NCBI GenBank assembly: GCA_021324885.1
Contig: JAJPIF010000025.1
Coordinates: 46,713-110,712 of the forward strand
Reading direction: 5' to 3'
DNA: 64,000 nt
From: Pseudomonadota bacterium
GTDB lineage: Bacteria; Desulfobacterota; Binatia; Binatales; Binataceae
Shown here: positions 1 to 64,000 of the stretch, piece after piece
How positions within the stretch are numbered: the stretch's first letter is position 1
How the letters are laid out: every line of letters begins with the position of its first letter
Made by a program: the position numbers and the translations under genes
Notes under the pieces: generated by a model
The model's input: the letters and a program-made list of their open reading frames with translations, nothing else
Databases searched by the model: none
What the model was told of the DNA's origin: nothing

Positions 1-495
1 GGTATCCGAATAATAAAGGATGCGGCCGTCAGGACTGAAACAAGGACCGTTGAAACATCCCACCCCGTCGCCCAGTTTCGTGCAATGGGAATCCGGGTTG
101 AGGCGGAAAAATCTGCCGACCTTTTCGCCCTTGAGGTTGATTTCGCCGACCACGAAGCGGCCGTGCGAATCGACTTTGCCGTCGTTGAAGCGGGTGTGGG
201 GAAGCTTGCCTTCCGGATAGCCGATCAGCGTCAGTTGGCCGGTTCCGAAATCAAACCATTCCAAACCGTGATTGGTGGCCAGGACCGCGCCGCCCTCCTT
301 GCGCAGGGCGAAAGATCCGATATGGCGGGGCGGATTGACCGTCCAGGAGCGAAGGTTGCCGGTGGCAGGATTGAGCCGGAAAATCTCGCCCTTTTCCGCG
401 TCAATCCGGTAAAGGGCATTTTCGGCGCAATCCCACAGCGGCCCTTCCCCGATTTGATCATGCGTACTGCCAACACGTTGGATTGTGACGCTCAT
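1..495 (-). CDS. SMP-30/gluconolactonase/LRE family protein (partial; C-terminal part runs off the window start)
   Basis: Minus-strand frame open from ATG at 495..493 to base 1 (165 codons). Hand translation MSVTIQRVGSTHDQIGEGPLWD ... RKEGGAVLATNHGLEWFDFGT ... GCFNGPCFSPDGRILYYSDT carries the signature regucalcin/gluconolactonase C-terminal motif. Absent from ORF track because no stop lies inside the window. The plus-strand ORF 85..618 is its antisense shadow. Confidence 0.75.
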   Translation of the reverse strand, partial: MSVTIQRVGSTHDQIGEGPLWDCAENALYRIDAEKGEIFRLNPATGNLRSWTVNPPRHIGSFALRKEGGAVLATNHGLEWFDFGTGQLTLIGYPEGKLPHTRFNDGKVDSHGRFVVGEINLKGEKVGRFFRLNPDSHCTKLGDGVGCFNGPCFSPDGRILYYSDT

Positions 496-691
496 GATCG
501 GACTCCGATTTACGAATGCTTCCAAGCAGCTGTAGCCTGCCGATGCAGTCCGCGTCAATTGAAAAGACGCCGCCGCCCGCTGTTTGACATGACCATGAAC
601 CTGCGCCACAAGGACTGACGGGCGCGTCCCTTCGCCTTCCAAGACCGGGAAAAACCGCGCCCCGCAACGAGCACGACAAGCAGGTGATTAG

Positions 692-1156
692 ATGGATAGC
701 GACAAGCTGCGTGAACTACAGGACCGCATCGAGATTACGGAGGTGGTTTACCGCTACGCCACGGGCGTTGACAGCAAGGATTGGACGCTGTTCGGGAGCT
801 GCTTTACCGATCCGATGGAAGCCGATATGACCGCCACTCTGCTCGCCACACCCGCCCCACAGCAGTTCCCACTCGAGCGCTGGCGCCGGGTGACGGAGCG
901 TACCCTAAGCCCATGGAATCGGACGCAACATTACATGTCCAACGTGACCATCAAATACCAGGGTGAGCGGGCTGAGTGCCAAGCTTACCTTTACGCCCGC
1001 CATTACCGTCCCGACGATCCCGAAGGCAAGGACCCCTACGTTATGGGCGGGTTTTATGTCTTCAAGTTCGTGCGCACGCCGCAGGGATGGAAGATTAACA
1101 GCTACAAACTCAATCCGTTATGGGACGAGGGAATTGCGCCGGCGCGCAGGCGCTGA
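692..1156 (+). CDS. SnoaL-like / nuclear transport factor 2 family protein
   Basis: 154 aa; sequence pattern (DRIEITEVVYRYATGVD ... W ... GGFYVFKFVRTPQGWKINSYKLNPL) typical of NTF2-like small cone-fold proteins. Confidence 0.6.
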   Translation: MDSDKLRELQDRIEITEVVYRYATGVDSKDWTLFGSCFTDPMEADMTATLLATPAPQQFPLERWRRVTERTLSPWNRTQHYMSNVTIKYQGERAECQAYLYARHYRPDDPEGKDPYVMGGFYVFKFVRTPQGWKINSYKLNPLWDEGIAPARRR

Positions 1157-1177
1157 ACGCGACCGTAGGATTGCAAC

Positions 1178-1867
1178 CTAGCGGAAGGCCACCAAGTTGA
1201 CCTGCCGCTGCCGGTTCTGATCATCGCGCTCCTTGTCCGGTCCCGTGGCTTCGGGCCGCAACAGGCCATGCAGATAGAGCTTGTGCAGTTCCATGAAGGC
1301 CTGCGAAAGGCTGAGCCCGGTGCGGGCGAGGAAACTGGGTTGCACAATTCTGTCCGCCCCGCAGATCAACACTTCCGCCGTCAGGCGCGGATGGACGACC
1401 TGGAAGGAACCTTCTTCGGCGCCCGCCGAGATGATCTCTGCGATTATCGCCGCCATCCGGTCCTCATGCTCCCGGCGGCGGCGCTGGCCGCGCGGGAACT
1501 CGTTGAGGTCCTCGGCGAAGCGCACGCTGACCTTGCTTGCCGCGTGCTTGATCGCGTCGAGGCATCCGGTAAGCGCGGCAACGCGGTCCGGCGCCTGCGC
1601 AACGGCCTGCTGCGCCTGGTTGCGGATGCTGGACAAAAAGCGCTCCAGGATTACCTCGAACAGCTCGTCGCGGCTTTGCGCCAGCGTATAGAGTGTCTGC
1701 TTGGAGCAATGGAGGCGGTGGGCCAGTTCTTCGGTATGGATATGGAGGAAGCCCTCTTTGAAGAACAGCGTCTCCAGCTCCTCGACGATACGTTGAAGCC
1801 GCGGCGATTTCGCCAGCAGTTCCGCCCGATCCTTTCGACTCCGCCTGACGACAGCCCTCGTAGCCAT
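1178..1867 (-). CDS. TetR/AcrR family transcriptional regulator
   Basis: 229 aa; N-terminal HTH region (RIVEELETLFFKEGFLHIHTEELAHRLHCSKQTLYTLAQSRDELF) matches TetR_N; divergent from the SnoaL-like gene. Confidence 0.75.
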   Translation of the reverse strand: MATRAVVRRSRKDRAELLAKSPRLQRIVEELETLFFKEGFLHIHTEELAHRLHCSKQTLYTLAQSRDELFEVILERFLSSIRNQAQQAVAQAPDRVAALTGCLDAIKHAASKVSVRFAEDLNEFPRGQRRRREHEDRMAAIIAEIISAGAEEGSFQVVHPRLTAEVLICGADRIVQPSFLARTGLSLSQAFMELHKLYLHGLLRPEATGPDKERDDQNRQRQVNLVAFR

Positions 1868-2128
1868 AGAACCTCAACTTACTCCGAATTGACACATCCT
1901 TGAAAGCCGCACAAGCCAAAAAGGAGCGCGCCCCCCTCCTTCCAGCCCGCCCGTCGCAAAGCGAGCGCATCGAGAATGGCGAATTCCTGTTGCCGCAACC
2001 CAATCCGCCGAAGACCGGCGTTTGTTCACCTCGGCGCCGACAAAACAACGCCGGCCTCGTTATGTTGTCAGAGGGAGGCCAGGTAACAAGCCGCAGCAGG
2101 CGGCTGCGCGCGTCGGTGTTGGACCGGG

Positions 2129-4156
2129 CTAATCGCCGCGCAGCTCGCGCTCCAAGGCTCGGAGCCCCGCCGACCGGCCCGCCGCGATTACCAGGTCGCC
2201 AGCGTGCAGCTTTTCATCGGGGGCGAGCAATTCGAATCCGCCGCCTGGTTGCGCGCCCTTTTGCACTGCCAGGATGCTGACACCGAAACGCGCTCGCGTG
2301 TCCAGCTCGCGCAAGGTCTTGCCCTCGGCGCCGGCCGGCAGCCGAATCCGCGCGACCCGGTATCCGGTGGACCAGTAGATTTGCGTATCGTGCTGGCTGG
2401 GCAAGGTCACGGAACCGGTCGCGCGCGTCAGTGCCTGCGCGATGTCGCGGCGGCAGATCAGGCCCACATACCGGGCCGACTTGTCCGAACTGATTACCGG
2501 CAGCTCTTCGGTGAGTTCATCCTCCATTAGATGCAAAGCGTCTTCAAGCGAAGATTCGGGAGTAACTGTCGGAAAATCGGCGCGGCTGACGTCGGCGGCA
2601 TTAACCAGCCCGTTAAGGTCGCTGACGTGCAGCAGCAACCCCACCAGGTTACGCGGTTCGATGACGCCAATCATACGGCGCTGGGGTCCGAGGACCGGGA
2701 TGATATCCTGGGCGGAGCGATCCGCGACCCTGAAGATTTCCTCCAGGCGCGCGTCCGCATCCAGCGTGGTCGCGTCGGTCTTCATAACCTCGCGTACGCT
2801 CATGCGGGAAAGCGCCACCTTATCCTTATCTATTTCGAGATTGATGCCGCGGCGCGCCAGCAGATAAGTATCGATCGATTCGGGCTCGATGCTGCGGGCA
2901 ACCACCAGTGCGACGATCGAACTGATCAGGGCCGCCAGGGTCGCGTCATAGCTGCCAGTCATCTCGGTCAGCAGAAAGATTGCGGTGAGCGGCGCATGAG
3001 TGGTGGCCGCCAGAAACGCGCCCAGACCCACCAATGAGTACGAGCCGCGGACCGCGACAATCCCCGGCATTACGTGCGCCAGGATTGGACGTATCGCGCC
3101 GCCGCCCATCGCGCCGATAAAAAAGATCGGTCCGAAGATTCCGCCCGGCATTCCGCAACCCAGCGAGATGCTCGAAGCGACGAATTTGGCCGCGAACAGC
3201 AGCCCCATTCTCAACCCAGAGAGATGGCCGTTGAGGGCCTGATCGATCACCGGATAACCGTCGGCCAGATTTCGCCGCAGCGGCACCGCAATCAGGCCAA
3301 CCGCCACCATGCCGACCAGCACCCGCGCCCAGCGCGGTAACGCGAGTTCCTCGAAAAAGGCCGCCGTTGCATTGAAGAAGCGGATATAAAAGGCAGCGAC
3401 GATGCCGAACAGCACGCCGGAGATCGTGTAGGTCAAAATCTCCCAGTAACTTCTTAGAACAAACGATTGCGCCGGCAAGACCGCAAGATTGCCCAACATC
3501 GCCCGCGACGTCACGACGCCCACCGAAGCGGAAATCACCAGCAGTGACAAATTGCCTAACTCGGTCTGGCCCAGCAGCACGATCTCCTGAGCAAACAGCA
3601 GACCGCCAAGCGGGGCGTTGAAGGTGGTAGCGATTCCGGCACCTGCGCCGCACGCGATCATCACCTTGGAGCGTTCGCTGGACAGATGCGTTAACTGCGA
3701 CAAGGCCGAACCGATCGCGCCGCCGATTTGTGCGATGGGACCTTCGCGGCCGACCGAAGCGCCCGCGCCGAGCGACACCGCCGGCCCCACAGACTTGGTA
3801 AGGATCCACAAGGGCTTTATCCGGGCTTCGCCCAGATGGATCATTTCCAGGAACTTGGGAAAGCCATAACCGAGTATTTCACCTCTAAAGATGATATCCA
3901 GAACTATACCCAGCAGACCGCCGCTGACCAGGACCACCACAATCAGCATCGAGTACGGCATTCCGCGGGGGATACGCAGCGCGTTGCCTTCGAGCACCTG
4001 AAAGATGTAGGTGAAAAAGTGGATAAGTTCGCGCAACATCAGGTTCCCCAAGGCGGAGAGAAACCCGATCAGGCTCGCAATCAGGATCAACCAGAGGTAC
4101 TCCGCCTGGCTGCGGCTCATCGAAACGGGCCGCCAGCGGATCAGCTCCTTCAGCAT
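2129..4156 (-). CDS. ClC-family voltage-gated chloride channel with C-terminal CBS pair and TrkA-C domain
   Basis: 675 aa polytopic membrane protein. Conserved ClC selectivity motifs (GREGP, GGLLFAQE-like, GxFxP region) followed by CBS-like and TrkA_C-like soluble domains. Confidence 0.8.
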   Translation of the reverse strand: MLKELIRWRPVSMSRSQAEYLWLILIASLIGFLSALGNLMLRELIHFFTYIFQVLEGNALRIPRGMPYSMLIVVVLVSGGLLGIVLDIIFRGEILGYGFPKFLEMIHLGEARIKPLWILTKSVGPAVSLGAGASVGREGPIAQIGGAIGSALSQLTHLSSERSKVMIACGAGAGIATTFNAPLGGLLFAQEIVLLGQTELGNLSLLVISASVGVVTSRAMLGNLAVLPAQSFVLRSYWEILTYTISGVLFGIVAAFYIRFFNATAAFFEELALPRWARVLVGMVAVGLIAVPLRRNLADGYPVIDQALNGHLSGLRMGLLFAAKFVASSISLGCGMPGGIFGPIFFIGAMGGGAIRPILAHVMPGIVAVRGSYSLVGLGAFLAATTHAPLTAIFLLTEMTGSYDATLAALISSIVALVVARSIEPESIDTYLLARRGINLEIDKDKVALSRMSVREVMKTDATTLDADARLEEIFRVADRSAQDIIPVLGPQRRMIGVIEPRNLVGLLLHVSDLNGLVNAADVSRADFPTVTPESSLEDALHLMEDELTEELPVISSDKSARYVGLICRRDIAQALTRATGSVTLPSQHDTQIYWSTGYRVARIRLPAGAEGKTLRELDTRARFGVSILAVQKGAQPGGGFELLAPDEKLHAGDLVIAAGRSAGLRALERELRGD

Positions 4157-4208
4157 TCGTCAGTCACAGCTTTCATCTTATCCAAGGAAGCCGACCCCCG
4201 ACCCGGCG

Positions 4209-5549
4209 CTACGCATGGTGTTGCAGATTTTGCCAGGTCGAGTCAAAAGCTCGGCGCAGCGTAGTGGCGATCAACTCCACTTCAGCATCGCTAATCACAA
4301 AGGGCGGTGCGATCATAATCGCGTCGCCGCCCCGCTCTCCGGCCATCCCGGAGGCCGGGTAAAGCACCACTCCCAGCTCCATCGCATGACGCAGTAGCGT
4401 GCGTGCGGCATGCAGGTTTGCGGGAAAGGGGGTGCGCCGGCCCCGGTCGGCGACCAGTTCGATTCCCCAAAACAGCCCCGCCCCACGGATCTCACCGGTC
4501 ATCGGGTGTTGGCCAATTGCGTCTTCGAGGCAGGCCCCCAGACGCGCCCCGAGCTCCGCCGCGTGCTCCACCATTTTTTCACGCTCGATGATTTCCAGCA
4601 CCCGATCGGCAATCGCGCAGGCCAGCGGATGGGCGCTGTAGGTGAAAAACATGAAATCAGCGCCGGCCTCTTCGCATTCCTGTACCATCCGATTGTTGAC
4701 CGCAATCATTCCCATCGGCACGTATCCGCCGGTCAGCCCTTTGCCGCCAACCAAAATGTCCGGTGTAACTCCCCAATGTTCGACCGCGAACCGTTTACCC
4801 GTACGGCCAAACCCGGTCATCACTTCGTCGGCGATCAGGACGATATCGTGGCGGCGGCAGATTTTAGCGATTCGCGGCCAGTATTCCGAGACCGGAGCGA
4901 TTACGCCGCCGCTGGCTCCAACCATCGGCTCGGCGATGAACGCCGCGATTCGATCGGCCCCGTGCTGCGCGATAGCTTCTTCAAGCGCCTGCGCGCATTC
5001 CAGATCGCATCCAGGGTAGCGGCGCGCCCACGGGCAGCGGTAACAATAGGATGGCGGTATTTTGGGCCAGTCGAACAGGACGTGCTCGAAATCGGCGCGC
5101 CGCGTGCGATTTCCACTGGCGGACAACGCTCCCAAGGTGTTGCCATGGTAGGAAAGTTCGCGCGAGATGACACGCGTCCTGGCTGCGCGGCCGCGCACTC
5201 GATGGTACAGAAGAGCAAATTTGATTGCGGATTCGACGGCTTCCGAACCGCCGCTGGTGAAAAAAAACCGGTCCAGGCCCGACGGCGTCCACTGCACCAG
5301 GCGCTGCACCAGGCGCTGGCGCGCGGGCGAGACCCATACCGGCAGCAGATAATCCAGCTCCATTATCTGGTCGCGCGCCAGATCGGCCAATTCCCTCCTT
5401 CCCTGGCCAACGTTGACCACGATTGCGCCGCTGCAGGCATCGAGCAGCTTGCGTCCCTCGCTGGTGTAAAGCCAGGCGCCTTCGGCCCGCGCCACCTGTA
5501 GGGGCTCGCCATACGGACCGCGAAGAAAAAGAGCTTTCCGGTGGTCCAT
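4209..5549 (-). CDS. class III (omega/acetylornithine-type) pyridoxal-phosphate aminotransferase
   Basis: 446 aa; aspartate-aminotransferase-fold class III pattern (GSEAVESAIKFAL, DEVMTGFGRTG, LVGGKGLTGGY). Confidence 0.8.
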   Translation of the reverse strand: MDHRKALFLRGPYGEPLQVARAEGAWLYTSEGRKLLDACSGAIVVNVGQGRRELADLARDQIMELDYLLPVWVSPARQRLVQRLVQWTPSGLDRFFFTSGGSEAVESAIKFALLYHRVRGRAARTRVISRELSYHGNTLGALSASGNRTRRADFEHVLFDWPKIPPSYCYRCPWARRYPGCDLECAQALEEAIAQHGADRIAAFIAEPMVGASGGVIAPVSEYWPRIAKICRRHDIVLIADEVMTGFGRTGKRFAVEHWGVTPDILVGGKGLTGGYVPMGMIAVNNRMVQECEEAGADFMFFTYSAHPLACAIADRVLEIIEREKMVEHAAELGARLGACLEDAIGQHPMTGEIRGAGLFWGIELVADRGRRTPFPANLHAARTLLRHAMELGVVLYPASGMAGERGGDAIMIAPPFVISDAEVELIATTLRRAFDSTWQNLQHHA

Positions 5550-5746
5550 GGCGGCTATGTTACTGGCGCACGGACGCCTTGGGAATTGAGCGCGCCATTT
5601 CCGTGGAGATAATGTGAATTGCTCCGAAAAAAAAATCGTGCCTTGCGCAAACCACTGTGTTAGCCTCTAATCGAGTGAAGGATACAGGTACGAATAAGTC
5701 ACGGAAATATCGCCGCAACGGCAGCAATGAGATCCTGACCACCAGG

Positions 5747-5899
5747 ATGGTTGCTGATTACCTCCACTGCCACTTGAGCACCGTCTACAGGCTTGTCAAG
5801 CAAGGCAAGATTCCGCACTTCAAGCTGGGTGGCGATTTGCGCTTCGAAAAGGCAGCCATTGACGAGTGGATTGAAAAGGGCGGCGGCGCGCAGGATTAG
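5747..5899 (+). CDS. small helix-turn-helix DNA-binding protein (excisionase/MerR-like HTH_17 type)
   Basis: ORF 5657..5899; conserved core MVADYLHCHLSTVYRLVKQGKIPHFKLGGDLRFEKAAIDEWIEK starts at the internal Met (5747). Pattern typical of excisionase-family HTH domains. Confidence 0.55.
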   Translation: MVADYLHCHLSTVYRLVKQGKIPHFKLGGDLRFEKAAIDEWIEKGGGAQD

Positions 5900-6187
5900 A
5901 GTCTTTTGCTAACCGCCCTCGATTTCGCTTGCTCGCCGGCGAAAGGGCATCGCGAACTGGCGCAACCGCTTGATTGCGCCAGAGGGAGATCTTCTGTCAC
6001 CAGACTCTGGCCGGCATTCATCGTGCGATCGCGCCGGTTCTTCGCGTGAACCAAAGCCGTTTTTGCAAGACTTTTGAGCGCAGTCCCGGCCGCAATTGAG
6101 GCTTGTGCGCCATCAGATTTGCGCCAGGCTGCGCAATCAGCCACAGGAGCGTGACGCGAGGCCTCCTTACCGCAGGTCGAGACTAAA

Positions 6188-6967
6188 TCAGAAATCAAGC
6201 GGAAGTTGCAGATACTGGCGGTAGATAAAATCCCGATGCTCCAGCAGCTCGGGTCTGACCGCCTCCACCACGCGCGGATCATTCGCCGTATAGGTAGTGC
6301 GCAGCCATCGCGGCATGTCGCAAAGCTCCGGTGGCAGCGGCTGGATCATCGCCGCGGAAGCCGCCCAGTAAATATCAAGCGCGGACAATTCGTTTCCGAT
6401 CAGAAAGTGGCTGCCGTCCTGCCGCTGACGTTGCAGCCGCTCGCCAAACATCAGTATGATCCGCGAGGCGCGCAGCGAGGCGCGCTCCGCCTCGCCGGGC
6501 ACGCCATGCTGATACTTGGCGGCCAGAAAATCGACCATCGCGCGCGCCTTTTCATTGAGCTTCAAATTGGTCTGTCCGCGACGGATCGCGAGCACGCGCA
6601 GGCTCCATACCAACCCTGTCTCGCCCATCAATTCGTTGGCCATCCCGAACATCAGCGCCCGCTCCTCGATATCAGGCGGAAGCAACTGCGGCAGCGGCGC
6701 GATACGCTCGGCGAGATAAAGCTGATCGTTCCATACCGTGCGCGGGCGCTCGTCGTTCCAGGCCATCACGGGTGACGAAGTCTGCGCGGTCCATTGCTGC
6801 AACTCCAGACTGGGCGTCCCCACTTCATGCAACGCGCGGACATAGGGAATCTTCTTAACGTGTAGGATACCCTTAAGCGATTCAGCCCAGGGACCGGGCG
6901 CAGGCGGCAACACCACGCGCAAACCGGACATCTCGCGCGCCTGCGCAATACTGACATATTCCGCCAT
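6188..6967 (-). CDS. glutathione S-transferase family protein (GST-like, thioredoxin-fold N-domain)
   Basis: ORF 6188..7087 would abut the tRNA. Internal starts at 6994 or 6967 are more likely. N-terminal GST_N-like pattern (LRVVLPPAPGPWAESLKGILHVKKIPY ... VMAWNDERPRTVWNDQLYLAERIAP). Family assignment by motif only. Confidence 0.45.
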   Translation of the reverse strand: MAEYVSIAQAREMSGLRVVLPPAPGPWAESLKGILHVKKIPYVRALHEVGTPSLELQQWTAQTSSPVMAWNDERPRTVWNDQLYLAERIAPLPQLLPPDIEERALMFGMANELMGETGLVWSLRVLAIRRGQTNLKLNEKARAMVDFLAAKYQHGVPGEAERASLRASRIILMFGERLQRQRQDGSHFLIGNELSALDIYWAASAAMIQPLPPELCDMPRWLRTTYTANDPRVVEAVRPELLEHRDFIYRQYLQLPLDF

Positions 6968-7090
6968 CAGCAGGCCTCCCGACTTTTCGAGCATCGCACG
7001 GTGAGAACTGTCGCACCAGAGCGCAGTCTGGGCAAGGATCTTGCCACAAGGCTCCTCATGCAATAAAAATAAGGGTTCCCAACGCACAGC

Positions 7091-7167
7091 GCGCCCTTAG
7101 CTCAGCGGATTAGAGCATCAGACTACGGATCTGAGGGTCGGGGGTTCAAATCCCTCAGGGCGCGCCA
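7091..7167 (+). tRNA. tRNA-Arg (anticodon ACG)
   Basis: 77-nt cloverleaf folded by hand: acceptor GCGCCCT/AGGGCGC, D-arm GCTC..GAGC, anticodon stem TCAGA/TCTGA with loop CTACGGA (anticodon ACG), variable loop GGGTC, T-arm GGGGG-TTCAAAT-CCCTC, discriminator G, encoded CCA. Confidence 0.9.
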
Positions 7168-7353
7168 ATCACTTCGCGCTGGCAGCCGCGACCCCGTTTC
7201 GTTCAAACAGGTCAAATCGCCTTGTCAACAATCAAAGGTCGGCCGAAAATGCCGCGACGATGCAGCTATTGCCAAAGTCCTCCGCTTTCCCTTAAGGGCA
7301 GCCCTTGGTGTACAAGGCTGGCAGAGCCCGCAACAATCAGTGAGGTTTATCGG

Positions 7354-8238
7354 ATGAAGATTGGATTGATTTCGATCGGGATTGGAGTCGGAACCACCGC
7401 CCAAGCAATTAAGACTGTCGCCGTCAACGCCGAGCGGCTGGGTTTTGCGACATTATGGGCCCCCGAGCATGTGGTTCTGATCGAGGGTTATAAATCACGC
7501 TATCCATACGCGGCCAGCGGTCAGGTCATGGGCCGGCTGGATTCGCCGCTGCTCGATCCATGGGTCGGGCTCGGCTATGCAGCGGCGTTCACGAAACAGG
7601 TTCGCCTGGCAACGGGCGTTTGCCTGGTGCCGGAGCACAATCCGTTGGCGCTGGCCAAGGCGATTGCGACGGTTGACCACTTGAGCGGCGGACGCGTCGC
7701 GGTAGGGATTGGGATCGGCTGGCTCGAGGAGGAATTTCGCGCGATGGGTATCGCGTGGGAACGGCGCGCCGAGCGCACACGGGATTATGTCGGCGCGATG
7801 CGCAGCTTGTGGGGCGAGGACGTGAGCGAATTCCGCAGCGAGTTCGTCAGCTTCAGCAATGTGCGCAGTTTTCCCAAGCCGGTTGCGCGCGGCAGGCTGC
7901 CAATCATAGTCGGCGGCAACACCATCCCGGCTCTAAGGCGTGTGGCTGAATATGGCGACGGCTGGTTCGGTCTCAACCTCAGCCCGGAACAGACTGCGGA
8001 GAAGCTGGGCAAACTGCGCGATTTACTCGCCGCCCGCAAGCGGCGGCTCGAAGATCTGGAAATCATTATCGGACCGTCCAGCCATCAGCCAACCGCCGAT
8101 GACTTCCGCAAATTCCGCGACCTCGGCGTAAAAGAGCTGGTCCTGCCGCCCTTCGGCCCGCGCGCCGAGGCCGATATTATCAAGCGGCTGGAGGAAATCG
8201 CGCGCCGATGGGTCGAACCGGCAGCCGCAGCGGATTGA
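7354..8238 (+). CDS. LLM-class (luciferase-like) F420-dependent oxidoreductase
   Basis: Start at internal ATG 7354 (MKIGLISIGIG...). Bacterial luciferase-like TIM-barrel pattern (FATLWAPEHVVL, LATGVCLVPEHNPLALAKAIATVDHLSGGRVAVGIGIGW). Confidence 0.7.
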   Translation: MKIGLISIGIGVGTTAQAIKTVAVNAERLGFATLWAPEHVVLIEGYKSRYPYAASGQVMGRLDSPLLDPWVGLGYAAAFTKQVRLATGVCLVPEHNPLALAKAIATVDHLSGGRVAVGIGIGWLEEEFRAMGIAWERRAERTRDYVGAMRSLWGEDVSEFRSEFVSFSNVRSFPKPVARGRLPIIVGGNTIPALRRVAEYGDGWFGLNLSPEQTAEKLGKLRDLLAARKRRLEDLEIIIGPSSHQPTADDFRKFRDLGVKELVLPPFGPRAEADIIKRLEEIARRWVEPAAAAD

Positions 8239-8305
8239 GCGTTTGCGTTGACATTTCGAGGGACTCGGATGATACAAAGATCCAGGGACGCAGTCGGAGG
8301 AAGTC

Positions 8306-9571
8306 ATGGCACGCATATTCTTCAGGGACGCAAACCTGATTGACGGAATCAATCCGCCAAAGCCCGATAGCACCGTGGTAGTCGAAAACGAGCGGATCAC
8401 CGCGGTCGGCGCGAATGCAAGCGCGCCGCAACCCGCCGCGCGCGACATTGTATTCGAACTCGGCGGCAGGAGCCTCATGCCGGGGATGAACCAGTGTCAT
8501 TTCCATGCCGGCTACATCAACATCAACTCCCTGATGGATATCGAACTCAAGTTTCCGCCGACCTACCTGGCTTTGGCCGCGGCCAAGAATGCGGAATTGC
8601 TCTTGAGGTCGGGCTTCACGGGCGCGGTCGGCGCGGGCTCGCCCCACAACGTCGATGTCGCGCTGAAGGACGCAATCCGCGACGGCCTGATCCAGGGCCC
8701 GCGCCTGGTCGCCTGCGGACATGACATCGTCACGACCGGCGGCCCGATCGACGTCAATCCCGATTTCTGGAAACTCGGGGCCGAGGGGCTGTGCCATGTG
8801 TGTGACGGCCCTGACGAATTTCGCAAGGCGATCCGCCAGGAAATCAAGCAGGGCGCGGATATCATCAAACTGTACGTCACCGGCGGGCATGGTTTTGAGA
8901 TGCGCGCCGACGAAGTACCGATGACGTTCGAGGAAATCCAGGCCGCGGCGCAGGCGGCCCACGAGCGCGGAAGGATGGTGCGCGGACACGTGGTCTCGAG
9001 GCCCGCTATCCTCGATTGCCTGCGGGCCAAAATGGACCTGCTCGATCATGCCGACGCGATGGACGATGAATGTATCGACTTGATGGTCAAGCAGGGAACC
9101 TGGGTCACGCCCAGCCTGTACTTCAGCTGGAAGACGCTGGAATTCATGCGCAAACGCATGTCGCCGCAGCGTATCGCGCAGGAAGAGCGCTGGCTCGAGC
9201 AGGGATATCGCGCGGTGGAAAAGGCCAACAAGGCGGGCGTGAAGCTGATTATCGGCGACGACTTCGGCACATCATGGATGCCGCACGGCGATTACGCCGA
9301 CGAGTTGGAGTTTTACGTCAGATTCGCCGGCGCCTCGCCGCTCGACGTCATCCGCTGGGCCACATACAACGGTGCGGGCCTGTTCAATTTGCCGGATCGC
9401 ACCTGCACGATCCAGGAAGGCAGGATCGCGGACCTGCTGGTGGTCAACGGCGATCCGAGCCGCGATATCGGGGTGCTTCGCGATCGCAGCAAACTCGACG
9501 CGATAATGAAAGGCGGCCAGTTTATCGAGTCGCACCTGACGCCCGTGACGGCATCGGTAAAGGCCGCGTAA
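8306..9571 (+). CDS. metal-dependent amidohydrolase family protein
   Basis: 421 aa; amidohydrolase_1 pattern (LMPGMNQCHFHAGY metal-binding His pair, ... DHAD). Confidence 0.75.
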   Translation: MARIFFRDANLIDGINPPKPDSTVVVENERITAVGANASAPQPAARDIVFELGGRSLMPGMNQCHFHAGYININSLMDIELKFPPTYLALAAAKNAELLLRSGFTGAVGAGSPHNVDVALKDAIRDGLIQGPRLVACGHDIVTTGGPIDVNPDFWKLGAEGLCHVCDGPDEFRKAIRQEIKQGADIIKLYVTGGHGFEMRADEVPMTFEEIQAAAQAAHERGRMVRGHVVSRPAILDCLRAKMDLLDHADAMDDECIDLMVKQGTWVTPSLYFSWKTLEFMRKRMSPQRIAQEERWLEQGYRAVEKANKAGVKLIIGDDFGTSWMPHGDYADELEFYVRFAGASPLDVIRWATYNGAGLFNLPDRTCTIQEGRIADLLVVNGDPSRDIGVLRDRSKLDAIMKGGQFIESHLTPVTASVKAA

Positions 9572-9722
9572 AAACCGGCTCGGGCGGCTTCGCCGTACAA
9601 TGGGACGCGCGGCCCCCGGCGCGTCGTATGACGGAAGACTTCGGTCTTCATGTCTCCATCAGCAAGTGGCATCCGCCGATCGCGCCCGCTTCCAGGTGCT
9701 ATACTGATGCAGAGGTGAAGCT

Positions 9723-10553
9723 TTGGATAAGAGTCATGGCACCGGGCAAATCCATCGGCAGACCAAGGCATACCAGGACACACGCTTCCTCGAAAGCAGG
9801 GAGGCGCGCGCGTTGCGCATTCTCGCCGAGTACCTCGAACCCCTGTCGCGCTTCAAACGCCACGGCGTGCGCGACACCATAGTGTTCATGGGTTCAGCGC
9901 GTTTGTTGCCGCGCGACAAGGCCGAGCGGGCGCTTGAACAGGCGAAAGCGGCGGGAATTGGCGTGGAGTCAGCGGCCACCGCGCTCGAGCTTTCGGCCTA
10001 CTACGAAGCTGCGCGCGAGCTCTCGTACAGACTGACGTTGTGGTCGAAAAAGCTTGACCATGGCGAGCGCCGCTTCGTGGTGTGCACGGGCGGCGGACCC
10101 GGCATCATGGAAGCCGCCAATCGCGGCGCGTCGGAAGCGAAAGGATTGAATATCGGACTGACTATTTCGATTCCCAACAATGAGTTCGACAATCCTTATG
10201 TCAGTCATGAGATGCGCTTTCATTTCCACTACTTCTTTATGCGCAAATTCTGGTTTGTCTACCTCGCCAAAGCGGTAGTGCTGTTTCCCGGCGGTTTCGG
10301 CACACTCGACGAGTTCTTCGAGATCCTCACTCTGGTGCAAACGCGAAAGATGAAAAAGCGCATGCCGATCGTGCTGTTCGGGGCAAAGTACTGGAACGAG
10401 GTATTGAACCTCGGCGCTTTAGTGAAATACGGCACCATCAGCTCCGGCGACGTCGAGCTGTTTCACCGCACTGACTCGGTCGATGAGGCCTACGATCTCA
10501 TAACCCGCGGACTTATCGAGAACGCGCTTGGAAGCCCGGGCGCGGAGCTCTAA
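9723..10553 (+). CDS. LOG family protein (TIGR00730; cytokinin riboside 5'-monophosphate phosphoribohydrolase-like, long YgdH/PpnN type)
   Basis: TTG start at 9723 with GAGGTGA Shine-Dalgarno 5 nt upstream. No in-frame ATG/GTG until far downstream. Motifs VFMGSAR, TGGGPGIMEAANRGA, PGGFGTLDEFFE. Confidence 0.75.
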   Translation: MDKSHGTGQIHRQTKAYQDTRFLESREARALRILAEYLEPLSRFKRHGVRDTIVFMGSARLLPRDKAERALEQAKAAGIGVESAATALELSAYYEAARELSYRLTLWSKKLDHGERRFVVCTGGGPGIMEAANRGASEAKGLNIGLTISIPNNEFDNPYVSHEMRFHFHYFFMRKFWFVYLAKAVVLFPGGFGTLDEFFEILTLVQTRKMKKRMPIVLFGAKYWNEVLNLGALVKYGTISSGDVELFHRTDSVDEAYDLITRGLIENALGSPGAEL

Positions 10554-10688
10554 CAGGGTGTGGAAAAAGTCGAGATGCACCTTTATTTATAGATGAGATG
10601 CTGCGAGCGCCCGGCCCAGTGTTTATATATAGGCGCCTAATTCCAAAACATGATGGCAATTTCTGCTTTTGGCTTTTTGTGCTAACTT

Positions 10689-11396
10689 GTGCCCATGTTC
10701 AGGAAGTGTATTCTCAACCGCGGCCCTCACTTCGCCAACGCGGCTTCGGGAATGGTCGTGCGAGGATTCGTGGTTGTCGTGCTTGTCCTTTGCCTCTGTG
10801 CAATCACCCGTGCCTCTGATTATGCAGCGGCGCCCTCGCAGTCGGCGCAGCGTCCGGTCTTCGTCGCGTGCGGTGAATATGCGCGCAAGGCGAGCGCTCA
10901 CATGCGCGGGATTGTAAGCGCCGTCGATCAGGTCTGGGACGCTCACGTCAGGGTTTATGAGTCGGTAGCGGTCGAACCTCCGCACGCGCGGCCCGGTGGA
11001 TGCATCATGTACAACACCGCTTATCTCAACATGCTGCTTCAGGATCTGTTGATCCGAGATCGGACGGTCGCGCAATCAATGCTGTACGCGATCATGGCTC
11101 ATGAGGTCGGGCACGAGCTGCATCACGATTTCAGCCCTCAACGCGCAAGCGTGCCAACCGAGACCAAAGAACTGCAAGCGGACCGATTCGCCGGATATAC
11201 AATGGAACGGCTCAATATAAACCTTGACAATATCGTGCCCTATTACAGCCTGGCGGGAGACGAATTCACCGGACAAGTCGGCCGTCCCGCCAGTCACGGC
11301 GAAAGCATGCAGCGCACCGACGCGCTCAAAAAGGGCTGGGACCAGGCGGAGTGGAACCAGCCCGAAGACTATCAGGGGCTGTCAGAAGACCAATAG
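10689..11396 (+). CDS. secreted minimal M48-like zinc metallopeptidase (HExxH ... ExxAD)
   Basis: GTG start 10689 (alternative ATG 10695). N-terminal signal/TM (VVRGFVVVVLVLCLCAITRA). HEVGHELHH zinc-binding motif followed by TKELQADRFAGY, resembling the third-ligand ExxAD motif of M48/HtpX-type peptidases. Confidence 0.5.
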   Translation: MPMFRKCILNRGPHFANAASGMVVRGFVVVVLVLCLCAITRASDYAAAPSQSAQRPVFVACGEYARKASAHMRGIVSAVDQVWDAHVRVYESVAVEPPHARPGGCIMYNTAYLNMLLQDLLIRDRTVAQSMLYAIMAHEVGHELHHDFSPQRASVPTETKELQADRFAGYTMERLNINLDNIVPYYSLAGDEFTGQVGRPASHGESMQRTDALKKGWDQAEWNQPEDYQGLSEDQ

Positions 11397-11490
11397 AGGC
11401 AAAACACTCTCAGCGAGAGAACAAATTCGGGATATCAAGAAGCACCTGAGCCAAGGCGCTGTGCTTGCGATCTAGCGATGCGTTACGGCT

Positions 11491-12111
11491 CTAAAGCGAG
11501 CGCCGCAACCGCGACGGGCGACGTCGTCCCGTTGTCCGGGGGGAGCAGGAACCGCCGGCCGCCTCCGCCCGTCTGCCGGACAATGTCGCGGTTTGGGCCG
11601 CCGATCTTCGCGGCGTGGCGGAGAGGCCCAGCACTCCCAGCAGGCGGCCTTCGATGGACGCGAGTTGCTCGGATATCGAGGCCAGGCCAGCGGCTTCCGC
11701 CGATATCGCTTCCGTCAAATCGCCCATGGGCAGTCTGAACGCCCCGTCCTCAACCGCCTTGTGAAGATCCCGCGCGTATTCGGCAACCGCCGTCTGGAGA
11801 TAATGGCACTGCCACCAGCGGGAGCGGGCCATGGCTTCTCCGATCGCGGCCCGATCGAGTACGGCGTCGTTTGCAGCCGCCCACCGGGCAACGCACTCGG
11901 CGATGGTGCGCACCGTGTCGCGGGGCAGCTTGGCCGCGATCAACGGATTGATCTCCCATCGGTCGGCGCGCCGGGCGAGCTCGACCCAATAGGTTTCCGC
12001 GCCGTTGCGCAGCGGACGCTCGCTGGCGCGCGCCACACGGACGCGGTCGCGCCCGAGCGGGTTGATGGTAAGGGTTCCGATCGGCGTCTTTACCTGCAAC
12101 TCCGGGTACAT
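11491..12111 (-). CDS. hypothetical protein
   Basis: 206 aa ORF with protein-like composition. The opposite-strand ORF 11593..12168 is low-complexity and was rejected. The C-terminal third is Arg/Ser/Gly-rich, so the 3' end is uncertain. Confidence 0.35.
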   Translation of the reverse strand: MYPELQVKTPIGTLTINPLGRDRVRVARASERPLRNGAETYWVELARRADRWEINPLIAAKLPRDTVRTIAECVARWAAANDAVLDRAAIGEAMARSRWWQCHYLQTAVAEYARDLHKAVEDGAFRLPMGDLTEAISAEAAGLASISEQLASIEGRLLGVLGLSATPRRSAAQTATLSGRRAEAAGGSCSPRTTGRRRPSRLRRSL

Positions 12112-12806
12112 TATTGTGGCACGCCAGCCTCCCTACTTTGTGTAATTAAAACTTACATGTATCAATAATCGGTCTATCCTGCAAGTTGTAGCTCCCGCTT
12201 AAAGCCACATGCTTGAGACTTTCAAACCGGATTTTCAAACCAGGTGGATAATTGGCCCGCGCGCCACTCAAAATCCGGACGGCTTGCGCCTGGCTGACCC
12301 GCAGGATTATTGAGCAGCCACGGATCGCTCTGTCGCTGGACATGCAATTCGTTTCCCTCTTCAGGCGCAAGTGACGCGAGCCCACTCGGGAAAGCCCCCG
12401 GGAGCGCCCCGCCTTTTCAACAAAAAGTAGGATGGTTTTACATTTTAGCTGACACAATTTAGATAATATTGATTAAGACATCATACATATGACATGATTT
12501 TCATATTTAATGCCTGTTAAGCCAGCGCTCATTCGCTTTTGAGATCTTGACGGTTTTTGGCTAAAATAATCGCGTTTATTGGCCTCTATGGGCAGGCAGT
12601 GTGACTGTGAAGACGATTGGAGACATGGGCGGGATTGTCGGCGTAAGCACATCCGTGGAGGTAGGTGACAGTTTGAATTCACCGGTCTGCGCATTCTTGC
12701 GTCGCACCGCTTCTTCCGGGGCGGGCAAACGGGGCCTGAGCGAAGGTGCCTGTACCAAGTCGGCACAGTTTCATCATCGGCCGGTCAGGACGGAGAGCAA
12801 ATAAAA
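12112..12806. other. AT-rich non-coding spacer upstream of the vWA-PP2C-kinase triad
   Basis: About 700 bp without a convincing ORF. Local GC falls to about 35-45% (e.g. 12420-12540) against about 63% around it. Ends in a GGAGAG ribosome-binding site before the vWA start. Confidence 0.5.
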
Positions 12807-13427
12807 ATGGTTGAGCGGATTGGAGCTATCACCGAAACCAAACGCTTCGAACAACTCGGTATCCTGGTGTTGGACGGATCTCCCTCGATGCAGGTTCCGG
12901 GTGAGACTGGTGTCCCCAAGACGGAAGAGGTCGCGTCCGCCGTCCGCGATCTGATTTTGAGAATGCGCAACTCGCGCCTCAGGTCCAATTTTTTTCTTTC
13001 TATCTTGAGCTACGATGAGAAAGTCAGAGGCCGACTCCCACCCACTCCGGTTTCGGAAATAGATGAAACCGCTGACTATAGTAATAATTTCGAGCACGGC
13101 AATGGCACCGCGATGGGTGACGCCTTGGAAGCCGCCGGCAAAGTTGCCGCGGAATTCCTGTCCAATCAGGGAGCAATTCCACGTTCGGCCGTTATTGTTT
13201 TAATGACCGACGGCCAGAATACCACCGGGAAAGATCCGGTCATGGTGGCCAACGCCATAAAAAACAGCGGACAGCGTATCTCGATCTGTGCGGCCGGATA
13301 CGGCAAGGACATTGACGAGGCCGGCTTGAGGAAACTGGTCAGCACGGCCAACAGCTATAAGCATACATACAATATCGAGGAATTGCGGCAGTTTTTCGAG
13401 GCCAGTATCTCAGTGGTAAGTGGATAG
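12807..13427 (+). CDS. von Willebrand factor type A (vWA) domain protein, TerY-like
   Basis: 206 aa. MIDAS motif DGSPSM at 12873-12890 (LVLDGSPSM), downstream VIVLMTDGQNT and AAGYG strands typical of vWA folds. Confidence 0.8.
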   Translation: MVERIGAITETKRFEQLGILVLDGSPSMQVPGETGVPKTEEVASAVRDLILRMRNSRLRSNFFLSILSYDEKVRGRLPPTPVSEIDETADYSNNFEHGNGTAMGDALEAAGKVAAEFLSNQGAIPRSAVIVLMTDGQNTTGKDPVMVANAIKNSGQRISICAAGYGKDIDEAGLRKLVSTANSYKHTYNIEELRQFFEASISVVSG

Positions 13428-13556
13428 GCTCTGAGGGCGCAATCAGTGCTGTCGAACCGAGCGGATCCGGTCGAGAGCGGACTTTAAGCGCGCAGCAGCG
13501 CCGTCCTTGAACGATTGGAATGAGCCAATCCTGTTGCGACTCGACTAAAAAGTCCT

Positions 13557-14477
13557 ATGAATAAGGCCAATCCTTACCCCTATCTGCTCATCAACACTCC
13601 CAGAGAAGCTGCCCCCTACACGATGCCCGGTATAGCGGCTGCCGCGACGGTCACTTCGAAGGGAACCAACCAGGATTCCTGCCAGATACGGTGCGCGGAC
13701 AACTTCTGCGCAATCGCGGTTGCCGACGGTCTGGGCACTTCGTTCGACGCCCACCTGGCCGCCTCGATAGTAACAACCGCTTTCGTGGAGGAATGCGGCG
13801 CCTTGGCCGCCCCAGGAGTCCTCCCTAGCACCGGTGCGGTGAACTTGGTATGGAAGAGGGTTGCCAAGCAACTGCATGATCACTATGTGCAGAGCCCCGA
13901 CCGCTATTTCGAACAGTCGGCGCCGCTGCAAACGACCCTGCTAGCGCTGATCGATACCGGCGACACGTATCTGTTCACCTATCTCGGCAACGGCAGCCTG
14001 CTCTATCTTCGCGGTGATTTCTGGCGCTTCAAGGGCAGGGACTGGCCTTGGTGCAGCACCGATCTAATCGTCAGCCACTCGTTCTTGGACAATGCGGGCA
14101 GAAGCAGACTTTACGGGATCATAGGACCCAACGGCCTGACGGCGGAACCCAACATGGGGCTGCTATCGAAGGATCAACGCTACGGGGAGTTCCTGATTCT
14201 ATGCACCGACGGAATAAGTTCGGCCGATAGTTTGAAAGTGGGACGGGATCCGCAGGAAAAGCTCTGGCTCGAAGCCAATAAAAACCTGGAAATCCTGATC
14301 AACCATGCGCTGCCCCGGTTTCTCGCTGAACTGGCAATGGATGCGCCCCCTGAACAGGCGCTGAGCGCGACCCTGAACACATATTTAGCCGGACAAAGTT
14401 TCGACGACGACGCGACCGTCGCGGTGCTGGTGTCGCGCCAGGCTATTGCTTATGCAAAGCAAAGATTTGGAAGATGA
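13557..14477 (+). CDS. PP2C-family serine/threonine protein phosphatase
   Basis: 306 aa; PP2C motifs NQDS, AVADGLGTS, LILCTDGISS. Stop overlaps the start of the next gene (ATGA at 14474-14477). Confidence 0.8.
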   Translation: MNKANPYPYLLINTPREAAPYTMPGIAAAATVTSKGTNQDSCQIRCADNFCAIAVADGLGTSFDAHLAASIVTTAFVEECGALAAPGVLPSTGAVNLVWKRVAKQLHDHYVQSPDRYFEQSAPLQTTLLALIDTGDTYLFTYLGNGSLLYLRGDFWRFKGRDWPWCSTDLIVSHSFLDNAGRSRLYGIIGPNGLTAEPNMGLLSKDQRYGEFLILCTDGISSADSLKVGRDPQEKLWLEANKNLEILINHALPRFLAELAMDAPPEQALSATLNTYLAGQSFDDDATVAVLVSRQAIAYAKQRFGR

Positions 14478-16234
14478 GCACCGCACTTTACATCAGCGGA
14501 GCCTGTGTCCGCTCGGGCCTTGGTCTGACTGCGGAGGAAGACAGCGCCCATGTCATAGAAATCGAAGACCGTCCGCTCGCGAAAGCAGGCGCGCATGGCA
14601 GTATCTTCCGCGCAATCAGCGTGGACGGCAGGCCCGTTTCCCGAAAACTGGTTAAGTGGCTGGCCGGCGGCTTTCCGCCCGACCTCGAGGAGATTCTCAA
14701 CGCATTGCGCATCCACCTCGCGAGCTATCCGCCCGAGGAACGCGTCGCCCTGAGCGCCCTTCCACTATTCATGTTCGAGAGCAGCCGCGCGGGTAAGCCG
14801 TTTCACGGCTACCTGATGCGCGAGGTGGAAGGCATCAATTTTCTCGACATTCTGGTCCAGGACATCAATACATATATCAATCTGCCTTTGGAAACGAGAC
14901 TGCGTCTGAGTCTTCAGTTTGTCGAAGGCATGAACGTCCTCTACGGATGCAACATCATTCATGCCGATCTTAACGGGCAGAACCTGATGGTGGATCTGGA
15001 GAACCAGAAACTCTCGATTATCGATATAGATGGCGCTGCGGTGGGCAGAGCCGATAATATACCTTTCGCTTTAAAATTCGAGCCCGGGTGGCTCGCGCCT
15101 GAAATCGATCGCCAACTCGTCGGCAGCACGCGCAAAGCTTCGGCGACGCTGGACACGCGGATCGACCTGTGGTCAATCGCGTGCGGGCTGCATTATCTGA
15201 TTTTCGGACTTTCTCCCTTTTTCTTCGCCGCCAGCCAGACGGATGTCGAACGCTACCTGGAACGCTACAGCTGGCCCTCTCTGAAGGGGATTGAGGGAGT
15301 CGAACTTCAAAATCAGGATGCCTTCGACTATTTCGAACGAGCCTATCTCGAGGTTCCCGACCTGCATCCGCTCTTTCAGCAGTCGTTTCAGCCGGGATAC
15401 CGTGATCCGTCGGCGAGAATCAATCCTTATCAATGGATGCGGGTTATACGGCGCTCTCTTCTAAAGATATCGTCGCCGCCAAAGAGAACCGAAGCCGCGG
15501 CACAGGTCCGCCGGTACGTCACCCTGGCCCTGGATGATGGAGCGCTGACCAAGAGCGAGGAAGCCTTCATTCTGGACCAGGCCGACCACCTCGGCATCCC
15601 AAGACTGGATCTGACCAGGCTGATCGAAGAGGAGTTCCGGAACTGGCGCAGCAGCATCGACGATGCCCTGGCGAAGAAGAAGGGACGCAAAACCGCGCAG
15701 CCGGAAACGATGGGCCGGCAAATAAAGCTCTTTCCCGTGTCCGGCGAGACGGCGGAGCATCACTTGCGAGCTCACACCGCTGTCTTCCTCGCCATACTGC
15801 TCGTATGCCTGATGGCTTCCCTGAGGTTCAGGAGCTCGCAGGACCTCGCCTCATTTCCACCGCCGCTCACGCCACGGTCGTCGGATGCGGAACCCACAGT
15901 CCCCGGCACTCCGGTTTCCCAGCCGCTCGCATCAGCCGTGCGCCGCTCTCAGGTCTCATCTCGACGTTTGTCATCTGAACGTTTGTCGTCCGAGGTCGAG
16001 CGCCTCCTCGCCGAGCAGGGATATTCCGGGATCAGGGCAAAGGTCAGGAAGTCCGGCAAAATCTATCTCTACGGAATCGCAAACAGCGCCCAGGAGCAGG
16101 AAGATATAATCTGGACGGTGCGTACGATCCGGCGCGTTCGAAAAGTCATATCCCACTTGCGATTGGCACCACAGAACGACAGCGAAGAGATCACCGCCCA
16201 ACAAGATTCATCGGCCGGTTTTCAATCGCATTGA
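14474..16234 (+). CDS. protein kinase-like (ePK-like) domain protein with TM segment and C-terminal BON-like domain
   Basis: 586 aa. Catalytic-loop-like HADLNGQN (about 14960-14983) and DFG-equivalent IDIDG (about 15018-15035). Glycine-rich-like AKAGAHGS and a Lys in VSRKLVK. One hydrophobic TM helix (TAVFLAILLVCLMASL). C-terminal about 60 aa (IRAKVRKSGKIYLYGIANSAQEQEDIIWTVRTIRRVRKVISHL) has the BON-domain pattern. Confidence 0.7.
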   Translation: MSTALYISGACVRSGLGLTAEEDSAHVIEIEDRPLAKAGAHGSIFRAISVDGRPVSRKLVKWLAGGFPPDLEEILNALRIHLASYPPEERVALSALPLFMFESSRAGKPFHGYLMREVEGINFLDILVQDINTYINLPLETRLRLSLQFVEGMNVLYGCNIIHADLNGQNLMVDLENQKLSIIDIDGAAVGRADNIPFALKFEPGWLAPEIDRQLVGSTRKASATLDTRIDLWSIACGLHYLIFGLSPFFFAASQTDVERYLERYSWPSLKGIEGVELQNQDAFDYFERAYLEVPDLHPLFQQSFQPGYRDPSARINPYQWMRVIRRSLLKISSPPKRTEAAAQVRRYVTLALDDGALTKSEEAFILDQADHLGIPRLDLTRLIEEEFRNWRSSIDDALAKKKGRKTAQPETMGRQIKLFPVSGETAEHHLRAHTAVFLAILLVCLMASLRFRSSQDLASFPPPLTPRSSDAEPTVPGTPVSQPLASAVRRSQVSSRRLSSERLSSEVERLLAEQGYSGIRAKVRKSGKIYLYGIANSAQEQEDIIWTVRTIRRVRKVISHLRLAPQNDSEEITAQQDSSAGFQSH

Positions 16235-16331
16235 CCAGGAGCAAAATCCCCCGGATTCATTATGCCGAAGCTGGTTTCCTGAAGCTTCAGCGTCCCGCCT
16301 GAATTCGCGTGGGGCGCGGCTCGCTGCCGAC

Positions 16332-17945
16332 TCAGGGGAACCAGTACACCGCGCGGGCGCCGCCGGGCCGCGAGTCGATTTCGGGTGTGACGGCGGTTCC
16401 GGTCCTGGCAAACAAGACCGACACGGCATCACGGTAAATAATTTTCCAGCGCCGATCGCCGGCCATGATGCGATAGGCGCCACCTTGCGGATTTATAAGC
16501 ACGAAGTCGTGCGGGTACCGATCGAGTAACCTGTTCCCGCCGGGCCATGCATACAGGAAAGCCATATATTCCTGCAGTACTGAGTCCGGATACACGACTT
16601 CGCACCGCCCATCGACAAAGATCCTGTCATCCGGACCGCCGTGCCAGATCAGGTAAGCGCCCCAGCTCAGTTTGTTCAGTATGTTCCCATGCAGACCGTG
16701 GTCGGTCATGTATTGCACGGCGCCCTTCGGAACCGGGTTCCACGTCCTCAGACGGGTGGAAAACTCGCCACCTAATATCAGCAGGATCAGCGCGGCTTCA
16801 AGTGGAAAAACTACGGTCAGCAGCCGTGAAGGAGCCGCTTTACTCCTCTCCTTCCCGGACTGTCGACGCTTTTCCATAATAAGACCGGCATGATGAGCCA
16901 AAGGAATGCTCAGGGCTATCATCGCCAGCGGCACATTGCGGGAACTGTATATTGCCGCCGCGATAAAGATTGCGGCGACAGCCGCAAGCGGGGCATCCTC
17001 ACCATCCGGCACCGCGACAACCGCACCGAGGAAAGCGACGAACAGGACGAGCGGGATGACGAACTCCATTTCGTGCAACGGCGATTGATGCCATTCGTAG
17101 ATCATTATGTCCGGCAGCGAGAGCCAATCCACAATGAATTTCCTTATAAACGGATGGGACACCGAGTGCAGCACCGTGTCCCAAAGGCCGAAACCGAAGG
17201 GATTGACCAGGGTCGCCATCGCACATGCAATTGTAACCGCACCGATCCTGCAGGCCCGGGAGATCCTCCGCCCCGTTCCCATCTCCCGCCAGCCCACAAA
17301 CAGACTCGTAACTGATAAAGCTCCAAGACCGACGACGAAGCCACCATGCAGATTTGCCCAAAGGGCAAACAGCGGCACCAGCGGCCACATTCGTGCCCGA
17401 CCCTGATAAACCTCGCCGGCGAGAATCGCCATCAGGACGCTCAGCATCGCGATCGTAAATAACTGAGGTCTGAATTGCGCGTAAGGAGCAATACTCGCCG
17501 CTGCCGCGAGCAGAACAATTCTCCGCATGCTGGGCGAAGCCTTGGTCCGGGACAGTCCCGCCGCGAGGCCGGCGACGGCCACGCCAACGCATAGCAGTTT
17601 GACAACCTTCAGCCCTATGATCCCCAGCGAGTCGTAAAAAAAAGCAAAAATAAGCTGCGCCAACCACACATGATTATGCCATGGTTGCACGGGACCCGAA
17701 TACGAAAATGAATTACGCGGCGGTATGTAACCCCCGCTCAGCATTTCGCGCCCCAACAAAATATGCATCCAAAGATCGGGGTCGGCGAAATTTACACAGG
17801 CGGCAGCCGCAATTGCCAGTATCACGAATGCGGGAGAAGACTCCAGCAGCCCAGGTCCGGACTGAACCGGTGTCTGCGGAGCTGTAAGCTGCGGCGCTTC
17901 ACAATTGGCTGCTTGCGGCGAGGCCGTCGCGCGGTTCATTTTCAA
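16332..17945 (-). CDS. large polytopic membrane protein, putative GT-C-fold glycosyltransferase (family unassigned); paralog A1
   Basis: 537 aa; more than 10 predicted TM helices then a C-terminal soluble domain. First-loop acidic motif DPDLWMH. Clearly paralogous to the next gene (shared ADPDLW.H, LWANxHGGF, WK.IYRD). Confidence 0.55.
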   Translation of the reverse strand: MKMNRATASPQAANCEAPQLTAPQTPVQSGPGLLESSPAFVILAIAAAACVNFADPDLWMHILLGREMLSGGYIPPRNSFSYSGPVQPWHNHVWLAQLIFAFFYDSLGIIGLKVVKLLCVGVAVAGLAAGLSRTKASPSMRRIVLLAAAASIAPYAQFRPQLFTIAMLSVLMAILAGEVYQGRARMWPLVPLFALWANLHGGFVVGLGALSVTSLFVGWREMGTGRRISRACRIGAVTIACAMATLVNPFGFGLWDTVLHSVSHPFIRKFIVDWLSLPDIMIYEWHQSPLHEMEFVIPLVLFVAFLGAVVAVPDGEDAPLAAVAAIFIAAAIYSSRNVPLAMIALSIPLAHHAGLIMEKRRQSGKERSKAAPSRLLTVVFPLEAALILLILGGEFSTRLRTWNPVPKGAVQYMTDHGLHGNILNKLSWGAYLIWHGGPDDRIFVDGRCEVVYPDSVLQEYMAFLYAWPGGNRLLDRYPHDFVLINPQGGAYRIMAGDRRWKIIYRDAVSVLFARTGTAVTPEIDSRPGGARAVYWFP

Positions 17946-17979
17946 GACGTCGAGTGTGTTGGATTTCCGCTGCTGTCAG

Positions 17980-19560
17980 CTATGGAAAAAAAGTGGCCAC
18001 GGGGGATTCATTTGAGATCTCGGGCGTAATTGCGGCGTTCGCGTCCGTGGCCTTGGCGTATAAAGAGGCAACCGGGTCGCGGTAGATCAGCTTCCAGCGT
18101 GAATCGGAGTTCACCAATTCAAAAGCGCCGGTACCTGGCTCAACCAGCACGAAATCGTGACGATAATCGTTAAGGACCTTGTTTCCAACTGGCCAGCCGT
18201 ACAAAAAACTGAGATATTGCGACCGCAGTTTTTCTGAATACACGAGTTGATAGCGGCTGTCGATGAAGATTCTGCTTGCCGGCGCAAGGTGCCAAATCAG
18301 ATAGCCGCCCCAGTCGTAATTATTCAAAATGTTGCCGTGAAGACCATGCGATTCCATGAATGCGACCGCACCTTCTGGTACCGGCTCCCAGGTTTTTAGA
18401 CTGCCGGACAATTCACCTCCCACCATTCCGATTATGACCGCGGCGACGAGCGCAAGCGCCGCCCTGGGCTGCGCCGAAATTGTGTTGACAGCATCGGGCC
18501 CGCGATTTCGCGCGGCAATTCCAAGGTGGTGTGTCAGGGGAATGCTTACTGCAATAATCGCCAGCCCGACATTGCGATTGGAGTAAAAGGCTCCTGCAAT
18601 AAAAACCAGCGCAATCGCCGTCAGCCCGGCGTCGTCGAATACCCGAGTCTCCACCAACACCGCAGGCAGACCCACGAACAGCAACAATGGCACGGCATAG
18701 GCGATGGGTTCGGAAATCGACTCCCGCGATGCGTGAAACAGAAAAATCGGGAGGGGCGCCCAATCCGATATTATCGGACGCATAAGCGGATCCGATGCGG
18801 ATTTTAAAAAGGTTGTCCATAGACGGATGCCAAGAGGATTGACGAGCGTGGCCAAGGCGCATCCAAGAGTGACTGCAGCAACTACGGCGGTGCGCGCCAG
18901 CGTGCCTTTGATCAGATATTCGCGCAGTCCGCACGTCAGGACGAAAACGCCCAGCGCGCCGAGTCCCGCAAAACAGCCGGCGTGGAAATTGGCCCACAGT
19001 GCAAAGATCGGGATCAGCGTCCATAATCTTACCGGACCGCGGTATGTCTCTGCCGCCAATTTCGCGATCACTATACTCAACATCACCAAAGTGAAAAGAG
19101 TTGGACGAAACTGGATTTGCGAAATGAGCGCGGTGGCCACAACGAGCAACATCACTCGCTGCGTGCGCGCTGGCGCCCCCGTGCGGCCCAGCGCGACAGC
19201 CAGCGCAATCATCAGGATCGCCGAGCACAGCAGCTTTACCAGCTTGAGACCGAGGACGCCCAGCCATCGGTAAGAGGTCCCAAGCACCACTTCGGACAGC
19301 CATTCGTGATTGTCCCAAGGCAACCCCGACGCCGCATATGAGTACAGGTCGCGGGTCAGAATGTGACCTGTCGCGACCATCCGCTGTCCTGCCAGGACAT
19401 GGACCCAGAGGTCCGGATCGGCATAATTGGACGCACAGGCAAACGCAACCGCCAAAACCACGAAGCCCGGCGCGGACCGCAGGACGCTATAGGCCGGGGC
19501 GACAGGCGTCCGCCCCGCGATTTCCCCTTGCGCCGGGTTGATGACTGATTCTGACGTCAT
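17980..19560 (-). CDS. large polytopic membrane protein, putative GT-C-fold glycosyltransferase; paralog A2
   Basis: ORF to 19602, but ATG at 19560 forms an ATGA overlap with the stop of the upstream gene (19557). Paralog of 16332..17945. Confidence 0.55.
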   Translation of the reverse strand: MTSESVINPAQGEIAGRTPVAPAYSVLRSAPGFVVLAVAFACASNYADPDLWVHVLAGQRMVATGHILTRDLYSYAASGLPWDNHEWLSEVVLGTSYRWLGVLGLKLVKLLCSAILMIALAVALGRTGAPARTQRVMLLVVATALISQIQFRPTLFTLVMLSIVIAKLAAETYRGPVRLWTLIPIFALWANFHAGCFAGLGALGVFVLTCGLREYLIKGTLARTAVVAAVTLGCALATLVNPLGIRLWTTFLKSASDPLMRPIISDWAPLPIFLFHASRESISEPIAYAVPLLLFVGLPAVLVETRVFDDAGLTAIALVFIAGAFYSNRNVGLAIIAVSIPLTHHLGIAARNRGPDAVNTISAQPRAALALVAAVIIGMVGGELSGSLKTWEPVPEGAVAFMESHGLHGNILNNYDWGGYLIWHLAPASRIFIDSRYQLVYSEKLRSQYLSFLYGWPVGNKVLNDYRHDFVLVEPGTGAFELVNSDSRWKLIYRDPVASLYAKATDANAAITPEISNESPVATFFP

Positions 19561-21704
19561 CGCGCGGTGGTCAATGCCGCCTTGGTTGAATCGGCACCGC
19601 AATGGCGGAATGCCGCGGGGCGCAAATCCATGAGCATGAAACGCATAATATCGTCCGGCTCCACATGGTCATCGTATGGTGTCGGATATGGATACAGGAT
19701 GCTGACGGCGTCCGATCCGTATTTCGCGGCGAGCGCCCGGGCGGCTATACCAGAGGCAGGCACACCGACGGCAATCGTGCCCGCGGGTCCAGGTCCGACC
19801 CACAAACCATTGTAGGCGTTGTGCGGCAGGCCCGCGACCAGAAAGTCCAGATCGTCGCTCCAACCCGAGTAATTCAGAAGACCAAGCTTGTAAGCCTTGC
19901 GTGGATCGAGTGTCGCCAAATCCCCGCCTTTGGCGATAAACCGTTGCCCCGCACACAGCATATACCTGAACCACGCATCAGCGGTGTCCAGCTGAAATCG
20001 TTCAAGATCCTGCGCAGACGATCGAGGTGAATAGTCCTGACCCAGGCGATAAAGCGAAACGCCACCCACCTTTATCGGCCTGATTCCAAGCGAGGCGGCG
20101 AGCTCGCGCGCGGATCCTTTCGCGTTGTCCACCACGATAATGTCGTCAATTCCGTAGGCCGAGTTGAATGCCCGAAGCTGCTTACCGGGGTCGGGCAATG
20201 GCAAAGAGTTCACCAGCGCATTCACGATAGGCCATCGGCGAAACTCGGCGGGCGTCGTGCTGAGATGGCCGCCGGGCATTCGAAAATACATCGAGGACTC
20301 AGCCTGCCATGCCATGCTCGGTCCGCGCCGGCCGAACGGTATAATCAGAACATTGTCATTGGGTCGGAGATAATTACGGTAAAGGCCGTCTTCAAAGAAG
20401 GCGGGCGTAGCGTAGGTCGATCTTGGTAAAAATATTGCCGGAACGGGCAAAAGCGCCACCATCGTTGCCCCAACAAAGACTTTTTTGAAGGGGAAGTTCG
20501 GTTCGGACAGCCAGCTGGCGAAGATAACCGCCAGAATCAAAAAATCATAATTAGCAAGCCTCACCGGAAGCGCATGACGAATCAAAGGTAGTCTTTCGAC
20601 GAAAGCCCAGGGGAGCATAACAAGCGCACGCCGCTCGACCTGCAATACCGGGCCCAAAGCGGCCACACTAACGATGATCAGAAGAATACAAAGCATTCGC
20701 GCAGACGGGTCGTGACGGTGACTCCATAACCAGATCCCAGCCACCAGTACCAACGGTATACTCAGATAGGAACCGTTTTCCCAGATGTTCCCGGTAAATC
20801 GGGAGGCTATCGCAGTCGCAGTCAACGGCTGAACCAGCAAAAAATGACCCGGAATGACGAAGCTCAGCAGATCCGCGGAAAATAGTCTGGCAGGAAAAAC
20901 CGGATCTTTCGGCGGCGAGCCTTTAACAAACGCGTAATACCAGAAAGGCGCCAGAAGCAGTCCCGCCAGTATATAAGCAAGCCCTGTCGCCCAGACAGCC
21001 CCAATCAGACGCGGCCTCGTCTCGCGAATCATGATTATACCCAGCACTAACGCCGCGGCACCGAACAAAGTCATCGTTGCGAATACTTCTGTGGAAATCA
21101 GGCATTGTAGCGTAAGCGCGGAAGCAAGACCAAGGGCAAACCTGCGCGGGGGCATCCTGTTTTCAACGAGTAATATCACCAGCAACACGCACAAAGGCGC
21201 AACGAAATTAAAGGTCAGAACCGGATGGCCGCCAATCACGTGAGCGACCTCATAAGGAGAAAAGCCGTAAATGAAGCCGCCCGCCAGCGCGCTGACGAAA
21301 TTACGAATCATATGCCGGCAGAGCAGAAATGCGGTCCATGCGGATAATGCCGGCGCAATCAGGGAGGCGACATTGTAGGCGACAACCGGACCAAGTGCGC
21401 AAGTGATCGGCGCCATTGCGATTGCAACGGCAGGCATCGAAGTCGCCCATGTCAAGTTGTAGCCGGTCCGCGGCCAAACCGCATGCGTGATAAACGGATT
21501 CAGGTGATTGGCAATGGCATGGGGCCACCACTCCAAATACCACATCATCATCGCCGGGTCGCTGAAGTAGCCTATGTGCAAGCGGGCGGGATCGAAGATC
21601 ACCGGAATCCCGAAAAAACAAATCGAAACGCAAATGTAGATTAGTAGAGCCGTCAATCCCCCTTTGTTTAAGCTCGTCGGCTTGAAATCTTTCGCGAAAA
21701 GCAT
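19557..21704 (-). CDS. large polytopic membrane protein with C-terminal extracytoplasmic domain, putative GT-C-like; paralog B1
   Basis: 715 aa; N-terminal multi-TM region (GYFSDPAMMMWYLEWWPHAIANHLNPFITHAVWP) and a C-terminal domain of about 250 aa. Paralog of 21811..23922. Confidence 0.55.
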   Translation of the reverse strand: MLFAKDFKPTSLNKGGLTALLIYICVSICFFGIPVIFDPARLHIGYFSDPAMMMWYLEWWPHAIANHLNPFITHAVWPRTGYNLTWATSMPAVAIAMAPITCALGPVVAYNVASLIAPALSAWTAFLLCRHMIRNFVSALAGGFIYGFSPYEVAHVIGGHPVLTFNFVAPLCVLLVILLVENRMPPRRFALGLASALTLQCLISTEVFATMTLFGAAALVLGIIMIRETRPRLIGAVWATGLAYILAGLLLAPFWYYAFVKGSPPKDPVFPARLFSADLLSFVIPGHFLLVQPLTATAIASRFTGNIWENGSYLSIPLVLVAGIWLWSHRHDPSARMLCILLIIVSVAALGPVLQVERRALVMLPWAFVERLPLIRHALPVRLANYDFLILAVIFASWLSEPNFPFKKVFVGATMVALLPVPAIFLPRSTYATPAFFEDGLYRNYLRPNDNVLIIPFGRRGPSMAWQAESSMYFRMPGGHLSTTPAEFRRWPIVNALVNSLPLPDPGKQLRAFNSAYGIDDIIVVDNAKGSARELAASLGIRPIKVGGVSLYRLGQDYSPRSSAQDLERFQLDTADAWFRYMLCAGQRFIAKGGDLATLDPRKAYKLGLLNYSGWSDDLDFLVAGLPHNAYNGLWVGPGPAGTIAVGVPASGIAARALAAKYGSDAVSILYPYPTPYDDHVEPDDIMRFMLMDLRPAAFRHCGADSTKAALTTAR

Positions 21705-21810
21705 TGAGATTATTATGGGAACGCAATTTCAACGCGAGCATCGGACGAGCATCGGCAAAAGACGACGCCTCGCCCTATTCGGATTTCAAGCCTTCGTGTG
21801 GTTGCGCAGA

Positions 21811-23922
21811 TCATTTGAGTACCGCCCATGACGAGGTTGCGGAATCCAAATCGCAGCGCCGCAATGCCTCCGGGCGCAGGTTCATAAGCAGAAAATGGAC
21901 GTTATCGTCGGGGGCCGCGGTATTCCTGTATTCCCGTGGATAGGGATACAAAACCCGGGTCGCATCATTTTTAAACTGCGCAGCGAGTACATGGGCGGCA
22001 AAACCTGACGCCGGAACGCCGACCGCCACGGTGCCGCCGGCGCCGGGCCCTATCCACAGACCGTTATCGCCCCATTGAAACAATCTGATAAGAGTCTCCA
22101 GATTATCATTCCACCAGGAATCCGGAAGCAGCCCCAGTTCGTGGGCTTTGACCGGGTCGAGTTCCGAGAGCGGGTTTCCCATGGCGAGGTAGCGTTGTGC
22201 GGCGCAGAGCATGTTCAGAAACCACGTCTGCGCCGCGCTTTGCTGAAGGCGTTCGATCGGCTGTACCCGCTCGCGGCCGCCGCCCGTCAGTGGATAGAGA
22301 TACACACCACCAATGCGTTGCGCTTTTATCCCCAGCAAAGAGGGGAGTTCGGCGGCGTTGCCTTCGGCTTTTTGGGTTACGACGATGGCGCTCAGGTTTT
22401 GATCGGCCGCAAAAGCACGCAGTTGCCCGAGAGGATCGGATACTGGAATCGAGGTGAGCAATGTATTAACGACCGGCCAGCGGCGGTAATATTCCGGAAT
22501 CGTCCCGAAGTATCCGCCGGGCATACGAAAGTACATCCATGATTGTGCCTGCCACGCCAGGCTTGGACCGTTGAACGCAAAAGGTATTACAAGAAGATTA
22601 TCGTTGCGGTGAAAATATTTGCGGTAAAGCCCGTCAGCGAAGAATGAAGGCGGATCATAGAGGCATGGATGCAGGAAAAGCAACGGATTCGGAAGGAAGG
22701 CGAGGAGCGTCGCGCACACCATCACTTGCTTGTAGCGCCCGGGTTCCGACAACCACATGCTGAACACGATAGCCAAAACCAGGAATGCGTAGTTGGTAAA
22801 GCGGACCGGCAAAGCGTGTTCGATTAACGGGACTTTCTCCATAACGGCCCAGGGAAAGCGCAGAATCCAGCGCTCGCCAATATGCACCGCCGGACCCAGT
22901 GCGGCGATGAGCACCACAACCAGCAACGCACCGAGCAGCCGCGCTTGCGGCTCGCGCCGGTGACGCCAGAACCAGAAAATGGCAATCGCCAGGAGCGGAA
23001 TACTTAAATATGAACCGGTTTCGGAAAGATTCCCCACGGAGCGCAACCGCACAGCGTCGGCGCCGAACCGGTTAAACAGCATCAATGGGGTGGGAGCGAC
23101 GAAGCTCGTCAAATCGGCGGAAAATTGCCGTATTGCGAGGAGCGGTTCTTTGGGCGCCGATCCTTTGATAAAGACGTAGTACAGGAAAGGACTGAGGATG
23201 ATTATCGCTGATACATAGGCTGTTGCCGCAAGCGGGACGGCGCGGGTGAGGCCGTCACGCCAGCGGCGCGCGATCAGCCATGCCAGTGCAAACGCCACCG
23301 CGCCGAACAGCGTCATGGTCGCGAGCACCTCGGTCGAAATCAATGTCTCGCACACCAGGGCAGCGCAAAACGCGAGGGTGAATTTTGCGGGACCGATACC
23401 ACCCTGGAGCAGCAGGACCACCAGCAAGAGGCACAAAGGCGGGATGAAGTTGAATGTGAGATGGAGATGTCCGCCGAAAACCTCTCCGACCTCGTAGGGC
23501 GAAAAGCCATAGATGAGGCCTCCAGCGAACGAACTTGCGGCATTAGCGGTAAGCCGCCGGCACAAAAGAAAAGCGGCCCATGCGGACAAGGCCGGCGCGG
23601 TCAGCGATGCGGCATTGTAGGCGACGACCGGCCCGAAGATCGCTGTTATCGGAGCGAACGCGGCCGCCACCGCCGGAATCGATGTCGCCCAGGTCAGATT
23701 GTAGCCGGTCGAGGGCCAGACGGCGTAGGTAATGAACGGGTTTATCCGGTGCCACACGGCATACGGCCACCATACCAGGTACCACATCATCATGGAGGGG
23801 TCGCCAAAGTGTCCCCCAATGTAAAAGCGGCTCGGTCCGGCTCCAATCAGGTACGCCCCAAAGAGGAGGATCGAAATCAGAAGATAAAGCACGAACACCG
23901 ACAGGGGCCGGATTCCTAGCAT
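21811..23922 (-). CDS. large polytopic membrane protein, putative GT-C-like; paralog B2
   Basis: 703 aa; shares block-wise identity with B1 (GHFGDPSMMMWYLVWWPYAVWHRINPFITYAVWP etc). Confidence 0.55.
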   Translation of the reverse strand: MLGIRPLSVFVLYLLISILLFGAYLIGAGPSRFYIGGHFGDPSMMMWYLVWWPYAVWHRINPFITYAVWPSTGYNLTWATSIPAVAAAFAPITAIFGPVVAYNAASLTAPALSAWAAFLLCRRLTANAASSFAGGLIYGFSPYEVGEVFGGHLHLTFNFIPPLCLLLVVLLLQGGIGPAKFTLAFCAALVCETLISTEVLATMTLFGAVAFALAWLIARRWRDGLTRAVPLAATAYVSAIIILSPFLYYVFIKGSAPKEPLLAIRQFSADLTSFVAPTPLMLFNRFGADAVRLRSVGNLSETGSYLSIPLLAIAIFWFWRHRREPQARLLGALLVVVLIAALGPAVHIGERWILRFPWAVMEKVPLIEHALPVRFTNYAFLVLAIVFSMWLSEPGRYKQVMVCATLLAFLPNPLLFLHPCLYDPPSFFADGLYRKYFHRNDNLLVIPFAFNGPSLAWQAQSWMYFRMPGGYFGTIPEYYRRWPVVNTLLTSIPVSDPLGQLRAFAADQNLSAIVVTQKAEGNAAELPSLLGIKAQRIGGVYLYPLTGGGRERVQPIERLQQSAAQTWFLNMLCAAQRYLAMGNPLSELDPVKAHELGLLPDSWWNDNLETLIRLFQWGDNGLWIGPGAGGTVAVGVPASGFAAHVLAAQFKNDATRVLYPYPREYRNTAAPDDNVHFLLMNLRPEALRRCDLDSATSSWAVLK

Positions 23923-23935
23923 TTAGGGGTTCCGC

Positions 23936-25270
23936 TCAACCCGCGGTGGCGTGGCGAGAAGTCGGGATGCGAAATAATGGGATGTCTGTCCGCGAGGTCT
24001 TATCATCGATGTTCGTCGCATTGAGAGTAAACGACAAAGTAGCCATATATAAAACGATTGTCGCCACACCATACAACTCAAGGGCCATCTCGTAAAGCCG
24101 ATAGGCTTGACGGTAACCGAGGTACGAGATGATCGCGTGGGGCGGCGGCATGAACATCAGGGTTACGACCGTCAGGGAATAACTCGCCAAGGCCAACCAT
24201 TGTGCAGGGGAATCGATCCGGGAGCGGATGGAGGCGTAGATGATTTGTGAGAAGGGAATCAGGAAAAGCACCATGTAGTGAGGCCATGCTGTGGGTGAGA
24301 GCAACACGGACGCGACGATCCAAAGCGAAAATCCCCGCCAATCCGGGTCATCGCCTGGTTTCAGCTTGAAGGTTGCCCAGATTGTTATCCCTAGAAAGGC
24401 GGCATCCACGCCTGCGATGGTCAACCGCCGGATCAAATCGACGGTCGGCGTAAGTTGCTGCCCCATGGTGAACCAGAACACGCGGGATATAATCGCTTCA
24501 ATGGCGATGTCTATGTGACGGGCCTGTGAAAGATGTCCGAAGGTAAGCGCAACGCCATCCGTGAAAGACAGAGAATTCCTAATTCCAAAGATAGCGAGCG
24601 TAACCAAGCCGCCCGATCCGAGTCCAACACAAGTCCAGGCGAGCACGCGCCACCGGCGCTGAAGCGCCAGGTAAACGATCAGGAGCAAGGGAAAAATTCT
24701 GAGCAGACCGGCTAAAGCGAGAAAAATACCGGCCGCTCGATTCCAGCCCCTCTCCATCGCGCGCATCATCAAGACTAACAGCATCAGAATCGGGATTTTG
24801 CTTTGCGCAAACAGGTAATGCCATCCCAACGGCGGATAGAGCACTACCAAAGCGGTTATGGCCAATCGGCCCCTCGTAGTCAGACCTGAGGACCCTCCAA
24901 GGAGCAGGATGAAGGCGGCGCCGAGAAGGAACGTGTTGAGGCCAAGCCAGACATCGTACGCGGCGCGCTCCGGGATTCGGGCTAGCGGCGAAATCAACAG
25001 CAGAAAAGTGGGAGGATCGGTCGCATGACCGATCGGGCCGGCGTCCAGGCCGAGCTGCCCCCCGAGAGCATTGAAATCCGCCGTGTATGGATTAAGTCCG
25101 TCCCGCAACGCGGTTGCGGACAGATAATATATACTGAAGTCCCAGCGTGTGACTCGCCCCGGCAGTTGGACAATGATGCTCAAACCCTGGAGGATCGCGG
25201 CCACCCAGATCAGAGTAAGGGCGGCGGGCCCTGTTGAAGCTTGTGCAATTCTGGCGGGCGTGATACTCAA
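23936..25270 (-). CDS. glycosyltransferase family 87 (DUF2029, PimE/mannosyltransferase-like) membrane protein
   Basis: 444 aa polytopic. N-terminal DFSIYYLSATALRDGLNPY motif characteristic of DUF2029/GT87. 13-bp gap to the next gene and 48-bp gap from tadG. Confidence 0.55.
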   Translation of the reverse strand: MSITPARIAQASTGPAALTLIWVAAILQGLSIIVQLPGRVTRWDFSIYYLSATALRDGLNPYTADFNALGGQLGLDAGPIGHATDPPTFLLLISPLARIPERAAYDVWLGLNTFLLGAAFILLLGGSSGLTTRGRLAITALVVLYPPLGWHYLFAQSKIPILMLLVLMMRAMERGWNRAAGIFLALAGLLRIFPLLLIVYLALQRRWRVLAWTCVGLGSGGLVTLAIFGIRNSLSFTDGVALTFGHLSQARHIDIAIEAIISRVFWFTMGQQLTPTVDLIRRLTIAGVDAAFLGITIWATFKLKPGDDPDWRGFSLWIVASVLLSPTAWPHYMVLFLIPFSQIIYASIRSRIDSPAQWLALASYSLTVVTLMFMPPPHAIISYLGYRQAYRLYEMALELYGVATIVLYMATLSFTLNATNIDDKTSRTDIPLFRIPTSRHATAG

Positions 25271-25318
25271 GAGGCCGCTATTATAGCTCGTCAGACATAT
25301 GCTTTCAGCCTGCCGTCG

Positions 25319-26416
25319 CTACTGAATCAACTGAATTGCGATAGCGCCGCATGGTGTGGTTCCGCTGGGACCGCCCTCGCAGCCCGCGGGAGCACTGCCG
25401 CTGATGCCACCACCGGGGACGTCATCCGCAACCCAGCACGCGCTGATATCCTGCGAAGATCCGGCTCCGGTAACGTTTTGAATTAGAATTTCCGCAAAAC
25501 CAAGGACCGGAACACCGTTGGCCGGGCATCTGCCGGCGGGACAGAGGTTCCAATCGACCAAAGGAACGGTCACCACGCATGGGTTGGTGGTAGGCGAGTA
25601 CTGGTAGGCGTCCGCGCAGCTTACCGCTGGACAGGTACGGTAATCGGAGACCGTCTTAAACGAGGAGGTTCCGGCACCCGGCTGAGGCAGAGTGCAATTC
25701 TGAGTATTGGTTCCGTTACAAACGGTTCCCGCTGGAACCTCTGTAACCGTTCCGGTGTATCCATACTGGATCTGAGTGTTGACCGCTTCATGGCCCGTGG
25801 CATCGAACGAGAGCCAGCCCCAGTTGCCGGCAACGCAGCCGCCTGTTGGACATCCACTGGTGCCAAGGGCAACCAGATTGGAAATTGAGTTATTGGCTGA
25901 GAATTCTGCAACGGTTTGGTACTGCAAGCCGATAGGCAGCAGACTGGAGGAACCCGTTATCGTGTTTATCGGGCCGCCGATGGCCGACGCTGTCACGTCG
26001 ACGGTCCCACTGGATACGCCGACCAGGCGGGCGAAATGGTAGGGCACGCTCCTGGTTGCGGAAACAGTGATTTCACAATTGGTGGTTGGACAGTAGGTGG
26101 AATTTGTGGTCGGTGGCGCAGGTGGATAGGGGGTCAATTCGGTCGACGCAAGTCCGTTGTTGGTCGCGTAGTCGCCGGCTACGATGCTCGGCCCCGCGGT
26201 GCAGCTACTCGAGGTTGGGAACGCGATGCAGGTTGCGCCTGCGAGTGCGGAGGCGTCGACCGCGGTCTGTAACCGGTACTTGGTGAAATAAAGTGCGCCG
26301 ACATCCATGGCAAGGCCCAACGCCCCGATGAAGGCGGGGAGCGCTACCGCCATCAAAGCCATCGACTGTCCCCGTTCGGAGGTCAATCTGGCACCGCGGA
26401 AATTTCTGCGCTTCAT
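25319..26416 (-). CDS. tadG: TadG/TadE-like Flp pilus assembly protein (pseudopilin-like, Tad_N motif)
   Basis: Start at internal Met (MKRRNFRGARLTSERGQSMALMAVALPAFIGALGLAMDVGALY), the TadE/TadG N-terminal signature. Long Thr/Ser/Gly/Cys-rich extracellular part. Confidence 0.65.
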   Translation of the reverse strand: MKRRNFRGARLTSERGQSMALMAVALPAFIGALGLAMDVGALYFTKYRLQTAVDASALAGATCIAFPTSSSCTAGPSIVAGDYATNNGLASTELTPYPPAPPTTNSTYCPTTNCEITVSATRSVPYHFARLVGVSSGTVDVTASAIGGPINTITGSSSLLPIGLQYQTVAEFSANNSISNLVALGTSGCPTGGCVAGNWGWLSFDATGHEAVNTQIQYGYTGTVTEVPAGTVCNGTNTQNCTLPQPGAGTSSFKTVSDYRTCPAVSCADAYQYSPTTNPCVVTVPLVDWNLCPAGRCPANGVPVLGFAEILIQNVTGAGSSQDISACWVADDVPGGGISGSAPAGCEGGPSGTTPCGAIAIQLIQ

Positions 26417-26576
26417 GGTTCGGCTCCTTGGGTTTGAAGTGTGACTGGCAGCCATTGCCCCAGACAGCAGGAATGGAGCTGTAGACTTCTCTCTGTATAT
26501 AAAATCTCCGAAAAGAAGACAACGGTTACAAGTTTGGGTTGGCCGCTGGTCACGCCGCTACTCCGTCAGAGGGACT

Positions 26577-27515
26577 TCACATGTGAGCAAAAAACCGAAA
26601 AATGGTGAGCATGGCGGGGCCGACCAGCACCAGCAGCATCGCGGGCATCAGGAACAGGATCATCGGAATGATCATTTTGATCGGCAGCTTCTGAGCCATC
26701 TCCTCCGCCCGCAGGCTGCGCTTTGCACGCAACTGTTCGGCGGTGGCCCGCAGCGCCTCACTCATCTCGCTGCCCAGCTTTTCGCTTTGAATGAGGATGG
26801 CGGAAAGGGTACTGATGTCGTCCACGCCGGTCCGCTCCGCCATACCCCGCAATGCCTGTCCCAGAGTGGCCGCCGCGGTCATCTCGGCACAGAGCTGGAG
26901 CAGCAATTGACCCATAATACGCCGTTGGCGCTCCGATTCGCGGCCGACCACGCGGATTGCGGCCATCAGACCCAGGCCGCATTCGACGCATACCACGAGG
27001 AGGTCGATTACGTCGGGAATTTCGCGCCTGAGCGTAAGCTGGCGGTGTTTTGCCATTGACCGAACGTAGAAAATAGGTAGGGCATAGCCGGCCGCGCCGA
27101 ACACCAGCGTATAGAAAATGATAGAGCCGCCGGTGGCAACGGCCGCCAGGTACGCCACCAGGATACACAACCCAGTCGTGGCCAGGCGGACGAATTGGAA
27201 AACTTTTGGAGCCGCGGGGCTATAGAAGCCGGCGTATTGCAGAGTTTGCACCAGCTTCTCAACCGACGGTTTCTCCAGGTCGGGTTCGGGCATACGCCGC
27301 TGGGCGAAATCCATCAGCGTGGCGGCAATTCCGTGGGAGATTGGCTCCTCTGCCGGGGCGGTATTATCGCCAATTCTGAATTTCACCGCGAGATCGTCCA
27401 GACGCCGTTGGAGCTGTCTCTGGCCCCTGTCGACCGCGAAGTACAAGGTGGCACATACCCCGAACGCGAGCAGGAAGAACATCAGCAATGGCAATGTTTC
27501 GGTGCCGGCATTCAT
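26577..27515 (-). CDS. tadC: Flp pilus assembly protein TadC (type II secretion system F family)
   Basis: 312 aa; GspF-like inner-membrane platform pattern. Adjacent to tadB. Confidence 0.75.
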   Translation of the reverse strand: MNAGTETLPLLMFFLLAFGVCATLYFAVDRGQRQLQRRLDDLAVKFRIGDNTAPAEEPISHGIAATLMDFAQRRMPEPDLEKPSVEKLVQTLQYAGFYSPAAPKVFQFVRLATTGLCILVAYLAAVATGGSIIFYTLVFGAAGYALPIFYVRSMAKHRQLTLRREIPDVIDLLVVCVECGLGLMAAIRVVGRESERQRRIMGQLLLQLCAEMTAAATLGQALRGMAERTGVDDISTLSAILIQSEKLGSEMSEALRATAEQLRAKRSLRAEEMAQKLPIKMIIPMILFLMPAMLLVLVGPAMLTIFRFFAHM

Positions 27516-27516
27516 T

Positions 27517-28476
27517 TTAGTAATCCACCCGGGTGAAGCGCGAAATGGTGATCAACGCCAGGACTTCCAAAATCGCGGCGACCTCGACCAGTTTGATGCC
27601 GGTGGGGTCATGGAACAGCATCTGATTATGCTCAGGGGCCACAAAGTTCAACGCAACCAGCAGTATCAGCGGCATGAGTCCGCCGATGAGTGCACTCATT
27701 CGAGGCTGCGCCGTCAAGGCCCGCACTTTCATTTCCAGCCGCTGCCGGTCGCGAATAGTCTTGGACAACTGGCCGCTGATGCCGGCCAGGCTGCTGCCTA
27801 CTTCGGACTGGATTTTGACGGCGACCACCAGGAAGCGGAGATTCTCATCCGGCATGCGTTGGAGCATATACTCCAAGGCGCGAGCCAGCGGCACACCCAG
27901 CCGGTTTTGCTCCAGCACGATCCGCAATTCACTGGAGGCTGGTTCGCCAAACTCCTCGATTGTGACCTGCAAAGCGCGCTGCAAAGTGTGCCCCGCCTGA
28001 AGCGAGGATTTCATCAGGTCGAGGATTTCGGGCAATTGCTTGTCGAACGCCTTAAGCCGCTGGCGCTTGCGCCAGGCGACGTAGAGCAGAGGGGAGCCGC
28101 CGATAACGACACCCGCGACGACGCTTTGGAAGGTCTGCCACCCGCTCCAGACCGCCACGGCAAACCCCGCAGCGGTACCAAGCACCAGCATAAGCAGTAT
28201 CATGTCGCTGGCGCGGACATAGAGCCCGGCTTGCCAAAGATTCTCCTCCAGGCGCTGAGCCAAGTGCAGTTTCGATACCAAGTCGCCAAACATGTTCGAT
28301 TCGGAGGGACGGACATCGCGGGTGATGTCGATATCCGCCAGGTCCACCTCGGGCGACGGACGCGCCATGCGGCTCAGAATCATCTGCTGCTGGCTGGCGT
28401 AGTCCTGGCGGCGCATCGCCACAATGGTCAGCACCAGCACGGTCAGGAAGACAATCAACGGTACAAGAAGCTCCAT
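27517..28476 (-). CDS. tadB: Flp pilus assembly protein TadB (type II secretion system F family)
   Basis: 319 aa; GspF-like domain. 1-bp gap to tadC. Confidence 0.75.
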   Translation of the reverse strand: MELLVPLIVFLTVLVLTIVAMRRQDYASQQQMILSRMARPSPEVDLADIDITRDVRPSESNMFGDLVSKLHLAQRLEENLWQAGLYVRASDMILLMLVLGTAAGFAVAVWSGWQTFQSVVAGVVIGGSPLLYVAWRKRQRLKAFDKQLPEILDLMKSSLQAGHTLQRALQVTIEEFGEPASSELRIVLEQNRLGVPLARALEYMLQRMPDENLRFLVVAVKIQSEVGSSLAGISGQLSKTIRDRQRLEMKVRALTAQPRMSALIGGLMPLILLVALNFVAPEHNQMLFHDPTGIKLVEVAAILEVLALITISRFTRVDY

Positions 28477-28500
28477 CTCGACCTCCCGCCCGGCGCGGCC

Positions 28501-29874
28501 CTAACGCGCGCCAAACAATTTCGAATCCAGATGCAGTCCGGCGGCTTCAAGCCGCCGGGAGTAAACCGAGCGGATCCCCGTGGGCCGGAAGGTGCCGAGC
28601 ACTTTGCCGTCTGGCCCGACTCCAGTGCGCACGAACTCGAACAAGTCCTGCATCGAGATCGCCTCGCCCTCGACGCCGGTGACCTCTGAAATCTTGATCA
28701 GCTTGCGGCTGCCGTCGGAAAGCCGTGCGACCTGCAAAAAGATGTTGATTGCTGAACTGATCTGGGTTCGCATAGCGCGGTCGGGCAGCGCGAAACCGGA
28801 GAACATCATCATCATTTCAAGGCGGTTGAGGCTGTCGCGCGGACTGTTGGCGTGGATAGTGGAAATCGAGCCGTCATGGCCGGTGGACATGGCCTGAAGC
28901 ATGTCGATTACTTCGGCGCCGCGCACCTCGCCGACAACGATGCGGTCGGGACGCATGCGCAGAGAGTTCCGCACCAGGTCGCGCTGGGTTACCTCGCCTT
29001 TGCCTTCCAGATTGGGTGGACGGGTCTCCAGCCGGACCACGTGCGGTTGCTGGAGCGAAAGTTCGGCCGAGTCCTCGATCGTAATGATGCGTTCGTTGTG
29101 CGGTATAAAGGAGGTCAGGCAGTTCAACATCGTGGTTTTGCCCGATCCGGTACCGCCGCAGACCAGCAGATTGAGCCTGGCTTTGACGATCACATTGAGA
29201 AATTCGGCCATCTGCGTGGTCAGAGTGCCATTCTTGATCAGAGTATCGATGGTGAGCGGCTCGCGTCCGAAGCGGCGGATCGACAGAACCGGACCGTCCA
29301 GAGCCAGCGGTGGAATAATCGCGTTGACGCGCGAGCCGTCGGCCAGGCGCGCATCGACCATCGGCGAGGATTCGTCGACGCGGCGGCCAACGCTGGCAAC
29401 GATGCGTCCGATTACGTTGAGCAGATGTTCGTCATCCTGAAAAACGACATCGGTCTTGTACAGTTTGCCGCCGCGCTCGATATAAACCTCGCTGGAGCCG
29501 TTAACCAGGATATCGCTGATGGTATCGTCGCGGAGCAGCGGCTCCAGCGGCCCGAGGCCAAGGATTTCATTTTTGACCTCTTCGATCAGCCGCAGGCGAT
29601 CCGTATCGGTGACCAGCCGATCCTGCTCCTCCAGATGCTCGTTTATAGCCGCCGTCAGTTTGGTCTGGACCTGGGCCTGATCCAGCGACTCGATTTTGCT
29701 CACGTCCAGCGTGTGAAGCAGATAATCGAGCATCTCGCTTTTCAGTTCGCGAAACGCCGCCGCGTCACCGGTCTCCTTTGTAGTATCCCGGCGCTGGGAA
29801 ACCACCGCCAACGAGGAAACCGCCGTTGAGCCGCTGCCGTTCGCGTTTTTCGAGAGACGTTCACTCAGCGGCAT
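28501..29874 (-). CDS. cpaF: CpaF/TadA family pilus assembly ATPase
   Basis: 457 aa; Walker [15 protein letters not shown], secretion-ATPase His box region. Confidence 0.85.
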
Positions 29875-29877
29875 CGC

Positions 29878-31107
29878 TTATCTCCTGGAGTTCTTCCCAT
29901 TACGTGAGAATGAAAAAAACTTGTTGAACAGGCTGGCCTTGGGCTTCTTCTGAGCCAGACCGCAAAGCTCATTCGCCAACGCTTCATATCCGCGGACCAG
30001 CGCCGAACGAGGCGCGACCTTCCACAGATCTTCACCGCGGGTCACAACCAGCCGAATAGAATCATCGTCGCGGGGCAAGCGTGCGGCCAAGGGACGCCCC
30101 AGCGTATTGGTAATATGCTTGTCGCTGATTGGATGGTGCGCAATCCAGCGGTTGAGGACGATTCTGGGAGCGATATTGGAGAGATTGAGCCGGCCAAACA
30201 GGTCCAGGAAACGCCACGCCCCGCGAATCGCGCCGATCGACTGGTCGATCACGTACACTATCTCGTCCGAGTTCTCCCATGCCGCGACCGAACTGTCGTT
30301 GATGTGGCGACCGACATCCACAATCACCACGTCCACCATCTCGAGCAGCATGGACAGAATATCGGTGACCCGCGAAGAAGGAACTTGCTCGCTTTCCTCG
30401 ATCCGGCGCGGTGCGGCGAGCAGATATATCCCCGAGGGATGTCTGGTCAGGGCGGATTCGACCTGCACCGAGTTAAGGCGGATTTTTGCCTCCGCCAGAT
30501 TAATAATCGAGTGCTCGGGTTCGAGGTTGAGGGCAGCGTCAAGGTCGCCGGACTGGAAGTCCAGGTCAACCAACGCAACCTTTTTTTCGGTCGAATGAGC
30601 TAGCGCCAGTGCGCAGTTGGCAGCGATCGTGGTCACGCCGGCGCCGCCCGTCACGCTGACCATCGAAATCAGTCTGCCCCTGGTACCCGGTTGGGGAGCG
30701 GCACTGACTTCGCTGATTTTCAGCAGAGCGCGGGCCAGTTCTCCCTGGTCGACAGGCAGGAACAGAACCTCATCCGCACCGGCACGCAGCGCGGCGCGCA
30801 CGGCTTGCGGCGCCCGCTCCTTCATCAGCGCAATGCGGACCGGTGTCTTGCCTGATTCGGCGCCCGGCGCCGGAATACGCGCGGGATGACGCTCGCTGGT
30901 GAAGACGAACATCACGACATCGGTGGGCTCGCGCATCTGTTCGGGACGCGCGGCGATATCGGCGTCGTGGATATCCAGCGGCTCCTCGGTGGCTTCCAGA
31001 GCCGCGCGGATTTGCGCGCCATTATCGGGATCGGCAAACAGGAGGACGCGCAGTTTGCGCGGTCCGCCTGCCGGCTCATGAAGCAGGATGTCAGCGTCTT
31101 GCGCCAC
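29878..31107 (-). CDS. cpaE: CpaE/TadZ-like pilus localisation protein (pseudo-receiver + deviant ParA/MinD-like ATPase domain)
   Basis: 409 aa. N-terminal receiver-like domain, then a ParA-fold domain whose Walker A reads SVTGGAGVTT (about 30631-30657) instead of KGGxGK[ST], so both lysines are replaced. Confidence 0.7.
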   Translation of the reverse strand: MAQDADILLHEPAGGPRKLRVLLFADPDNGAQIRAALEATEEPLDIHDADIAARPEQMREPTDVVMFVFTSERHPARIPAPGAESGKTPVRIALMKERAPQAVRAALRAGADEVLFLPVDQGELARALLKISEVSAAPQPGTRGRLISMVSVTGGAGVTTIAANCALALAHSTEKKVALVDLDFQSGDLDAALNLEPEHSIINLAEAKIRLNSVQVESALTRHPSGIYLLAAPRRIEESEQVPSSRVTDILSMLLEMVDVVIVDVGRHINDSSVAAWENSDEIVYVIDQSIGAIRGAWRFLDLFGRLNLSNIAPRIVLNRWIAHHPISDKHITNTLGRPLAARLPRDDDSIRLVVTRGEDLWKVAPRSALVRGYEALANELCGLAQKKPKASLFNKFFSFSRNGKNSRR

Positions 31108-31109
31108 TG

Positions 31110-33050
31110 CTAGAATCTCGGCCGCGCCGCGTCCGGCGTGGTCAGCGAGCGGGTCCGGACTTCTTCCGGCGTCAGCGGTCCCTGGCGTTCGGTGGGCAGC
31201 GCCACTTCGGCACCCGGCGGCAGCGGCCGGACGATTTCCGGGGTCACGCTCATTACCAGTTCATCCTTGTCATGCTGCCAGTAGGTTTGTTTGAACAGGC
31301 TGCCCAAATAGGGAATATCGCCCAGATAGGGAACCTTCTGAACCTGGGCTTTGCTGGTATCGAGAATCAAGCCGGCAATGATCAAGGTCTGGTTATCACG
31401 AAGGCGGACGCGAGTTTCAGCCCGGCGGGTCAGAAATGCCGGCACCGTAAAGCCAAATAGCGAAACACCCTGTGAATAGTCCGGCTGCGAGACTTCCGGC
31501 CGCACCGCCAGGTCGATGTCGCCACCACCGATTACGGTCGGCACGAAGATCACCGAAGTACCATACTGCTTGAATACGATCGTGGTGGTCAGGGCCTGGG
31601 TGATTACGATCGGAATTTCGCCGCCGTCCAGAAACTTCGCCTTTTGACCGGAATTGGCCAGCAGTTGCGGCCGGGCCAGAATTCTGGCGAGGTTGTGCTG
31701 CTCGAGAAACTGGAAAAAGGCATAGGTCGACACATTGGAGTTCTGACCGGCTACCGCGTAAGTAATATTTTGTGAATTCAGCAGCGGCATGGTCGTACCG
31801 CCCGGAACCATGCTGATCGGACCTTCGGCGCCGGCGGCCGTGAAGGGGGTGGCAACATAACCGGGGAAGCTCAGAGCAGTAAAGCCGTACTTGGTCAGGG
31901 CCGCCGAAATGTTGACGCCCATCTGCTCCAGTTTGCTGAGGTCAACCTCGGCCACAATCGCATGCAGCATGACCTCCTGATGGCCCGCGATTTCGGTCCA
32001 AATCTGCCGCTCCAGATAGTTGCCCTGGCTGTCCCAGACCACCAGCGTGCTGAAGCCGGGCTTGTGCCCAACCAGCATCACCTGATGATTTCCGAGCACT
32101 TGGACGTCCGCCACTCCGCTATTGGAGATCGAAATCCGGCTGATAGGCCCGCCGAAATCATAGACCTGGGAGGTTCCGGAGGTGATCGTAATGGTGCCCG
32201 GGGGCAGGTTGTGCCGGCCGCCAAAGGCCACGTGATTGACGTAGCTCTCCGAGCCTGCCAACGCACGCGGATTCGTCGTGAACTGCTGGTTGAGCACAGC
32301 GGGCGGCTGTTCATGCCATTGGCTGCCGGTACTGGCGGCGACGTTGGCCGAAAGCGTCTGCGCCGAGCTATCGGACGACGTCACACCGCTGGCGTAGTCC
32401 TCTCCATTCGCTCCGCTGAATGCGGTTGGTCCCACCACTTCGGTCTTGGTGGTGATGCTATCCCCATTTGCGTTCGCAGCGGCCCCTGAGGACGCAGCCG
32501 CCACCGGTCCGGTTCCTGAGTCGGGGGCGCTGGCGACCACGCCTGCACCGGGTCCCATGGTACCGGCCGGCGCAACGGCAGTTTCAGCCTTCGCTATAGG
32601 CGCAGGGTTCGCCACCGCAGCGGTGGCGGGAGCGTACGGAGCGGGAGCGGCAGTTTCGGGATGACCCGCGCCACTCAAGACCGGCGGCGGTGAGGAGCCC
32701 GGATTGAGCGGGCTGCTGGCATTGACAACACCGCCGACGATGACGTGATAAGTTACGTCTTCGCCCCCCACTTTGGTCTGGATTGAACCTTCGCCAGGCT
32801 GAAAACTGAATATGGTCAGCGAATGGGAGCCGGTGTTTTTGACCGTGAAGGCGTTGGGGTTGCTGATGAAGTTGACCACCGGTGCGGCGGTGGTATCGAC
32901 GTTTTTGATTTGATAAGCCTCGCCAGCCTTAAGCGTCACCGTTACCAGTTGCTGGGCATAAACCTGGCCGGGAGCGAGGGCGGCGCCGGTTATTAGGAGA
33001 GCCGCGACCAAGGCTGCGTGAAAATTAAACTGACTCTTAGTAGGCTTCAT
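31110..33050 (-). CDS. cpaC: CpaC/RcpA secretin (type II/III secretion system secretin family)
   Basis: 646 aa with signal peptide. C-terminal secretin domain pattern. Shares its last base with the cpaB stop/start junction (TAATG). Confidence 0.8.
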   Translation of the reverse strand: MKPTKSQFNFHAALVAALLITGAALAPGQVYAQQLVTVTLKAGEAYQIKNVDTTAAPVVNFISNPNAFTVKNTGSHSLTIFSFQPGEGSIQTKVGGEDVTYHVIVGGVVNASSPLNPGSSPPPVLSGAGHPETAAPAPYAPATAAVANPAPIAKAETAVAPAGTMGPGAGVVASAPDSGTGPVAAASSGAAANANGDSITTKTEVVGPTAFSGANGEDYASGVTSSDSSAQTLSANVAASTGSQWHEQPPAVLNQQFTTNPRALAGSESYVNHVAFGGRHNLPPGTITITSGTSQVYDFGGPISRISISNSGVADVQVLGNHQVMLVGHKPGFSTLVVWDSQGNYLERQIWTEIAGHQEVMLHAIVAEVDLSKLEQMGVNISAALTKYGFTALSFPGYVATPFTAAGAEGPISMVPGGTTMPLLNSQNITYAVAGQNSNVSTYAFFQFLEQHNLARILARPQLLANSGQKAKFLDGGEIPIVITQALTTTIVFKQYGTSVIFVPTVIGGGDIDLAVRPEVSQPDYSQGVSLFGFTVPAFLTRRAETRVRLRDNQTLIIAGLILDTSKAQVQKVPYLGDIPYLGSLFKQTYWQHDKDELVMSVTPEIVRPLPPGAEVALPTERQGPLTPEEVRTRSLTTPDAARPRF

Positions 33051-34093
33051 TAGTTGGTGTCACTCCCCATGCTCATCCCGGCACCCCCGCCGGACATCCC
33101 GTCGTTGGAACCGCCTGCGGCGGCGCCGTCATCCGACGCACCGTTGTCATCGCCGCCCAAGCTGGGTGTGCCGACGCCGGATCCATCGGAAGGGCCCGGA
33201 CCCGCGGCGGCAGAAACCCTCAAGGCGCGGCCGTCGCCGCCCAAGGGAATCAATTCACGGCTACTGCCGTTGCGCAGCACTTCGATGGGCGGCGGCCGCC
33301 ACCGGCGAATGATCCTTCTAACTCGTACATGCACCACGGGAGGCGGCGCCTGAGTCACGGGCACCGGCGGTGGGGCGTCACCCATTACCTTGCGGACATT
33401 GCTTCCCGATGTCGGCACATATGCATTGTCGCCATAGCCACGCAGCGCAAGCTGCAGTTTGCCCTGGGTGCTGGCCACCGCAAGGCGCTCAGCCTGGTCC
33501 GGGCTGACCAGCAGGGTTACGACGCGTTCGGGCTGGGGCTGATCCTTGCGCTGAACGGTCTGAGCGGCAGCCAAAACGGGGATATCCTGAAGCACGATCT
33601 TGGAACGACCGGCGTCTTTGTCATTGCCGGTCAGCGAGAGCAGAACATCGACCTTGGTAAACGGCAGGACGAAGCCTGACATGTCGGAGACGTCGTCCAC
33701 CGCCACCGACATCGCGCGCATGTCAGGGGGGATCATCAGGGGCAGCACCCCGGAAGTCTGGTCGGCGGCAGCCAGATGCGACGTCACGAGCGGCTCGTCC
33801 TCGACGAATTCGGCTTTGGCCACGCTGCCGATCACGGAGTTCGAGTCAGTAATTGCTCCCGGCGGCAAAGCATTGCGCGGCCAGCGCGCCAGCTTGACGT
33901 AAGAAGAATCGATTTTGCTGCCAATTGGGATGTCGCGCGCCGCAACGACGATCGGAACCGTCGTGGCCAGGGCCCTTTGCACTTCCAGGTCCTTTTTCTT
34001 CAAGGACGAATAAACGACCATAGAGGCCAGCGCCGCAGCAATCCCCGCAAGCACCAGAAAAATTAAAGGTCTACTCACTTGACCCGCCTCCAA
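33050..34093 (-). CDS. cpaB: Flp pilus assembly protein CpaB/RcpC (SAF domain)
   Basis: 347 aa; N-terminal TM helix, SAF-like region (VVAARDIPIGSKI), Gly/Ser-rich tail. Possible GTG start slightly downstream of 34093. Confidence 0.75.
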   Translation of the reverse strand: MEAGQVSRPLIFLVLAGIAAALASMVVYSSLKKKDLEVQRALATTVPIVVAARDIPIGSKIDSSYVKLARWPRNALPPGAITDSNSVIGSVAKAEFVEDEPLVTSHLAAADQTSGVLPLMIPPDMRAMSVAVDDVSDMSGFVLPFTKVDVLLSLTGNDKDAGRSKIVLQDIPVLAAAQTVQRKDQPQPERVVTLLVSPDQAERLAVASTQGKLQLALRGYGDNAYVPTSGSNVRKVMGDAPPPVPVTQAPPPVVHVRVRRIIRRWRPPPIEVLRNGSSRELIPLGGDGRALRVSAAAGPGPSDGSGVGTPSLGGDDNGASDDGAAAGGSNDGMSGGGAGMSMGSDTN

Positions 34094-34151
34094 CAGCTTT
34101 GTGTAACTGCGCTCCCATCACAGGCCCGACACATTAAAATCTTGTTTTAAA

Positions 34152-34700
34152 TTATTCAACCATCACCGACGTCGAATTGCTGATCGGTGTTGTTTTAAAC
34201 GTCGAGATAAACGGCAAAGAATACCCCAGGAAATCCGTTGGCAGGAAAAGCTTGTTTCCCTTGTATAAATTGTAACTTATCGTGACGGTGAGCTGGTCGC
34301 CCGAGTTGATGGTGCTATCGCTGCTTCCTGTGCTGGTTGTACAGGCGATGTTGGAAATACTTAGCCCGGAACCGCCGGAGCAGCCGTCAAAGCCTGAAGT
34401 GCAAATGGTTGGCGGGGTCGGCACGTTGGCTTCGATGGTTGAATTGTAGGATGTATCGCAGTTTGAGCCGGTACCATGGACTGCGGCATAGCGCGCAGCT
34501 ACATAAGAATATTCACTGACAGCTAATGCTGCGTTAAAAATCAGGGCAAGCTGCAATCCGCCGAACAGGATAAGCAGGACCACGGCGATGGCGATAGCGG
34601 TTTCAACCATCGCCTGCCCCAGCTCAGCTCGACGCCCACGGCGGACCGTATGGCCTGATTTTCTCGGCAAGAAGCTAGCGTATAAGCATGGTTGACTCAT
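34152..34700 (-). CDS. tadE: TadE-family pseudopilin-like protein
   Basis: ORF 34152..34772. TadE N-terminal pattern RRGRRAELGQAMVETAIAIAVVLLILF after internal Met (34700). No clear Shine-Dalgarno for either start, so the start is uncertain. Ser/Thr-rich extracellular part. Confidence 0.6.
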   Translation of the reverse strand: MSQPCLYASFLPRKSGHTVRRGRRAELGQAMVETAIAIAVVLLILFGGLQLALIFNAALAVSEYSYVAARYAAVHGTGSNCDTSYNSTIEANVPTPPTICTSGFDGCSGGSGLSISNIACTTSTGSSDSTINSGDQLTVTISYNLYKGNKLFLPTDFLGYSLPFISTFKTTPISNSTSVMVE

Positions 34701-34827
34701 TGTGATCAGGAGACGCCAATTATTTTCGTTTCGCGGGCCGGCCGGCCACCATTTCCTGCTTAAGCCGTGCATCGATAGGCATGCACGGCTTTCTCAACGC
34801 TCCTTTTATACATCACAAACCGCGAAA

Positions 34828-34855
34828 GCAAAAGAGCGCAGGACCCCCCTTTTGC
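34828..34855 (-). terminator. putative intrinsic terminator/attenuator hairpin between flp1 and tadE
   Basis: Inverted repeat GCAAAAG ... CTTTTGC (7-bp stem, GC-rich 14-nt loop). On the transcribed strand it is followed by UUUCGCGGUUU. It lies in the flp1-tadE gap, where pilin/machinery attenuation is common. Confidence 0.3.
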
Positions 34856-34926
34856 CGATTCCTGCGTGCCGAAGTCATCAAAAATCGAGACCCGGCTGGT
34901 CAACCGCCTTCTGGGTACGAGGGCGC

Positions 34927-35109
34927 CTAAACTGAAGCGGCGACCCCCGTCATCGCGGTGCTGACGTTCGAACCCAGGGCCTTGACAGCGGCGTACGCCG
35001 CGATCGCGATCAGGGCGAGCAGGATAATGTACTCGGTATATCCCTGCCCTTCCTTCGGTTCCCGCATGCGCACCCACGTACCCACGATCCGGTCCTTCAA
35101 ACGTTCCAT
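34927..35109 (-). CDS. flp: Flp family type IVb prepilin
   Basis: 60 aa (alternative Met at 35067). G-X4-EY prepilin processing motif (G QGYT EY) followed by hydrophobic helix IILLALIAIAAYAAV. Confidence 0.75.
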   Translation of the reverse strand: MERLKDRIVGTWVRMREPKEGQGYTEYIILLALIAIAAYAAVKALGSNVSTAMTGVAASV

Positions 35110-35227
35110 CCTTCAGTCCTCCTTGGTTGTTTGTTCTCATCTCGGTGGAGAAGTCCGGTCCTCACACCGTTAAGAGCCTGATTGCGATAAAGCCAGCGTT
35201 GGGCCGTAAAGCTCCCTCTTGCGTCCG

Positions 35228-35470
35228 TTAAACGGACGGGGCGACCTGGTCATACAAACCCGTCGTAAGCTGACTGCCGAAAAACTTCACAGCGCTGTAA
35301 GCCACCAGTGCGATAAGACCGAGGAGGATCACGTACTCGGTATAGCTCTGCGCCTGTTCGCTATTGCTATACAACACGTACAACCGTGTCGCGCGGCTAT
35401 TGATGTTTAGCATGGCCTGCCTCGATTTGGATAGAAGAAGCTCTGACCGCACCTCCGTGGCATTTTTCAT
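35228..35470 (-). CDS. flp: Flp family type IVb prepilin (second copy, Ala at -1)
   Basis: 80 aa (alternative Met at 35413). SEQA QSYT EY VILLGLIALVAY has the Flp X4-EY core, but Ala replaces the usual Gly before it. Confidence 0.65.
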   Translation of the reverse strand: MKNATEVRSELLLSKSRQAMLNINSRATRLYVLYSNSEQAQSYTEYVILLGLIALVAYSAVKFFGSQLTTGLYDQVAPSV

Positions 35471-35709
35471 CTATCATTTTTTTTTCTGCTTTACAATACT
35501 TTACGATCATCTACAGGATGGGCTTTGTAACACATGATAGGATTTGCTGTCAAGTAGTAGAAAAAAAATTTTTCTGTGGAAAAAGATCACCGGACAGCAT
35601 GAATTTGTCGCAAAAGCCACATATTTTGAGTCCATGCTGATGGCTCGATCTTTTAACACCTGTTGCACCACGCGGCGAAAAAACGCGATTTAGCTTTTTT
35701 TGGGCCGGA
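35471..35709. promoter_or_regulatory. AT-rich divergent promoter region between flp2 and the ArnT-like glycosyltransferase genes
   Basis: About 240 bp non-coding, markedly AT-rich, with T9 and A8 homopolymer runs. Sits between divergently oriented operons. Confidence 0.45.
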
Positions 35710-37179
35710 TTGATGAATGGCTTACCGATAAATCGAATGGGGAGGGACCCCGGAATCGGGACCTGGGGTCCAGCCGCTGCGTTGATCCTGGGGGCGGGAA
35801 TCCTTTACAGCCTCCACCTGCGCCGTCCGCTGGACTCCAGCGAGGCGTACACTGCGCTTGCCGCTGCACAACGCAGCTGCACCGCCGTGGTCCGGATCGC
35901 GATGCGTTTTGATCCGGGCAAGCCGCCGGTTTACCAGATCGCGCTGCACTACATCGAGCGGCTGTTGGGAGGAAGCGAGCTGACGCTGCGCGCGCCGTCG
36001 GTAATCGCGTCGATGGCCAACATCGCCCTGCTGGTGGGATTGGGCCAGACAATGTTCGAGCCGGCGGTAGGTCTGGCCGCGGCGCTGATCTGGGCAGTCA
36101 ATCCGCTGGCCATCATCTTTGCGGCGTGGGCGCGAGATTACGCGCTGCTGATCACGTTTTCCCTAGCGCAACTGTTGACGTTCTGGAAGCTGCGCGGCGC
36201 GCGATCTTCCGCGGCAGCTGTCGTAGTGTGCGGCCTGTTGGGCGCCGCGATGCTTTACACCCATCTGTGCACGGCTCTGGTCCTCGCCGCGGAAGCAGCC
36301 TTGCTGGTTGGCGCCGCATGGCGGGGCGCGCGGACTTTGGAGTCATGGACTGCGATAGGCCTGGCATTGGGTTTGTTTGCTCCGATGATTCCATCGCTCA
36401 TCACACAGATGCACACCGTCGTTTCGGGGCATTTGTACGATTGGATCGGCTCAGCGCATCAGACTTCTATTTGGGACAAAGCCCTGGCCTGCGCCATCGC
36501 AGCCGCAGCCGTGGGCGTGCTCATTTTCGCACCTCGCTTTGAGCAAGATGAGCGCGAGCCGATGCGGTGGTGCATTGGAATTGCCCTGATACCGGCTGCG
36601 GCGCTGATCGCCGGATCGGTGGTGGTGCGGCCGATGTTCGCAATCCGTTATGTGTCACCCTCAGTGGCGATTCTGATCTTGTTGGGGGCGCGTCTTTTGG
36701 CATCCTTCAGGACCAGGGTATTTCACCTGAGCACGGTCGGGATAGCCGCTTTCCTGGCCTTTCTGTACCCCTGCTATGGATGGTACGAGCCGTGGCCTGA
36801 CATCGCGCGCGCGGTGGCCAGCGGTTCGCCCGCGGAGCCGGTGTTCTTCGAACCAATCTTTACCGACCCCAAAGATCCACTGGCCGATCGCGGGCAGGGT
36901 TTCCCTCAAGGCTTCTTTCGTCCTGCATTTGATCATTATTTTGCCGGGCCCAACCCGCGCCGAGTAGTGGATCCTTCGAGGCCCGAACAGGCGCGGCGGA
37001 CGATAGCCGCGGCCGCGAAAGCGGCGCACGGGGCCTGGCTGGTCTCGATGTTCAGCGAGGACAAGGCGCGCGTGGAATTGCCCCAAAACTGTTTCAGGAT
37101 CGAAAAGAAGGTAGGTTCCTATGATACAGTCCTGCTTCATGTGGTCCCGCTTGGCGCGGACCGGTGCAAGTCTCGGTAA
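35710..37179 (+). CDS. ArnT/PMT_2-like GT-C glycosyltransferase (GT83/GT39-like); paralog C1
   Basis: 489 aa polytopic. First periplasmic loop LDSSEAYTA (DE-x-Y-type acidic motif), FDPGKPPVYQ (KPP motif), GGSELTLRAPSVIAS. The order of these motifs mirrors the ArnT N-terminal region. Confidence 0.6.
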   Translation: MMNGLPINRMGRDPGIGTWGPAAALILGAGILYSLHLRRPLDSSEAYTALAAAQRSCTAVVRIAMRFDPGKPPVYQIALHYIERLLGGSELTLRAPSVIASMANIALLVGLGQTMFEPAVGLAAALIWAVNPLAIIFAAWARDYALLITFSLAQLLTFWKLRGARSSAAAVVVCGLLGAAMLYTHLCTALVLAAEAALLVGAAWRGARTLESWTAIGLALGLFAPMIPSLITQMHTVVSGHLYDWIGSAHQTSIWDKALACAIAAAAVGVLIFAPRFEQDEREPMRWCIGIALIPAAALIAGSVVVRPMFAIRYVSPSVAILILLGARLLASFRTRVFHLSTVGIAAFLAFLYPCYGWYEPWPDIARAVASGSPAEPVFFEPIFTDPKDPLADRGQGFPQGFFRPAFDHYFAGPNPRRVVDPSRPEQARRTIAAAAKAAHGAWLVSMFSEDKARVELPQNCFRIEKKVGSYDTVLLHVVPLGADRCKSR

Positions 37180-37212
37180 GCGCTGCTGTCCGAATCTGCG
37201 CAATGCACCCGG

Positions 37213-38796
37213 GTGGAAATTTCAGATCGGAGCGACGCCCGCTTGAGCAAGGCTGCGCCCGCCAGCGATAGGGGATCGGCGGCTTGCGCCAGTTCACGGC
37301 CGGGGCATGCCAGTGGGCTCAATTGGAAGCTCGGTGCCGCCTCCCTGATGGTGTTGGCAGGCACCCTCTATGCCGTACATATAGGCCGCGGCCTGGGCGC
37401 AAGCGAAGCTTACACCGCGATGGTAGCAACCCAAACCAGTTACAGCGCAGTCAGCGTGGCTGCGTTGCGCTTCGATCCTGGAAAGCCCCCGCTTTATCCA
37501 CTCCTGCTGCACGGCCTCACCACAATCTTTGGCGACAGCGAGATTGTGCTGCGTGCGCCTTCCGTCATCTGCTCGACCATTGCTATCGGCCTGGTGTGGG
37601 CGCTCGGAAGCGAGATGTTCGGGCCCGCTGTCGGCTTCGCTGCTGCGGCATTTTGGGCGCTGAGCCCCCTGACGGTCATCTACGCCGGAGTTGCGCGAAT
37701 GTACGCGATGCTGATGGCCCTGGCGCTGGCCCAGCTTTTGACCATGTGGCAATTGGCCTTCAAACCGACCGCAGGCCGCATGGTGTTGTGCGCAGCGCTG
37801 GGGGCCGCGATGCTTTACACACACCTGGGCAGCCTTTTGTTTCTGGGCGCGGAAGGCGCGATATTGGCGGGGCAGAGCTTGCGCGGGGAGCGTAATCGCG
37901 CGAGATGGACGGCGTTAATTGTTTCGCTGGCGCTGTTTGCTCCTTTTTTGCCCATCGCCGCCAGTCAGGTCCGCGAACTCGTATTCGGCCATTGGGTGGA
38001 TTGGATCGGGCCTGCGCATCCGGTCAGCCTTGTGCGCAAGACCTGCGTCATTGTTGGGGCGGGCGCCATCGCGGCCGCATTGAGCTTCGGACCACGCTTG
38101 GAAGCCGACGAGCATGAACCGATTAGATGGTGCGCGACGCTGGCGATTTTGCCGATAGTCGCTTTGATCGCCGGCTCGCTTGCCGTACGCCCCATGTTTT
38201 CCGCCCGTTATGTGGCGCCCTCGCTGTCGGTGTTGGCGTTGCTGTTAGCCCGCCTGCTGGCGTTTCTGCGAGGCAGGGCATTTGGGCTGTCCGCGTTCGG
38301 TGTCGCATGCTTTCTGTTTTTTTTGCTGCCGTCCTATCCGCGCTCCGATACCTGGCGCGATTTCGCGCGGCAGGTGTCCAAAGGCTCGCCCAGGGAACCG
38401 GTGTTCTTCGAGTCAGGCTATGTGGACAGTACGGCGTCCGAGACCAATCCGGAGATGGGTTTTCCGCAGGGATTCTTCCGGGTTCCGTTCGATCGCTATT
38501 TCTCCGGACCCAATCCGCGCCTGGTGATCGACCCCTCAGCCCCGCAGGCCGACGGGCGAGTAATCGCCAACGCCGCCATCGCCAATGGAGGCGCCTGGCT
38601 GGTCAGCGGCCTGAAGGACGCCAAGGCGCGCGCGGAAATGCCGACGGGCTGTTTCAAGATTGAAAAGAAGACACATTCCGATTACGCGGATCTGTACCAT
38701 ATCGCACCGATCGCGCACTGCTCTCAAAGTGATTCGCTCGGGCCTCGCCGCGGTCAGCCGACGACAGCACCCGCGGGTGCTGCGCCAGTATCGTAA
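37213..38796 (+). CDS. ArnT/PMT_2-like GT-C glycosyltransferase; paralog C2
   Basis: 527 aa. Block-wise paralog of C1 (LGASEAYTAMVA, FDPGKPPLYPLL, GDSEIVLRAPSVICS), C-terminal domain conserved. Confidence 0.6.
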   Translation: MEISDRSDARLSKAAPASDRGSAACASSRPGHASGLNWKLGAASLMVLAGTLYAVHIGRGLGASEAYTAMVATQTSYSAVSVAALRFDPGKPPLYPLLLHGLTTIFGDSEIVLRAPSVICSTIAIGLVWALGSEMFGPAVGFAAAAFWALSPLTVIYAGVARMYAMLMALALAQLLTMWQLAFKPTAGRMVLCAALGAAMLYTHLGSLLFLGAEGAILAGQSLRGERNRARWTALIVSLALFAPFLPIAASQVRELVFGHWVDWIGPAHPVSLVRKTCVIVGAGAIAAALSFGPRLEADEHEPIRWCATLAILPIVALIAGSLAVRPMFSARYVAPSLSVLALLLARLLAFLRGRAFGLSAFGVACFLFFLLPSYPRSDTWRDFARQVSKGSPREPVFFESGYVDSTASETNPEMGFPQGFFRVPFDRYFSGPNPRLVIDPSAPQADGRVIANAAIANGGAWLVSGLKDAKARAEMPTGCFKIEKKTHSDYADLYHIAPIAHCSQSDSLGPRRGQPTTAPAGAAPVS

Positions 38797-40229
38797 TGCC
38801 TGCCAAACCATATGACGCGGTCTGGCGGATCGTCCGCCTCCGGGTGGCGGAACTTACGCTGGGAGACCGACAGTTTCCGGTAATTATCTGGAGCGTGAGT
38901 TTGGCGGTGTTTCTTCTGTCTCCCGTGGTCCAGTTCGGCGACTCCGCGTTCAGCCTCCTGCTCAGCGAAAGTCTGCTCCACCGCCATGGTTTTGATCTCA
39001 GTGCTTACCTTCCCGACGGTGCCAAAGCTGCGATTGTAAACCGCGTCGATTTCATGCACGTGAAGCCGCTCTACCAGCTTTTGCGCGTCAGGCACGCGAT
39101 CGTGTATGCCTATCCGTTTGGTGGGTCGATCCTGGCGATTCCGTTTGTGGCGGTGCTTAACCTGTGCGGCCTGTCGGTTTCCAGTAATCAGCATTTCAAT
39201 ATTTACGCCGAAGTAACGATGCAGAGGTTTATCGCGGCGTTTTTGATGGCCACGCTGGCCTGGATCTTTTTTCGGGCCGCCCGGCTGCTGCTGTCGCGAA
39301 ACTGGAGCGCCGTTATTGCGCTTGGCGCCGCCTTTGGAACTCCCGTCTGGAGTTCTCTTTCGCGCGGGCTGTGGAGCCAGACCTGGGCGGTCTTTTTGAC
39401 CGGTTACCTGATGTATCGCCTGCTTGCAGACGATGCGAAACTGCGTCCGGCCAACGGAGCAACCCTGGCGACACTGGCGTCATGGATTTTCTTTTGCAGG
39501 CCCACCGGAGCGATCGTGGTCGTCGCAGTGACCGCCTACCTGATTGCCTCCAGGAGGCACCTTTTGCGGCAGTGGTTCATTGCCGGACTGTTCTGGTTGT
39601 TGTGTTTCATCGGCCTGTCACGAGAAATCTATGGAACTCTCGTTCCTCCTTACTACCTGTACGGCGGTCTCATACATACCGATCATGTGTTTGAGGGAAT
39701 GGCGGGCGTTCTCTTTAGTCCATCCCGGGGCCTCTTTATTTTCGTTCCGGTGACGCTGTGGATCTTTTACCTGGTACTTCGGAATTTCAACTTGCTGCCT
39801 CACCAGGGGTTAGCCTGGCTGGCGCTGGGGATATGCCTCGTTGAGGTGCCGCTTGCGGCATGCGATGCAAAATGGTGGGGCGGTCACTCTTACGGGCCCC
39901 GTCTGCTGGCCGACCTCATACCCTGGCTGGTTCTGCTGGCGATCCTGGCCTTCGCTGCGGAAATCCGCCGCACTCAGGCACCGAGCGCCGGCAAGAGAAA
40001 TGCTCTTCTGCGTTATGGTCCGGAAACAATCGGCGCCGCGGCACTCGCGCTCAGCATTCTAATGAACGCTCCCGGCGCCCTCTCACCAACCGGCGACCTG
40101 TGGAACAAGCGGGGCGGCGACGTGGATACCCATCCCCAGCGGCTGTGGGATTGGAAGAAACCCCAATTTTTGGCCTGGATCTCCAGTGAACCTCACGACC
40201 CAAATACTCCGAGTTCGATTGATCATTGA
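38796..40229 (+). CDS. polytopic membrane protein (possible glycosyltransferase-like), family unassigned
   Basis: 477 aa, more than 10 hydrophobic helices. Start overlaps the stop of C2. No family motif recognised by eye. Confidence 0.45.
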   Translation: MPAKPYDAVWRIVRLRVAELTLGDRQFPVIIWSVSLAVFLLSPVVQFGDSAFSLLLSESLLHRHGFDLSAYLPDGAKAAIVNRVDFMHVKPLYQLLRVRHAIVYAYPFGGSILAIPFVAVLNLCGLSVSSNQHFNIYAEVTMQRFIAAFLMATLAWIFFRAARLLLSRNWSAVIALGAAFGTPVWSSLSRGLWSQTWAVFLTGYLMYRLLADDAKLRPANGATLATLASWIFFCRPTGAIVVVAVTAYLIASRRHLLRQWFIAGLFWLLCFIGLSREIYGTLVPPYYLYGGLIHTDHVFEGMAGVLFSPSRGLFIFVPVTLWIFYLVLRNFNLLPHQGLAWLALGICLVEVPLAACDAKWWGGHSYGPRLLADLIPWLVLLAILAFAAEIRRTQAPSAGKRNALLRYGPETIGAAALALSILMNAPGALSPTGDLWNKRGGDVDTHPQRLWDWKKPQFLAWISSEPHDPNTPSSIDH

Positions 40230-40394
40230 AGGCCGCGCACTGGCGATTGGCCGAAACGCGCGAAGGCGGACCGTGACAAGACCCCGAACCTGGTCGCCCT
40301 CAGCGACTTTGAAAATGACGCATTCGAGGCGCACGTTGATGCCTCTACCGAAGGACACCTGGACCAGCCGTCTGCCAAGTAAAAGAGCACTGCT

Positions 40395-41411
40395 CTATCT
40401 TTTACTATGAGAGCCTGTTCCACATAGTGCCGGAGCCTGGTTGTGCTCGAAAGTGAACTGTCCGCTTGAGAATCGGGCGATAACATAAATCGAGGCCACC
40501 GCGATGGCGATTCCAGCCAGGATGTCCACGAAATAATGATGGCCTTCTGGAATCGAAAGCACCATTAAGCCATTGAGTATCAGAACAGGGAAAAACAGAC
40601 GGTTAGCGGGTCGATGGACATATATGAGGATTACGGCGAGGGCGGCATGATACGAAGGCATCGTGATGATGCCCTGCACGTTGTCTAAGGAGAAGCGCTT
40701 GATGCCCTCGCGGAGTCCAATGAGAACAGGGTAATAATCAGTATGCGTGGGATAGGGGCCAAGCGCAGGCACGCATGCGAACAGAGCTGTGGTGACCAGC
40801 GCAGAAAGAATAGCGGTCGCCAGGAGTTCGGTGTTGCGCTGCGGACGGTCGGTCATGGCAAAATAGAGCGTTGAGCCGATAACCTGGGGAAGCAGGCTCG
40901 CATACGCTATCCATAGAGCGATGTGGAATACCGGGTGGGCGAACACAAAGGTATGATATGAGAGCCAGTCGAAGCCCAGGCGCGCGTCCATGCGGCTTAA
41001 CTGAAGGTCACGCAAAGGCATGGAGAGGCTGGCCGCGAGGTAGGTGAGAATAACGCCGGCCAGCGAGAATATTACCCAGAGCGCGGTAAAGTGACAGGCA
41101 TCGGCCAACCTGCGGTTAGGACGCTTTACCGTGTAGAATACGAATCCGGCGACCAGAAACGTCAACCCCTCAAAGACGCTCGACCATCCGGTAAACTGCA
41201 ATTGTGCGTGGAAATTCCACAACGAATCGACAAGAACAATGATCAGGATCGAAGTCCACAGCCACGAAAACCTGTTTGCTTGAGCGGCGAGGGCAGGGAG
41301 TCCTTTATCTCGCCTGGTTGGCACCAGCGGAACGCTCGCAACGGTACCTGCCAACGGCATGACATCCTGGGATGGTTGATCGAGTTCATTTAATTGTTTC
41401 GCCTGATTCAT
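40395..41411 (-). CDS. PAP2-superfamily membrane protein, sphingomyelin/inositol-phosphorylceramide synthase-like (PAP2_C type)
   Basis: 338 aa polytopic. KRPNRR, PSYHAALAV and EGHHYFVDILAGIAIAVASIYV match the KxxxxxxRP / PSGH / HYxxDVxxG motif triplet of lipid phosphate phosphatase / SMS / IPC-synthase enzymes. Confidence 0.55.
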   Translation of the reverse strand: MNQAKQLNELDQPSQDVMPLAGTVASVPLVPTRRDKGLPALAAQANRFSWLWTSILIIVLVDSLWNFHAQLQFTGWSSVFEGLTFLVAGFVFYTVKRPNRRLADACHFTALWVIFSLAGVILTYLAASLSMPLRDLQLSRMDARLGFDWLSYHTFVFAHPVFHIALWIAYASLLPQVIGSTLYFAMTDRPQRNTELLATAILSALVTTALFACVPALGPYPTHTDYYPVLIGLREGIKRFSLDNVQGIITMPSYHAALAVILIYVHRPANRLFFPVLILNGLMVLSIPEGHHYFVDILAGIAIAVASIYVIARFSSGQFTFEHNQAPALCGTGSHSKR

Positions 41412-41438
41412 CGCGTTGTCTTCGTGATTATTCAGATG

Positions 41439-42641
41439 TCATGCTGTGTACGAAGTTAAAGTGACCGCATCCGCTGGTTGGTATTGCGGTTGCGCCCCCG
41501 GCCGGGTTGCATGAACGCGCAAGGCTGGTTGTAGACTATGGCGGAGGCACAAAATCATGCCCGCCGCCATTAGTACTGTGGTTAGCGGCAGGCCGCGCGT
41601 CGCAAAAGAGCGCATAACAGCCGGGGAGAGCCACAGGGCCGCGAGTACTAAGACTTCGCCGGGCAAAAAGCGCGAATGCAGGCCGTCCACCGCGAGCCAG
41701 GCGATTGGCAAGGCGAGCAGGACCACGTCGTACTCCAGCAAATGCGGGGTGAGCAGCATGGTGGCCAGTACCAGGGCGGTGGCCTGCAACTCGATGACGC
41801 CGGAGCGTTTCCACACCAGCATCGCCGCGCCTGCGGCCAGGGCGGCAACTGAGAAGTGAATGATATAGGAAGCCTCGACGCTAAATCCCCAGATTCGCGC
41901 GGCGGCGAACAGGGTCTGAAATTTCTCCCATCCCGGGGCTCCGTGTTCGAGCACGATCGTGCGCGTATAGTGCGTGCTGTGCAAAAAAGCCGCCCAGGTC
42001 TGCCATCCGAAAGCGGCCCACGCGAGCAGGCAAAACAGGACCGCCGAAGCCGCCGACGCCGCCAGCGCGCGCCATCGTTTGGTTATACACAAGAACAGCG
42101 GGATGAGTACGGCTAGTTGGGGTTTGTACGTGCACAGTCCGAAAAGCGCGCCGGCCGCAGTCGGCCAGGTGTCAAGACAGAGAATGCCGGCGCCAATCAG
42201 AACCAGGGTCAGCAGGCCATTTTGGGCGAAGATGAAGTTGAGGAACACGCCCGGAAAGGCAAGGGCGAGCAGCAGACCACGTTTCTCAATCCGGCTCATC
42301 ACCAGGAGGTACGCAATTATCCATAGGATGGACCAGACTGCCTGGGACCACAGATACGGCAATAGCGCCAAGGGAGCGATGATCAGAAGATAGGTGGGGG
42401 GATACGGAAAGGGGGTAAATCCAATGTTATAACCAGCTATTTTTTTCTGTGCGGCCCACAAGCGGAGGTTGTCGTATGCGGACGCCGGCGACCCGTGCAG
42501 GACCATCGCGGAAGCGGACCACCATTCGATGAAATCGGAGCGGGACCTGGTGCTTTGCCGGTAAACTTCGGGGAGAAACCAGAGGTACGCAATCAAAAAG
42601 GCGATGGGCAAAACATAGAGTAGCGCTTTCTTACTTGGCAC
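41439..42641 (-). CDS. DUF2029/GT87-like polytopic membrane glycosyltransferase (second copy)
   Basis: 400 aa. N-terminal SDFIEWWSASAMVLHGSPASAYD resembles the DF..YY.A...L..G..PY loop motif of GT87. About 12 hydrophobic helices. Confidence 0.45.
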   Translation of the reverse strand: MPSKKALLYVLPIAFLIAYLWFLPEVYRQSTRSRSDFIEWWSASAMVLHGSPASAYDNLRLWAAQKKIAGYNIGFTPFPYPPTYLLIIAPLALLPYLWSQAVWSILWIIAYLLVMSRIEKRGLLLALAFPGVFLNFIFAQNGLLTLVLIGAGILCLDTWPTAAGALFGLCTYKPQLAVLIPLFLCITKRWRALAASAASAVLFCLLAWAAFGWQTWAAFLHSTHYTRTIVLEHGAPGWEKFQTLFAAARIWGFSVEASYIIHFSVAALAAGAAMLVWKRSGVIELQATALVLATMLLTPHLLEYDVVLLALPIAWLAVDGLHSRFLPGEVLVLAALWLSPAVMRSFATRGLPLTTVLMAAGMILCLRHSLQPALRVHATRPGAQPQYQPADAVTLTSYTA

Positions 42642-43959
42642 GACACCAAATTGCCATCAATAAGCACCGATTGCAACGGACTGGCCAAAGCAAGCATGCT
42701 TGCGGATGAAACTTTGCTCCAACCCGTCGAATCCGGGCCAGCGAGCCGCCGCTATTAAATAAGGAGACTCCCGGCCGCCATCGCGCAGCAGCTTTGGAAG
42801 CTGCCGTTGGATGAAGCGGTTGAACTCGATCGGACTGATCAGCCACAGGCCGCGATTCCCGGGCGAGTCTTTCGAGGCTCTCGCGGCGATATCGGCGGTG
42901 GTTGGCGATGGATGTGGTTCGCGGTTCCGTATTCCAGGGACCGTTGGGCGCCACGAGCTTTGGCGCGGATGGGCCGCAAAGAGAACGGCTAAGCCATCAT
43001 TAGCTTTCCTAATTCGGACCGCATCGGGATGGTTCATGGAAAAGGTCGCAAAAGCGCCTGGCGCCCGGACTCTCGCGGTCCTTTTGTTGATTCTCATTTT
43101 CTGCTAATTTTAACTTGAAAGCTTTTGAAACATGCAGTATTTACATCATGCTTGCAGTTAGTGCGAGGAGACCTACTCTAAGTAGGCATTGCCGGACGAC
43201 ATTTTGTACATAAGCTGTTCTTCTTGGTGGGCGGCGTCGAGCGGCGGGAGCGAGAAGGTTCGGACGGTAAACCGACGCGGCTTCACCATGATCCGGCCGG
43301 TATGGATGTCGAGTAAAAGCTGGCGCTGACTGCGGGCCCGGGGGAACAATGAAATTATGCTGACGGACGCGAAAACGAGGGCTAAGTTGAAGCTGTATCT
43401 GGCCGGGCTGCTGACCGGGGTCGCACTGGCGCTGTGGAGCGGTGGTCATGTCAGCGAGAGCGCCTTTTTCCACAGCCAGGACGTGCAAATGTTCTGGCGG
43501 CTGTACGCCTCGGCGAGTCTTGGCAGATTCGCCTGAGCGCTCCGCACCGAAGTCACATCACCGGGGTCCGACGGTTTATGCGTCCGGCTAAGGCGCCGCA
43601 GCGCTTTGGCGTCTGACCGCCGGCGCAGCCGTGCGCGGGCTTCGGATTGGCCGACTATCGCGCGCGCAATGAGTTATGACGGCTTTGCCGGTGCAGGCGG
43701 CCGCTATCCGCGGATGCTCTAAGCGGATGCTCTAAAACGTTGTGGTTTCATTTCCGGGGAGCAATCATCGGCGCGCCCGCGTCGTTGCCTCGCTCACGCT
43801 GAAGGCCCCACCGCATCTCAAACCGCAATCGCGTATCGGTGTCAAAGCTCCCCGCAAACGGCGCAAAATCTCAGTGCGCGGGCAACGTCCCGCTACTCTT
43901 GACTGCAACGAGGGAAAAAAAGCAAAATGTAGCGAAAATTTTATCAATAAGGAGCGGCG

Positions 43960-44391
43960 ATGAAGAACATTTTGAGCTTGGCGTGTCTTCTTTTGGTGCT
44001 GGCGTGTTTATGCGCATCGGCAGACGCGAGTCCCAAAGACAGGAAGATTACGGTCGCCTGCAGCGCCCTGGCTCCGGATATCATTACCGGCTCGGCCATC
44101 GTAACAGCGTGCGCCGACTCGACGTGCGCCACGCAGACCGTTTCCTGTCCGCAAATATACTGTGACAGCAGCGCAATCACCGCCCCTTCGACAACAACCG
44201 AATCCTGCCCCACGCAATTCAAAGTGACCGCTATCATGTACAACCTCAGTTATGTGGATACCGATGTTAACGGCAACACGATTATCTCCTCGGGCGAGGT
44301 TGGCGCCACCAGCACGTTGCAAAAGGGATCGGTAGGATTCGCGAATTCGATCGGTTACGGCAACGATACGGTCACTTTGACGGTCAAGTAA
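43960..44391 (+). CDS. small secreted Cys-rich, Thr/Ser-rich protein (hypothetical)
   Basis: 143 aa. Signal peptide MKNILSLACLLLVLACLCASADA, then at least 9 Cys in the mature part. Preceded by about 1.3 kb without convincing genes. Confidence 0.45.
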   Translation: MKNILSLACLLLVLACLCASADASPKDRKITVACSALAPDIITGSAIVTACADSTCATQTVSCPQIYCDSSAITAPSTTTESCPTQFKVTAIMYNLSYVDTDVNGNTIISSGEVGATSTLQKGSVGFANSIGYGNDTVTLTVK

Positions 44392-44583
44392 AAGTGCGCG
44401 CGGGATAACCGGCGCCGGCACTCCCAAGCGGCGAAGCTTTTGACTGCGGGACTGTTTTGACTGAACGACAGATACGCAGGCGGGACTTGAAGCAATCCGA
44501 TCGTCTGCGAAGCAGCGTGGATATCCGACGCCACCGGCGTTGAGATTGTGTAGAAAGATCGATTTTGGCGAGGACCACGAAGA

Positions 44584-45717
44584 TTGAATGGCGTGAGGTT
44601 CTCGATTTCTCCGATCCCGGCGGAGCGGCTTTATCTTCGCTACGGCCATGCGATACTGAGCTCATTGCTGACCTTCGCGCTGTTTCTTCTATTCCGGGAA
44701 CCGACGCGGTCTGGAATCGATCCCGGCGTGCCGGTCCTGCTCGCGCTCGTACCGATCCTAGGATGCGCATACGTGGCGGGTCCGGGACCGGCCCTGCTCG
44801 CGATTATGATCGACGTTCCCGCAATCGTTTGCCTCGTCCTCGCGCCCACCGGTGGCCTGACGCTGCGGAGTTCGCGGGAGTTCAGCCTGGTGTTGAGTTT
44901 TGTCCTGGTAAGCGGACTGGTTTCGTATTTTGCGACCTTGCTGAGGAATTCCTTCTTCAATCTGGTGGAGCTCAACCGGGAGCGCGAGTCTGCGCTGCTG
45001 TCCGCCAAGGCGGCCGAAGCGCAAGCGAGCAGCGCCAACCGGGCGAAAGACAGGTTTCTGAGCCTGATTTCGCATGAACTGCGCAGTCCTCTGAACGTGG
45101 TCGGGCTCTCGGTGGAATTACTGCGCTCCGAGTTGTCGGCGGCCAAAGAAGAGGTCCGCCACGAACTGGAGCGAATCGAAAGTGCAAACGCGCAATTGAG
45201 ACAACTGATTGGGGAGCTGCTGGATTCCAGCAGCATCGCATCGGGCAAACTGCGCATCGAAAAGACCCCGGTTGAGGTGTTCAAACCCGTTTCCGAAGCG
45301 GTCAATCAGCTACGGCCCGCCGCGCAATCCAAGGGTGTCACGCTTGAGCTGAAGGTGGATGGGAATCCTGGGATTGTCGATGCTGACTCGCAGCGGCTGC
45401 ATCAGATACTGGTGAATCTGGTCACCAACTCGATCAAATTCACGCCCTCCGGCGGAACGGTAAAAGTAGCGATCAAGCCTTCACCTGATTCAGTCGAATT
45501 GCAGGTCTGCGATAACGGTCAGGGAATTTCAGCCGAAGAACTACCTCATATCTTTGAGCGGTTTTGGCAATCGGAGAAAACCAGCCAGCCCAGCGGACTC
45601 GGCCTTGGACTTTATATCGTACAAACTCTGGTCGAAGCCCACGGGGGCAGGATCACGGCGCGCAGCGAAGGAATTGGAAGGGGCGCGAGCTTCACGGTGC
45701 GTATCCCCCGCCATTGA
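44584..45717 (+). CDS. membrane-bound sensor histidine kinase (HisKA + HATPase_c), orphan
   Basis: 377 aa. Four N-terminal hydrophobic helices. H-box FLSLISHELRSPLN. N, G1, G2 boxes (LVNLVTNSIKFT, DNGQGI, GLGLGL). No adjacent response regulator. Confidence 0.75.
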   Translation: MNGVRFSISPIPAERLYLRYGHAILSSLLTFALFLLFREPTRSGIDPGVPVLLALVPILGCAYVAGPGPALLAIMIDVPAIVCLVLAPTGGLTLRSSREFSLVLSFVLVSGLVSYFATLLRNSFFNLVELNRERESALLSAKAAEAQASSANRAKDRFLSLISHELRSPLNVVGLSVELLRSELSAAKEEVRHELERIESANAQLRQLIGELLDSSSIASGKLRIEKTPVEVFKPVSEAVNQLRPAAQSKGVTLELKVDGNPGIVDADSQRLHQILVNLVTNSIKFTPSGGTVKVAIKPSPDSVELQVCDNGQGISAEELPHIFERFWQSEKTSQPSGLGLGLYIVQTLVEAHGGRITARSEGIGRGASFTVRIPRH

Positions 45718-46088
45718 CTCGTTTCCGATCGTGCTGCGGCGGAGCCGATCAGAGCAGTCGCGGATGGCGGATTCGTCGCGCGAATACTGCGCCCATGAAA
45801 TGCGCCGGTGCTGGCGCAGGTAGAGCCATAAACTCGATTCCCAGCGCGATATGGGAATGCTCGAGGGCGACATGGATTTGCTGCGGCGCTTTCAGGCTGC
45901 ACCAGTGGTATCTGAAAATGGCCAACACCCGGATTAAGTCGTTCTGCCGCGCCGGCGCCGCGCGCGCGTGATTGGCCCGCGGCGGTGGTGGGAAAAGGGT
46001 CAACGCAGCCGTGTGCGCGGCGTCGGGATGCTGTTTGGCGCTTGCCGGGAGTGAGTATTTCGTCGGCCAGCATCCCGCTTACCGGTCT

Positions 46089-47249
46089 TCAGGAGCCGCC
46101 GGTCTTGGAACCAACTCCCAACAGGACCCGGCCGTATTGCTCGGCAGAACTATCGAAGTCGAAGCTGGCGTGCTGCGCTCCCACGTTGATGTTGCGAAAT
46201 GCGACTTGGAGCGGATGTCCTTCGTAAACGGCATGGGCGCCGGACCCTGCGAACAGACGCCCAATCGCGCGGCGGCACAGCTCGCCGGCGTATGCGCCTT
46301 GCCATTTTAGCCGGGCCCGCTGCTCCGCAGTGGAAGTGACGTTGGCGAGCAGTTCGCCGCATTCCCGCAGCCCATCATGCATCAACAGGTCGGCGGCCTT
46401 AATTTCCGCCGCCGCTTCGGCCAGTCTGATCTGAATTGGCGCGTATTCAGCCTTGCGCGCGCCGGTGATGATTACCCGTCGATTCTGGGTGTGTTCGATG
46501 AACTTGCGCAGCGCGAATCTCGCCGATCCTATCAACGCCGTCGGCGCCAACAGTCCCAGGATCGCCTCCGCGGGCAGATAGTAAAGATTGGTCGAATGAT
46601 TCCTAATATAGGGACTTTGCCCGAGAAAGAATTTCCGCGTGTCGATGGTGCGGTGAGCGGGAACGAAGGTGCCACGCGCCACGATGTCCTTGCTGCCCGT
46701 ACCGCGCATCCCCAGGACTTGCCACGTGTCGTCGACCTCGATATCGCCGCGCGGCACTACGACGTGAACCCCGGGTCCTCGTGTCGCCGGGTCCGCGCAA
46801 CCCAGCATCACCCACTGCGCACTGTCGACACCGCTGCCAAACTGCCATCGTCCTTCGACGCGATAGCCCCCGTCGACAGGAGTCGCGACTCCCTGCCATG
46901 AAAGCGTGCCGGCGATCAAGTTGTCCTGCCCGTCGCCGAATATTTCGTCCTGGGCGGCTTCCGGAAACGCTCCTATACACCAATGGTGGGCTGAAATGAC
47001 GGTGAGCACCCATCCGCTGGAGGGACAGGCTTCGGAGACGCGGGTAGTCGCATCCGCCAAGGTCCGGAAATCCATTTCATAGCCGTGCACCCTTGACGGC
47101 TGAAGGATCCGAAACAGCCCAGCGTCGACCATCAGTGCGACGCTTTCCGGGACCACCCGCCGCATCTCGTCGCACTGCCGGGCGTTTTCCGCCAGCCGCG
47201 GCGTGATCGCCTCGACGCGGCGCATTATCTCATCGTAATCAATTATCAT
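46089..47249 (-). CDS. acyl-CoA dehydrogenase-fold flavin-dependent oxidoreductase/monooxygenase (DszC/SfnB-like)
   Basis: 386 aa; ACAD-like N, middle and C-terminal domain pattern without an obvious acyl-CoA dehydrogenase catalytic Glu. Divergent from the HxlR-type regulator. Confidence 0.5.
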   Translation of the reverse strand: MIIDYDEIMRRVEAITPRLAENARQCDEMRRVVPESVALMVDAGLFRILQPSRVHGYEMDFRTLADATTRVSEACPSSGWVLTVISAHHWCIGAFPEAAQDEIFGDGQDNLIAGTLSWQGVATPVDGGYRVEGRWQFGSGVDSAQWVMLGCADPATRGPGVHVVVPRGDIEVDDTWQVLGMRGTGSKDIVARGTFVPAHRTIDTRKFFLGQSPYIRNHSTNLYYLPAEAILGLLAPTALIGSARFALRKFIEHTQNRRVIITGARKAEYAPIQIRLAEAAAEIKAADLLMHDGLRECGELLANVTSTAEQRARLKWQGAYAGELCRRAIGRLFAGSGAHAVYEGHPLQVAFRNINVGAQHASFDFDSSAEQYGRVLLGVGSKTGGS

Positions 47250-47397
47250 CGGTAGGAACTTCGCTTAATTCGCGAACCGCAACACAGTTAAGCTTCTTGC
47301 TTTTGGAAAGGATACTTGCATAATGAGACTTAGTTGTCAAACTCGACAATGGCGGCGGTGAAGCCGGTGGAGCGGCAACATTTCAGGTCCTCGTGCG

Positions 47398-48399
47398 ATG
47401 ACGACTCACAGGTATATACGGGCCAATTCGGTCGAGCGCGCACTCAATATTATCGGCGATCGCTGGTCGCTGCTTATCCTGCGCGATTCTTTTCTGGGCG
47501 TCAGGCGCTTTCAGGACTGGCAGCGGCGCCTTGCAATTCCGCGCCAGCGGCTCGCAGATCGACTGAAAAAGCTGGTCGCTCACCGGGTCCTGCGCAAAGT
47601 ACGGTACGTCGAAAAACCGCCGCGCTACGAGTATCGGCTGACCGCCATGGGTCGCGACCTCTATACAGTCGCCCTGATGATTCGACGCTGGGAAGACCGC
47701 TGGCTGACTGATCGGCGGCAGCGATGGGTTTGGCTGTTCCATTCGACTTGCGGCCGGCACATGGACCCGCGATGCGTGTGCGGCCGCTGCGGCGCGGAGG
47801 TTATTGCCACGCAGACTCGGTTTGAAGACGGCCCGGGGGCAGGACGCGAGCGCGCCCCTGGGCGTGTACAGCGCCGTTCCGAGGCATCGCCCATGGGCGC
47901 GGCCAACCCGCAGTTTTTCATCGAGTTGGCGACCGAGGTGCTGGCCGATCGCTGGACCTACATGGTGATCGGCTGCGCTTTTTTGGGTATACGCCGTTTC
48001 GACGCCATGCGGCGGGAACTTGCGATCGCGACCAATATTCTCGCCGATCGGCTAAGTCGCCTGGTCGACGACGGACTGCTCAAGCGCCTTCCGGCAAGGG
48101 ACCGGGCCGGCGTGTATGACTATGTGCTAACTGAAAAAGGCAAGGATTTCTTTCCGGTCGTGGTGGCGCTGATGACCTGGGGAGACCGATGGCTCGCGGG
48201 TGACAAGGGACCGCCGCTGATCCTCTATCATCAGCCCTGCGGACGGCGACTGGTGCCCAGATTTGTTTGCGACCGTTGCGGAGGCGATTTGCGGCCTCAG
48301 GAGGTCAGCTACCGGCTTGTCGTGGCCCATCAAGCCCCTATCGCAGCAGGCGCCGGTCCGATCGCAACACCGGATGGCATCGAAGCCGACAGGCATTGA
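47398..48399 (+). CDS. HxlR-family transcriptional regulator with two tandem HxlR winged-helix domains
   Basis: 333 aa. Two repeats of the HxlR pattern (RWSLLILRDSFLGVRRFQDWQRRL ... and RWTYMVIGCAFLGIRRFDAMRREL ...). Each repeat is followed by a Cys-x2-Cys ... Cys-x2-Cys cluster (CGRHMDPRCVCGRCG and CGRRLVPRFVCDRCG). Confidence 0.65.
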   Translation: MTTHRYIRANSVERALNIIGDRWSLLILRDSFLGVRRFQDWQRRLAIPRQRLADRLKKLVAHRVLRKVRYVEKPPRYEYRLTAMGRDLYTVALMIRRWEDRWLTDRRQRWVWLFHSTCGRHMDPRCVCGRCGAEVIATQTRFEDGPGAGRERAPGRVQRRSEASPMGAANPQFFIELATEVLADRWTYMVIGCAFLGIRRFDAMRRELAIATNILADRLSRLVDDGLLKRLPARDRAGVYDYVLTEKGKDFFPVVVALMTWGDRWLAGDKGPPLILYHQPCGRRLVPRFVCDRCGGDLRPQEVSYRLVVAHQAPIAAGAGPIATPDGIEADRH

Positions 48400-48437
48400 C
48401 GGAAGCCGGGGCAGGATGGCAGCCCTGAAGGAAACGC

Positions 48438-49298
48438 ATGGCAAATAACTCGGCCGGGAGGCTGACTGTCTTGAACGACGAAGCAAAGGTGGCGGTAATT
48501 ACCGGTGCCGCAATAGCGGACCGTCGTCCTGAACCGGCGCGGTCCGGGCACAAAAGAGAGTCAAATCCTCTGGACAACGCCTGCGCCAGGGTCCTGCACT
48601 GGCTTGACCCGGAGCAAATCGCACAGATGCGGGCGGTGGCCACCCTGGAGCGCGTGCGTGCTCATGCGGTAATTGATCCTGATGACGAAAGCCTTTGGTA
48701 CCTGGCGACCGGCGCGGTCCGGGTCAGTTACATCGACCAGGGCTGCAAGCGTAGAGTGTCAAATTTCCTCGGTCCGGGTGATGCGCTAGGTAACCCTTTC
48801 TTCTGTTCGCCCGGTACTGTCCGAGTCTTCGAAACCATTACCGAAAGCAGCATCCTCAAGATTCCGGCCGAAACCTTCGCTCAAGTTGTCGTCGGAGTGC
48901 CGTGGAAGACCTTCAAGCAATGCGTCACCGCGACTCTCGGCACCGCATTTTCCCTGCTGGCGCTGAATACGCGCTTGCGCGGCGTGCGGGCGATCTCGCG
49001 GGTTGCCCAGGTTTTGCTCGATTTGGCGTCGAGGTTCGGCATCCAGGATTCCAACGGAACCGTGCTAACTGTTCGCATCACCAAGAGCGATCTTGCCGCG
49101 CAGGTGGGATGCTCGCGTCAGCAGTTGACGATATTGCTCAATGAACTTGTCAAGCGGCGCGTGCTGGTGAATCGGGCCGGACGGATGGTTCTGAACCTGC
49201 CGCGTCTGACGACGCTGGCCAAGCTGGGACGCGTGGGTGTCGTGAACCTCGCCAACGCGCCGCTGTCGCGCTGCTTTCAGATCATGGAAAACTCGTGA
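48438..49298 (+). CDS. Crp/Fnr family transcriptional regulator (cNMP-binding + HTH)
   Basis: 286 aa. C-terminal Crp-type HTH (ITKSDLAAQVGCSRQQLTILLNELVKRRVL). N-terminal beta-roll-like region. Confidence 0.65.
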   Translation: MANNSAGRLTVLNDEAKVAVITGAAIADRRPEPARSGHKRESNPLDNACARVLHWLDPEQIAQMRAVATLERVRAHAVIDPDDESLWYLATGAVRVSYIDQGCKRRVSNFLGPGDALGNPFFCSPGTVRVFETITESSILKIPAETFAQVVVGVPWKTFKQCVTATLGTAFSLLALNTRLRGVRAISRVAQVLLDLASRFGIQDSNGTVLTVRITKSDLAAQVGCSRQQLTILLNELVKRRVLVNRAGRMVLNLPRLTTLAKLGRVGVVNLANAPLSRCFQIMENS

Positions 49299-49543
49299 TT
49301 TGACGACTGACGCACCGCGGTGGGGGCGCGCGTGGGCAGCCGGCGCAGCTCGGTCCGGAGCCGCCGCGACGGACAAAATCGGGAATCTGTAAAGTTTCTT
49401 ACATCGCCTCCGCACCGATTCGCCTTGCAGCCCTTTCCTGAGCACACAATAATTTGCCGCGGAATACCTATCGCGCAGGGCTGCAGAGCCAGCGCCTCGA
49501 GGTGTGTCCCGCTCTTCAAGAACCATTGTCAGGAGGCGAGCCG

Positions 49544-50689
49544 ATGACTGCGTTGCGAGTTATCTCTGCCGATTCCCACGTGCTGGAACCGGCGAATCTA
49601 TGGGTCGAGCGCGTGGACAAGCGTTTGCGCGACAAGGCGCCGCGCGTCGAACCGGTCGATGGCGTTCCGTCGTTGATCGCGCCAGGATCGGGCATTCAGC
49701 CGTTTGCGCTGACCGGCTTTTCGGCCGCCGGCAGAAGCGGCGAGGAGCTGACCAATTTCATGGGGACGGGCTATGAGGCTGCGCGCCCGGGCGGCTGGGA
49801 TCCCATGGAAAGACTCAAGGATCAGGAGATCGATGGGCTAGAGGCCGAGGTCATTTACAGCAGCCTCGGGATGCCGCTGTTCGGGTTGGATGATCCTGAA
49901 CTTCAGCAGGCCTGTTTCGCCGCTTACAACGACTGGGTCGCGGAGTTCTGCTCCTACAGTCCCAAGCGGCTTTACGGAGTCGCTCTAATCGGCCTGGACG
50001 ATGTTAAGCAGGGCGTCAAGGAACTGGAGCGGTGCAAAAAAATCGGCTTGCGCGGCGCACTGATCGCGGGCCTGCCACCCGAAGATAAACCCTATAGCAG
50101 CCGAGCTTACGACTCGTTCTGGCAGGCTGCCGCTGAACTGGAGATGCCGATTTCCTTGCACGTTGTCACCGGCGCGCGGCGCAAGCATCTGCTGACTCCG
50201 ACCGCCCAGCAAATCGCCCGGCACGAAGGCGACGCGCCCGGAATCGGTATGATCGCGCTGTACATGTTCCTGACCACGGATGTCCAGCAATCGCTGTTCG
50301 AAATTGTGCTCAGCGGTGTGCTCCAGCGTTTTCCCAAGCTCAAGATTGTATCGGCGGAAAACGACACCGGATGGCTGCCGCACTTCATGTACCGGATGGA
50401 TCACGCCTACAACAAGCTGCATCATCGCGCGAAACTGAACCTTGAGATGACACCGGGCGAATTCATGCGCCGCCAGCTATATGCCACCTTTCAGGATGAC
50501 CCAATCGGTCCGATGACATGGAAGTACTTCGGCGCCGATAACTACATGTGGGCTTCCGATTTTCCCCATCCCGATTCAACTTATCCCGATTCGCACAAGG
50601 TCATCGAAAAAGATTTCCAAAGCGTGCCGGCCGACGTCAAACACAAGATGATTTTCGATAACGTCCGCCGGCTTTACGGAATCGACTGA
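49544..50689 (+). CDS. amidohydrolase-2 family protein (ACMSD/decarboxylase-hydratase type)
   Basis: Start at ATG 49544 preceded by AGGAGG (49531-49536). SADSHVLEP metal-binding His pair near the N-terminus, DFPHPD near the C-terminus. Confidence 0.7.
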   Translation: MTALRVISADSHVLEPANLWVERVDKRLRDKAPRVEPVDGVPSLIAPGSGIQPFALTGFSAAGRSGEELTNFMGTGYEAARPGGWDPMERLKDQEIDGLEAEVIYSSLGMPLFGLDDPELQQACFAAYNDWVAEFCSYSPKRLYGVALIGLDDVKQGVKELERCKKIGLRGALIAGLPPEDKPYSSRAYDSFWQAAAELEMPISLHVVTGARRKHLLTPTAQQIARHEGDAPGIGMIALYMFLTTDVQQSLFEIVLSGVLQRFPKLKIVSAENDTGWLPHFMYRMDHAYNKLHHRAKLNLEMTPGEFMRRQLYATFQDDPIGPMTWKYFGADNYMWASDFPHPDSTYPDSHKVIEKDFQSVPADVKHKMIFDNVRRLYGID

Positions 50690-50813
50690 ACGCAGGCCGC
50701 TGAGGACGCCGCCGGTTGCCGCGAACCGGAGCGCCCGCCGGCGGGCAAGGCAGGCGCCCAGCCAATTCGACACCATGGTGCACCAAGTGACCGCAAAATC
50801 GACCCGTGGGGCT

Positions 50814-52184
50814 ATGAGCGTACAAAGGCGAATATTGAGCTCGCACCCGCTCGCCTGGGCATTGGCGCTGTACGTGATGTGCGCCGTGACCCCGTTATGG
50901 GCCCACGCTCAGCAATTTGACCTCAACTCCTACAAGGCCCTGGTTGACGCCGAGAGCTCCGAAACCGTGCCGGTGGGCACCCATATAACGATTCACAACT
51001 GGCAGAAATACCGTAACTTTTTCGGGATCGGCGAGCAGGCACTTTACAGCGGCAGATACCAGTTTCACGTCGGCGATGGCCCCGACTACGAGGTGGTGGT
51101 CGGACCAACTACGAAGTTCAAGGAGCCCAGTGTCCTGATTCGCGACACCGAGAAATACAGCTCACAGGTGCGGCTGATTCCGACCGCCGCCGGCTCGTAT
51201 ACGCTGGATGGCTGGGTGGCCGGCTGGCCCTTTCCCAATCCCAAAGAGCCGCAGCGCGCTTACAAGGCCTACTTCGACGCATGGGGCGCGTGGTTGCCGG
51301 AAATTTACTACTTCCATTTCGGCACTCCGAACGGCGATCGCTTCTACAACCATTATGTCACTGCGGGCGATTTGGTCGCTTATCGTCTGATGCATCGCAG
51401 CGATCCGGGTATCCCGGTGGATTTTCCTGGAAATTCAGGCTTTCTCGCCTCGCAATATATCGAGGTATTTTCTCCTGAGCAGTCCAAGTATACGACCCAG
51501 CTCACGATGTTTCGCGACGATCCAAACCGGCTCAATGAGATCTACGTGTTCCTGCCCTCGCTGCGCAGGGCGTTGCGCCTGTCCGAGGCGGCAAGATGCT
51601 CGCCGATCCTGGGCAGCGATTATCTCAACGACGACAACAACAACGGCACCAACCTGGTGGTCGGTGACTTTCACATGGAGTATATAGGTCAGAAGAAGAT
51701 ACTCGCCATAGTCAATGGGCCGGAAAAAGTCACCGAGACTCAGGAGGAGGCCAACACCACCGTAACCGACCACCCACCGCTTGGTGGATGGCCCGTGGTC
51801 AGAGTGCTGGGCCCGTGGGAAGTGCGCAAGGCAGACGTGATCCGGATTACGCCGATTGCCGAAGCGGTGGGAAGTACCTACTGCTACTCAAACCAGGTTA
51901 TCTACCTGGACTCGGAGTTCCACCTGCCGCTGACGCGCGATGTATACGATGCCGGCGGCAAACTGTGGAAGGTCACCGTCCTGAACTATCTGCCGACCAG
52001 GATTTACGACGGGTTCATGCCGCTTGCCTCCTATTCGAGTTCCAACGCGATCATTGATTTGCAGAATTTGCACTATTCGGTGTCAGCCGTGGCGATGAAG
52101 AAAATTGGCGACCAGGTTCCGAAACGTTATCGCGACATCAGCGTTAGAGCGTTTCCGCGCGGCCTCGAACAGGTTATGCAATAG
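50814..52184 (+). CDS. secreted hypothetical protein (DUF1329/LolA-like suspected)
   Basis: ORF from 50775. Signal peptide starts at internal Met (MSVQRRILSSHPLAWALALYVMCAVTPLWAHA). Family assignment is tentative and from memory. Confidence 0.4.
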   Translation: MSVQRRILSSHPLAWALALYVMCAVTPLWAHAQQFDLNSYKALVDAESSETVPVGTHITIHNWQKYRNFFGIGEQALYSGRYQFHVGDGPDYEVVVGPTTKFKEPSVLIRDTEKYSSQVRLIPTAAGSYTLDGWVAGWPFPNPKEPQRAYKAYFDAWGAWLPEIYYFHFGTPNGDRFYNHYVTAGDLVAYRLMHRSDPGIPVDFPGNSGFLASQYIEVFSPEQSKYTTQLTMFRDDPNRLNEIYVFLPSLRRALRLSEAARCSPILGSDYLNDDNNNGTNLVVGDFHMEYIGQKKILAIVNGPEKVTETQEEANTTVTDHPPLGGWPVVRVLGPWEVRKADVIRITPIAEAVGSTYCYSNQVIYLDSEFHLPLTRDVYDAGGKLWKVTVLNYLPTRIYDGFMPLASYSSSNAIIDLQNLHYSVSAVAMKKIGDQVPKRYRDISVRAFPRGLEQVMQ

Positions 52185-52334
52185 CTCCGCGCGAGCGCCC
52201 CACTTTAGACGCGGCCCCGCGCCGACCCACGGATCCGTGGCCGCGCATCGGGGCAGGGCGGATCGATCAGAGCATCTACGTGTTGGACACCCGGGGCGCG
52301 GGGATGCTGGCTCTGGAACGCGTTTTGAAAATTA

Positions 52335-52562
52335 AACGCGATCCACTGGGGATCGGCACGCGACAGTTTCCTGCGCCGGGCAAGCTGCAAAATCCGCCGG
52401 CACAATCCGGTGGGCGACATCCTGTTTATCCGGGGTAAGGTGACGCGCAGGTATATCGAGGGCGCACAGCACCTGGTGGAAATCGAGCAGGAAGCGCACA
52501 ACCAGGATGGCGAGCTGTCAGTGGTGGGAAGCGGCGTCGTGCAACTGCCGAGCCGCTCCTGA
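52335..52562 (+). pseudogene. MaoC-like (R)-specific enoyl-CoA hydratase hotdog-fold gene fragment (C-terminal half only)
   Basis: Stop-to-stop frame translated by hand: RIHWGSARDSFLRRASCKIRRHNPVGDILFIRGKVTRRYIEGAQHLVEIEQEAHNQDGELSVVGSGVVQLPSRS. Matches the C-terminal beta-strands of MaoC dehydratases. No start codon or N-terminal half, and only about 150 bp separate it from the upstream gene. Confidence 0.45.
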
Positions 52563-52957
52563 CGTATTTGTCCGAGTGCATTTCCAGCTATGCCGACCGC
52601 GGATGCGTGCTCTTTGCACCAGGTTGGAAGTTTCCGCTTGCCTGACTTGGCGCTGAAAAACCAATTGAAGTAGCCGGTCCCCTTCGAACCGATAGTTCGC
52701 CGCCTAACTGGCCTGGAGGCTTGCTGGAAAACATCCGGAGCCACAAGGCAGCAAGCATGGAGGGTGGCGGTTGCCGCCTATGCACAACAGGCGTATCGTC
52801 AAGCTCGATGCGGAGCCGATGGGCCGCGGCAGGTGCTCGCTGGGATCGACGATCCGCTCGCCCATCAAGCCCCCGAAGTTGCTGTCTTTTCGCAAGGCCC
52901 CAGAAAAATCGGCTTCGTGCGGTCGGTACTTCCGAGCCTGATGCCGGGCTCGAAGAG

Positions 52958-54112
52958 ATGTTCGTGACGAAGGCTGAGGAGCCAATTGTGGATAGCGACG
53001 CAACTGACGATCAGAAGGTGCTGCTGGACGCCTCGGTTCGCTTCATGCAACAGGTATGTCCACTAACTCGGGTGCGGGAGCGCGCCTATAGCAACATCAC
53101 CTATGCGGCCGAATATCGGCGCCAGGCCGGCGAATTGGGATGGTTTTCGATGCTGGTTCCTGAAGACCTGGGCGGAGGTAACGTCTCCGGAAACGGCGTC
53201 CTCGACGCGGCGCTGGTTGCCTATAAGCGCGGCGCCACGCTTCAGCCTGGGCCGTTCACCGGGACCAACGTCGTTGCCCACGCCTTATCGACTGCAGGCA
53301 GCAAGGAGCAACGCCAAAAAGTGCTGCCCGCACTGATGTCCGGGGAGGCGTCAGCATCCTGGGCCATTTCTCCTCCCGCCGGGCATCCGGCGATGGAGGA
53401 CGGTGTCAGCGCGGAGTTCAGAGGCGGCGCCTGTGTGCTGTCGGGCTGCAAGACCTTCGTCCAGGACGTCGATGAATCCTGTTGGCTACTGGTTACGGCC
53501 AGGTCGAATGCCGGGGTTTCTCAGTTTTTAGTGCCGCCGGGCACGCCCGCCGTCAGGGTTGTGGCGCTCGACTCGCTCGACATCAGCCGCCAGTTCTCGG
53601 AGGTGCATTTCGAAGGCGCACAACTGCCGGCCTCCGCTCTGGTCGGTATGGAAGGGAAAGCCTTTGATCTCGTCGCCCACCAGTCGGCTATCGCAGCGGT
53701 ACTGACGGCGGCGGAATCGGTTGGCGCAATGGATCACGAGTTCGAAATGACGCTGCGCTACGCCAAGGATCGGATTGCGTTCGGACGCCCAATTGGCTCA
53801 TTTCAGGCGATAAAACACTTGCTGGCCGACATGAGCCTGATGCTCGAGATGAGCAAGGCGATAACTTTGGCGGCAGCCAGGAGCCTCGGCAGCGACGATG
53901 GATACGGCCTTGAGGCAGCGAGCATGGCAAAGGCATTCGTCGGGGACGCCGGGGTGGACCTCGCGCAGAATTGCTTCCAGATTTTCGGCGGCATTGGGTT
54001 TACGTGGGAGCACGACCAGCACCTGTATCTGCGCCGTCTCACCACGGACGCGGCACTGTACGGTGACCCGGCGTGGCACCGCGAGCGCTTATGTCAATTG
54101 TCGAAGCTTTGA
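52958..54112 (+). CDS. acyl-CoA dehydrogenase family protein (subunit 1 of tandem pair)
   Basis: ORF 52721..54112 but conserved ACAD sequence begins at ATG 52958. C-terminal FGGIGFTWEHDQHLYLRR matches the ACAD C-terminal helix region. Confidence 0.65.
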   Translation: MFVTKAEEPIVDSDATDDQKVLLDASVRFMQQVCPLTRVRERAYSNITYAAEYRRQAGELGWFSMLVPEDLGGGNVSGNGVLDAALVAYKRGATLQPGPFTGTNVVAHALSTAGSKEQRQKVLPALMSGEASASWAISPPAGHPAMEDGVSAEFRGGACVLSGCKTFVQDVDESCWLLVTARSNAGVSQFLVPPGTPAVRVVALDSLDISRQFSEVHFEGAQLPASALVGMEGKAFDLVAHQSAIAAVLTAAESVGAMDHEFEMTLRYAKDRIAFGRPIGSFQAIKHLLADMSLMLEMSKAITLAAARSLGSDDGYGLEAASMAKAFVGDAGVDLAQNCFQIFGGIGFTWEHDQHLYLRRLTTDAALYGDPAWHRERLCQLSKL

Positions 54113-54120
54113 GCGAAGGG

Positions 54121-55389
54121 ATGCGGAAAATGGAAACCGATGTTACGGACCTGGAGGAGTTTCGCAAGGAAGTGCGCGCCTGGCTGGCGGCCAACCTGAA
54201 ACGCCGGCGCTATTCCGGTCCCCAGGCGGCTCGAACTGAGACCAAAACGCCGGAAGAAATCGCTGAAAGCCGAGCCCTTCAGCGCAAGCTTTTCGATGCC
54301 GGATACGCGGGCATCTCGTTTCCCAAAGAATACGGCGGCCGAGGTCTCAGCGCGGCTCACGAGCGCGTCTTCCGCGAGGAGTCCGCCGGCTATGTGATGC
54401 CTGATTTCGGCGCCGCCGGCGCTGTCACCTTCAGCGCGATTGCCCGTTCCATGCTCGCTCACGCCTCACCCAGCTTTCTTCGACGGCACATGCCGAAGAT
54501 CCTGTCCGGTGAAGAGATCTGGTGCCAGTTCTACTCCGAGCCGGCAGCCGGTTCCGATCTGGCGGGAATCCGCACGCGGGCGACTCGCGACGGAGATCGC
54601 TGGATTCTGAATGGTTCGAAGATTTGGAGCACCGGCGCATACTACGCGGACTTTGCCATGTGTCTTGCCCGGACCGACTGGGATGTTCCCAAGCATCGTG
54701 GGCTGACGTGGTTTGCCGTCTCAACCAAGGCCGAGGGTCTGACCATCCGGCCGATCGTTCAGATCGACGGGGAAGCCGGCTTCTGCCAGGAATTTCTCGA
54801 TGACGTCGTGGTCAGCTCCGACGAGGTCATCGGTGAGGTCAATCAGGGATGGGCGGTTGCGCAGACGATGCTGGTCTATGAGCGAGGCGCCGGACAGGCG
54901 GGCCCGGTGGTTCTGGAGCCTCGCACACTGGCGCCCGATCTGGTTGCACTGGCCCGCAAGGTCGGACGCTCTAACGATCCGGTCGTGCGACAGTCGATCG
55001 CCCGCGCTCACATCAACGACTATGCGCAATATCATCTCGGCAAACGCATTGCCGCGCGCCTGCGCGCCTCCGACCAACCTCAGCCTGCCGTGGCTGCGTA
55101 CGGCAAGCTTGCTTCAGGGACATTTTCCCCAATCCGGGCCCGGATTGCGGTCGAGATCGGCGGGCCTGAGGCGCTGCTTTGGCACCCGGACGACAAAAGG
55201 GGGATGCGCTATGCGGTTAACTATCTCAACGGTCGGATGACTTCGATCGCTGCCGGCACCAACGAGATGCAGCGCAACGGGATCGGTGAGCGGGTGCTGG
55301 GACTTCCGCGAGAACCCAGCTTCGATTCCAACAGGCCTTTTTCCGAGGTCATCGCCAACGCCCGCAACTGGGACGGTCGCGTGAGCTGA
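54121..55389 (+). CDS. acyl-CoA dehydrogenase family protein (subunit 2 of tandem pair)
   Basis: Start 9 nt after the stop of the preceding ACAD. ACAD pattern throughout. Canonical IYEGT region reads IAAGTNEMQR. Confidence 0.65.
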   Translation: MRKMETDVTDLEEFRKEVRAWLAANLKRRRYSGPQAARTETKTPEEIAESRALQRKLFDAGYAGISFPKEYGGRGLSAAHERVFREESAGYVMPDFGAAGAVTFSAIARSMLAHASPSFLRRHMPKILSGEEIWCQFYSEPAAGSDLAGIRTRATRDGDRWILNGSKIWSTGAYYADFAMCLARTDWDVPKHRGLTWFAVSTKAEGLTIRPIVQIDGEAGFCQEFLDDVVVSSDEVIGEVNQGWAVAQTMLVYERGAGQAGPVVLEPRTLAPDLVALARKVGRSNDPVVRQSIARAHINDYAQYHLGKRIAARLRASDQPQPAVAAYGKLASGTFSPIRARIAVEIGGPEALLWHPDDKRGMRYAVNYLNGRMTSIAAGTNEMQRNGIGERVLGLPREPSFDSNRPFSEVIANARNWDGRVS

Positions 55390-55961
55390 TCCTGCTTGAG
55401 TAGCGACCGTTCCCAATCGTTGTCCGCGGGTGAGCTTCTCTGACGGACCGCCTCCCGCTTTAAAAAGCCCGCGGACGTTGGGCTGGTACGCCGCTTTCTG
55501 ACAAGCGCGTTCAATCCGCAAACGCCGTCGCTGCGCACCGATACAATCGAGTACTTCCCGTTAACCTTGCAAACGGTTATATGGAGTTCGTGCGGCTGCC
55601 CTGGGTGAGTAGATTAATCTTGTATTGCGCGCTGCTGATGCTGGCTCGATGCGAACGGGTGGAGGGCCCGCCGCAGTTTATGGCGCCACCGATGCCGCCA
55701 CCCCTGACGGCCACGATTCCGGCTTACGGCACGCCGCTTGAACCGCAACCGCATCCGAAGATGCAGCAGGCGGAAATACCACATGTTCCACCCCGCCCCT
55801 CGCCGCAATCATTGCCCAGCCCCGAGCCGCAGGGTGCGGAGCCGAACTAAGCGCTTTTCGCCCTTTTCAATAAACCTCGGCGACCGCACTGGAGCTTGGA
55901 CGGCCATCCTTAATTCGATAACTGCTATTCGGGCTGCATTCGCGCAGGAGGAGAGAGCGTC

Positions 55962-56375
55962 ATGAGTAATCTTACCGTGGAAGATCGCATGGAATTGCAC
56001 GAGATCGCGGCACGCTATGGCGATTTGATCGACCATCGCGACTGGGAGGGCTTGGCTTCCGTATTCACGGCCGACGCCGTGTTCGACGCCACTGACCTCG
56101 GCATGCCGCTGCTCAACGGGCTCGACGCCATCCGTAAGCACATGGATGAGTCGTCAGATCATCCACTGGGTCATCACATTACCAACATCTATGTTGAAAC
56201 TGCTGGCGGCGAGGTCTTCTTACGCACCCGCATCATCGCCGCCGGGCATCGGGGGCGCGTGGGCTCGGCAAGCTACCGAGACCGCGTTGTAAAGACGGCT
56301 GCAGGCTGGCGGATTCAACATCGCCTCGTCACGCTGCGGCGCAGTTGGAAAGTGTCGCGAAAATCGGCCGTATAA
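55962..56375 (+). CDS. SnoaL-like / NTF2 family protein
   Basis: 137 aa. Pattern (MELHEIAARYGDLIDHRDWEGLASVFTADAVFD ... GWRIQHR) typical of SnoaL-like cone-fold. Confidence 0.6.
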   Translation: MSNLTVEDRMELHEIAARYGDLIDHRDWEGLASVFTADAVFDATDLGMPLLNGLDAIRKHMDESSDHPLGHHITNIYVETAGGEVFLRTRIIAAGHRGRVGSASYRDRVVKTAAGWRIQHRLVTLRRSWKVSRKSAV

Positions 56376-56517
56376 AGCCGCTTGGAAGGTTGCCATGTCT
56401 TCGACACGGCTTCGCGATGACTCGGTGGACCAGGATCAGGGCGGGACGGTTCTGGCGGTCGGCTCAAGTCGCCGCCTTCCCGCATACCGGCAATTGCCGA
56501 CTACGATTACGCCGGCG

Positions 56518-56724
56518 CTAGATGCTGGCGCCGATACTGCTCAACGCGCTGCTGATCTGACCCGCGAAGGCGATAACCCCAGCCGCGATCGCGATACCCA
56601 CCAAGCCCATAATGATGGTGCATTCGACAAACCGCCGAGATTCGGCCCATTGTAATCTAAGGAAGGTCTTAGCCACCCCACCATCTACTCGTTTCACTGC
56701 CGATCGCGCCATCTCCGGTCTCAC
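56518..56724 (-). CDS. orphan Flp-like small membrane protein (possible divergent Flp pilin)
   Basis: 68 aa. C-terminal half FVECTIIMGLVGIAIAAGVIAFAGQISSALSSIGASI mirrors Flp pilins (E + aromatic, then IAxLIA... helix) but has EC instead of EY and no Gly at -1. Confidence 0.35.
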   Translation of the reverse strand: MRPEMARSAVKRVDGGVAKTFLRLQWAESRRFVECTIIMGLVGIAIAAGVIAFAGQISSALSSIGASI

Positions 56725-57387
56725 CCCCTTTTGGAATCAGGCCAGGCAAAAAGGCATTTTTTCGGGACTGACTCCAACGGTTGCGCTCAGACGTTGGGTA
56801 GCGGCAACACGAACAGGCCGCTGAGAAGAAAAGCCACCGATAACAGCATCACCGCCAGCAGCCAAAGGGCAACGGTCAGCCGATTCATGGTTTCCTCACG
56901 GCGCATTCGCCGCCTTCCATCGGCGCATCGCGGGCACGGGCCCGCAAAGTCGCCCGGTCGAGACTGTCTGGCAGTCCCGGATATTCCCAGCTGATTACGG
57001 GCAGTTTTTCTGCCAATTCAAAATAAAAGAATAAAGACTCGCTTTCCTTGTAATAAGCTTAAGTCTGGTAGTCAATAAAATCTTCTTCTACATTTGGTTA
57101 ATTATTACATGTAATTATTAACCTTTAGTTAGTATATTATAGCTACTGCGTGTAGCTTCGGTTTGAAAATTGAGTCCGCTCGATATTCGCTTTTGCTCGG
57201 GCTTTTCTCCTGACGGTGATGTTTGCGCGGCTCGCGGGCATCACCTGAGGAAATAGCCATTGTGCCCTCCGTTGGAAAAAAAGCGCCATACGGGCGCAAT
57301 GGCGGTCAGCACAGTTTGATTGACCGAAAGCGTTGTTTTGCTCGCGCCGGCCGATTGTTTAGTCTTAATGGGTGGAGTATTGAAGAA

Positions 57388-58248
57388 ATGCCCAATTCAT
57401 CACAGTACGTTCCCCCGAAGGTATGGACCTGGAACAAGCCGAGCGGCGGCCGCTTCGCCAACATCAACCGGCCGATCGCCGGGCCGACGCACGATAAGGA
57501 ATTGCCGATCGGCCGTCATCCCCTGCAACTTTACTCGCTGGGTACGCCCAACGGCGTCAAAGTGACGATCATGCTGGAGGAGTTGCTGGCGCTCGGCCAC
57601 AGCGGGGCGGAATACGATGCCTGGCTCATCAATATCGGAGAAGGAGAGCAGTTCAGCAGCGGCTTCGTCGCGGTAAACCCGAACTCCAAGATTCCGGCTC
57701 TCGTGGATCGAAGCGGCCCCGCGCCGATTCGGGTGTTCGAGTCCGGGGCGATTCTGCTCTACCTGGCGGAGAAGTTCCACGCGTTCCTCCCGGCGCAGCC
57801 CGCGGAGCGGGCCGAATGTTTTTCATGGCTGTTCTGGCAGGTGGGAAGCGCGCCTTATCTGGGTGGTGGGTTTGGCCACTTTTACGCATACGCGCCGGAG
57901 AAGATCGAATACGCAATCGACCGCTTCGCCATGGAGGTCAAACGCCAGCTCGACGTGCTCGACCGTCGTCTGGCTGAGAGCGAGTTCGTCGCCGGCGCCG
58001 CCTACACGATCGCCGATATGGCCATTTTTCCCTGGTATGGAGAGCTGGCAAAGGGTTCGCTTTACGGCGCGGCCGAGTTTCTGAGCGTGCAGGATTATAG
58101 AAATGTCCAGCGCTGGGCCGACGTTATCCTCCAGCGCCCGGCGGTTAAGCGAGGGCGGATGGTCAACCGCATCTCCGGCAACCCGTCAGGCCAGTTGCGC
58201 GAGCGCCATGATGCCAGCGATTTCGAAAAGGTCTTGCGGGAAAGCTGA
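57388..58248 (+). CDS. YghU-type (Nu-class) glutathione S-transferase / GSH-dependent disulfide-bond oxidoreductase
   Basis: Start at internal ATG 57388 (MPNSSQYVPPKVWTWNKPSGGRFANINRPIAGPTHDKELPIGRHPLQLYSLGTPNGVKV). This N-terminal extension and core are typical of YghU/YfcG-like GSTs. Confidence 0.7.
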   Translation: MPNSSQYVPPKVWTWNKPSGGRFANINRPIAGPTHDKELPIGRHPLQLYSLGTPNGVKVTIMLEELLALGHSGAEYDAWLINIGEGEQFSSGFVAVNPNSKIPALVDRSGPAPIRVFESGAILLYLAEKFHAFLPAQPAERAECFSWLFWQVGSAPYLGGGFGHFYAYAPEKIEYAIDRFAMEVKRQLDVLDRRLAESEFVAGAAYTIADMAIFPWYGELAKGSLYGAAEFLSVQDYRNVQRWADVILQRPAVKRGRMVNRISGNPSGQLRERHDASDFEKVLRES

Positions 58249-58303
58249 GTTGCGGTTGCGCGCAGCAACCCGCACATGACGATGTGACGTCTTGCGCGCC
58301 GGG

Positions 58304-60829
58304 CTAAATCAGGACGTTGGCGGCGCGCAAATCTTCGACCTGCCGGAGCGAATAGCCAAGCAGTTCGGTGAGCACCTCATCAGTGTCCGCTCCCAGTAAC
58401 GGCGCGGGTTTCTTCACCCGGCAAGGAGTCGCGCTCATGGTCCATGGGACGCCCGAATGGATCCGCCTGCCAACCTCGGGATGTTCCAACTGGACCAGAA
58501 AGCCGCGCTGGGTCAGATGTGGATCAAGCGCAACGTCCTTGTTATTCAGCGTCGGGAACGCCGCCACTCCGCGTCGCTGCAATATTTCGGTTATCTCCCA
58601 GCGGTCGCGCTGCGAGGTCCATTGAGTGATTAGCCGGTCCAGTTCCTCTTCGTTGCGCTTGCGCAGCGGCGCGGTGCGAAAGCGCGGATCGTCCGCCAGC
58701 GACGGCTGCCCGATCGCTGCGCACAGCGCGCGCCATTCAGCTTCGCTGCCCACTGCGATAGTTACCCATTTCTCCGCATCGCCCAGCGCCTTGTAGCAGT
58801 TATGGGGTGACATTATCGGGTCATGATTGCCTATCGGGCTGGGATCGCGCCCGTTCATGGCAAATTCCAACAGCATCTCCGGCGACAGCATCTCCAGCAC
58901 TTCCCACATCGCCACGTCGAGGTACTGACCCTGGCCGGTGCGCGCCCGATGGATCAAAGCGGCATTGATCAGATAGGCCGTCAGCAAACCCATGGACGGG
59001 TCGCCGTAAGCCACTGGCCCTTCACGGGGCCGGTCCTGCGGATAGCCGGTCATCGCGTACAACCCGGATTGCGAGCCGATCTGTGGACCGTAATTGACAA
59101 AGCGCGAATATGGTCCGGTCTGGCCGTAGCCGGACAGCGACGCCATGATCAGGTCAGGCCGGTGTTGGCGCAGGACCTCGTACCCGAAACCCATGCGAGT
59201 AATGGTGCCGGGCGAGAAATTTTCCACCACCACGTCGCAGTGCCGCACCAGGTCGTAAACAATGGCGGCGGCCTGCGGCATGGCCAGATTAAGCTGGACG
59301 CTGCGTTTGCCCTGGTTCCATTGGTTGAACAATCCGGCGCGGTTCGGGCCGGGCTGGCGGTCAGCGAAGGGCGGAAGACCTCGCGCGACGCACAGCCGCT
59401 TTGCGCTCTCGATCCGGATGACGTCGGCGCCCATGTAAGCAAGCTGCATGGTGCTGAAAGGAGCCGCCCAAACCCAACTGAAATCCAGGACGCGGATGCC
59501 GCTTAAGGGGCCCTCGCCCGATAGCCGCGGGGCTTCGTCAACCGCCACGGGCCGCCGCTTGTGACTTGCAAGGATCTCCTGCTGATGTTCACCTAATCGC
59601 GGCGCCGCGCGGGAAAGCCGCCAGCCGGTCGCGGTGGATTTGAAGGGCACGGTTGGTACTTCCACAATTTGCGCGTTCGAATTGGGTAGTGGCAGCCGGC
59701 CGAAAAAATTGCGCGCACGTAGATGACCGTCGGCATACACGTCGGAGGCGCGATTGACCGGAGCCACCGGGATATGCCGGGCCTGTGCGGCAAGGTAAAG
59801 GTCGAGCATCTTCCAGTTGCGGGTCCAATCCGCCAACAGCGGTTCCAGCGCGTCACGGTTGGCGGCTCTGAGAAAACGGTCCTTGAAGATTTCCTCCTGG
59901 GCCCATTCGGGGTTGCCCATCAACTCCACCAGCCGCTGCCATTGGGCCTCTTCCGCCAGGTTCATGTGCATCCATCCGTCGGCGCAGGGAAAAAGCGCGC
60001 GCGGACCATAGGCGTAGCGGCCCAGGCGCGTAGCCTCCCGTCCAGCGTAGGTGTACTGAACCAAAGTGCCCTCAAGGATCGCGGCCATGCATTCCTGCTC
60101 GGATACCTCGATTGCCTGGCCCGCCCCGGTTTTCATCCGATGCAGATAGGCGGCGGCGACGGCGGTCGCCGCGTTAAGCGCACCTTGAAACTCCGCCTGC
60201 TGGCCGAACAGCTTTAGCGGCGGCAGCTCCGGAAAGGGGGACCCACCCGGACCCACGGAAGCCATCCCGGAGGCGTGCGCCACGTTAATCTCGTACGCCT
60301 TGTAGTGCGCGTACGGGCCATGGTCGCCGAAGGGCGAGATTGCCGCCACGATAAGGCCTGGATGGCTGCGACAGACTGCGTCTGTCTCCATCTTGAGCGC
60401 GGCCCGCTCCGGGACCGGAATGTTATGGATAAAAATGTCCGCTTGCGCCAGCAAGTCATCCAGGCGCGATCGATCGGATACCGAGTGCAAGTCGAGAACC
60501 ACGCCATACTTGTCGGCGTTCAGGTACAGGAATAATCCGCTTGCTTCGGGATCGTCGGCGTCATGAAAGAACGGCCCACGCCGGCGCGTGATATCGCCCC
60601 CAGGAGGCTCAACCTTGATGACTTCCGCCCCCAGCATCGCCAGCAATTTCGTGGCAAACGCCGCTGCAACGCCTTGACCGCATTCAACCACCTCGACGCC
60701 TGCCAGTGGCAAGCTCGTAACTGATGCGATGTTGCCAGCTTCCCTCGCGACCGGCTGCCCCATGAGCAAGACTCCCGCAAATCGTTTTTGGGCCGAAACT
60801 ATTGGGCTGTTGGACGCGCCAACTCCCAT
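58304..60829 (-). CDS. CoA-transferase family III (CaiB/BaiF) protein with two tandem full-length CoA-transferase domains
   Basis: 841 aa; alternative start at 60763. Two repeats of the family III pattern (GVEVVECGQGVAAAFATKLLAMLGAEVIKVEPPGGD ... and GIRVLDFSWVWAAPFSTMQLAYMGADVIRIES ...). Confidence 0.7.
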   Translation of the reverse strand: MGVGASNSPIVSAQKRFAGVLLMGQPVAREAGNIASVTSLPLAGVEVVECGQGVAAAFATKLLAMLGAEVIKVEPPGGDITRRRGPFFHDADDPEASGLFLYLNADKYGVVLDLHSVSDRSRLDDLLAQADIFIHNIPVPERAALKMETDAVCRSHPGLIVAAISPFGDHGPYAHYKAYEINVAHASGMASVGPGGSPFPELPPLKLFGQQAEFQGALNAATAVAAAYLHRMKTGAGQAIEVSEQECMAAILEGTLVQYTYAGREATRLGRYAYGPRALFPCADGWMHMNLAEEAQWQRLVELMGNPEWAQEEIFKDRFLRAANRDALEPLLADWTRNWKMLDLYLAAQARHIPVAPVNRASDVYADGHLRARNFFGRLPLPNSNAQIVEVPTVPFKSTATGWRLSRAAPRLGEHQQEILASHKRRPVAVDEAPRLSGEGPLSGIRVLDFSWVWAAPFSTMQLAYMGADVIRIESAKRLCVARGLPPFADRQPGPNRAGLFNQWNQGKRSVQLNLAMPQAAAIVYDLVRHCDVVVENFSPGTITRMGFGYEVLRQHRPDLIMASLSGYGQTGPYSRFVNYGPQIGSQSGLYAMTGYPQDRPREGPVAYGDPSMGLLTAYLINAALIHRARTGQGQYLDVAMWEVLEMLSPEMLLEFAMNGRDPSPIGNHDPIMSPHNCYKALGDAEKWVTIAVGSEAEWRALCAAIGQPSLADDPRFRTAPLRKRNEEELDRLITQWTSQRDRWEITEILQRRGVAAFPTLNNKDVALDPHLTQRGFLVQLEHPEVGRRIHSGVPWTMSATPCRVKKPAPLLGADTDEVLTELLGYSLRQVEDLRAANVLI

Positions 60830-60944
60830 CCGGTATTCGTCCCGATTCGAACCGGATCGATACTAACCGATACCAAGCGACGCACAAGCGCAGAAGGCGC
60901 CTGGCCGCCAGGTTCTCACGAACCTTTGCACGCTGCGATAATAT

Positions 60945-61160
60945 TCAACGTGGCGGACGGCGGGATGGCCTGGGCCGCGAAAGCCCGCGGCTTTTTCGCT
61001 TTACCTCATTGCTGCGTTCCGTCTGCTGATAAACCAGTAGGAACACCAGGCCAAAAACAGCAAACATTATCGTACCCAAGCCTTCCATGGGCTTACCCTG
61101 AACCAGCAGATATACTCCATTGCCGATTATCGCGAGTGCAATGAAGCAGATGGTTTTCAC
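60945..61160 (-). CDS. small two-TM membrane protein (hypothetical)
   Basis: 71 aa, two clean hydrophobic helices then a basic tail. No other support. Confidence 0.25.
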   Translation of the reverse strand: MKTICFIALAIIGNGVYLLVQGKPMEGLGTIMFAVFGLVFLLVYQQTERSNEVKRKSRGLSRPRPSRRPPR

Positions 61161-61229
61161 ATCAGTCCTGGCACGCCCGTTTCCATAGCCGGTTTCGAAC
61201 TGTACCCCTGGGATGCCTTGGCAGGCGGC

Positions 61230-62015
61230 TCACTGTCTGATTTCCGCCAGCTTCTTCGCCGCCTGCTCCACACCGCTGCGGATGAACCCTACGGCGCTTC
61301 CGTACAGCAGCAGGCGGGCGCCATCTTGTAGCGTGGTTTCGAATGCATCCAGAGAGAAGGGGACGTCCATAATGAAGATGCCGCGGTTTTTGCACAGGTC
61401 GCGCACTTTGGCTCTCGCCTCCCGCACCAGCGGATGGTTGAACTGGCCGATGACGCCGTAACTCTGCGAGAGATCGGCGAAACCCACAATTGCGAAGTCG
61501 ATGCCGGGGATCAACATCTGGTCGAGATTCTCGACCGCTTCCCTGGTCTCGATATTCAGGCCGAGCAGCAGGTTCTCGTTGGCCCAGGATGCGCCCGCTT
61601 CCATATCGATCACGTTCTGGTAATTGGAGCCCGCATTTTGGCCCATCGCCCAGCCACGCCTTCCCGCGGGATGGTACTTGGCCAGTTCGATCAGCCGATG
61701 GACCTCCCCGGGCTCGCGCGTATGCGGCAGCAGCAGGCAATTGGCGCCGTTGTCCAGCAGCCGTGTAATGTAAGCGTACTGGAGGTCCGGAACCCGGATC
61801 ATCGGCGTGATGCCGGCGGCATGGGCGTGCAGGAGCAGATCGACCGCGGTTTCCAGATTCAGCGCGCCATGTTCCAGGTCGATGAAGACGAAATCCGCGC
61901 CGGCATGGGCCATGTTGTAAATGACATCCGGGTCCTTCACGCCCTGCAGGCCGCAGCCCAACGCGACCCTGCCGCTGATCAACAGCTTCTTCAGTTTGTT
62001 CTCGCGCAGATTCAT
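61230..62015 (-). CDS. HpcH/HpaI family aldolase (2,4-dihydroxyhept-2-enedioate / 2-keto-3-deoxy-sugar-acid aldolase type)
   Basis: 261 aa; TIM-barrel class II aldolase pattern (VFIDLEHGALN, MIRVP, LLLPHTR, GIDFAIVGFADLS). Confidence 0.7.
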   Translation of the reverse strand: MNLRENKLKKLLISGRVALGCGLQGVKDPDVIYNMAHAGADFVFIDLEHGALNLETAVDLLLHAHAAGITPMIRVPDLQYAYITRLLDNGANCLLLPHTREPGEVHRLIELAKYHPAGRRGWAMGQNAGSNYQNVIDMEAGASWANENLLLGLNIETREAVENLDQMLIPGIDFAIVGFADLSQSYGVIGQFNHPLVREARAKVRDLCKNRGIFIMDVPFSLDAFETTLQDGARLLLYGSAVGFIRSGVEQAAKKLAEIRQ

Positions 62016-62047
62016 TTTAAATGTTCAGCGGACTATAGTTTCGCCGC

Positions 62048-62920
62048 TTAGATCAGAGTCGTATCCTCCGGCTCGTTGATGACGCGATTTTCGATATGCC
62101 CGATGCGATCAATTTCGATCCGCACCACGTCGCCCGCTTTGAGAAAGTTGGGTGGATTCATCGCCGCGCCAACCCCGCCCGGCGTTCCCGTCGACACGAT
62201 CGTGCCGGGCAGCAGCGTGAAGACCGTGCTCAGCGTCTCGACCTGCATGTAGCAATTGAACACCAGGTTGCGCGTATTGGAGTGCTGGCGCTGCTCGCCG
62301 TTGACAAAAGTCCTGAGCTCCAGAGCGTGTGGATCGCCGATCTCGTCAGGCGTCACCAGCCATGGCCCGATCGGCCCATGCGTGTCGAACGATTTTCCCA
62401 AGGTGTGCGTCGGGGACCTCCTCTGCCAATCCCTGACGCTGACGTCGTTTACGATGATATATCCGGCGATCACTTCGTGAGCGCGATCGCGCGGCACATG
62501 GCGGCATCGGCGGCCGATTACAAATCCCAGTTCGCCCTCGTAGTCCAGCGCGGGCGAAACGCGCGGTAGATGGAACGGATCGTAAGGACCGTTCACACAC
62601 GTGATCTGCTTGTTGAAGAAAACCGGGAAGTCGGGAGCCTTGGCTTTGGTCTCCGCGATATGGTCGGCGTAGTTCAGGCCGACAGCGAGGAATATTGGCG
62701 GGTTGAGCACCGGCGCTTCCAGTTTCACTTCACTCAAAGCGATGCGCGTTCCACTGGAAGCGGCGCGCCGCACGCGTTCCATCGCGGGCGCCCCCGCACT
62801 GAGCAGGCCGATCATGTCGCGCGGCAGCTCCGGCTCCTTGGCCGCCAAATCCACGATCGACTCGTCCACAACCACACCGACCCTGGTGCTCCCCTGATAG
62901 GTAAACGTGGCGATTTTCAT
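62048..62920 (-). CDS. fumarylacetoacetate hydrolase (FAH) family protein
   Basis: ORF to 63118 but conserved start MKIATFTYQGSTRVGVVVD at 62920. FAH pattern (GLNYADH, YEGELGFVIG, DVSVRDWQ). Confidence 0.7.
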   Translation of the reverse strand: MKIATFTYQGSTRVGVVVDESIVDLAAKEPELPRDMIGLLSAGAPAMERVRRAASSGTRIALSEVKLEAPVLNPPIFLAVGLNYADHIAETKAKAPDFPVFFNKQITCVNGPYDPFHLPRVSPALDYEGELGFVIGRRCRHVPRDRAHEVIAGYIIVNDVSVRDWQRRSPTHTLGKSFDTHGPIGPWLVTPDEIGDPHALELRTFVNGEQRQHSNTRNLVFNCYMQVETLSTVFTLLPGTIVSTGTPGGVGAAMNPPNFLKAGDVVRIEIDRIGHIENRVINEPEDTTLI

Positions 62921-62988
62921 TGCGAAACCTCTGAACAATTTCAGATCGGCGGCACAATAGCGCCGGGCGGCGTCCAGGCCCGATCCAA

Positions 62989-63675
62989 TTAGCTTGGTTT
63001 GACCAGTTCGGCGCCGCCCGTGACGAATGCCAAAAGCGTCGCGCCGTTGCGCGTCGTCACCGTATGGGTGCATCCGGGCGGACGATAGCTGAGGTTGCCG
63101 GTCAGCACCTCGGCCCATTCGTCGGCGTTCGAGCCTTCCAGCATGAAGATCAGTTCATCCCCGAGATGGCGATGGAGCGGGATTTTGGCGCCGGCCTCAA
63201 AGCGCAACAAATCGGCGCGCCGATTGCTCGATTCATCGCTCCACAACGCCTTGCGCCTCATCCCCGGAGCGAAATCGGTCCAGGCGATTTCACTGGGAAC
63301 GATTACCCGCGAGCGCGGACCGTCACCCAGTTCCGTCGCCGGTTCGGCGCCGCCGCTGAGCAGCGCCAGCGCGGTAGCGCCGTTGGTGCTGGTCACCGTA
63401 TGCACGCATCCCTGCGGCCGGTAGCCAAGGTCGCCCGCCCTGACGTTGCCGAACTCGTCCGCGATCGCTCCCTCGATCACGTACACCAGTTCGTCACCCA
63501 GATGGCGATGGAGCGCCAGCCTGGCACCGGGTTCGAAGCGCGTCAGCCGCAATTGTCGATGCGTCTGCTTATCGGACCACAGGATTTTTGCCCTGATCGA
63601 GGGTCCCACGTTCTGCCATTCGCATTCGCCGGGCACGATCAATTGCGAGGGAGGGGCGGATTTCTCATCTGCCAT
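62989..63675 (-). CDS. bicupin (two cupin_2 domains) protein
   Basis: Start at internal Met 63675 (MADEKS...). Two repeats of the cupin motif (LHRHLGDELVYVIEG ... and LHRHLGDELIFMLEG ...). Confidence 0.6.
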   Translation of the reverse strand: MADEKSAPPSQLIVPGECEWQNVGPSIRAKILWSDKQTHRQLRLTRFEPGARLALHRHLGDELVYVIEGAIADEFGNVRAGDLGYRPQGCVHTVTSTNGATALALLSGGAEPATELGDGPRSRVIVPSEIAWTDFAPGMRRKALWSDESSNRRADLLRFEAGAKIPLHRHLGDELIFMLEGSNADEWAEVLTGNLSYRPPGCTHTVTTRNGATLLAFVTGGAELVKPS

Positions 63676-63786
63676 GGATTTGATGCTCCTGGTTTGAACC
63701 TTTGCGCGCCTGGGTCTCAGCCCCCTGGCCAGAGAGAATGGACAGGGGTATGTGCGTGTCCGATCAATTGCCGGTCGCGCAGCCAT

Positions 63787-64000
63787 CTAATTGGGATTGA
63801 TGGGGTAGAGCTTCAGCGCGTTGTCCCACATGATTTTGCGTTTGCTCGATTCAGTTACTCCCGCCAGCGCCATCACTTCCGCGACGGCTCGGCTGTAGTG
63901 GCGTCCTTCCGGATGGCCGAAGTCGGTCGCCACCACCACGTTGTCGTCGCCGATCGCATCGATGACCTGCTTGATGCCCGGATCGTCGGGGTCGGCGGAG
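63787..64000 (-). CDS. amidohydrolase-2 family protein (partial, C-terminal end only)
   Basis: Minus-strand frame ends at TAG (63789..63787) with ...DPDDPGIKQVIDAIGDDNVVVATDFGHPEGRHYSRAVAEVMALAGVTESSKRKIMWDNALKLYPINPN. The DFGHPEG motif is typical of amidohydrolase-2 C-termini. Gene continues past the window end. Confidence 0.55.
   Translation of the reverse strand, partial: SADPDDPGIKQVIDAIGDDNVVVATDFGHPEGRHYSRAVAEVMALAGVTESSKRKIMWDNALKLYPINPN

Follow-up and report, generated by a model that had tools for sequence, protein, structure and literature searches.

Tandem pairs of GT-C-fold membrane proteins at the end of a Tad pilus operon in a Binataceae bacterium, and their possible part in glycosylation

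Introduction

The locus described here raises the question of what four adjacent genes, encoding large membrane proteins of no assigned family, might be doing at the 3′ end of a tad/flp pilus operon in an uncultured bacterium. Their positions are exactly those given in a first-pass annotation of the window (by which is meant the whole 64-kb stretch of DNA that was analysed), and all four reading frames are co-directional on the minus strand:

16332..17939, minus strand: A1, GT-C-fold membrane protein of family A, 535 aa from the ATG at 17939 (the MAG call)
16332-17945, minus strand: longer reading frame for A1, 537 aa from the TTG at 17945
17980..19560, minus strand: A2, paralog of A1, 526 aa from the ATG at 19560
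17980-19602, minus strand: longer reading frame for A2, 540 aa
19557..21704, minus strand: B1, GT-C-fold membrane protein of family B, 715 aa
21811..23922, minus strand: B2, paralog of B1, 703 aa

The ATG of A2 and the stop codon of B1 overlap in an ATGA arrangement. The motifs originally quoted as shared within each pair can all be found in the translations, but for two of them the match is exact in one copy only: where the motif has LWANxHGGF, A2 has LWANFHAGC, and B2 carries GHFGDPSMMMWYLVWWP as its variant of a family B motif.

Paralogy and age of the two pairs

Pairwise alignment confirms that both are true paralog pairs, BLASTP giving 44% identity over 526 aa (E 5e-151; 44-45% overall) for A1/A2 and 53% identity over 696 aa (E 0) for B1/B2. 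What does not survive is the proposal that these are recent in-place duplications, caught early in their divergence. The tandem, co-directional arrangement of the genes would fit such a history, but protein identities of 44-53% go together with nucleotide identities of 53% (A pair) and 59% (B pair), and at conserved amino acids 41-44% of third codon positions agree, a level that we regard as saturated or nearly so. Furthermore, distinct orthologues of the A1-type and A2-type copies occur in other MAGs: A1 is nearer to L088_A_a (58% identical) than it is to A2, and A2 is nearer to L089_A_a (67% identical) than it is to A1. Since each copy has closer relatives in other genomes, the duplications must be older than the split of those genomes. 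The ortholog comparison and the third-position identity thus refute recent duplication, to which we would attach almost no credence, and both pairs are ancient tandem paralogs kept as distinct lineages. Such retention fits differing linkage or acceptor specificities; the earlier suggestion that tandem glycosyltransferase-like duplicates imply sequential or specialised sugar addition, by what may be novel GT-C clades, is supported in part.

Family assignment

Searches of Pfam and NCBIfam with all four proteins gave no matches, so that the original label “unassigned” was correct (for B1 and B2, the Pfam set searched being one without the DUF6311 model). At E 1e-30 or better, no fewer than 19,755 clusters (50% identity) belong to family A, which has no curated model in Pfam or NCBIfam and gave no Pfam match for 56 members or for 10 further ones. 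For family B, 55 members yielded only three marginal matches to STT3, one to PTPS_related and one to DUF2079. One B homologue (P0127, at 65% identity) lies marginally above the gathering score of the STT3 N-terminal model (PF02516), a model that does not span the C-terminal WWDYG region. The DUF6311 (PF19830) label is found, in precomputed annotation, only on relatives of B at 35-50% identity, mostly 35-41% (e.g. P0188), and family B is a sister group of the proteins so labelled.

Nor do the glycosyltransferase families that were compared accommodate these proteins. As regards STT3/PglB/AglB (GT66), none of the four has a Pfam STT3 match and the WWDYG motif could not be aligned, while PF13231 and PF09594, for the GT39/GT83 PMT_2-type and GT87 families respectively, match none of the four genes. 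When the A and B alignments were used as profiles against all PDB chains nothing was found at E up to 10, and profiles of full-length A and of its C-terminal domain found no oligosaccharyltransferase among PDB sequences. The idea that A and B are divergent copies of one family was also rejected: hhalign of the A profile against the B profile gave a probability of 0.3%, i.e. no detectable relationship, so that the two are separate families (against the PMT_2 protein of the window the corresponding figures were 0.1% for A and 6% for B). Literature searches on “GT-C” with “Tad pilus”, and on DUF6311, returned no papers.

Fold, topology and conserved residues

The GT-C fold proposed for these proteins is borne out by structure comparison, in which the closest structures of A1 and of B1 are all GT-C enzymes. 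For A1 these are the protein-modifying enzymes STT3, DPY19, PglB and AglB, the polytopic domain of A1/A2 resembling solved GT-C enzymes in three dimensions; a similar resemblance holds for B1/B2, the best structural matches of B1 being AftD and AftA. The proteins are indeed polytopic, family A having about 11 TM helices followed by a 140-aa C-terminal domain, and family B about 10-12 followed by a 290-aa C-terminal domain. Both the helix number expected of a GT-C enzyme (7-13) and an acidic residue in the extracytoplasmic loop after TM1 are found in A1/A2, where the ADPDLW motif comes directly after TM1, with D57 invariant and D55 at least 90% conserved; K/R counts are compatible with a periplasmic location for this loop (EL1), and A2 retains all of the invariant family A residues. 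B1/B2 likewise have a conserved acidic residue after TM1. Family A also has a conserved W428-G429-x-Y431, which we take to resemble the WWDYG of oligosaccharyltransferases, but no tie between the two was found at the sequence level. A precedent for a GT-C enzyme unlike existing families is ORF12, which founded the new CAZy family GT136 and in which an Asp after TM1 is the proposed catalytic base (PMC11127046).

STT3, PglB and AglB, together with the C-mannosyltransferase DPY19, belong to the GT-C subclass named GT-CA in the literature; family A is shorter (~535 aa) and shows neither detectable sequence similarity to them nor an alignable WWDYG. Family B is only 12-13% identical to AftD and AftA, and is without the large carbohydrate-binding modules of AftD (715 aa as against 1264 aa or more).

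Genomic context

Beyond B2 the window contains the following:

23936..25270, minus strand: GT87-family GT-C mannosyltransferase-like gene (Pfam PF09594, E 4.6e-21)
25319..34772, minus strand: Tad pilus assembly genes (TadG-like, TadC, TadB, CpaF/TadA ATPase, TadZ/CpaE, secretin, RcpC/CpaB, TadE-like)
34927..35109, minus strand: Flp pilin gene 1 (...KEG, then QGYTEYIILLALIAIAAYAAVKALGSNVSTAMTGVAASV)
35228..35470, minus strand: Flp pilin gene 2 (...EQA, then QSYTEYVILLGLIALVAYSAVKFFGSQLTTGLYDQVAPSV)
35710-37179 and 37213-38796, plus strand, divergent: tandem PMT_2 (ArnT/PMT-like GT-C) pair (Pfam PF13231)
38796..40229, plus strand: U477, 477-aa polytopic protein of no family
40395-41411, minus strand: PAP2_3 phosphatase-like gene
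41439-42641, minus strand: second GT87 gene

The Pfam matches of the assembly genes are to Tad, T2SSF (twice), T2SSE, AAA_31/CbiA, Secretin, RcpC and TadE, and Flp pilin gene 1 was recognised by its G-x4-EY motif, hydrophobic stretch and short Ser/Thr-bearing tail. The first GT87 gene lies 13 bp upstream of B2, the same position as it occupies in three related loci (L001, L088 and L089). The two PMT_2 genes are 51% identical to one another and cross-match by tblastn, and homologues of U477 directly adjoin A genes in L087 and L089. Neither a donor-synthesis gene (GT2 polyprenyl-phosphate sugar synthase) nor a flippase was found in the 64-kb window. Scans for promoters and terminators gave no excess over shuffled controls, so that it is from spacing alone that one would argue for co-transcription of the glycosylation genes with the tad/flp operon, which is probable.

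Four related Binataceae loci share the tad-GT87-A/B layout, with gene copy numbers that differ between them. In all four of the readable loci (L001, L002, L088 and L089) adjacency to tad is kept, the order of the glycosyltransferase genes being shuffled, and co-location and co-orientation with the tad assembly genes are conserved there as in the window. For family A, co-location with tad/flp extends to Acidobacteriota and Eisenbacteria; in Acidobacteriota distant A homologues adjoin flp genes with no other GT-C gene there, an adjacency that is of independent origin, and in Terriglobales the minimal arrangement is A, flp and tadV. It would be wrong, however, to regard the A and B families as a whole as tad accessories: among sampled loci (those of A having been collected with a narrower A alignment) about 10% for A and 1 of 80 for B are tad/flp-linked, the remainder (~90% of A, 79 of 80 for B) being without nearby tad genes, and this limits the pilus link to sub-clades. 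Relatives of A and B outside tad loci often adjoin other GT-C genes and methyltransferases.

Possible functions

Starting from the observed paralogy, fold, conserved residues and gene order (with its conservation), we infer what kind of donor is used, how the proteins lie in the membrane, that the genes are co-transcribed and, most of all, what the acceptor is. The reading towards which we lean, although only tentatively, is that Tad-pilus substrates are glycosylated stepwise by a GT-C module dependent on polyprenyl-phosphate sugars, in which A1, A2, B1 and B2 are active transferases. All four would be putative catalytically competent enzymes of the inner membrane with some 10-12 TM helices, the active site of each lying on the periplasmic face around the Asp after TM1 (D57 in A, D49 in B) and the C-terminal domain also being periplasmic. 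To our knowledge every characterised GT-C enzyme takes its sugar from a polyprenyl-phosphate carrier, and by analogy the donor here would be of this type and the acceptor would lie outside the cytoplasm. The module would consist of these four together with the two GT87 proteins, the PMT_2 pair, U477 and the PAP2 phosphatase, and would be inherited together with the tad/flp operon; family A is the best candidate to act on Flp pilin or pseudopilins, with family B, GT87 and PMT_2 perhaps extending the glycan afterwards.

The closest functional model for the pairing of A with flp, compared by description, is TfpW, a pilin-specific GT-C arabinosyltransferase of Pseudomonas aeruginosa group IV type IVa pili, whose gene adjoins the pilin gene, whose loop 1 and large C-terminal domain are periplasmic and whose donor is lipid-linked (bioRxiv 10.1101/2020.04.19.049825). 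A TfpW-like role as pilin glycosyltransferase is a candidate one, resting on genomic adjacency and on this precedent; TfpW is a single enzyme of a type IVa system with known donor-synthesis genes, whereas the window has a Tad (type IVc) system and a nine-gene module. The three-component periplasmic systems of the GT136 ORF12/Gtr type differ in having a linked synthase and flippase, of which the window has neither. Counting against pilus glycosylation are the Tad pilus of Caulobacter, which shows no glycan density (PMC10710030), the failure to find a donor-synthesis gene or flippase in the window, and the scarcity of tad linkage among the sampled loci of both families. A bolder version, namely that tad-linked A proteins are dedicated Flp-pilin or pseudopilin glycosyltransferases and that the Binataceae locus is the first multi-enzyme periplasmic glycosylation line within a Tad (type IVc) operon, with A initiating, B, GT87 and PMT_2 extending and copy-number variation giving pilus glycan diversity that might help, for instance, to evade phages or predators, seems to us on the unlikely side.

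The same enzymes and chemistry might instead serve another acceptor, the roughly nine GT-C genes building a glycan or lipoglycan of the cell surface or periplasm, much as the Emb, Aft and PimE families do for mycobacterial LM, LAM or arabinogalactan, with proximity to tad reflecting co-regulated attachment or chance. This is a quite serious possibility, if still a minority one. B1 folds nearest to polysaccharide arabinosyltransferases (AftD and AftA), and lipoglycans are the substrates of GT87, the family of PimE; on these grounds a glycan is as good a candidate acceptor as a protein. The cluster also includes a PAP2 gene (compare Rv3807c in the mycobacterial arabinan donor pathway), several distinct GT-C genes per locus are typical of polymer assembly, and most A and B relatives are, as described above, not tad-linked. 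Against it stand the persistence of tad adjacency in the four Binataceae loci despite shuffled glycosyltransferase order, the A-flp adjacency of independent origin in Acidobacteriota, with A as the sole GT-C gene, and the fact that A1 folds nearest to protein-modifying enzymes. The mycobacterial AftD and AftA genes sit in a cell-wall cluster context, whereas those of the window sit in a pilus operon, and DPA-pathway genes are absent from the window. A further alternative is that the GT-C fold is here without transferase activity, the proteins serving the Tad machine as scaffolds in the membrane or as subunits that present its substrates (compare PIG-U/GAB1 in the GPI transamidase); this we consider very improbable.

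Significance

A large part of the bacterial surface owes its synthesis or decoration to GT-C enzymes, and the catalogue of them is clearly incomplete; if activity can be shown, family A would probably become a new CAZy family, as happened with GT136. Glycosylation of Flp1 has reportedly been seen in A. actinomycetemcomitans, and in the literature searched no tad-locus enzyme has been tied to Flp pilin glycosylation. Family A is found next to flp/tad more than once, in Binatota and again, by independent origin, in Acidobacteriota, which makes it a concrete and testable candidate for such an enzyme, and the A, flp, tadV set of Terriglobales is tractable for heterologous reconstitution. Should the acceptor prove to be a glycan, the locus would still exemplify Emb/Aft-style assembly by multiple GT-C enzymes beyond the Actinobacteria. 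Taken as it stands, the locus suggests that an uncultured soil bacterium of the Binataceae attaches sugars to its pili or to a surface glycan linked with them.

The gene pairs and the age of their duplication

Four co-directional ORFs on the minus strand of the window, together spanning 16332-23922, encode polytopic membrane proteins that fall into two tandem pairs, one of family A and one of family B:

16332-17945, minus: A1, 537 aa from TTG, or 535 aa from the ATG at 17939 (the source MAG's call)
17980-19602, minus: A2, 526 aa from the ATG at 19560
19557-21704, minus: B1, 715 aa
21811-23922, minus: B2, 703 aa

The B1 stop codon and the A2 ATG overlap as ATGA, and the intergenic gaps are 13 bp (from the preceding GT87 gene to B2), 106 bp (B2 to B1) and 34 bp (A2 to A1). 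That these are real paralog pairs, as the first-pass annotation had proposed, was borne out by BLASTP alignment (A1 versus A2, 44% identity over 526 aligned aa, E 5e-151; B1 versus B2, 53% over 696 aligned aa), and the motifs it quoted are present in the translations.

Its description of the duplications as recent is, however, contradicted by codon-level comparison, in which nucleotide identity is 53% for the A pair and 59% for the B pair, and only 41-44% of the third positions of conserved amino acids are identical; the synonymous third positions of both pairs are taken to be at or near saturation. It is likewise contradicted by an identity matrix in which A and B copies from related loci in other genomes (L-numbers here) were compared with those of the window. 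The copies nearest to A1 were L088_A_a (58%) and L087_A_a (56%), those nearest to A2 were L089_A_a (67%), L088_A_c (62%) and L001_A_a (60%), and B1 was closest to L089_B_a (63%). Since the paralogs resemble copies in other genomes more than their own partners, the split between A1-type and A2-type is older than the divergence of these genomes. All invariant family residues are kept in both members of each pair, which argues for two active enzymes of presumably diverged specificity rather than one decaying copy.

Family assignment, fold and active site

None of the four proteins matches a model in Pfam-A or NCBIfam, nor do any of 56 aligned members and 10 further representatives of family A match any Pfam model. 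A family A HMM matched 43,612 representatives of 50%-identity clusters at E ≤1e-3 (19,755 at E ≤1e-30), with genome matches in Binataceae, Acidobacteriota, Chloroflexota, Eisenbacteria, Elusimicrobia and CPR lineages; because thousands of clusters are matched and yet Pfam is blank, family A is, judged from these searches, a very large family without a curated model. Family B, for its part, is sister to proteins carrying a precomputed DUF6311 (PF19830) label, and one B homologue (65% identical to B1) barely exceeds the gathering score of the Pfam STT3 N-terminal model (25.5 versus 24.5 bits). The families are indeed uncurated, A wholly and B nearly. Comparison of profiles with hhalign found no relationship between A and B (probability 0.3%), or between either of them and the PMT_2 proteins of the window, and HMM searches of all PDB sequences with A and B returned no matches.

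AlphaFold2 models, for which the family alignments were the input, reached pLDDT 93.1 and pTM 0.91 for A1 and pLDDT 89.6 and pTM 0.90 for B1. Hydropathy and the models' DSSP strings indicate approximately 11 TM helices and a 140-aa C-terminal domain for A, and approximately 10-12 TM helices and a 290-aa C-terminal domain for B. The folds nearest to A are those of the protein-modifying GT-C enzymes STT3, PglB, AglB and DPY19, with ALG12, Pmt4 and AftD ranking lower, while that of B is AftD/AftA-like. All 26 Foldseek matches with E <0.01 are GT-C enzymes (22 at E ≤0.001, STT3 first), and since structure comparisons return GT-C enzymes, both families have the GT-C fold. The outcome that the first-pass annotation had named as refuting, best matches outside the GT-C class, did not occur.

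Conserved Asp residues further support the GT-C interpretation. The ADPDLW motif of family A, which in the model follows TM1 (helix 33-49) and precedes the first loop helix (56-71), contains the invariant D57 and a D55 conserved to at least 90%. In family B the motif SDPxMMMWxLxWWP, with D49 conserved to at least 90% and three invariant Trp residues (W55, W59, W60), lies between TM1 (12-36) and helix 51-65. The proposed catalytic Asp of solved GT-C enzymes occupies the same position after TM1 (PMC11127046). Over the family A alignment, K+R counts show the short predicted-cytoplasmic loops to be K/R-rich and EL1 and the long 248-288 loop not, which supports a predicted 11-TM, N-in/C-out topology. 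Given that topology, and judging from secondary structure, D57, H92, R159, N198/H200 and R336/N337 would be periplasmic. A and B count as new families of an enzyme type that is already known, and not as a system of a new kind.

The locus in the window

A complete Tad/Flp pilus locus lies upstream of the A and B genes on the same strand, in a cluster comprising:

34927-35109, minus: Flp pilin gene 1, with a G/A|Q-x-Y-T-E-Y motif
35228-35470, minus: Flp pilin gene 2, with the same motif
after flp, minus, in order: TadE-like, RcpC/CpaB, secretin, TadZ/CpaE, CpaF/TadA, TadB, TadC, TadG-like
23936-25270, minus: GT87, after the tad genes and followed by B2, B1, A2, A1
35710-38796, plus: PMT_2 tandem pair (ArnT/PMT-like GT-C, 51% mutual identity), divergent from the flp genes
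38796-40229, plus: U477, polytopic, 477 aa, no Pfam match, likewise divergent
40395-42641, minus: PAP2_3 phosphatase-like gene and second GT87, at the far edge of the cluster beyond the PMT_2 pair and U477

About nine GT-C or GT-C-like genes, three tandem paralog pairs among them, thus flank one pilus operon, the PMT_2 genes being the third such pair. At L089 (13767-15161) and L087 (12395-14614) the gene directly downstream of A is a U477 homologue (37-41% identity), and U477 looks like a third conserved membrane family of the module without an assigned family. The PAP2 gene is likened to mycobacterial Rv3807c, the polyprenyl-phosphoribose phosphatase that serves the arabinan donor pathway, and by this analogy may have a role in donor synthesis or recycling; neither a polyprenyl-phosphate sugar synthase nor a flippase was found within the window.

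Some further features may be mentioned. Three genes at 12807-16234 (plus), for a VWA-domain protein, a PP2C phosphatase and a BON-domain Ser/Thr kinase, run towards A1 and meet its 3' end, the kinase also adjoining A1 in the independent assemblies L090 and L091; as a module they may regulate the pilus and glycosylation locus. The best match in a scan for sigma-70-like sequences, which overall did not exceed shuffled controls, was CTGAAA-17-TATAAT (10/12; 25280-25308, minus), exactly in the 48 bp that separate the TadG stop codon from the start of GT87, and could be an internal promoter of the glycosyltransferase module. RcpC (33050-34093, minus) has a long low-complexity C-terminal tail rich in Gly, Ser, Asp and Ala, and the TadE-like protein (34152-34772, minus) has Ser/Thr/Gly-rich stretches, e.g. 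TSTGSSDSTINSG; both are possible periplasmic glycosylation targets alongside the Flp pilins.

Tad linkage in other genomes

Tad linkage is kept among the closest relatives (at least 44% identity):

L001: TadB, TadC, ORF without assignment, weak TadG-like, 75-aa ORF, B, GT87, B, A
L002: RcpC through two or three TadG-like genes, then A, B
L088: RcpC through TadG, 83-aa ORF, GT87, A, A, A, B
L089: CpaF, TadB, TadC, TadG, ORF without assignment, GT87 (two fragments), B, A, U477-like

In these relatives the order and copy number of the glycosyltransferase module vary from genome to genome, yet it always follows the tad genes on their 3' side. In the families at large the linkage is not conserved. 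Across 78 A loci from representative genomes (L009-L086), most Binataceae A paralogs (35-48% identity) lie more than 10 kb from any tad gene, the commonest neighbours of A being a second A copy, methyltransferase-like, sensor kinase and PMT_2-like genes; of the 80 metagenomic B loci, L093, the closest one, is alone in adjoining TadB/TadC. Since a second A copy lies within 6 kb at 18 of the 78 loci, and several MAGs supply more than one locus, family A is strongly expanded in Binataceae and tandem duplication is a general habit of the lineage, not peculiar to the window.

Family A does show an independent link to flp in other phyla. Downstream of the A-like gene at L005 (Terriglobales) come two canonical flp genes, a prepilin peptidase, two TadE genes, RcpC, a secretin and more tad genes, and at L065 flp, RcpC and more tad genes; true Flp ORFs also lie within 10 kb at L062, L071, L077 and L078 (Acidobacteriota, Eisenbacteria, Pyrinomonadaceae) and at the Binataceae loci L032 and L042, Flp-linked A loci numbering 7 of 78. 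Scanned for the same motif, the 80 B-family control loci gave no credible Flp ORF, an imperfect comparison as these are shorter. Immediately upstream of the flp-preceding A-like gene in Terriglobales, a PEMT/ICMT-family membrane methyltransferase is present in two independent assemblies (L005, 9147-9821; L006, 615-1289). A DUF6311-labelled B relative (39% identical to B1) at L007 (3821-12109) belongs to a glycosylation locus of non-tad type, which also contains two PMT_2/PMT genes, two methyltransferases and a GT2 gene; a donor-synthase setting of this sort is missing from the window.

Proposed mechanism and acceptor

Very probably A1, A2, B1 and B2 are active GT-C glycosyltransferases. By analogy with established GT-C enzymes, the donor would be a polyprenyl-phosphate sugar and transfer would take place on the periplasmic face. 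The favoured acceptor would be a Tad-pilus substrate (Flp pilin or pseudopilins), with family A the enzyme closest to the pilin, because A alone recurs beside flp across phyla, because it folds nearest the protein-modifying STT3, PglB, AglB and DPY19, and because TfpW, a GT-C enzyme encoded beside a pilin gene, is already known to glycosylate type IVa pilin (bioRxiv 10.1101/2020.04.19.049825). Flp1 of A. actinomycetemcomitans is reported to be glycosylated (PMC6182317), and the Caulobacter Tad pilus has no glycan density (PMC10710030).

A strong rival is that the enzymes assemble an adhesive glycan or lipoglycan that is co-regulated with the pili, as favoured by the AftD/AftA-like fold of B, the membership of the GT87 genes in the PimE family, the PAP2 gene in the cluster and the non-tad contexts of most A and B relatives. 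That the A and B enzymes serve the Tad pilus is put forward tentatively, and that the pilin itself is the acceptor is rather unlikely. The tad linkage of these glycosyltransferases offers a fresh, testable lead.

Follow-up and report, generated by a model that had tools for sequence, protein, structure and literature searches.

A candidate module for periplasmic modification of a Tad pilus component: GT-C glycosyltransferases and an Aur1-like PAP2_3 protein around a flp/tad operon

What do membrane glycosyltransferases encoded beside a Tad (Flp) pilus operon act on? The question is raised by a 64,000-nucleotide stretch of a Binataceae genome (hereafter the window, at its full length), in which such an operon is surrounded by genes for polytopic proteins. 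A sequence-only reading of the block at 35710-42641 had likened its enzymes to actinobacterial PIM/LM/LAM-type lipoglycan machinery and suggested an association with the pilus. Its enzyme classes and its Tad link are supported; its PAP2_C assignment, the tie to PIM/LAM and the rarity that it assumed in diderms are not. In our assessment there is an even chance that the block, a GT87 gene behind tadG (GT87a) and four further polytopic proteins (B1-B4) belong functionally to the Tad operon that they surround. That a periplasmic module using polyprenyl-phosphate sugars modifies a Tad component, in analogy with TfpW, is the likeliest of the readings considered, at about even odds.

All five long ORFs of the block lie where the sequence-only reading had placed them and, being conserved genes with hundreds of homologs, are not chance ORFs:

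35710-37179, plus strand: C1, PMT_2-type GT-C glycosyltransferase, first of a tandem pair (Pfam PMT_2, E 3.6e-8)
37213-38796, plus strand: C2, PMT_2-type GT-C glycosyltransferase, second paralog (Pfam PMT_2, E 1.3e-13)
38796-40229, plus strand: C3, predicted GT-C-fold glycosyltransferase of a family without a Pfam model (AF2 model, Foldseek)
40395-41411, minus strand: PAP2_3 (Aur1-like) integral-membrane lipid phosphotransferase or phosphatase (Pfam PF14378)
41439-42641, minus strand: GT87b, GT87/DUF2029-type GT-C glycosyltransferase (Pfam GT87, E 2.1e-36)

NCBI places the start of C1 3 nt later (488 aa), an alternative start of C2 at 37243 gives 517 aa, and the PAP2_3 gene probably starts at 41360 (321 aa). 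Given the 33-nt gap between C1 and C2 and the overlap of the C2 stop with the C3 start, C1-C2-C3 look like one operon. GT87b and the PAP2_3 gene, which follows it after 27 nt on the same strand, converge on C1-C3 from the opposite strand. The rest of the locus reads as follows:

34927-35470, minus strand: two Flp pilin genes, divergent from C1, with a G-x-YTEY(I/V)ILL motif and then a hydrophobic helix
35228-35413, minus strand: Flp pilin, 61 aa (NCBI and Logan gene calls)
34927-35109, minus strand: Flp pilin, 60 aa (NCBI and Logan gene calls)
25319-34772, minus strand: Tad pilus operon (Pfam)
34152-34772, minus strand: tadE (Pfam TadE)
33050-34093, minus strand: rcpC/cpaB (Pfam RcpC and SAF)
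31110-33050, minus strand: rcpA secretin (Pfam Secretin and T2SS-T3SS_pil_N)
29878-31107, minus strand: tadZ (Pfam AAA_31/CbiA)
28501-29874, minus strand: tadA ATPase (Pfam T2SSE)
27517-28476, minus strand: tadB (Pfam T2SSF)
26577-27515, minus strand: tadC (Pfam T2SSF)
25319-26455, minus strand: tadG (Pfam Tad)
23936-25270, minus strand: GT87a, directly downstream of tadG (Pfam GT87, E 4.6e-21)
16332-23922, minus strand: B1-B4, four polytopic proteins in two tandem paralog pairs
21811-23922, minus strand: B1, paired with B2
19557-21704, minus strand: B2, paired with B1
17980-19602, minus strand: B3, paired with B4
16332-17945, minus strand: B4, paired with B3

Pfam profiles place both C1 (34.2 bits, cut-off 26.1) and C2 (51.9 bits) in PMT_2, in agreement with their earlier description as tandem GT-C paralogs; they are 50% identical. 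The ArnT-like N-terminal motifs claimed for them (S-E-A-Y, D-P-G-K-P-P and G-x-S-E-x-x-L-R-A-P-S) are present in both and almost invariant among 30 family members compared, the acidic loop being S-E, not D-E. Pfam gave no match of either protein to PF02366 (PMT) or to a MIR domain, sequence similarity to solved ArnT was not detectable, and the weak best match in NCBIfam is the MT1671 mannosyltransferase model. C2 has 238 homologs, and dozens of Binatia-like and Acidiferrales MAGs encode members of the PMT_2 family, frequently more than one per genome; JGI labels many of these homologs 'ArnT-like' and NCBI labels relatives 'glycosyltransferase family 39 protein'. PMT_2 also holds lipid-directed enzymes such as ArnT, which counts against a pilus reading.

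C3, earlier noted as another polytopic protein, has no Pfam match and scores 46 bits, under the cut-off of 200, against the NCBIfam model of the LA_3751/LA_3752 putative glycosyltransferase. Its AF2 model (pLDDT 86.7, pTM 0.90) indicates a polytopic protein of GT-C fold: Foldseek rows 1-38 against the PDB are all GT-C enzymes or a GT-C-like GPI-transamidase subunit, and the top matches, at probability 1.0, are ALG9, STT3, ArnT, AftA, Pmt4, PglB, PimE and Emb. Asp49, just after TM1, is invariant. Acidobacterial homologs of C3 number in the hundreds and, together with the spread of PMT_2 among MAGs, speak against the view that such enzymes are unusual for a secretin-bearing diderm. C3 relatives elsewhere (L173, L172) lie in conventional polysaccharide clusters or in other, unrelated surroundings, which counts against a pilus reading.

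GT87b scores 126.3 bits against GT87 (PF09594; cut-off 25) and was correctly called the second GT87, the first being GT87a, with which it shares just 27% identity over 187 aa. The view that all five enzymes are of lipid-linked-donor types is supported, and GT-A, GT-B and nucleotide-sugar genes are, as had been claimed, absent among the ORFs scanned in the 64 kb window; a GT2 gene adjoins the module in relatives L090 and L082. All the data derive from uncultured MAGs.

The Pfam family of the PAP2 protein is PAP2_3 (PF14378; 112.5 bits, cut-off 27), which includes fungal Aur1, and not PAP2_C, the sphingomyelin-synthase family to which it had been assigned. The best solved structural match of its model is yeast Aur1, the catalytic subunit of fungal inositol phosphorylceramide (IPC) synthase, with which it aligns over 241 residues, versus just 153 with LpxE. 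As in Aur1, the PSxH and HYxxD motifs are conserved and there is no KxxxxxxRP, the motif that usually marks PAP2 phosphatases of the hydrolytic type. Unlike Aur1, to which it is only 14% identical, it has no identified Kei1-like partner and no ceramide or PI pathway genes nearby, and its bacterial family is associated instead with Tad operons and the B3/B4 family.

The conserved context of C1 and C2 bears most directly on the question. Neighbour-joining separates 78 PMT_2 homologs into two clades, of which one, 'housekeeping', keeps a conserved order with recD2, MATE, gcvP, gcvT and folD, and the other consists of C1, C2 and 12 proteins of other genomes. The flp/tad genes abut ten of the 11 assessable members of the latter in other genomes (L002, L003, L004, L008, L045, L052, L061, L065, L074, L071), whereas only 1 of 64 members of the housekeeping clade lies beside them (Fisher p = 1.4e-10). 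This linkage persists to about 40% protein identity, and three genomes with a pair of such Tad loci show it at each of them; in closer relatives at about 70% identity (L090, L091), the two flp genes and the divergent C1-C2-C3 are kept exactly. The suggested association with the Tad pilus is thereby strongly backed. Since relatives keep the pairing, the enzymes probably decorate a pilus component rather than a mycobacterial-style glycolipid. Moreover, a single PMT_2 is the sole glyco-gene in most Tad-linked loci, and such single-GT-C loci tip the balance towards a protein acceptor.

The Tad linkage of PAP2_3 is found independently of that of C1/C2. Its gene directly follows tadC in L137 and L153 and lies near rcpA/rcpC in L097, L131, L133, L146 and L161; around PAP2_3 genes directly behind tadC, the loci examined yielded no detectable homolog of the GT-C or B proteins encoded in the window. 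Relatives near Tad operons often share an operon with the B3/B4 family, and a B3/B4-like gene comes after PAP2_3 in 8 of 18 loci whose downstream sequence reaches 3 kb or more. Against a pilus reading, about half of the PAP2_3 relatives with adequate flanks have neither Tad nor B3/B4 neighbours, GT87b and PAP2_3 lie on the strand opposite to C1-C3, and none of the 77 genome loci retrieved with C1/C2 contains them. A GT87-PAP2_3 pairing recurs in L082, L087/L088 and L115. B1-B4, for which Pfam and NCBIfam gave no match (B1/B2 53% and B3/B4 45% identical), probably belong to the same system as the block enzymes: L003 and L074 have B3/B4-like genes beside C2-like ones, and many loci have them beside PAP2_3.

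Among the closest parallels is the GT-C enzyme TfpW (Pseudomonas aeruginosa Pa5196), whose gene adjoins pilA; C1 likewise lies right next to the flp genes and is transcribed away from them. By description, TfpW resembles C1/C2 as a polytopic glycosyltransferase acting in the periplasm: it adds D-arabinofuranose oligomers to type IVa pilin, the sugar being built in the cytoplasm on a lipid carrier, translocated, and put directly on pilin Ser/Thr (bioRxiv 10.1101/2020.04.19.049825). It differs in serving a type IVa pilus with a single Emb-like enzyme and known D-Araf donor genes, whereas the window has several GT-C enzymes (PMT_2, GT87 and an unnamed family) and no donor genes.

A rather unlikely alternative is that the locus makes a PIM/LM/LAM-like lipoglycan or inositol-phospholipid, for instance an adhesion glycolipid, anchored at the periplasmic face alongside the pilus, PAP2_3 producing the anchor and the GT-C enzymes lengthening it. 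C1, C2, C3, both GT87 and perhaps B1-B4 do resemble the multi-enzyme GT-C sets of mannan and arabinan synthesis; actinobacterial Pmt (GT39) and PimE/MptA (GT87) share superfamily, Pfam families and the use of polyprenyl-phosphate-sugar donors outside the cytoplasmic membrane with the window's enzymes; and the IPC synthase match of PAP2_3 and the MT1671 match of C1/C2 point the same way. At least nine polytopic enzymes are also many for the decoration of a pilin that is about 37 residues long when mature, so that polymer or lipoglycan assembly fits better on this count. However, no evidence for an inositol, ceramide or PimE-type tie was found: GT87a scores 15 bits against the PimE equivalog cut-off of 413 and GT87b has no match, PAP2_3 reaches 21.8 of the 480 required by the PI-dihydroceramide synthase model, and the window holds no gene for PI synthase, inositol-phosphate synthase, serine palmitoyltransferase or ceramide synthase. 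The locus is tied to a pilus operon of a secretin-bearing diderm, not to cell-wall loci, and the lone PMT_2 genes at most Tad-linked loci are hard to square with lipoglycan assembly. The PAP2_3 genes behind tadC without detected GT-C/B homologs nearby also count against it.

Rhizobial LPS modification with GalA combines tandem ArnT-like paralogs with a PAP2 phosphatase, and envelope remodelling apart from the pilus would have C1/C2, like ArnT or RgtA-D, put a polyprenyl-phosphate-borne sugar on lipid A or LPS core and the PAP2 protein act like the lipid A phosphatases LpxE/LpxF, tad adjacency reflecting surface co-regulation or hitch-hiking. Many ArnT-like enzymes match PMT_2, as the JGI names recall, and ArnT shares the GT-C fold and the order of acidic loop, KPP and conserved Arg with the window's enzymes. 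Nevertheless, we give this reading little chance: arn, ept and lpx genes are absent from the window, the PAP2 motifs and alignment favour Aur1, and the clade-specific Tad adjacency is left unexplained because the sister clade is the more natural envelope enzyme. General periplasmic O-glycosylation of the actinobacterial Pmt kind with later extension, in which Tad proteins are merely some among many exported targets with Ala/Pro/Ser/Thr-rich linkers, seems just as improbable. Such linkers are typical targets, RcpA carries one, and the family 39 naming of relatives agrees; against this stand the missing PF02366 and MIR matches, the S-E loop, the separate housekeeping paralog as a better candidate and, again, the specific Tad adjacency of the C1/C2 clade.

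Returning to modification of a Tad component, we infer donor, acceptor, order of action and PAP2_3 chemistry from the enzyme classes and their context. A cytoplasmic GT2, encoded elsewhere in the genome and adjacent in relatives, would load polyprenyl phosphate with sugar; after flipping to the periplasmic face of the inner membrane, C1/C2 would begin a short glycan on the Tad component, which C3 and the GT87 enzymes would lengthen. PAP2_3 might, much as Aur1 acts on ceramide, move a phospho-headgroup from a membrane phospholipid to the glycan or protein; alternatively it might dephosphorylate a lipid carrier. PAP2 enzymes are not known to modify pilins, and PptA is a member of the alkaline-phosphatase/EptA superfamily rather than of PAP2. 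The likeness is thus one of function only: Neisseria PptA and type IV pilin, and Aggregatibacter Flp1, which is reported to be glycosylated and to bear phosphorylcholine, are precedents for phospho-headgroups on pilins including Flp (PMC6182317), an addition that an Aur1-like transferase could, by analogy, catalyse. No modification density is seen in the Tad pilus of Caulobacter (PMC10710030), which counts against this reading. Possible acceptors are the C-terminal part of Flp, with its candidate Ser/Thr residues, the TadE pseudopilin, which has a Ser/Thr-rich stretch, and the RcpA secretin linker, whose Ala/Pro/Ser/Thr-rich composition is found in the window and in 8 of the 9 PMT_2-linked RcpA homologs examined, a set without controls.

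The block at 35710-42641 holds exactly the five genes that had been claimed for it from sequence alone, and stands back to back with a complete Tad operon. The two flp pilin genes that head this operon lie directly upstream of C1 and are divergently transcribed from it. Past tadG, on the same strand, come GT87a, then B1/B2 and then B3/B4, so that ten membrane enzymes or candidate enzymes in total flank the Tad operon on both sides.

35710-37179, plus strand: C1, PMT_2 (PF13231), 34.2 bits (Pfam gathering cut-off 26.1)
37213-38796, plus strand: C2, PMT_2 (PF13231), 51.9 bits (Pfam gathering cut-off 26.1)
38796-40229, plus strand: C3, no Pfam match, GT-C as predicted by an AlphaFold2 model
40395-41411, minus strand: PAP2_3 gene, PAP2_3 (PF14378), 112.5 bits (cut-off 27)
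41439-42641, minus strand: GT87b, GT87 (PF09594), 126.3 bits (cut-off 25), full-length profile (1-237)
34927-35470, minus strand: two flp pilin genes
25319-34772, minus strand: Tad operon, in the order tadE, rcpC, rcpA secretin, tadZ, tadA, tadB, tadC, tadG
23936-25270, minus strand: GT87a
19557-23922, minus strand: B1 and B2, tandem pair of about 700 aa, 53% identical
16332-19602, minus strand: B3 and B4, tandem polytopic pair of about 540 aa, 45% identical

The window is identical to one Logan contig and near-identical to JBAIIF010000223.1 of MAG GCA_037025025.1, and a scan of 34800-44000 for promoters and terminators gave counts at background level.

Judged by profile, C1 and C2 are PMT_2 members and belong to the GT-C superfamily, as had been proposed; both exceed the gathering score, with matches spanning profile positions 2-158 of 160, the N-terminal GT-C core. 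They share 50% identity, and the ArnT-like motif order noticed earlier is present in both: S-E-A-Y, D-P-G-K-P-P and G-x-S-E-x-x-L-R-A-P-S are nearly invariant across 30 aligned family members. An identity as ArnT was rejected given that there was no NCBIfam ArnT match, that a PDB sequence search with the C1/C2 family profile returned nothing meaningful, and that the 64 kb window holds no arn genes. Assignment as GT39 Pmt enzymes was likewise rejected, since neither PF02366 (PMT), MIR nor PMT_4TMC matched C1 or C2 in Pfam at E<=1 and the loop motif reads S-E-A-Y against the D-E of Pmt; the name 'family 39' carried by C1/C2 relatives at NCBI is an automatic label. C1 and C2 are separated by 33 nt and the start of C3 is overlapped by the stop of C2; the three genes look like a single operon.

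C3 is by sequence related to the LA_3751/LA_3752 family of putative glycosyltransferases but falls outside its curated cut-off (NF047440, 46.2 bits, E 2.8e-12; NCBIfam cut-off 200). Because its AlphaFold2 model, built with 40 homologs, is confident (pLDDT 86.7, pTM 0.90) and because Foldseek ranks 1-38 against the PDB are all GT-C enzymes or the GT-C-like GPI-transamidase subunit, C3 is, on the predicted structure, a GT-C fold enzyme and the fourth of its kind here. Most of these matches have a probability of 0.9-1.0, with TM scores of 0.31-0.54, and they include ALG9, STT3/OST, ArnT, AftA, Pmt4, PglB, PimE, Emb and DPY19. Asp49, past the first transmembrane helix, is invariant in the homolog alignment, and hhalign of C3 against C1/C2 was uninformative (probability <8%). 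A Tad-specific role for C3 was discarded, its distant homologs lying in an ordinary polysaccharide cluster (comparison locus L173) or in an unrelated context (L172).

The ORF, Pfam, motif and fold results confirm what the sequence-only reading had observed, with one correction of a family name: Pfam assigns the PAP2 gene to PAP2_3 and not to PAP2_C (PF14360), the sphingomyelin synthase type. Among 44 PAP2_3 homologs, P252-S-x-H255 and G290-x-H292-Y-x-x-D296 are invariant and Arg234 nearly so, and the KxxxxxxRP motif is absent from the alignment. The AF2 model (pLDDT 88.8) predicts a fold resembling Aur1; Foldseek with this protein gave nothing useful and a PDB sequence search nothing meaningful. 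Because of the conserved PAP2_3 motifs and the confident model, 'IPC-synthase-like' is a just description of fold and family, but fails as a pointer to substrate. A function as inositol phosphorylceramide or PI-dihydroceramide synthase is unsupported: the match to NF052609 (PI-dihydroceramide synthase), at 21.8 bits where the cut-off is 480, covers the catalytic motifs only, and no Spt, ceramide synthase, PI synthase or inositol genes occur in the 64 kb window. The NCBI call of the gene is 313 aa long, with no Pfam match on record. An NCBI MAG contig copy of the region (L080) carries a 24-nt indel at about 40584-40617, inside the PAP2_3 gene, and differs from the window by 10 mismatches over the 13.3 kb of aligned block ending at the indel, while Logan contig L081 matches the window exactly; the indel has the appearance of heterogeneity between strains or of a variant in assembly.

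Scanning species-representative genomes with the C1/C2 alignment yielded 78 loci, taken with 10-kb flanks, and a neighbour-joining tree divided the homologs into two clades. The large sister clade has a conserved neighbourhood of a RecD2-like helicase, a MATE transporter, gcvP, gcvT and folD. In Binatia-like genomes (L007-L077, most other scanned loci), this 'housekeeping' clade has no glycan genes nearby. The second clade comprises C1, C2 and 12 proteins of other genomes, ten of which are adjoined by flp/tad genes; one (L078) has no Tad neighbour, and the last, on a 2-kb contig, was left out of the assessment. Tad-like neighbours were found for 1 of 64 sister-clade genes (Fisher's exact p = 1.4e-10, a value that ignores kinship between genomes). 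The gene is divergent from flp, as in the window, at L002, L003, L004, L045, L052, L061, L065 and L074, lies on the same strand behind tadE at L008, and abuts tadG at L071. Linkage to Tad persists down to about 40% PMT_2 identity and, in three genomes with a pair of such Tad loci, holds at both. Two metagenomic loci of about 70% identity (L090, L091) keep the order of a flp pair divergent from C1-C2-C3. The first of these also carries a GT2 gene, whose product has a C-terminal TM domain according to precomputed annotation, and at L082 a GT2-methyltransferase fusion lies beside GT87b, another PMT_2, PAP2_3, C2 and C1; it is plausible that these GT2 genes make the polyprenyl-phosphate-sugar donor, for which the window has no maker.

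Most Tad-linked loci have just one PMT_2 and no other glyco-gene. None of the 77 loci that C1/C2 retrieved from species-representative genomes contains a homolog of PAP2_3 or GT87b, and the five-gene block is thus not a universally conserved unit. Genomes with homologs go under the labels Binataceae or 'Candidatus Binatus', 'uncultured delta proteobacterium' and Acidiferrales; such genes had been thought unusual for a diderm, a view at odds with their abundance in Binatia-like and acidobacterial MAGs. Loci L045, L052, L061, L065 and L074 form a second type of PMT_2-linked Tad locus, with a CheY-like response regulator just upstream of PMT_2 at every one except L061, where none was found. Each of the five has an L,D-transpeptidase downstream, and L045, L052 and L061 have MlaE/MlaF-like ABC components as well.

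The PAP2_3 family appeared small in a word-index search (49 matches), its members adjoining C1/C2-type genes in L082 and L085, GT87 genes in L082, L087/L088 and L115, and B3/B4-type genes in L084. A metagenome scan added 80 further PAP2_3 loci, seven of them with Tad genes; in L137 and L153 PAP2_3 directly follows tadC. Where 3 kb or more of downstream sequence is available (18 loci), 8 have a B3/B4-like gene directly after PAP2_3, often overlapping it; where the flank reaches 5 kb or more (22 loci), 10 have either Tad genes or a B3/B4-like gene. The B3/B4 family is the commonest operon partner of PAP2_3 and also adjoins C2-like genes in L003 and L074. From the neighbourhoods of C1/C2 and PAP2_3, it follows that two unrelated families of the block are each tied to Tad in other organisms; these separate ties are the strongest result of the analysis, and they bear out the link with the Tad pilus that had been suggested.

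Tad/Flp pili are widespread organelles of adhesion and biofilm, and their post-translational modification is barely understood. GT-C enzymes work at the outer face of the cytoplasmic membrane with polyprenyl-phosphate-linked sugars. We put at about even chances that the block, as read from its genes and their neighbourhoods, is a Tad-associated periplasmic glycosylation module, in which PAP2_3 would act as an Aur1-like phospho-headgroup transferase or else as a lipid-carrier phosphatase. We favor this reading because of the single-PMT_2 loci, of precedents and of candidate acceptors. TfpW is a GT-C enzyme whose gene lies beside pilA. In Pseudomonas, the type IVa pilin is glycosylated by this membrane glycosyltransferase (bioRxiv 10.1101/2020.04.19.049825). 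In the window, a glycosyltransferase gene adjoins the pilin genes, an adjacency conserved across genomes, and it is a candidate for a TfpW-like role.

We know of no enzyme that has been assigned to the glycosylation of Flp1 in Aggregatibacter. This pilin was reported to be glycosylated and to bear phosphorylcholine (PMC6182317). In the window, candidate acceptors are the Ser/Thr-bearing C-terminal parts of both Flp pilins, a Ser/Thr-rich stretch of TadE, and an Ala/Pro/Ser/Thr/Gly-rich low-complexity linker of 100-150 residues (about 110-260) in RcpA (31110-33050, minus strand), which precedes the pilus-N domain and the secretin domain. Of 9 RcpA homologs from Tad loci with a linked PMT_2, 8 have a comparable linker, a count that covers linked loci only. 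The Flp pilins of the closest Tad loci, those of the window (34927-35109), L002, L004, L090 and L091, often have an N-[IV]-[ST] tripeptide (e.g., GSNVST, GTNIST) in their exposed C-terminal part; it is probably a generic feature of Flp, but of note because the GT-C enzymes include N-oligosaccharyltransferases.

Several observations weigh against Tad glycosylation: the enzymes are many for such small acceptors, relatives of C3 reside in ordinary polysaccharide clusters, the case is built from the gene neighbourhoods of uncultured organisms, and the Caulobacter Tad pilus shows no modification density (PMC10710030). The number of enzymes and the Aur1-like fold would suit instead a PIM/LM/LAM-like lipoglycan or an inositol lipid, the resemblance drawn by the sequence-only reading, yet we consider this unlikely. 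The PI-dihydroceramide synthase model is far from matched, inositol, PI and ceramide genes are missing from the window, and neither GT87 protein can be called PimE: GT87b, which precedes the PAP2 gene by 27 nt on the strand opposite to C1-C3, has no NCBIfam match and no PDB sequence match to PimE, and GT87a scores 15.4 bits against the PimE equivalog model PRK13375 (cut-off 413). Tad loci with a single GT-C gene argue in the same direction, and since that PMT_2 is the only glyco-gene at most of them, direct modification of a pilus component fits better than lipoglycan assembly. The idea of a diderm making mycobacterial-type lipoglycans is thereby corrected as unsupported.

Remodelling of LPS by ArnT/LpxE-like enzymes appears quite improbable, as it leaves unexplained why one clade specifically adjoins Tad genes; a general Pmt-like system of protein O-glycosylation, which would suit the housekeeping paralog better than C1/C2, is equally doubtful. 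A correspondence between the paired enzymes (C1/C2, B1/B2, B3/B4) and the two Flp genes was also rejected, because relatives with one PMT_2 carry two flp genes as well. As had been stated, no GT-A, GT-B or nucleotide-sugar enzymes were found among the ORFs scanned in the 64 kb window.

Each enzyme adds a new member to a known superfamily, and the ensemble is a variant of pilin-associated glycosylation. Our literature search found no Flp pilin glycosyltransferase and no connection between PAP2_3 and GT87, and no enzymes like the predicted GT-C clade and Aur1-like PAP2_3 conserved at Tad/Flp operons were found described for this pilus class. For Tad pilus biology, the GT-C clade and, separately, PAP2_3 beside flp/tad thus provide concrete candidate enzymes and a testable hypothesis, with the B3/B4 family as a side lead.

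B3 and B4 share an invariant A-D-P-D-L-W-x-H motif past TM1. Their family of membrane proteins is very large, with 18,381 cluster representatives at E<=1e-3, yet Pfam has no model for it and the PDB no relative by sequence; a scan of 32 homologs gave no family match, and hhalign against C1/C2 and against C3 was uninformative (probability <8%). Their genomic partners suggest where the function of this family might be sought. It is a long shot that PAP2_3, its B3/B4 partner and the Tad-linked GT-C clade constitute an unrecognised pathway of Tad-pilus modification, in which the PAP2-type transferase would move a phospho-headgroup from a membrane phospholipid onto the pilin, the secretin linker or its glycan. 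If true, PAP2_3 would be the first member of the PAP2 family with a protein or glycoprotein as its known target, and a family of some 18,000 clusters would gain a function. B1 and B2 combine a polytopic N-terminal half with a soluble C-terminal half; B1-B4 have no match in Pfam to E = 10 or in NCBIfam to E = 1, and BLAST found no B1/B2 homologs in any fetched locus. Convergent with the B4 end of the Tad-associated block, and abutting it, lies a trio on the plus strand (12807-16234) that encodes a VWA-domain protein, a PP2C phosphatase and a Ser/Thr protein kinase with a C-terminal BON domain.
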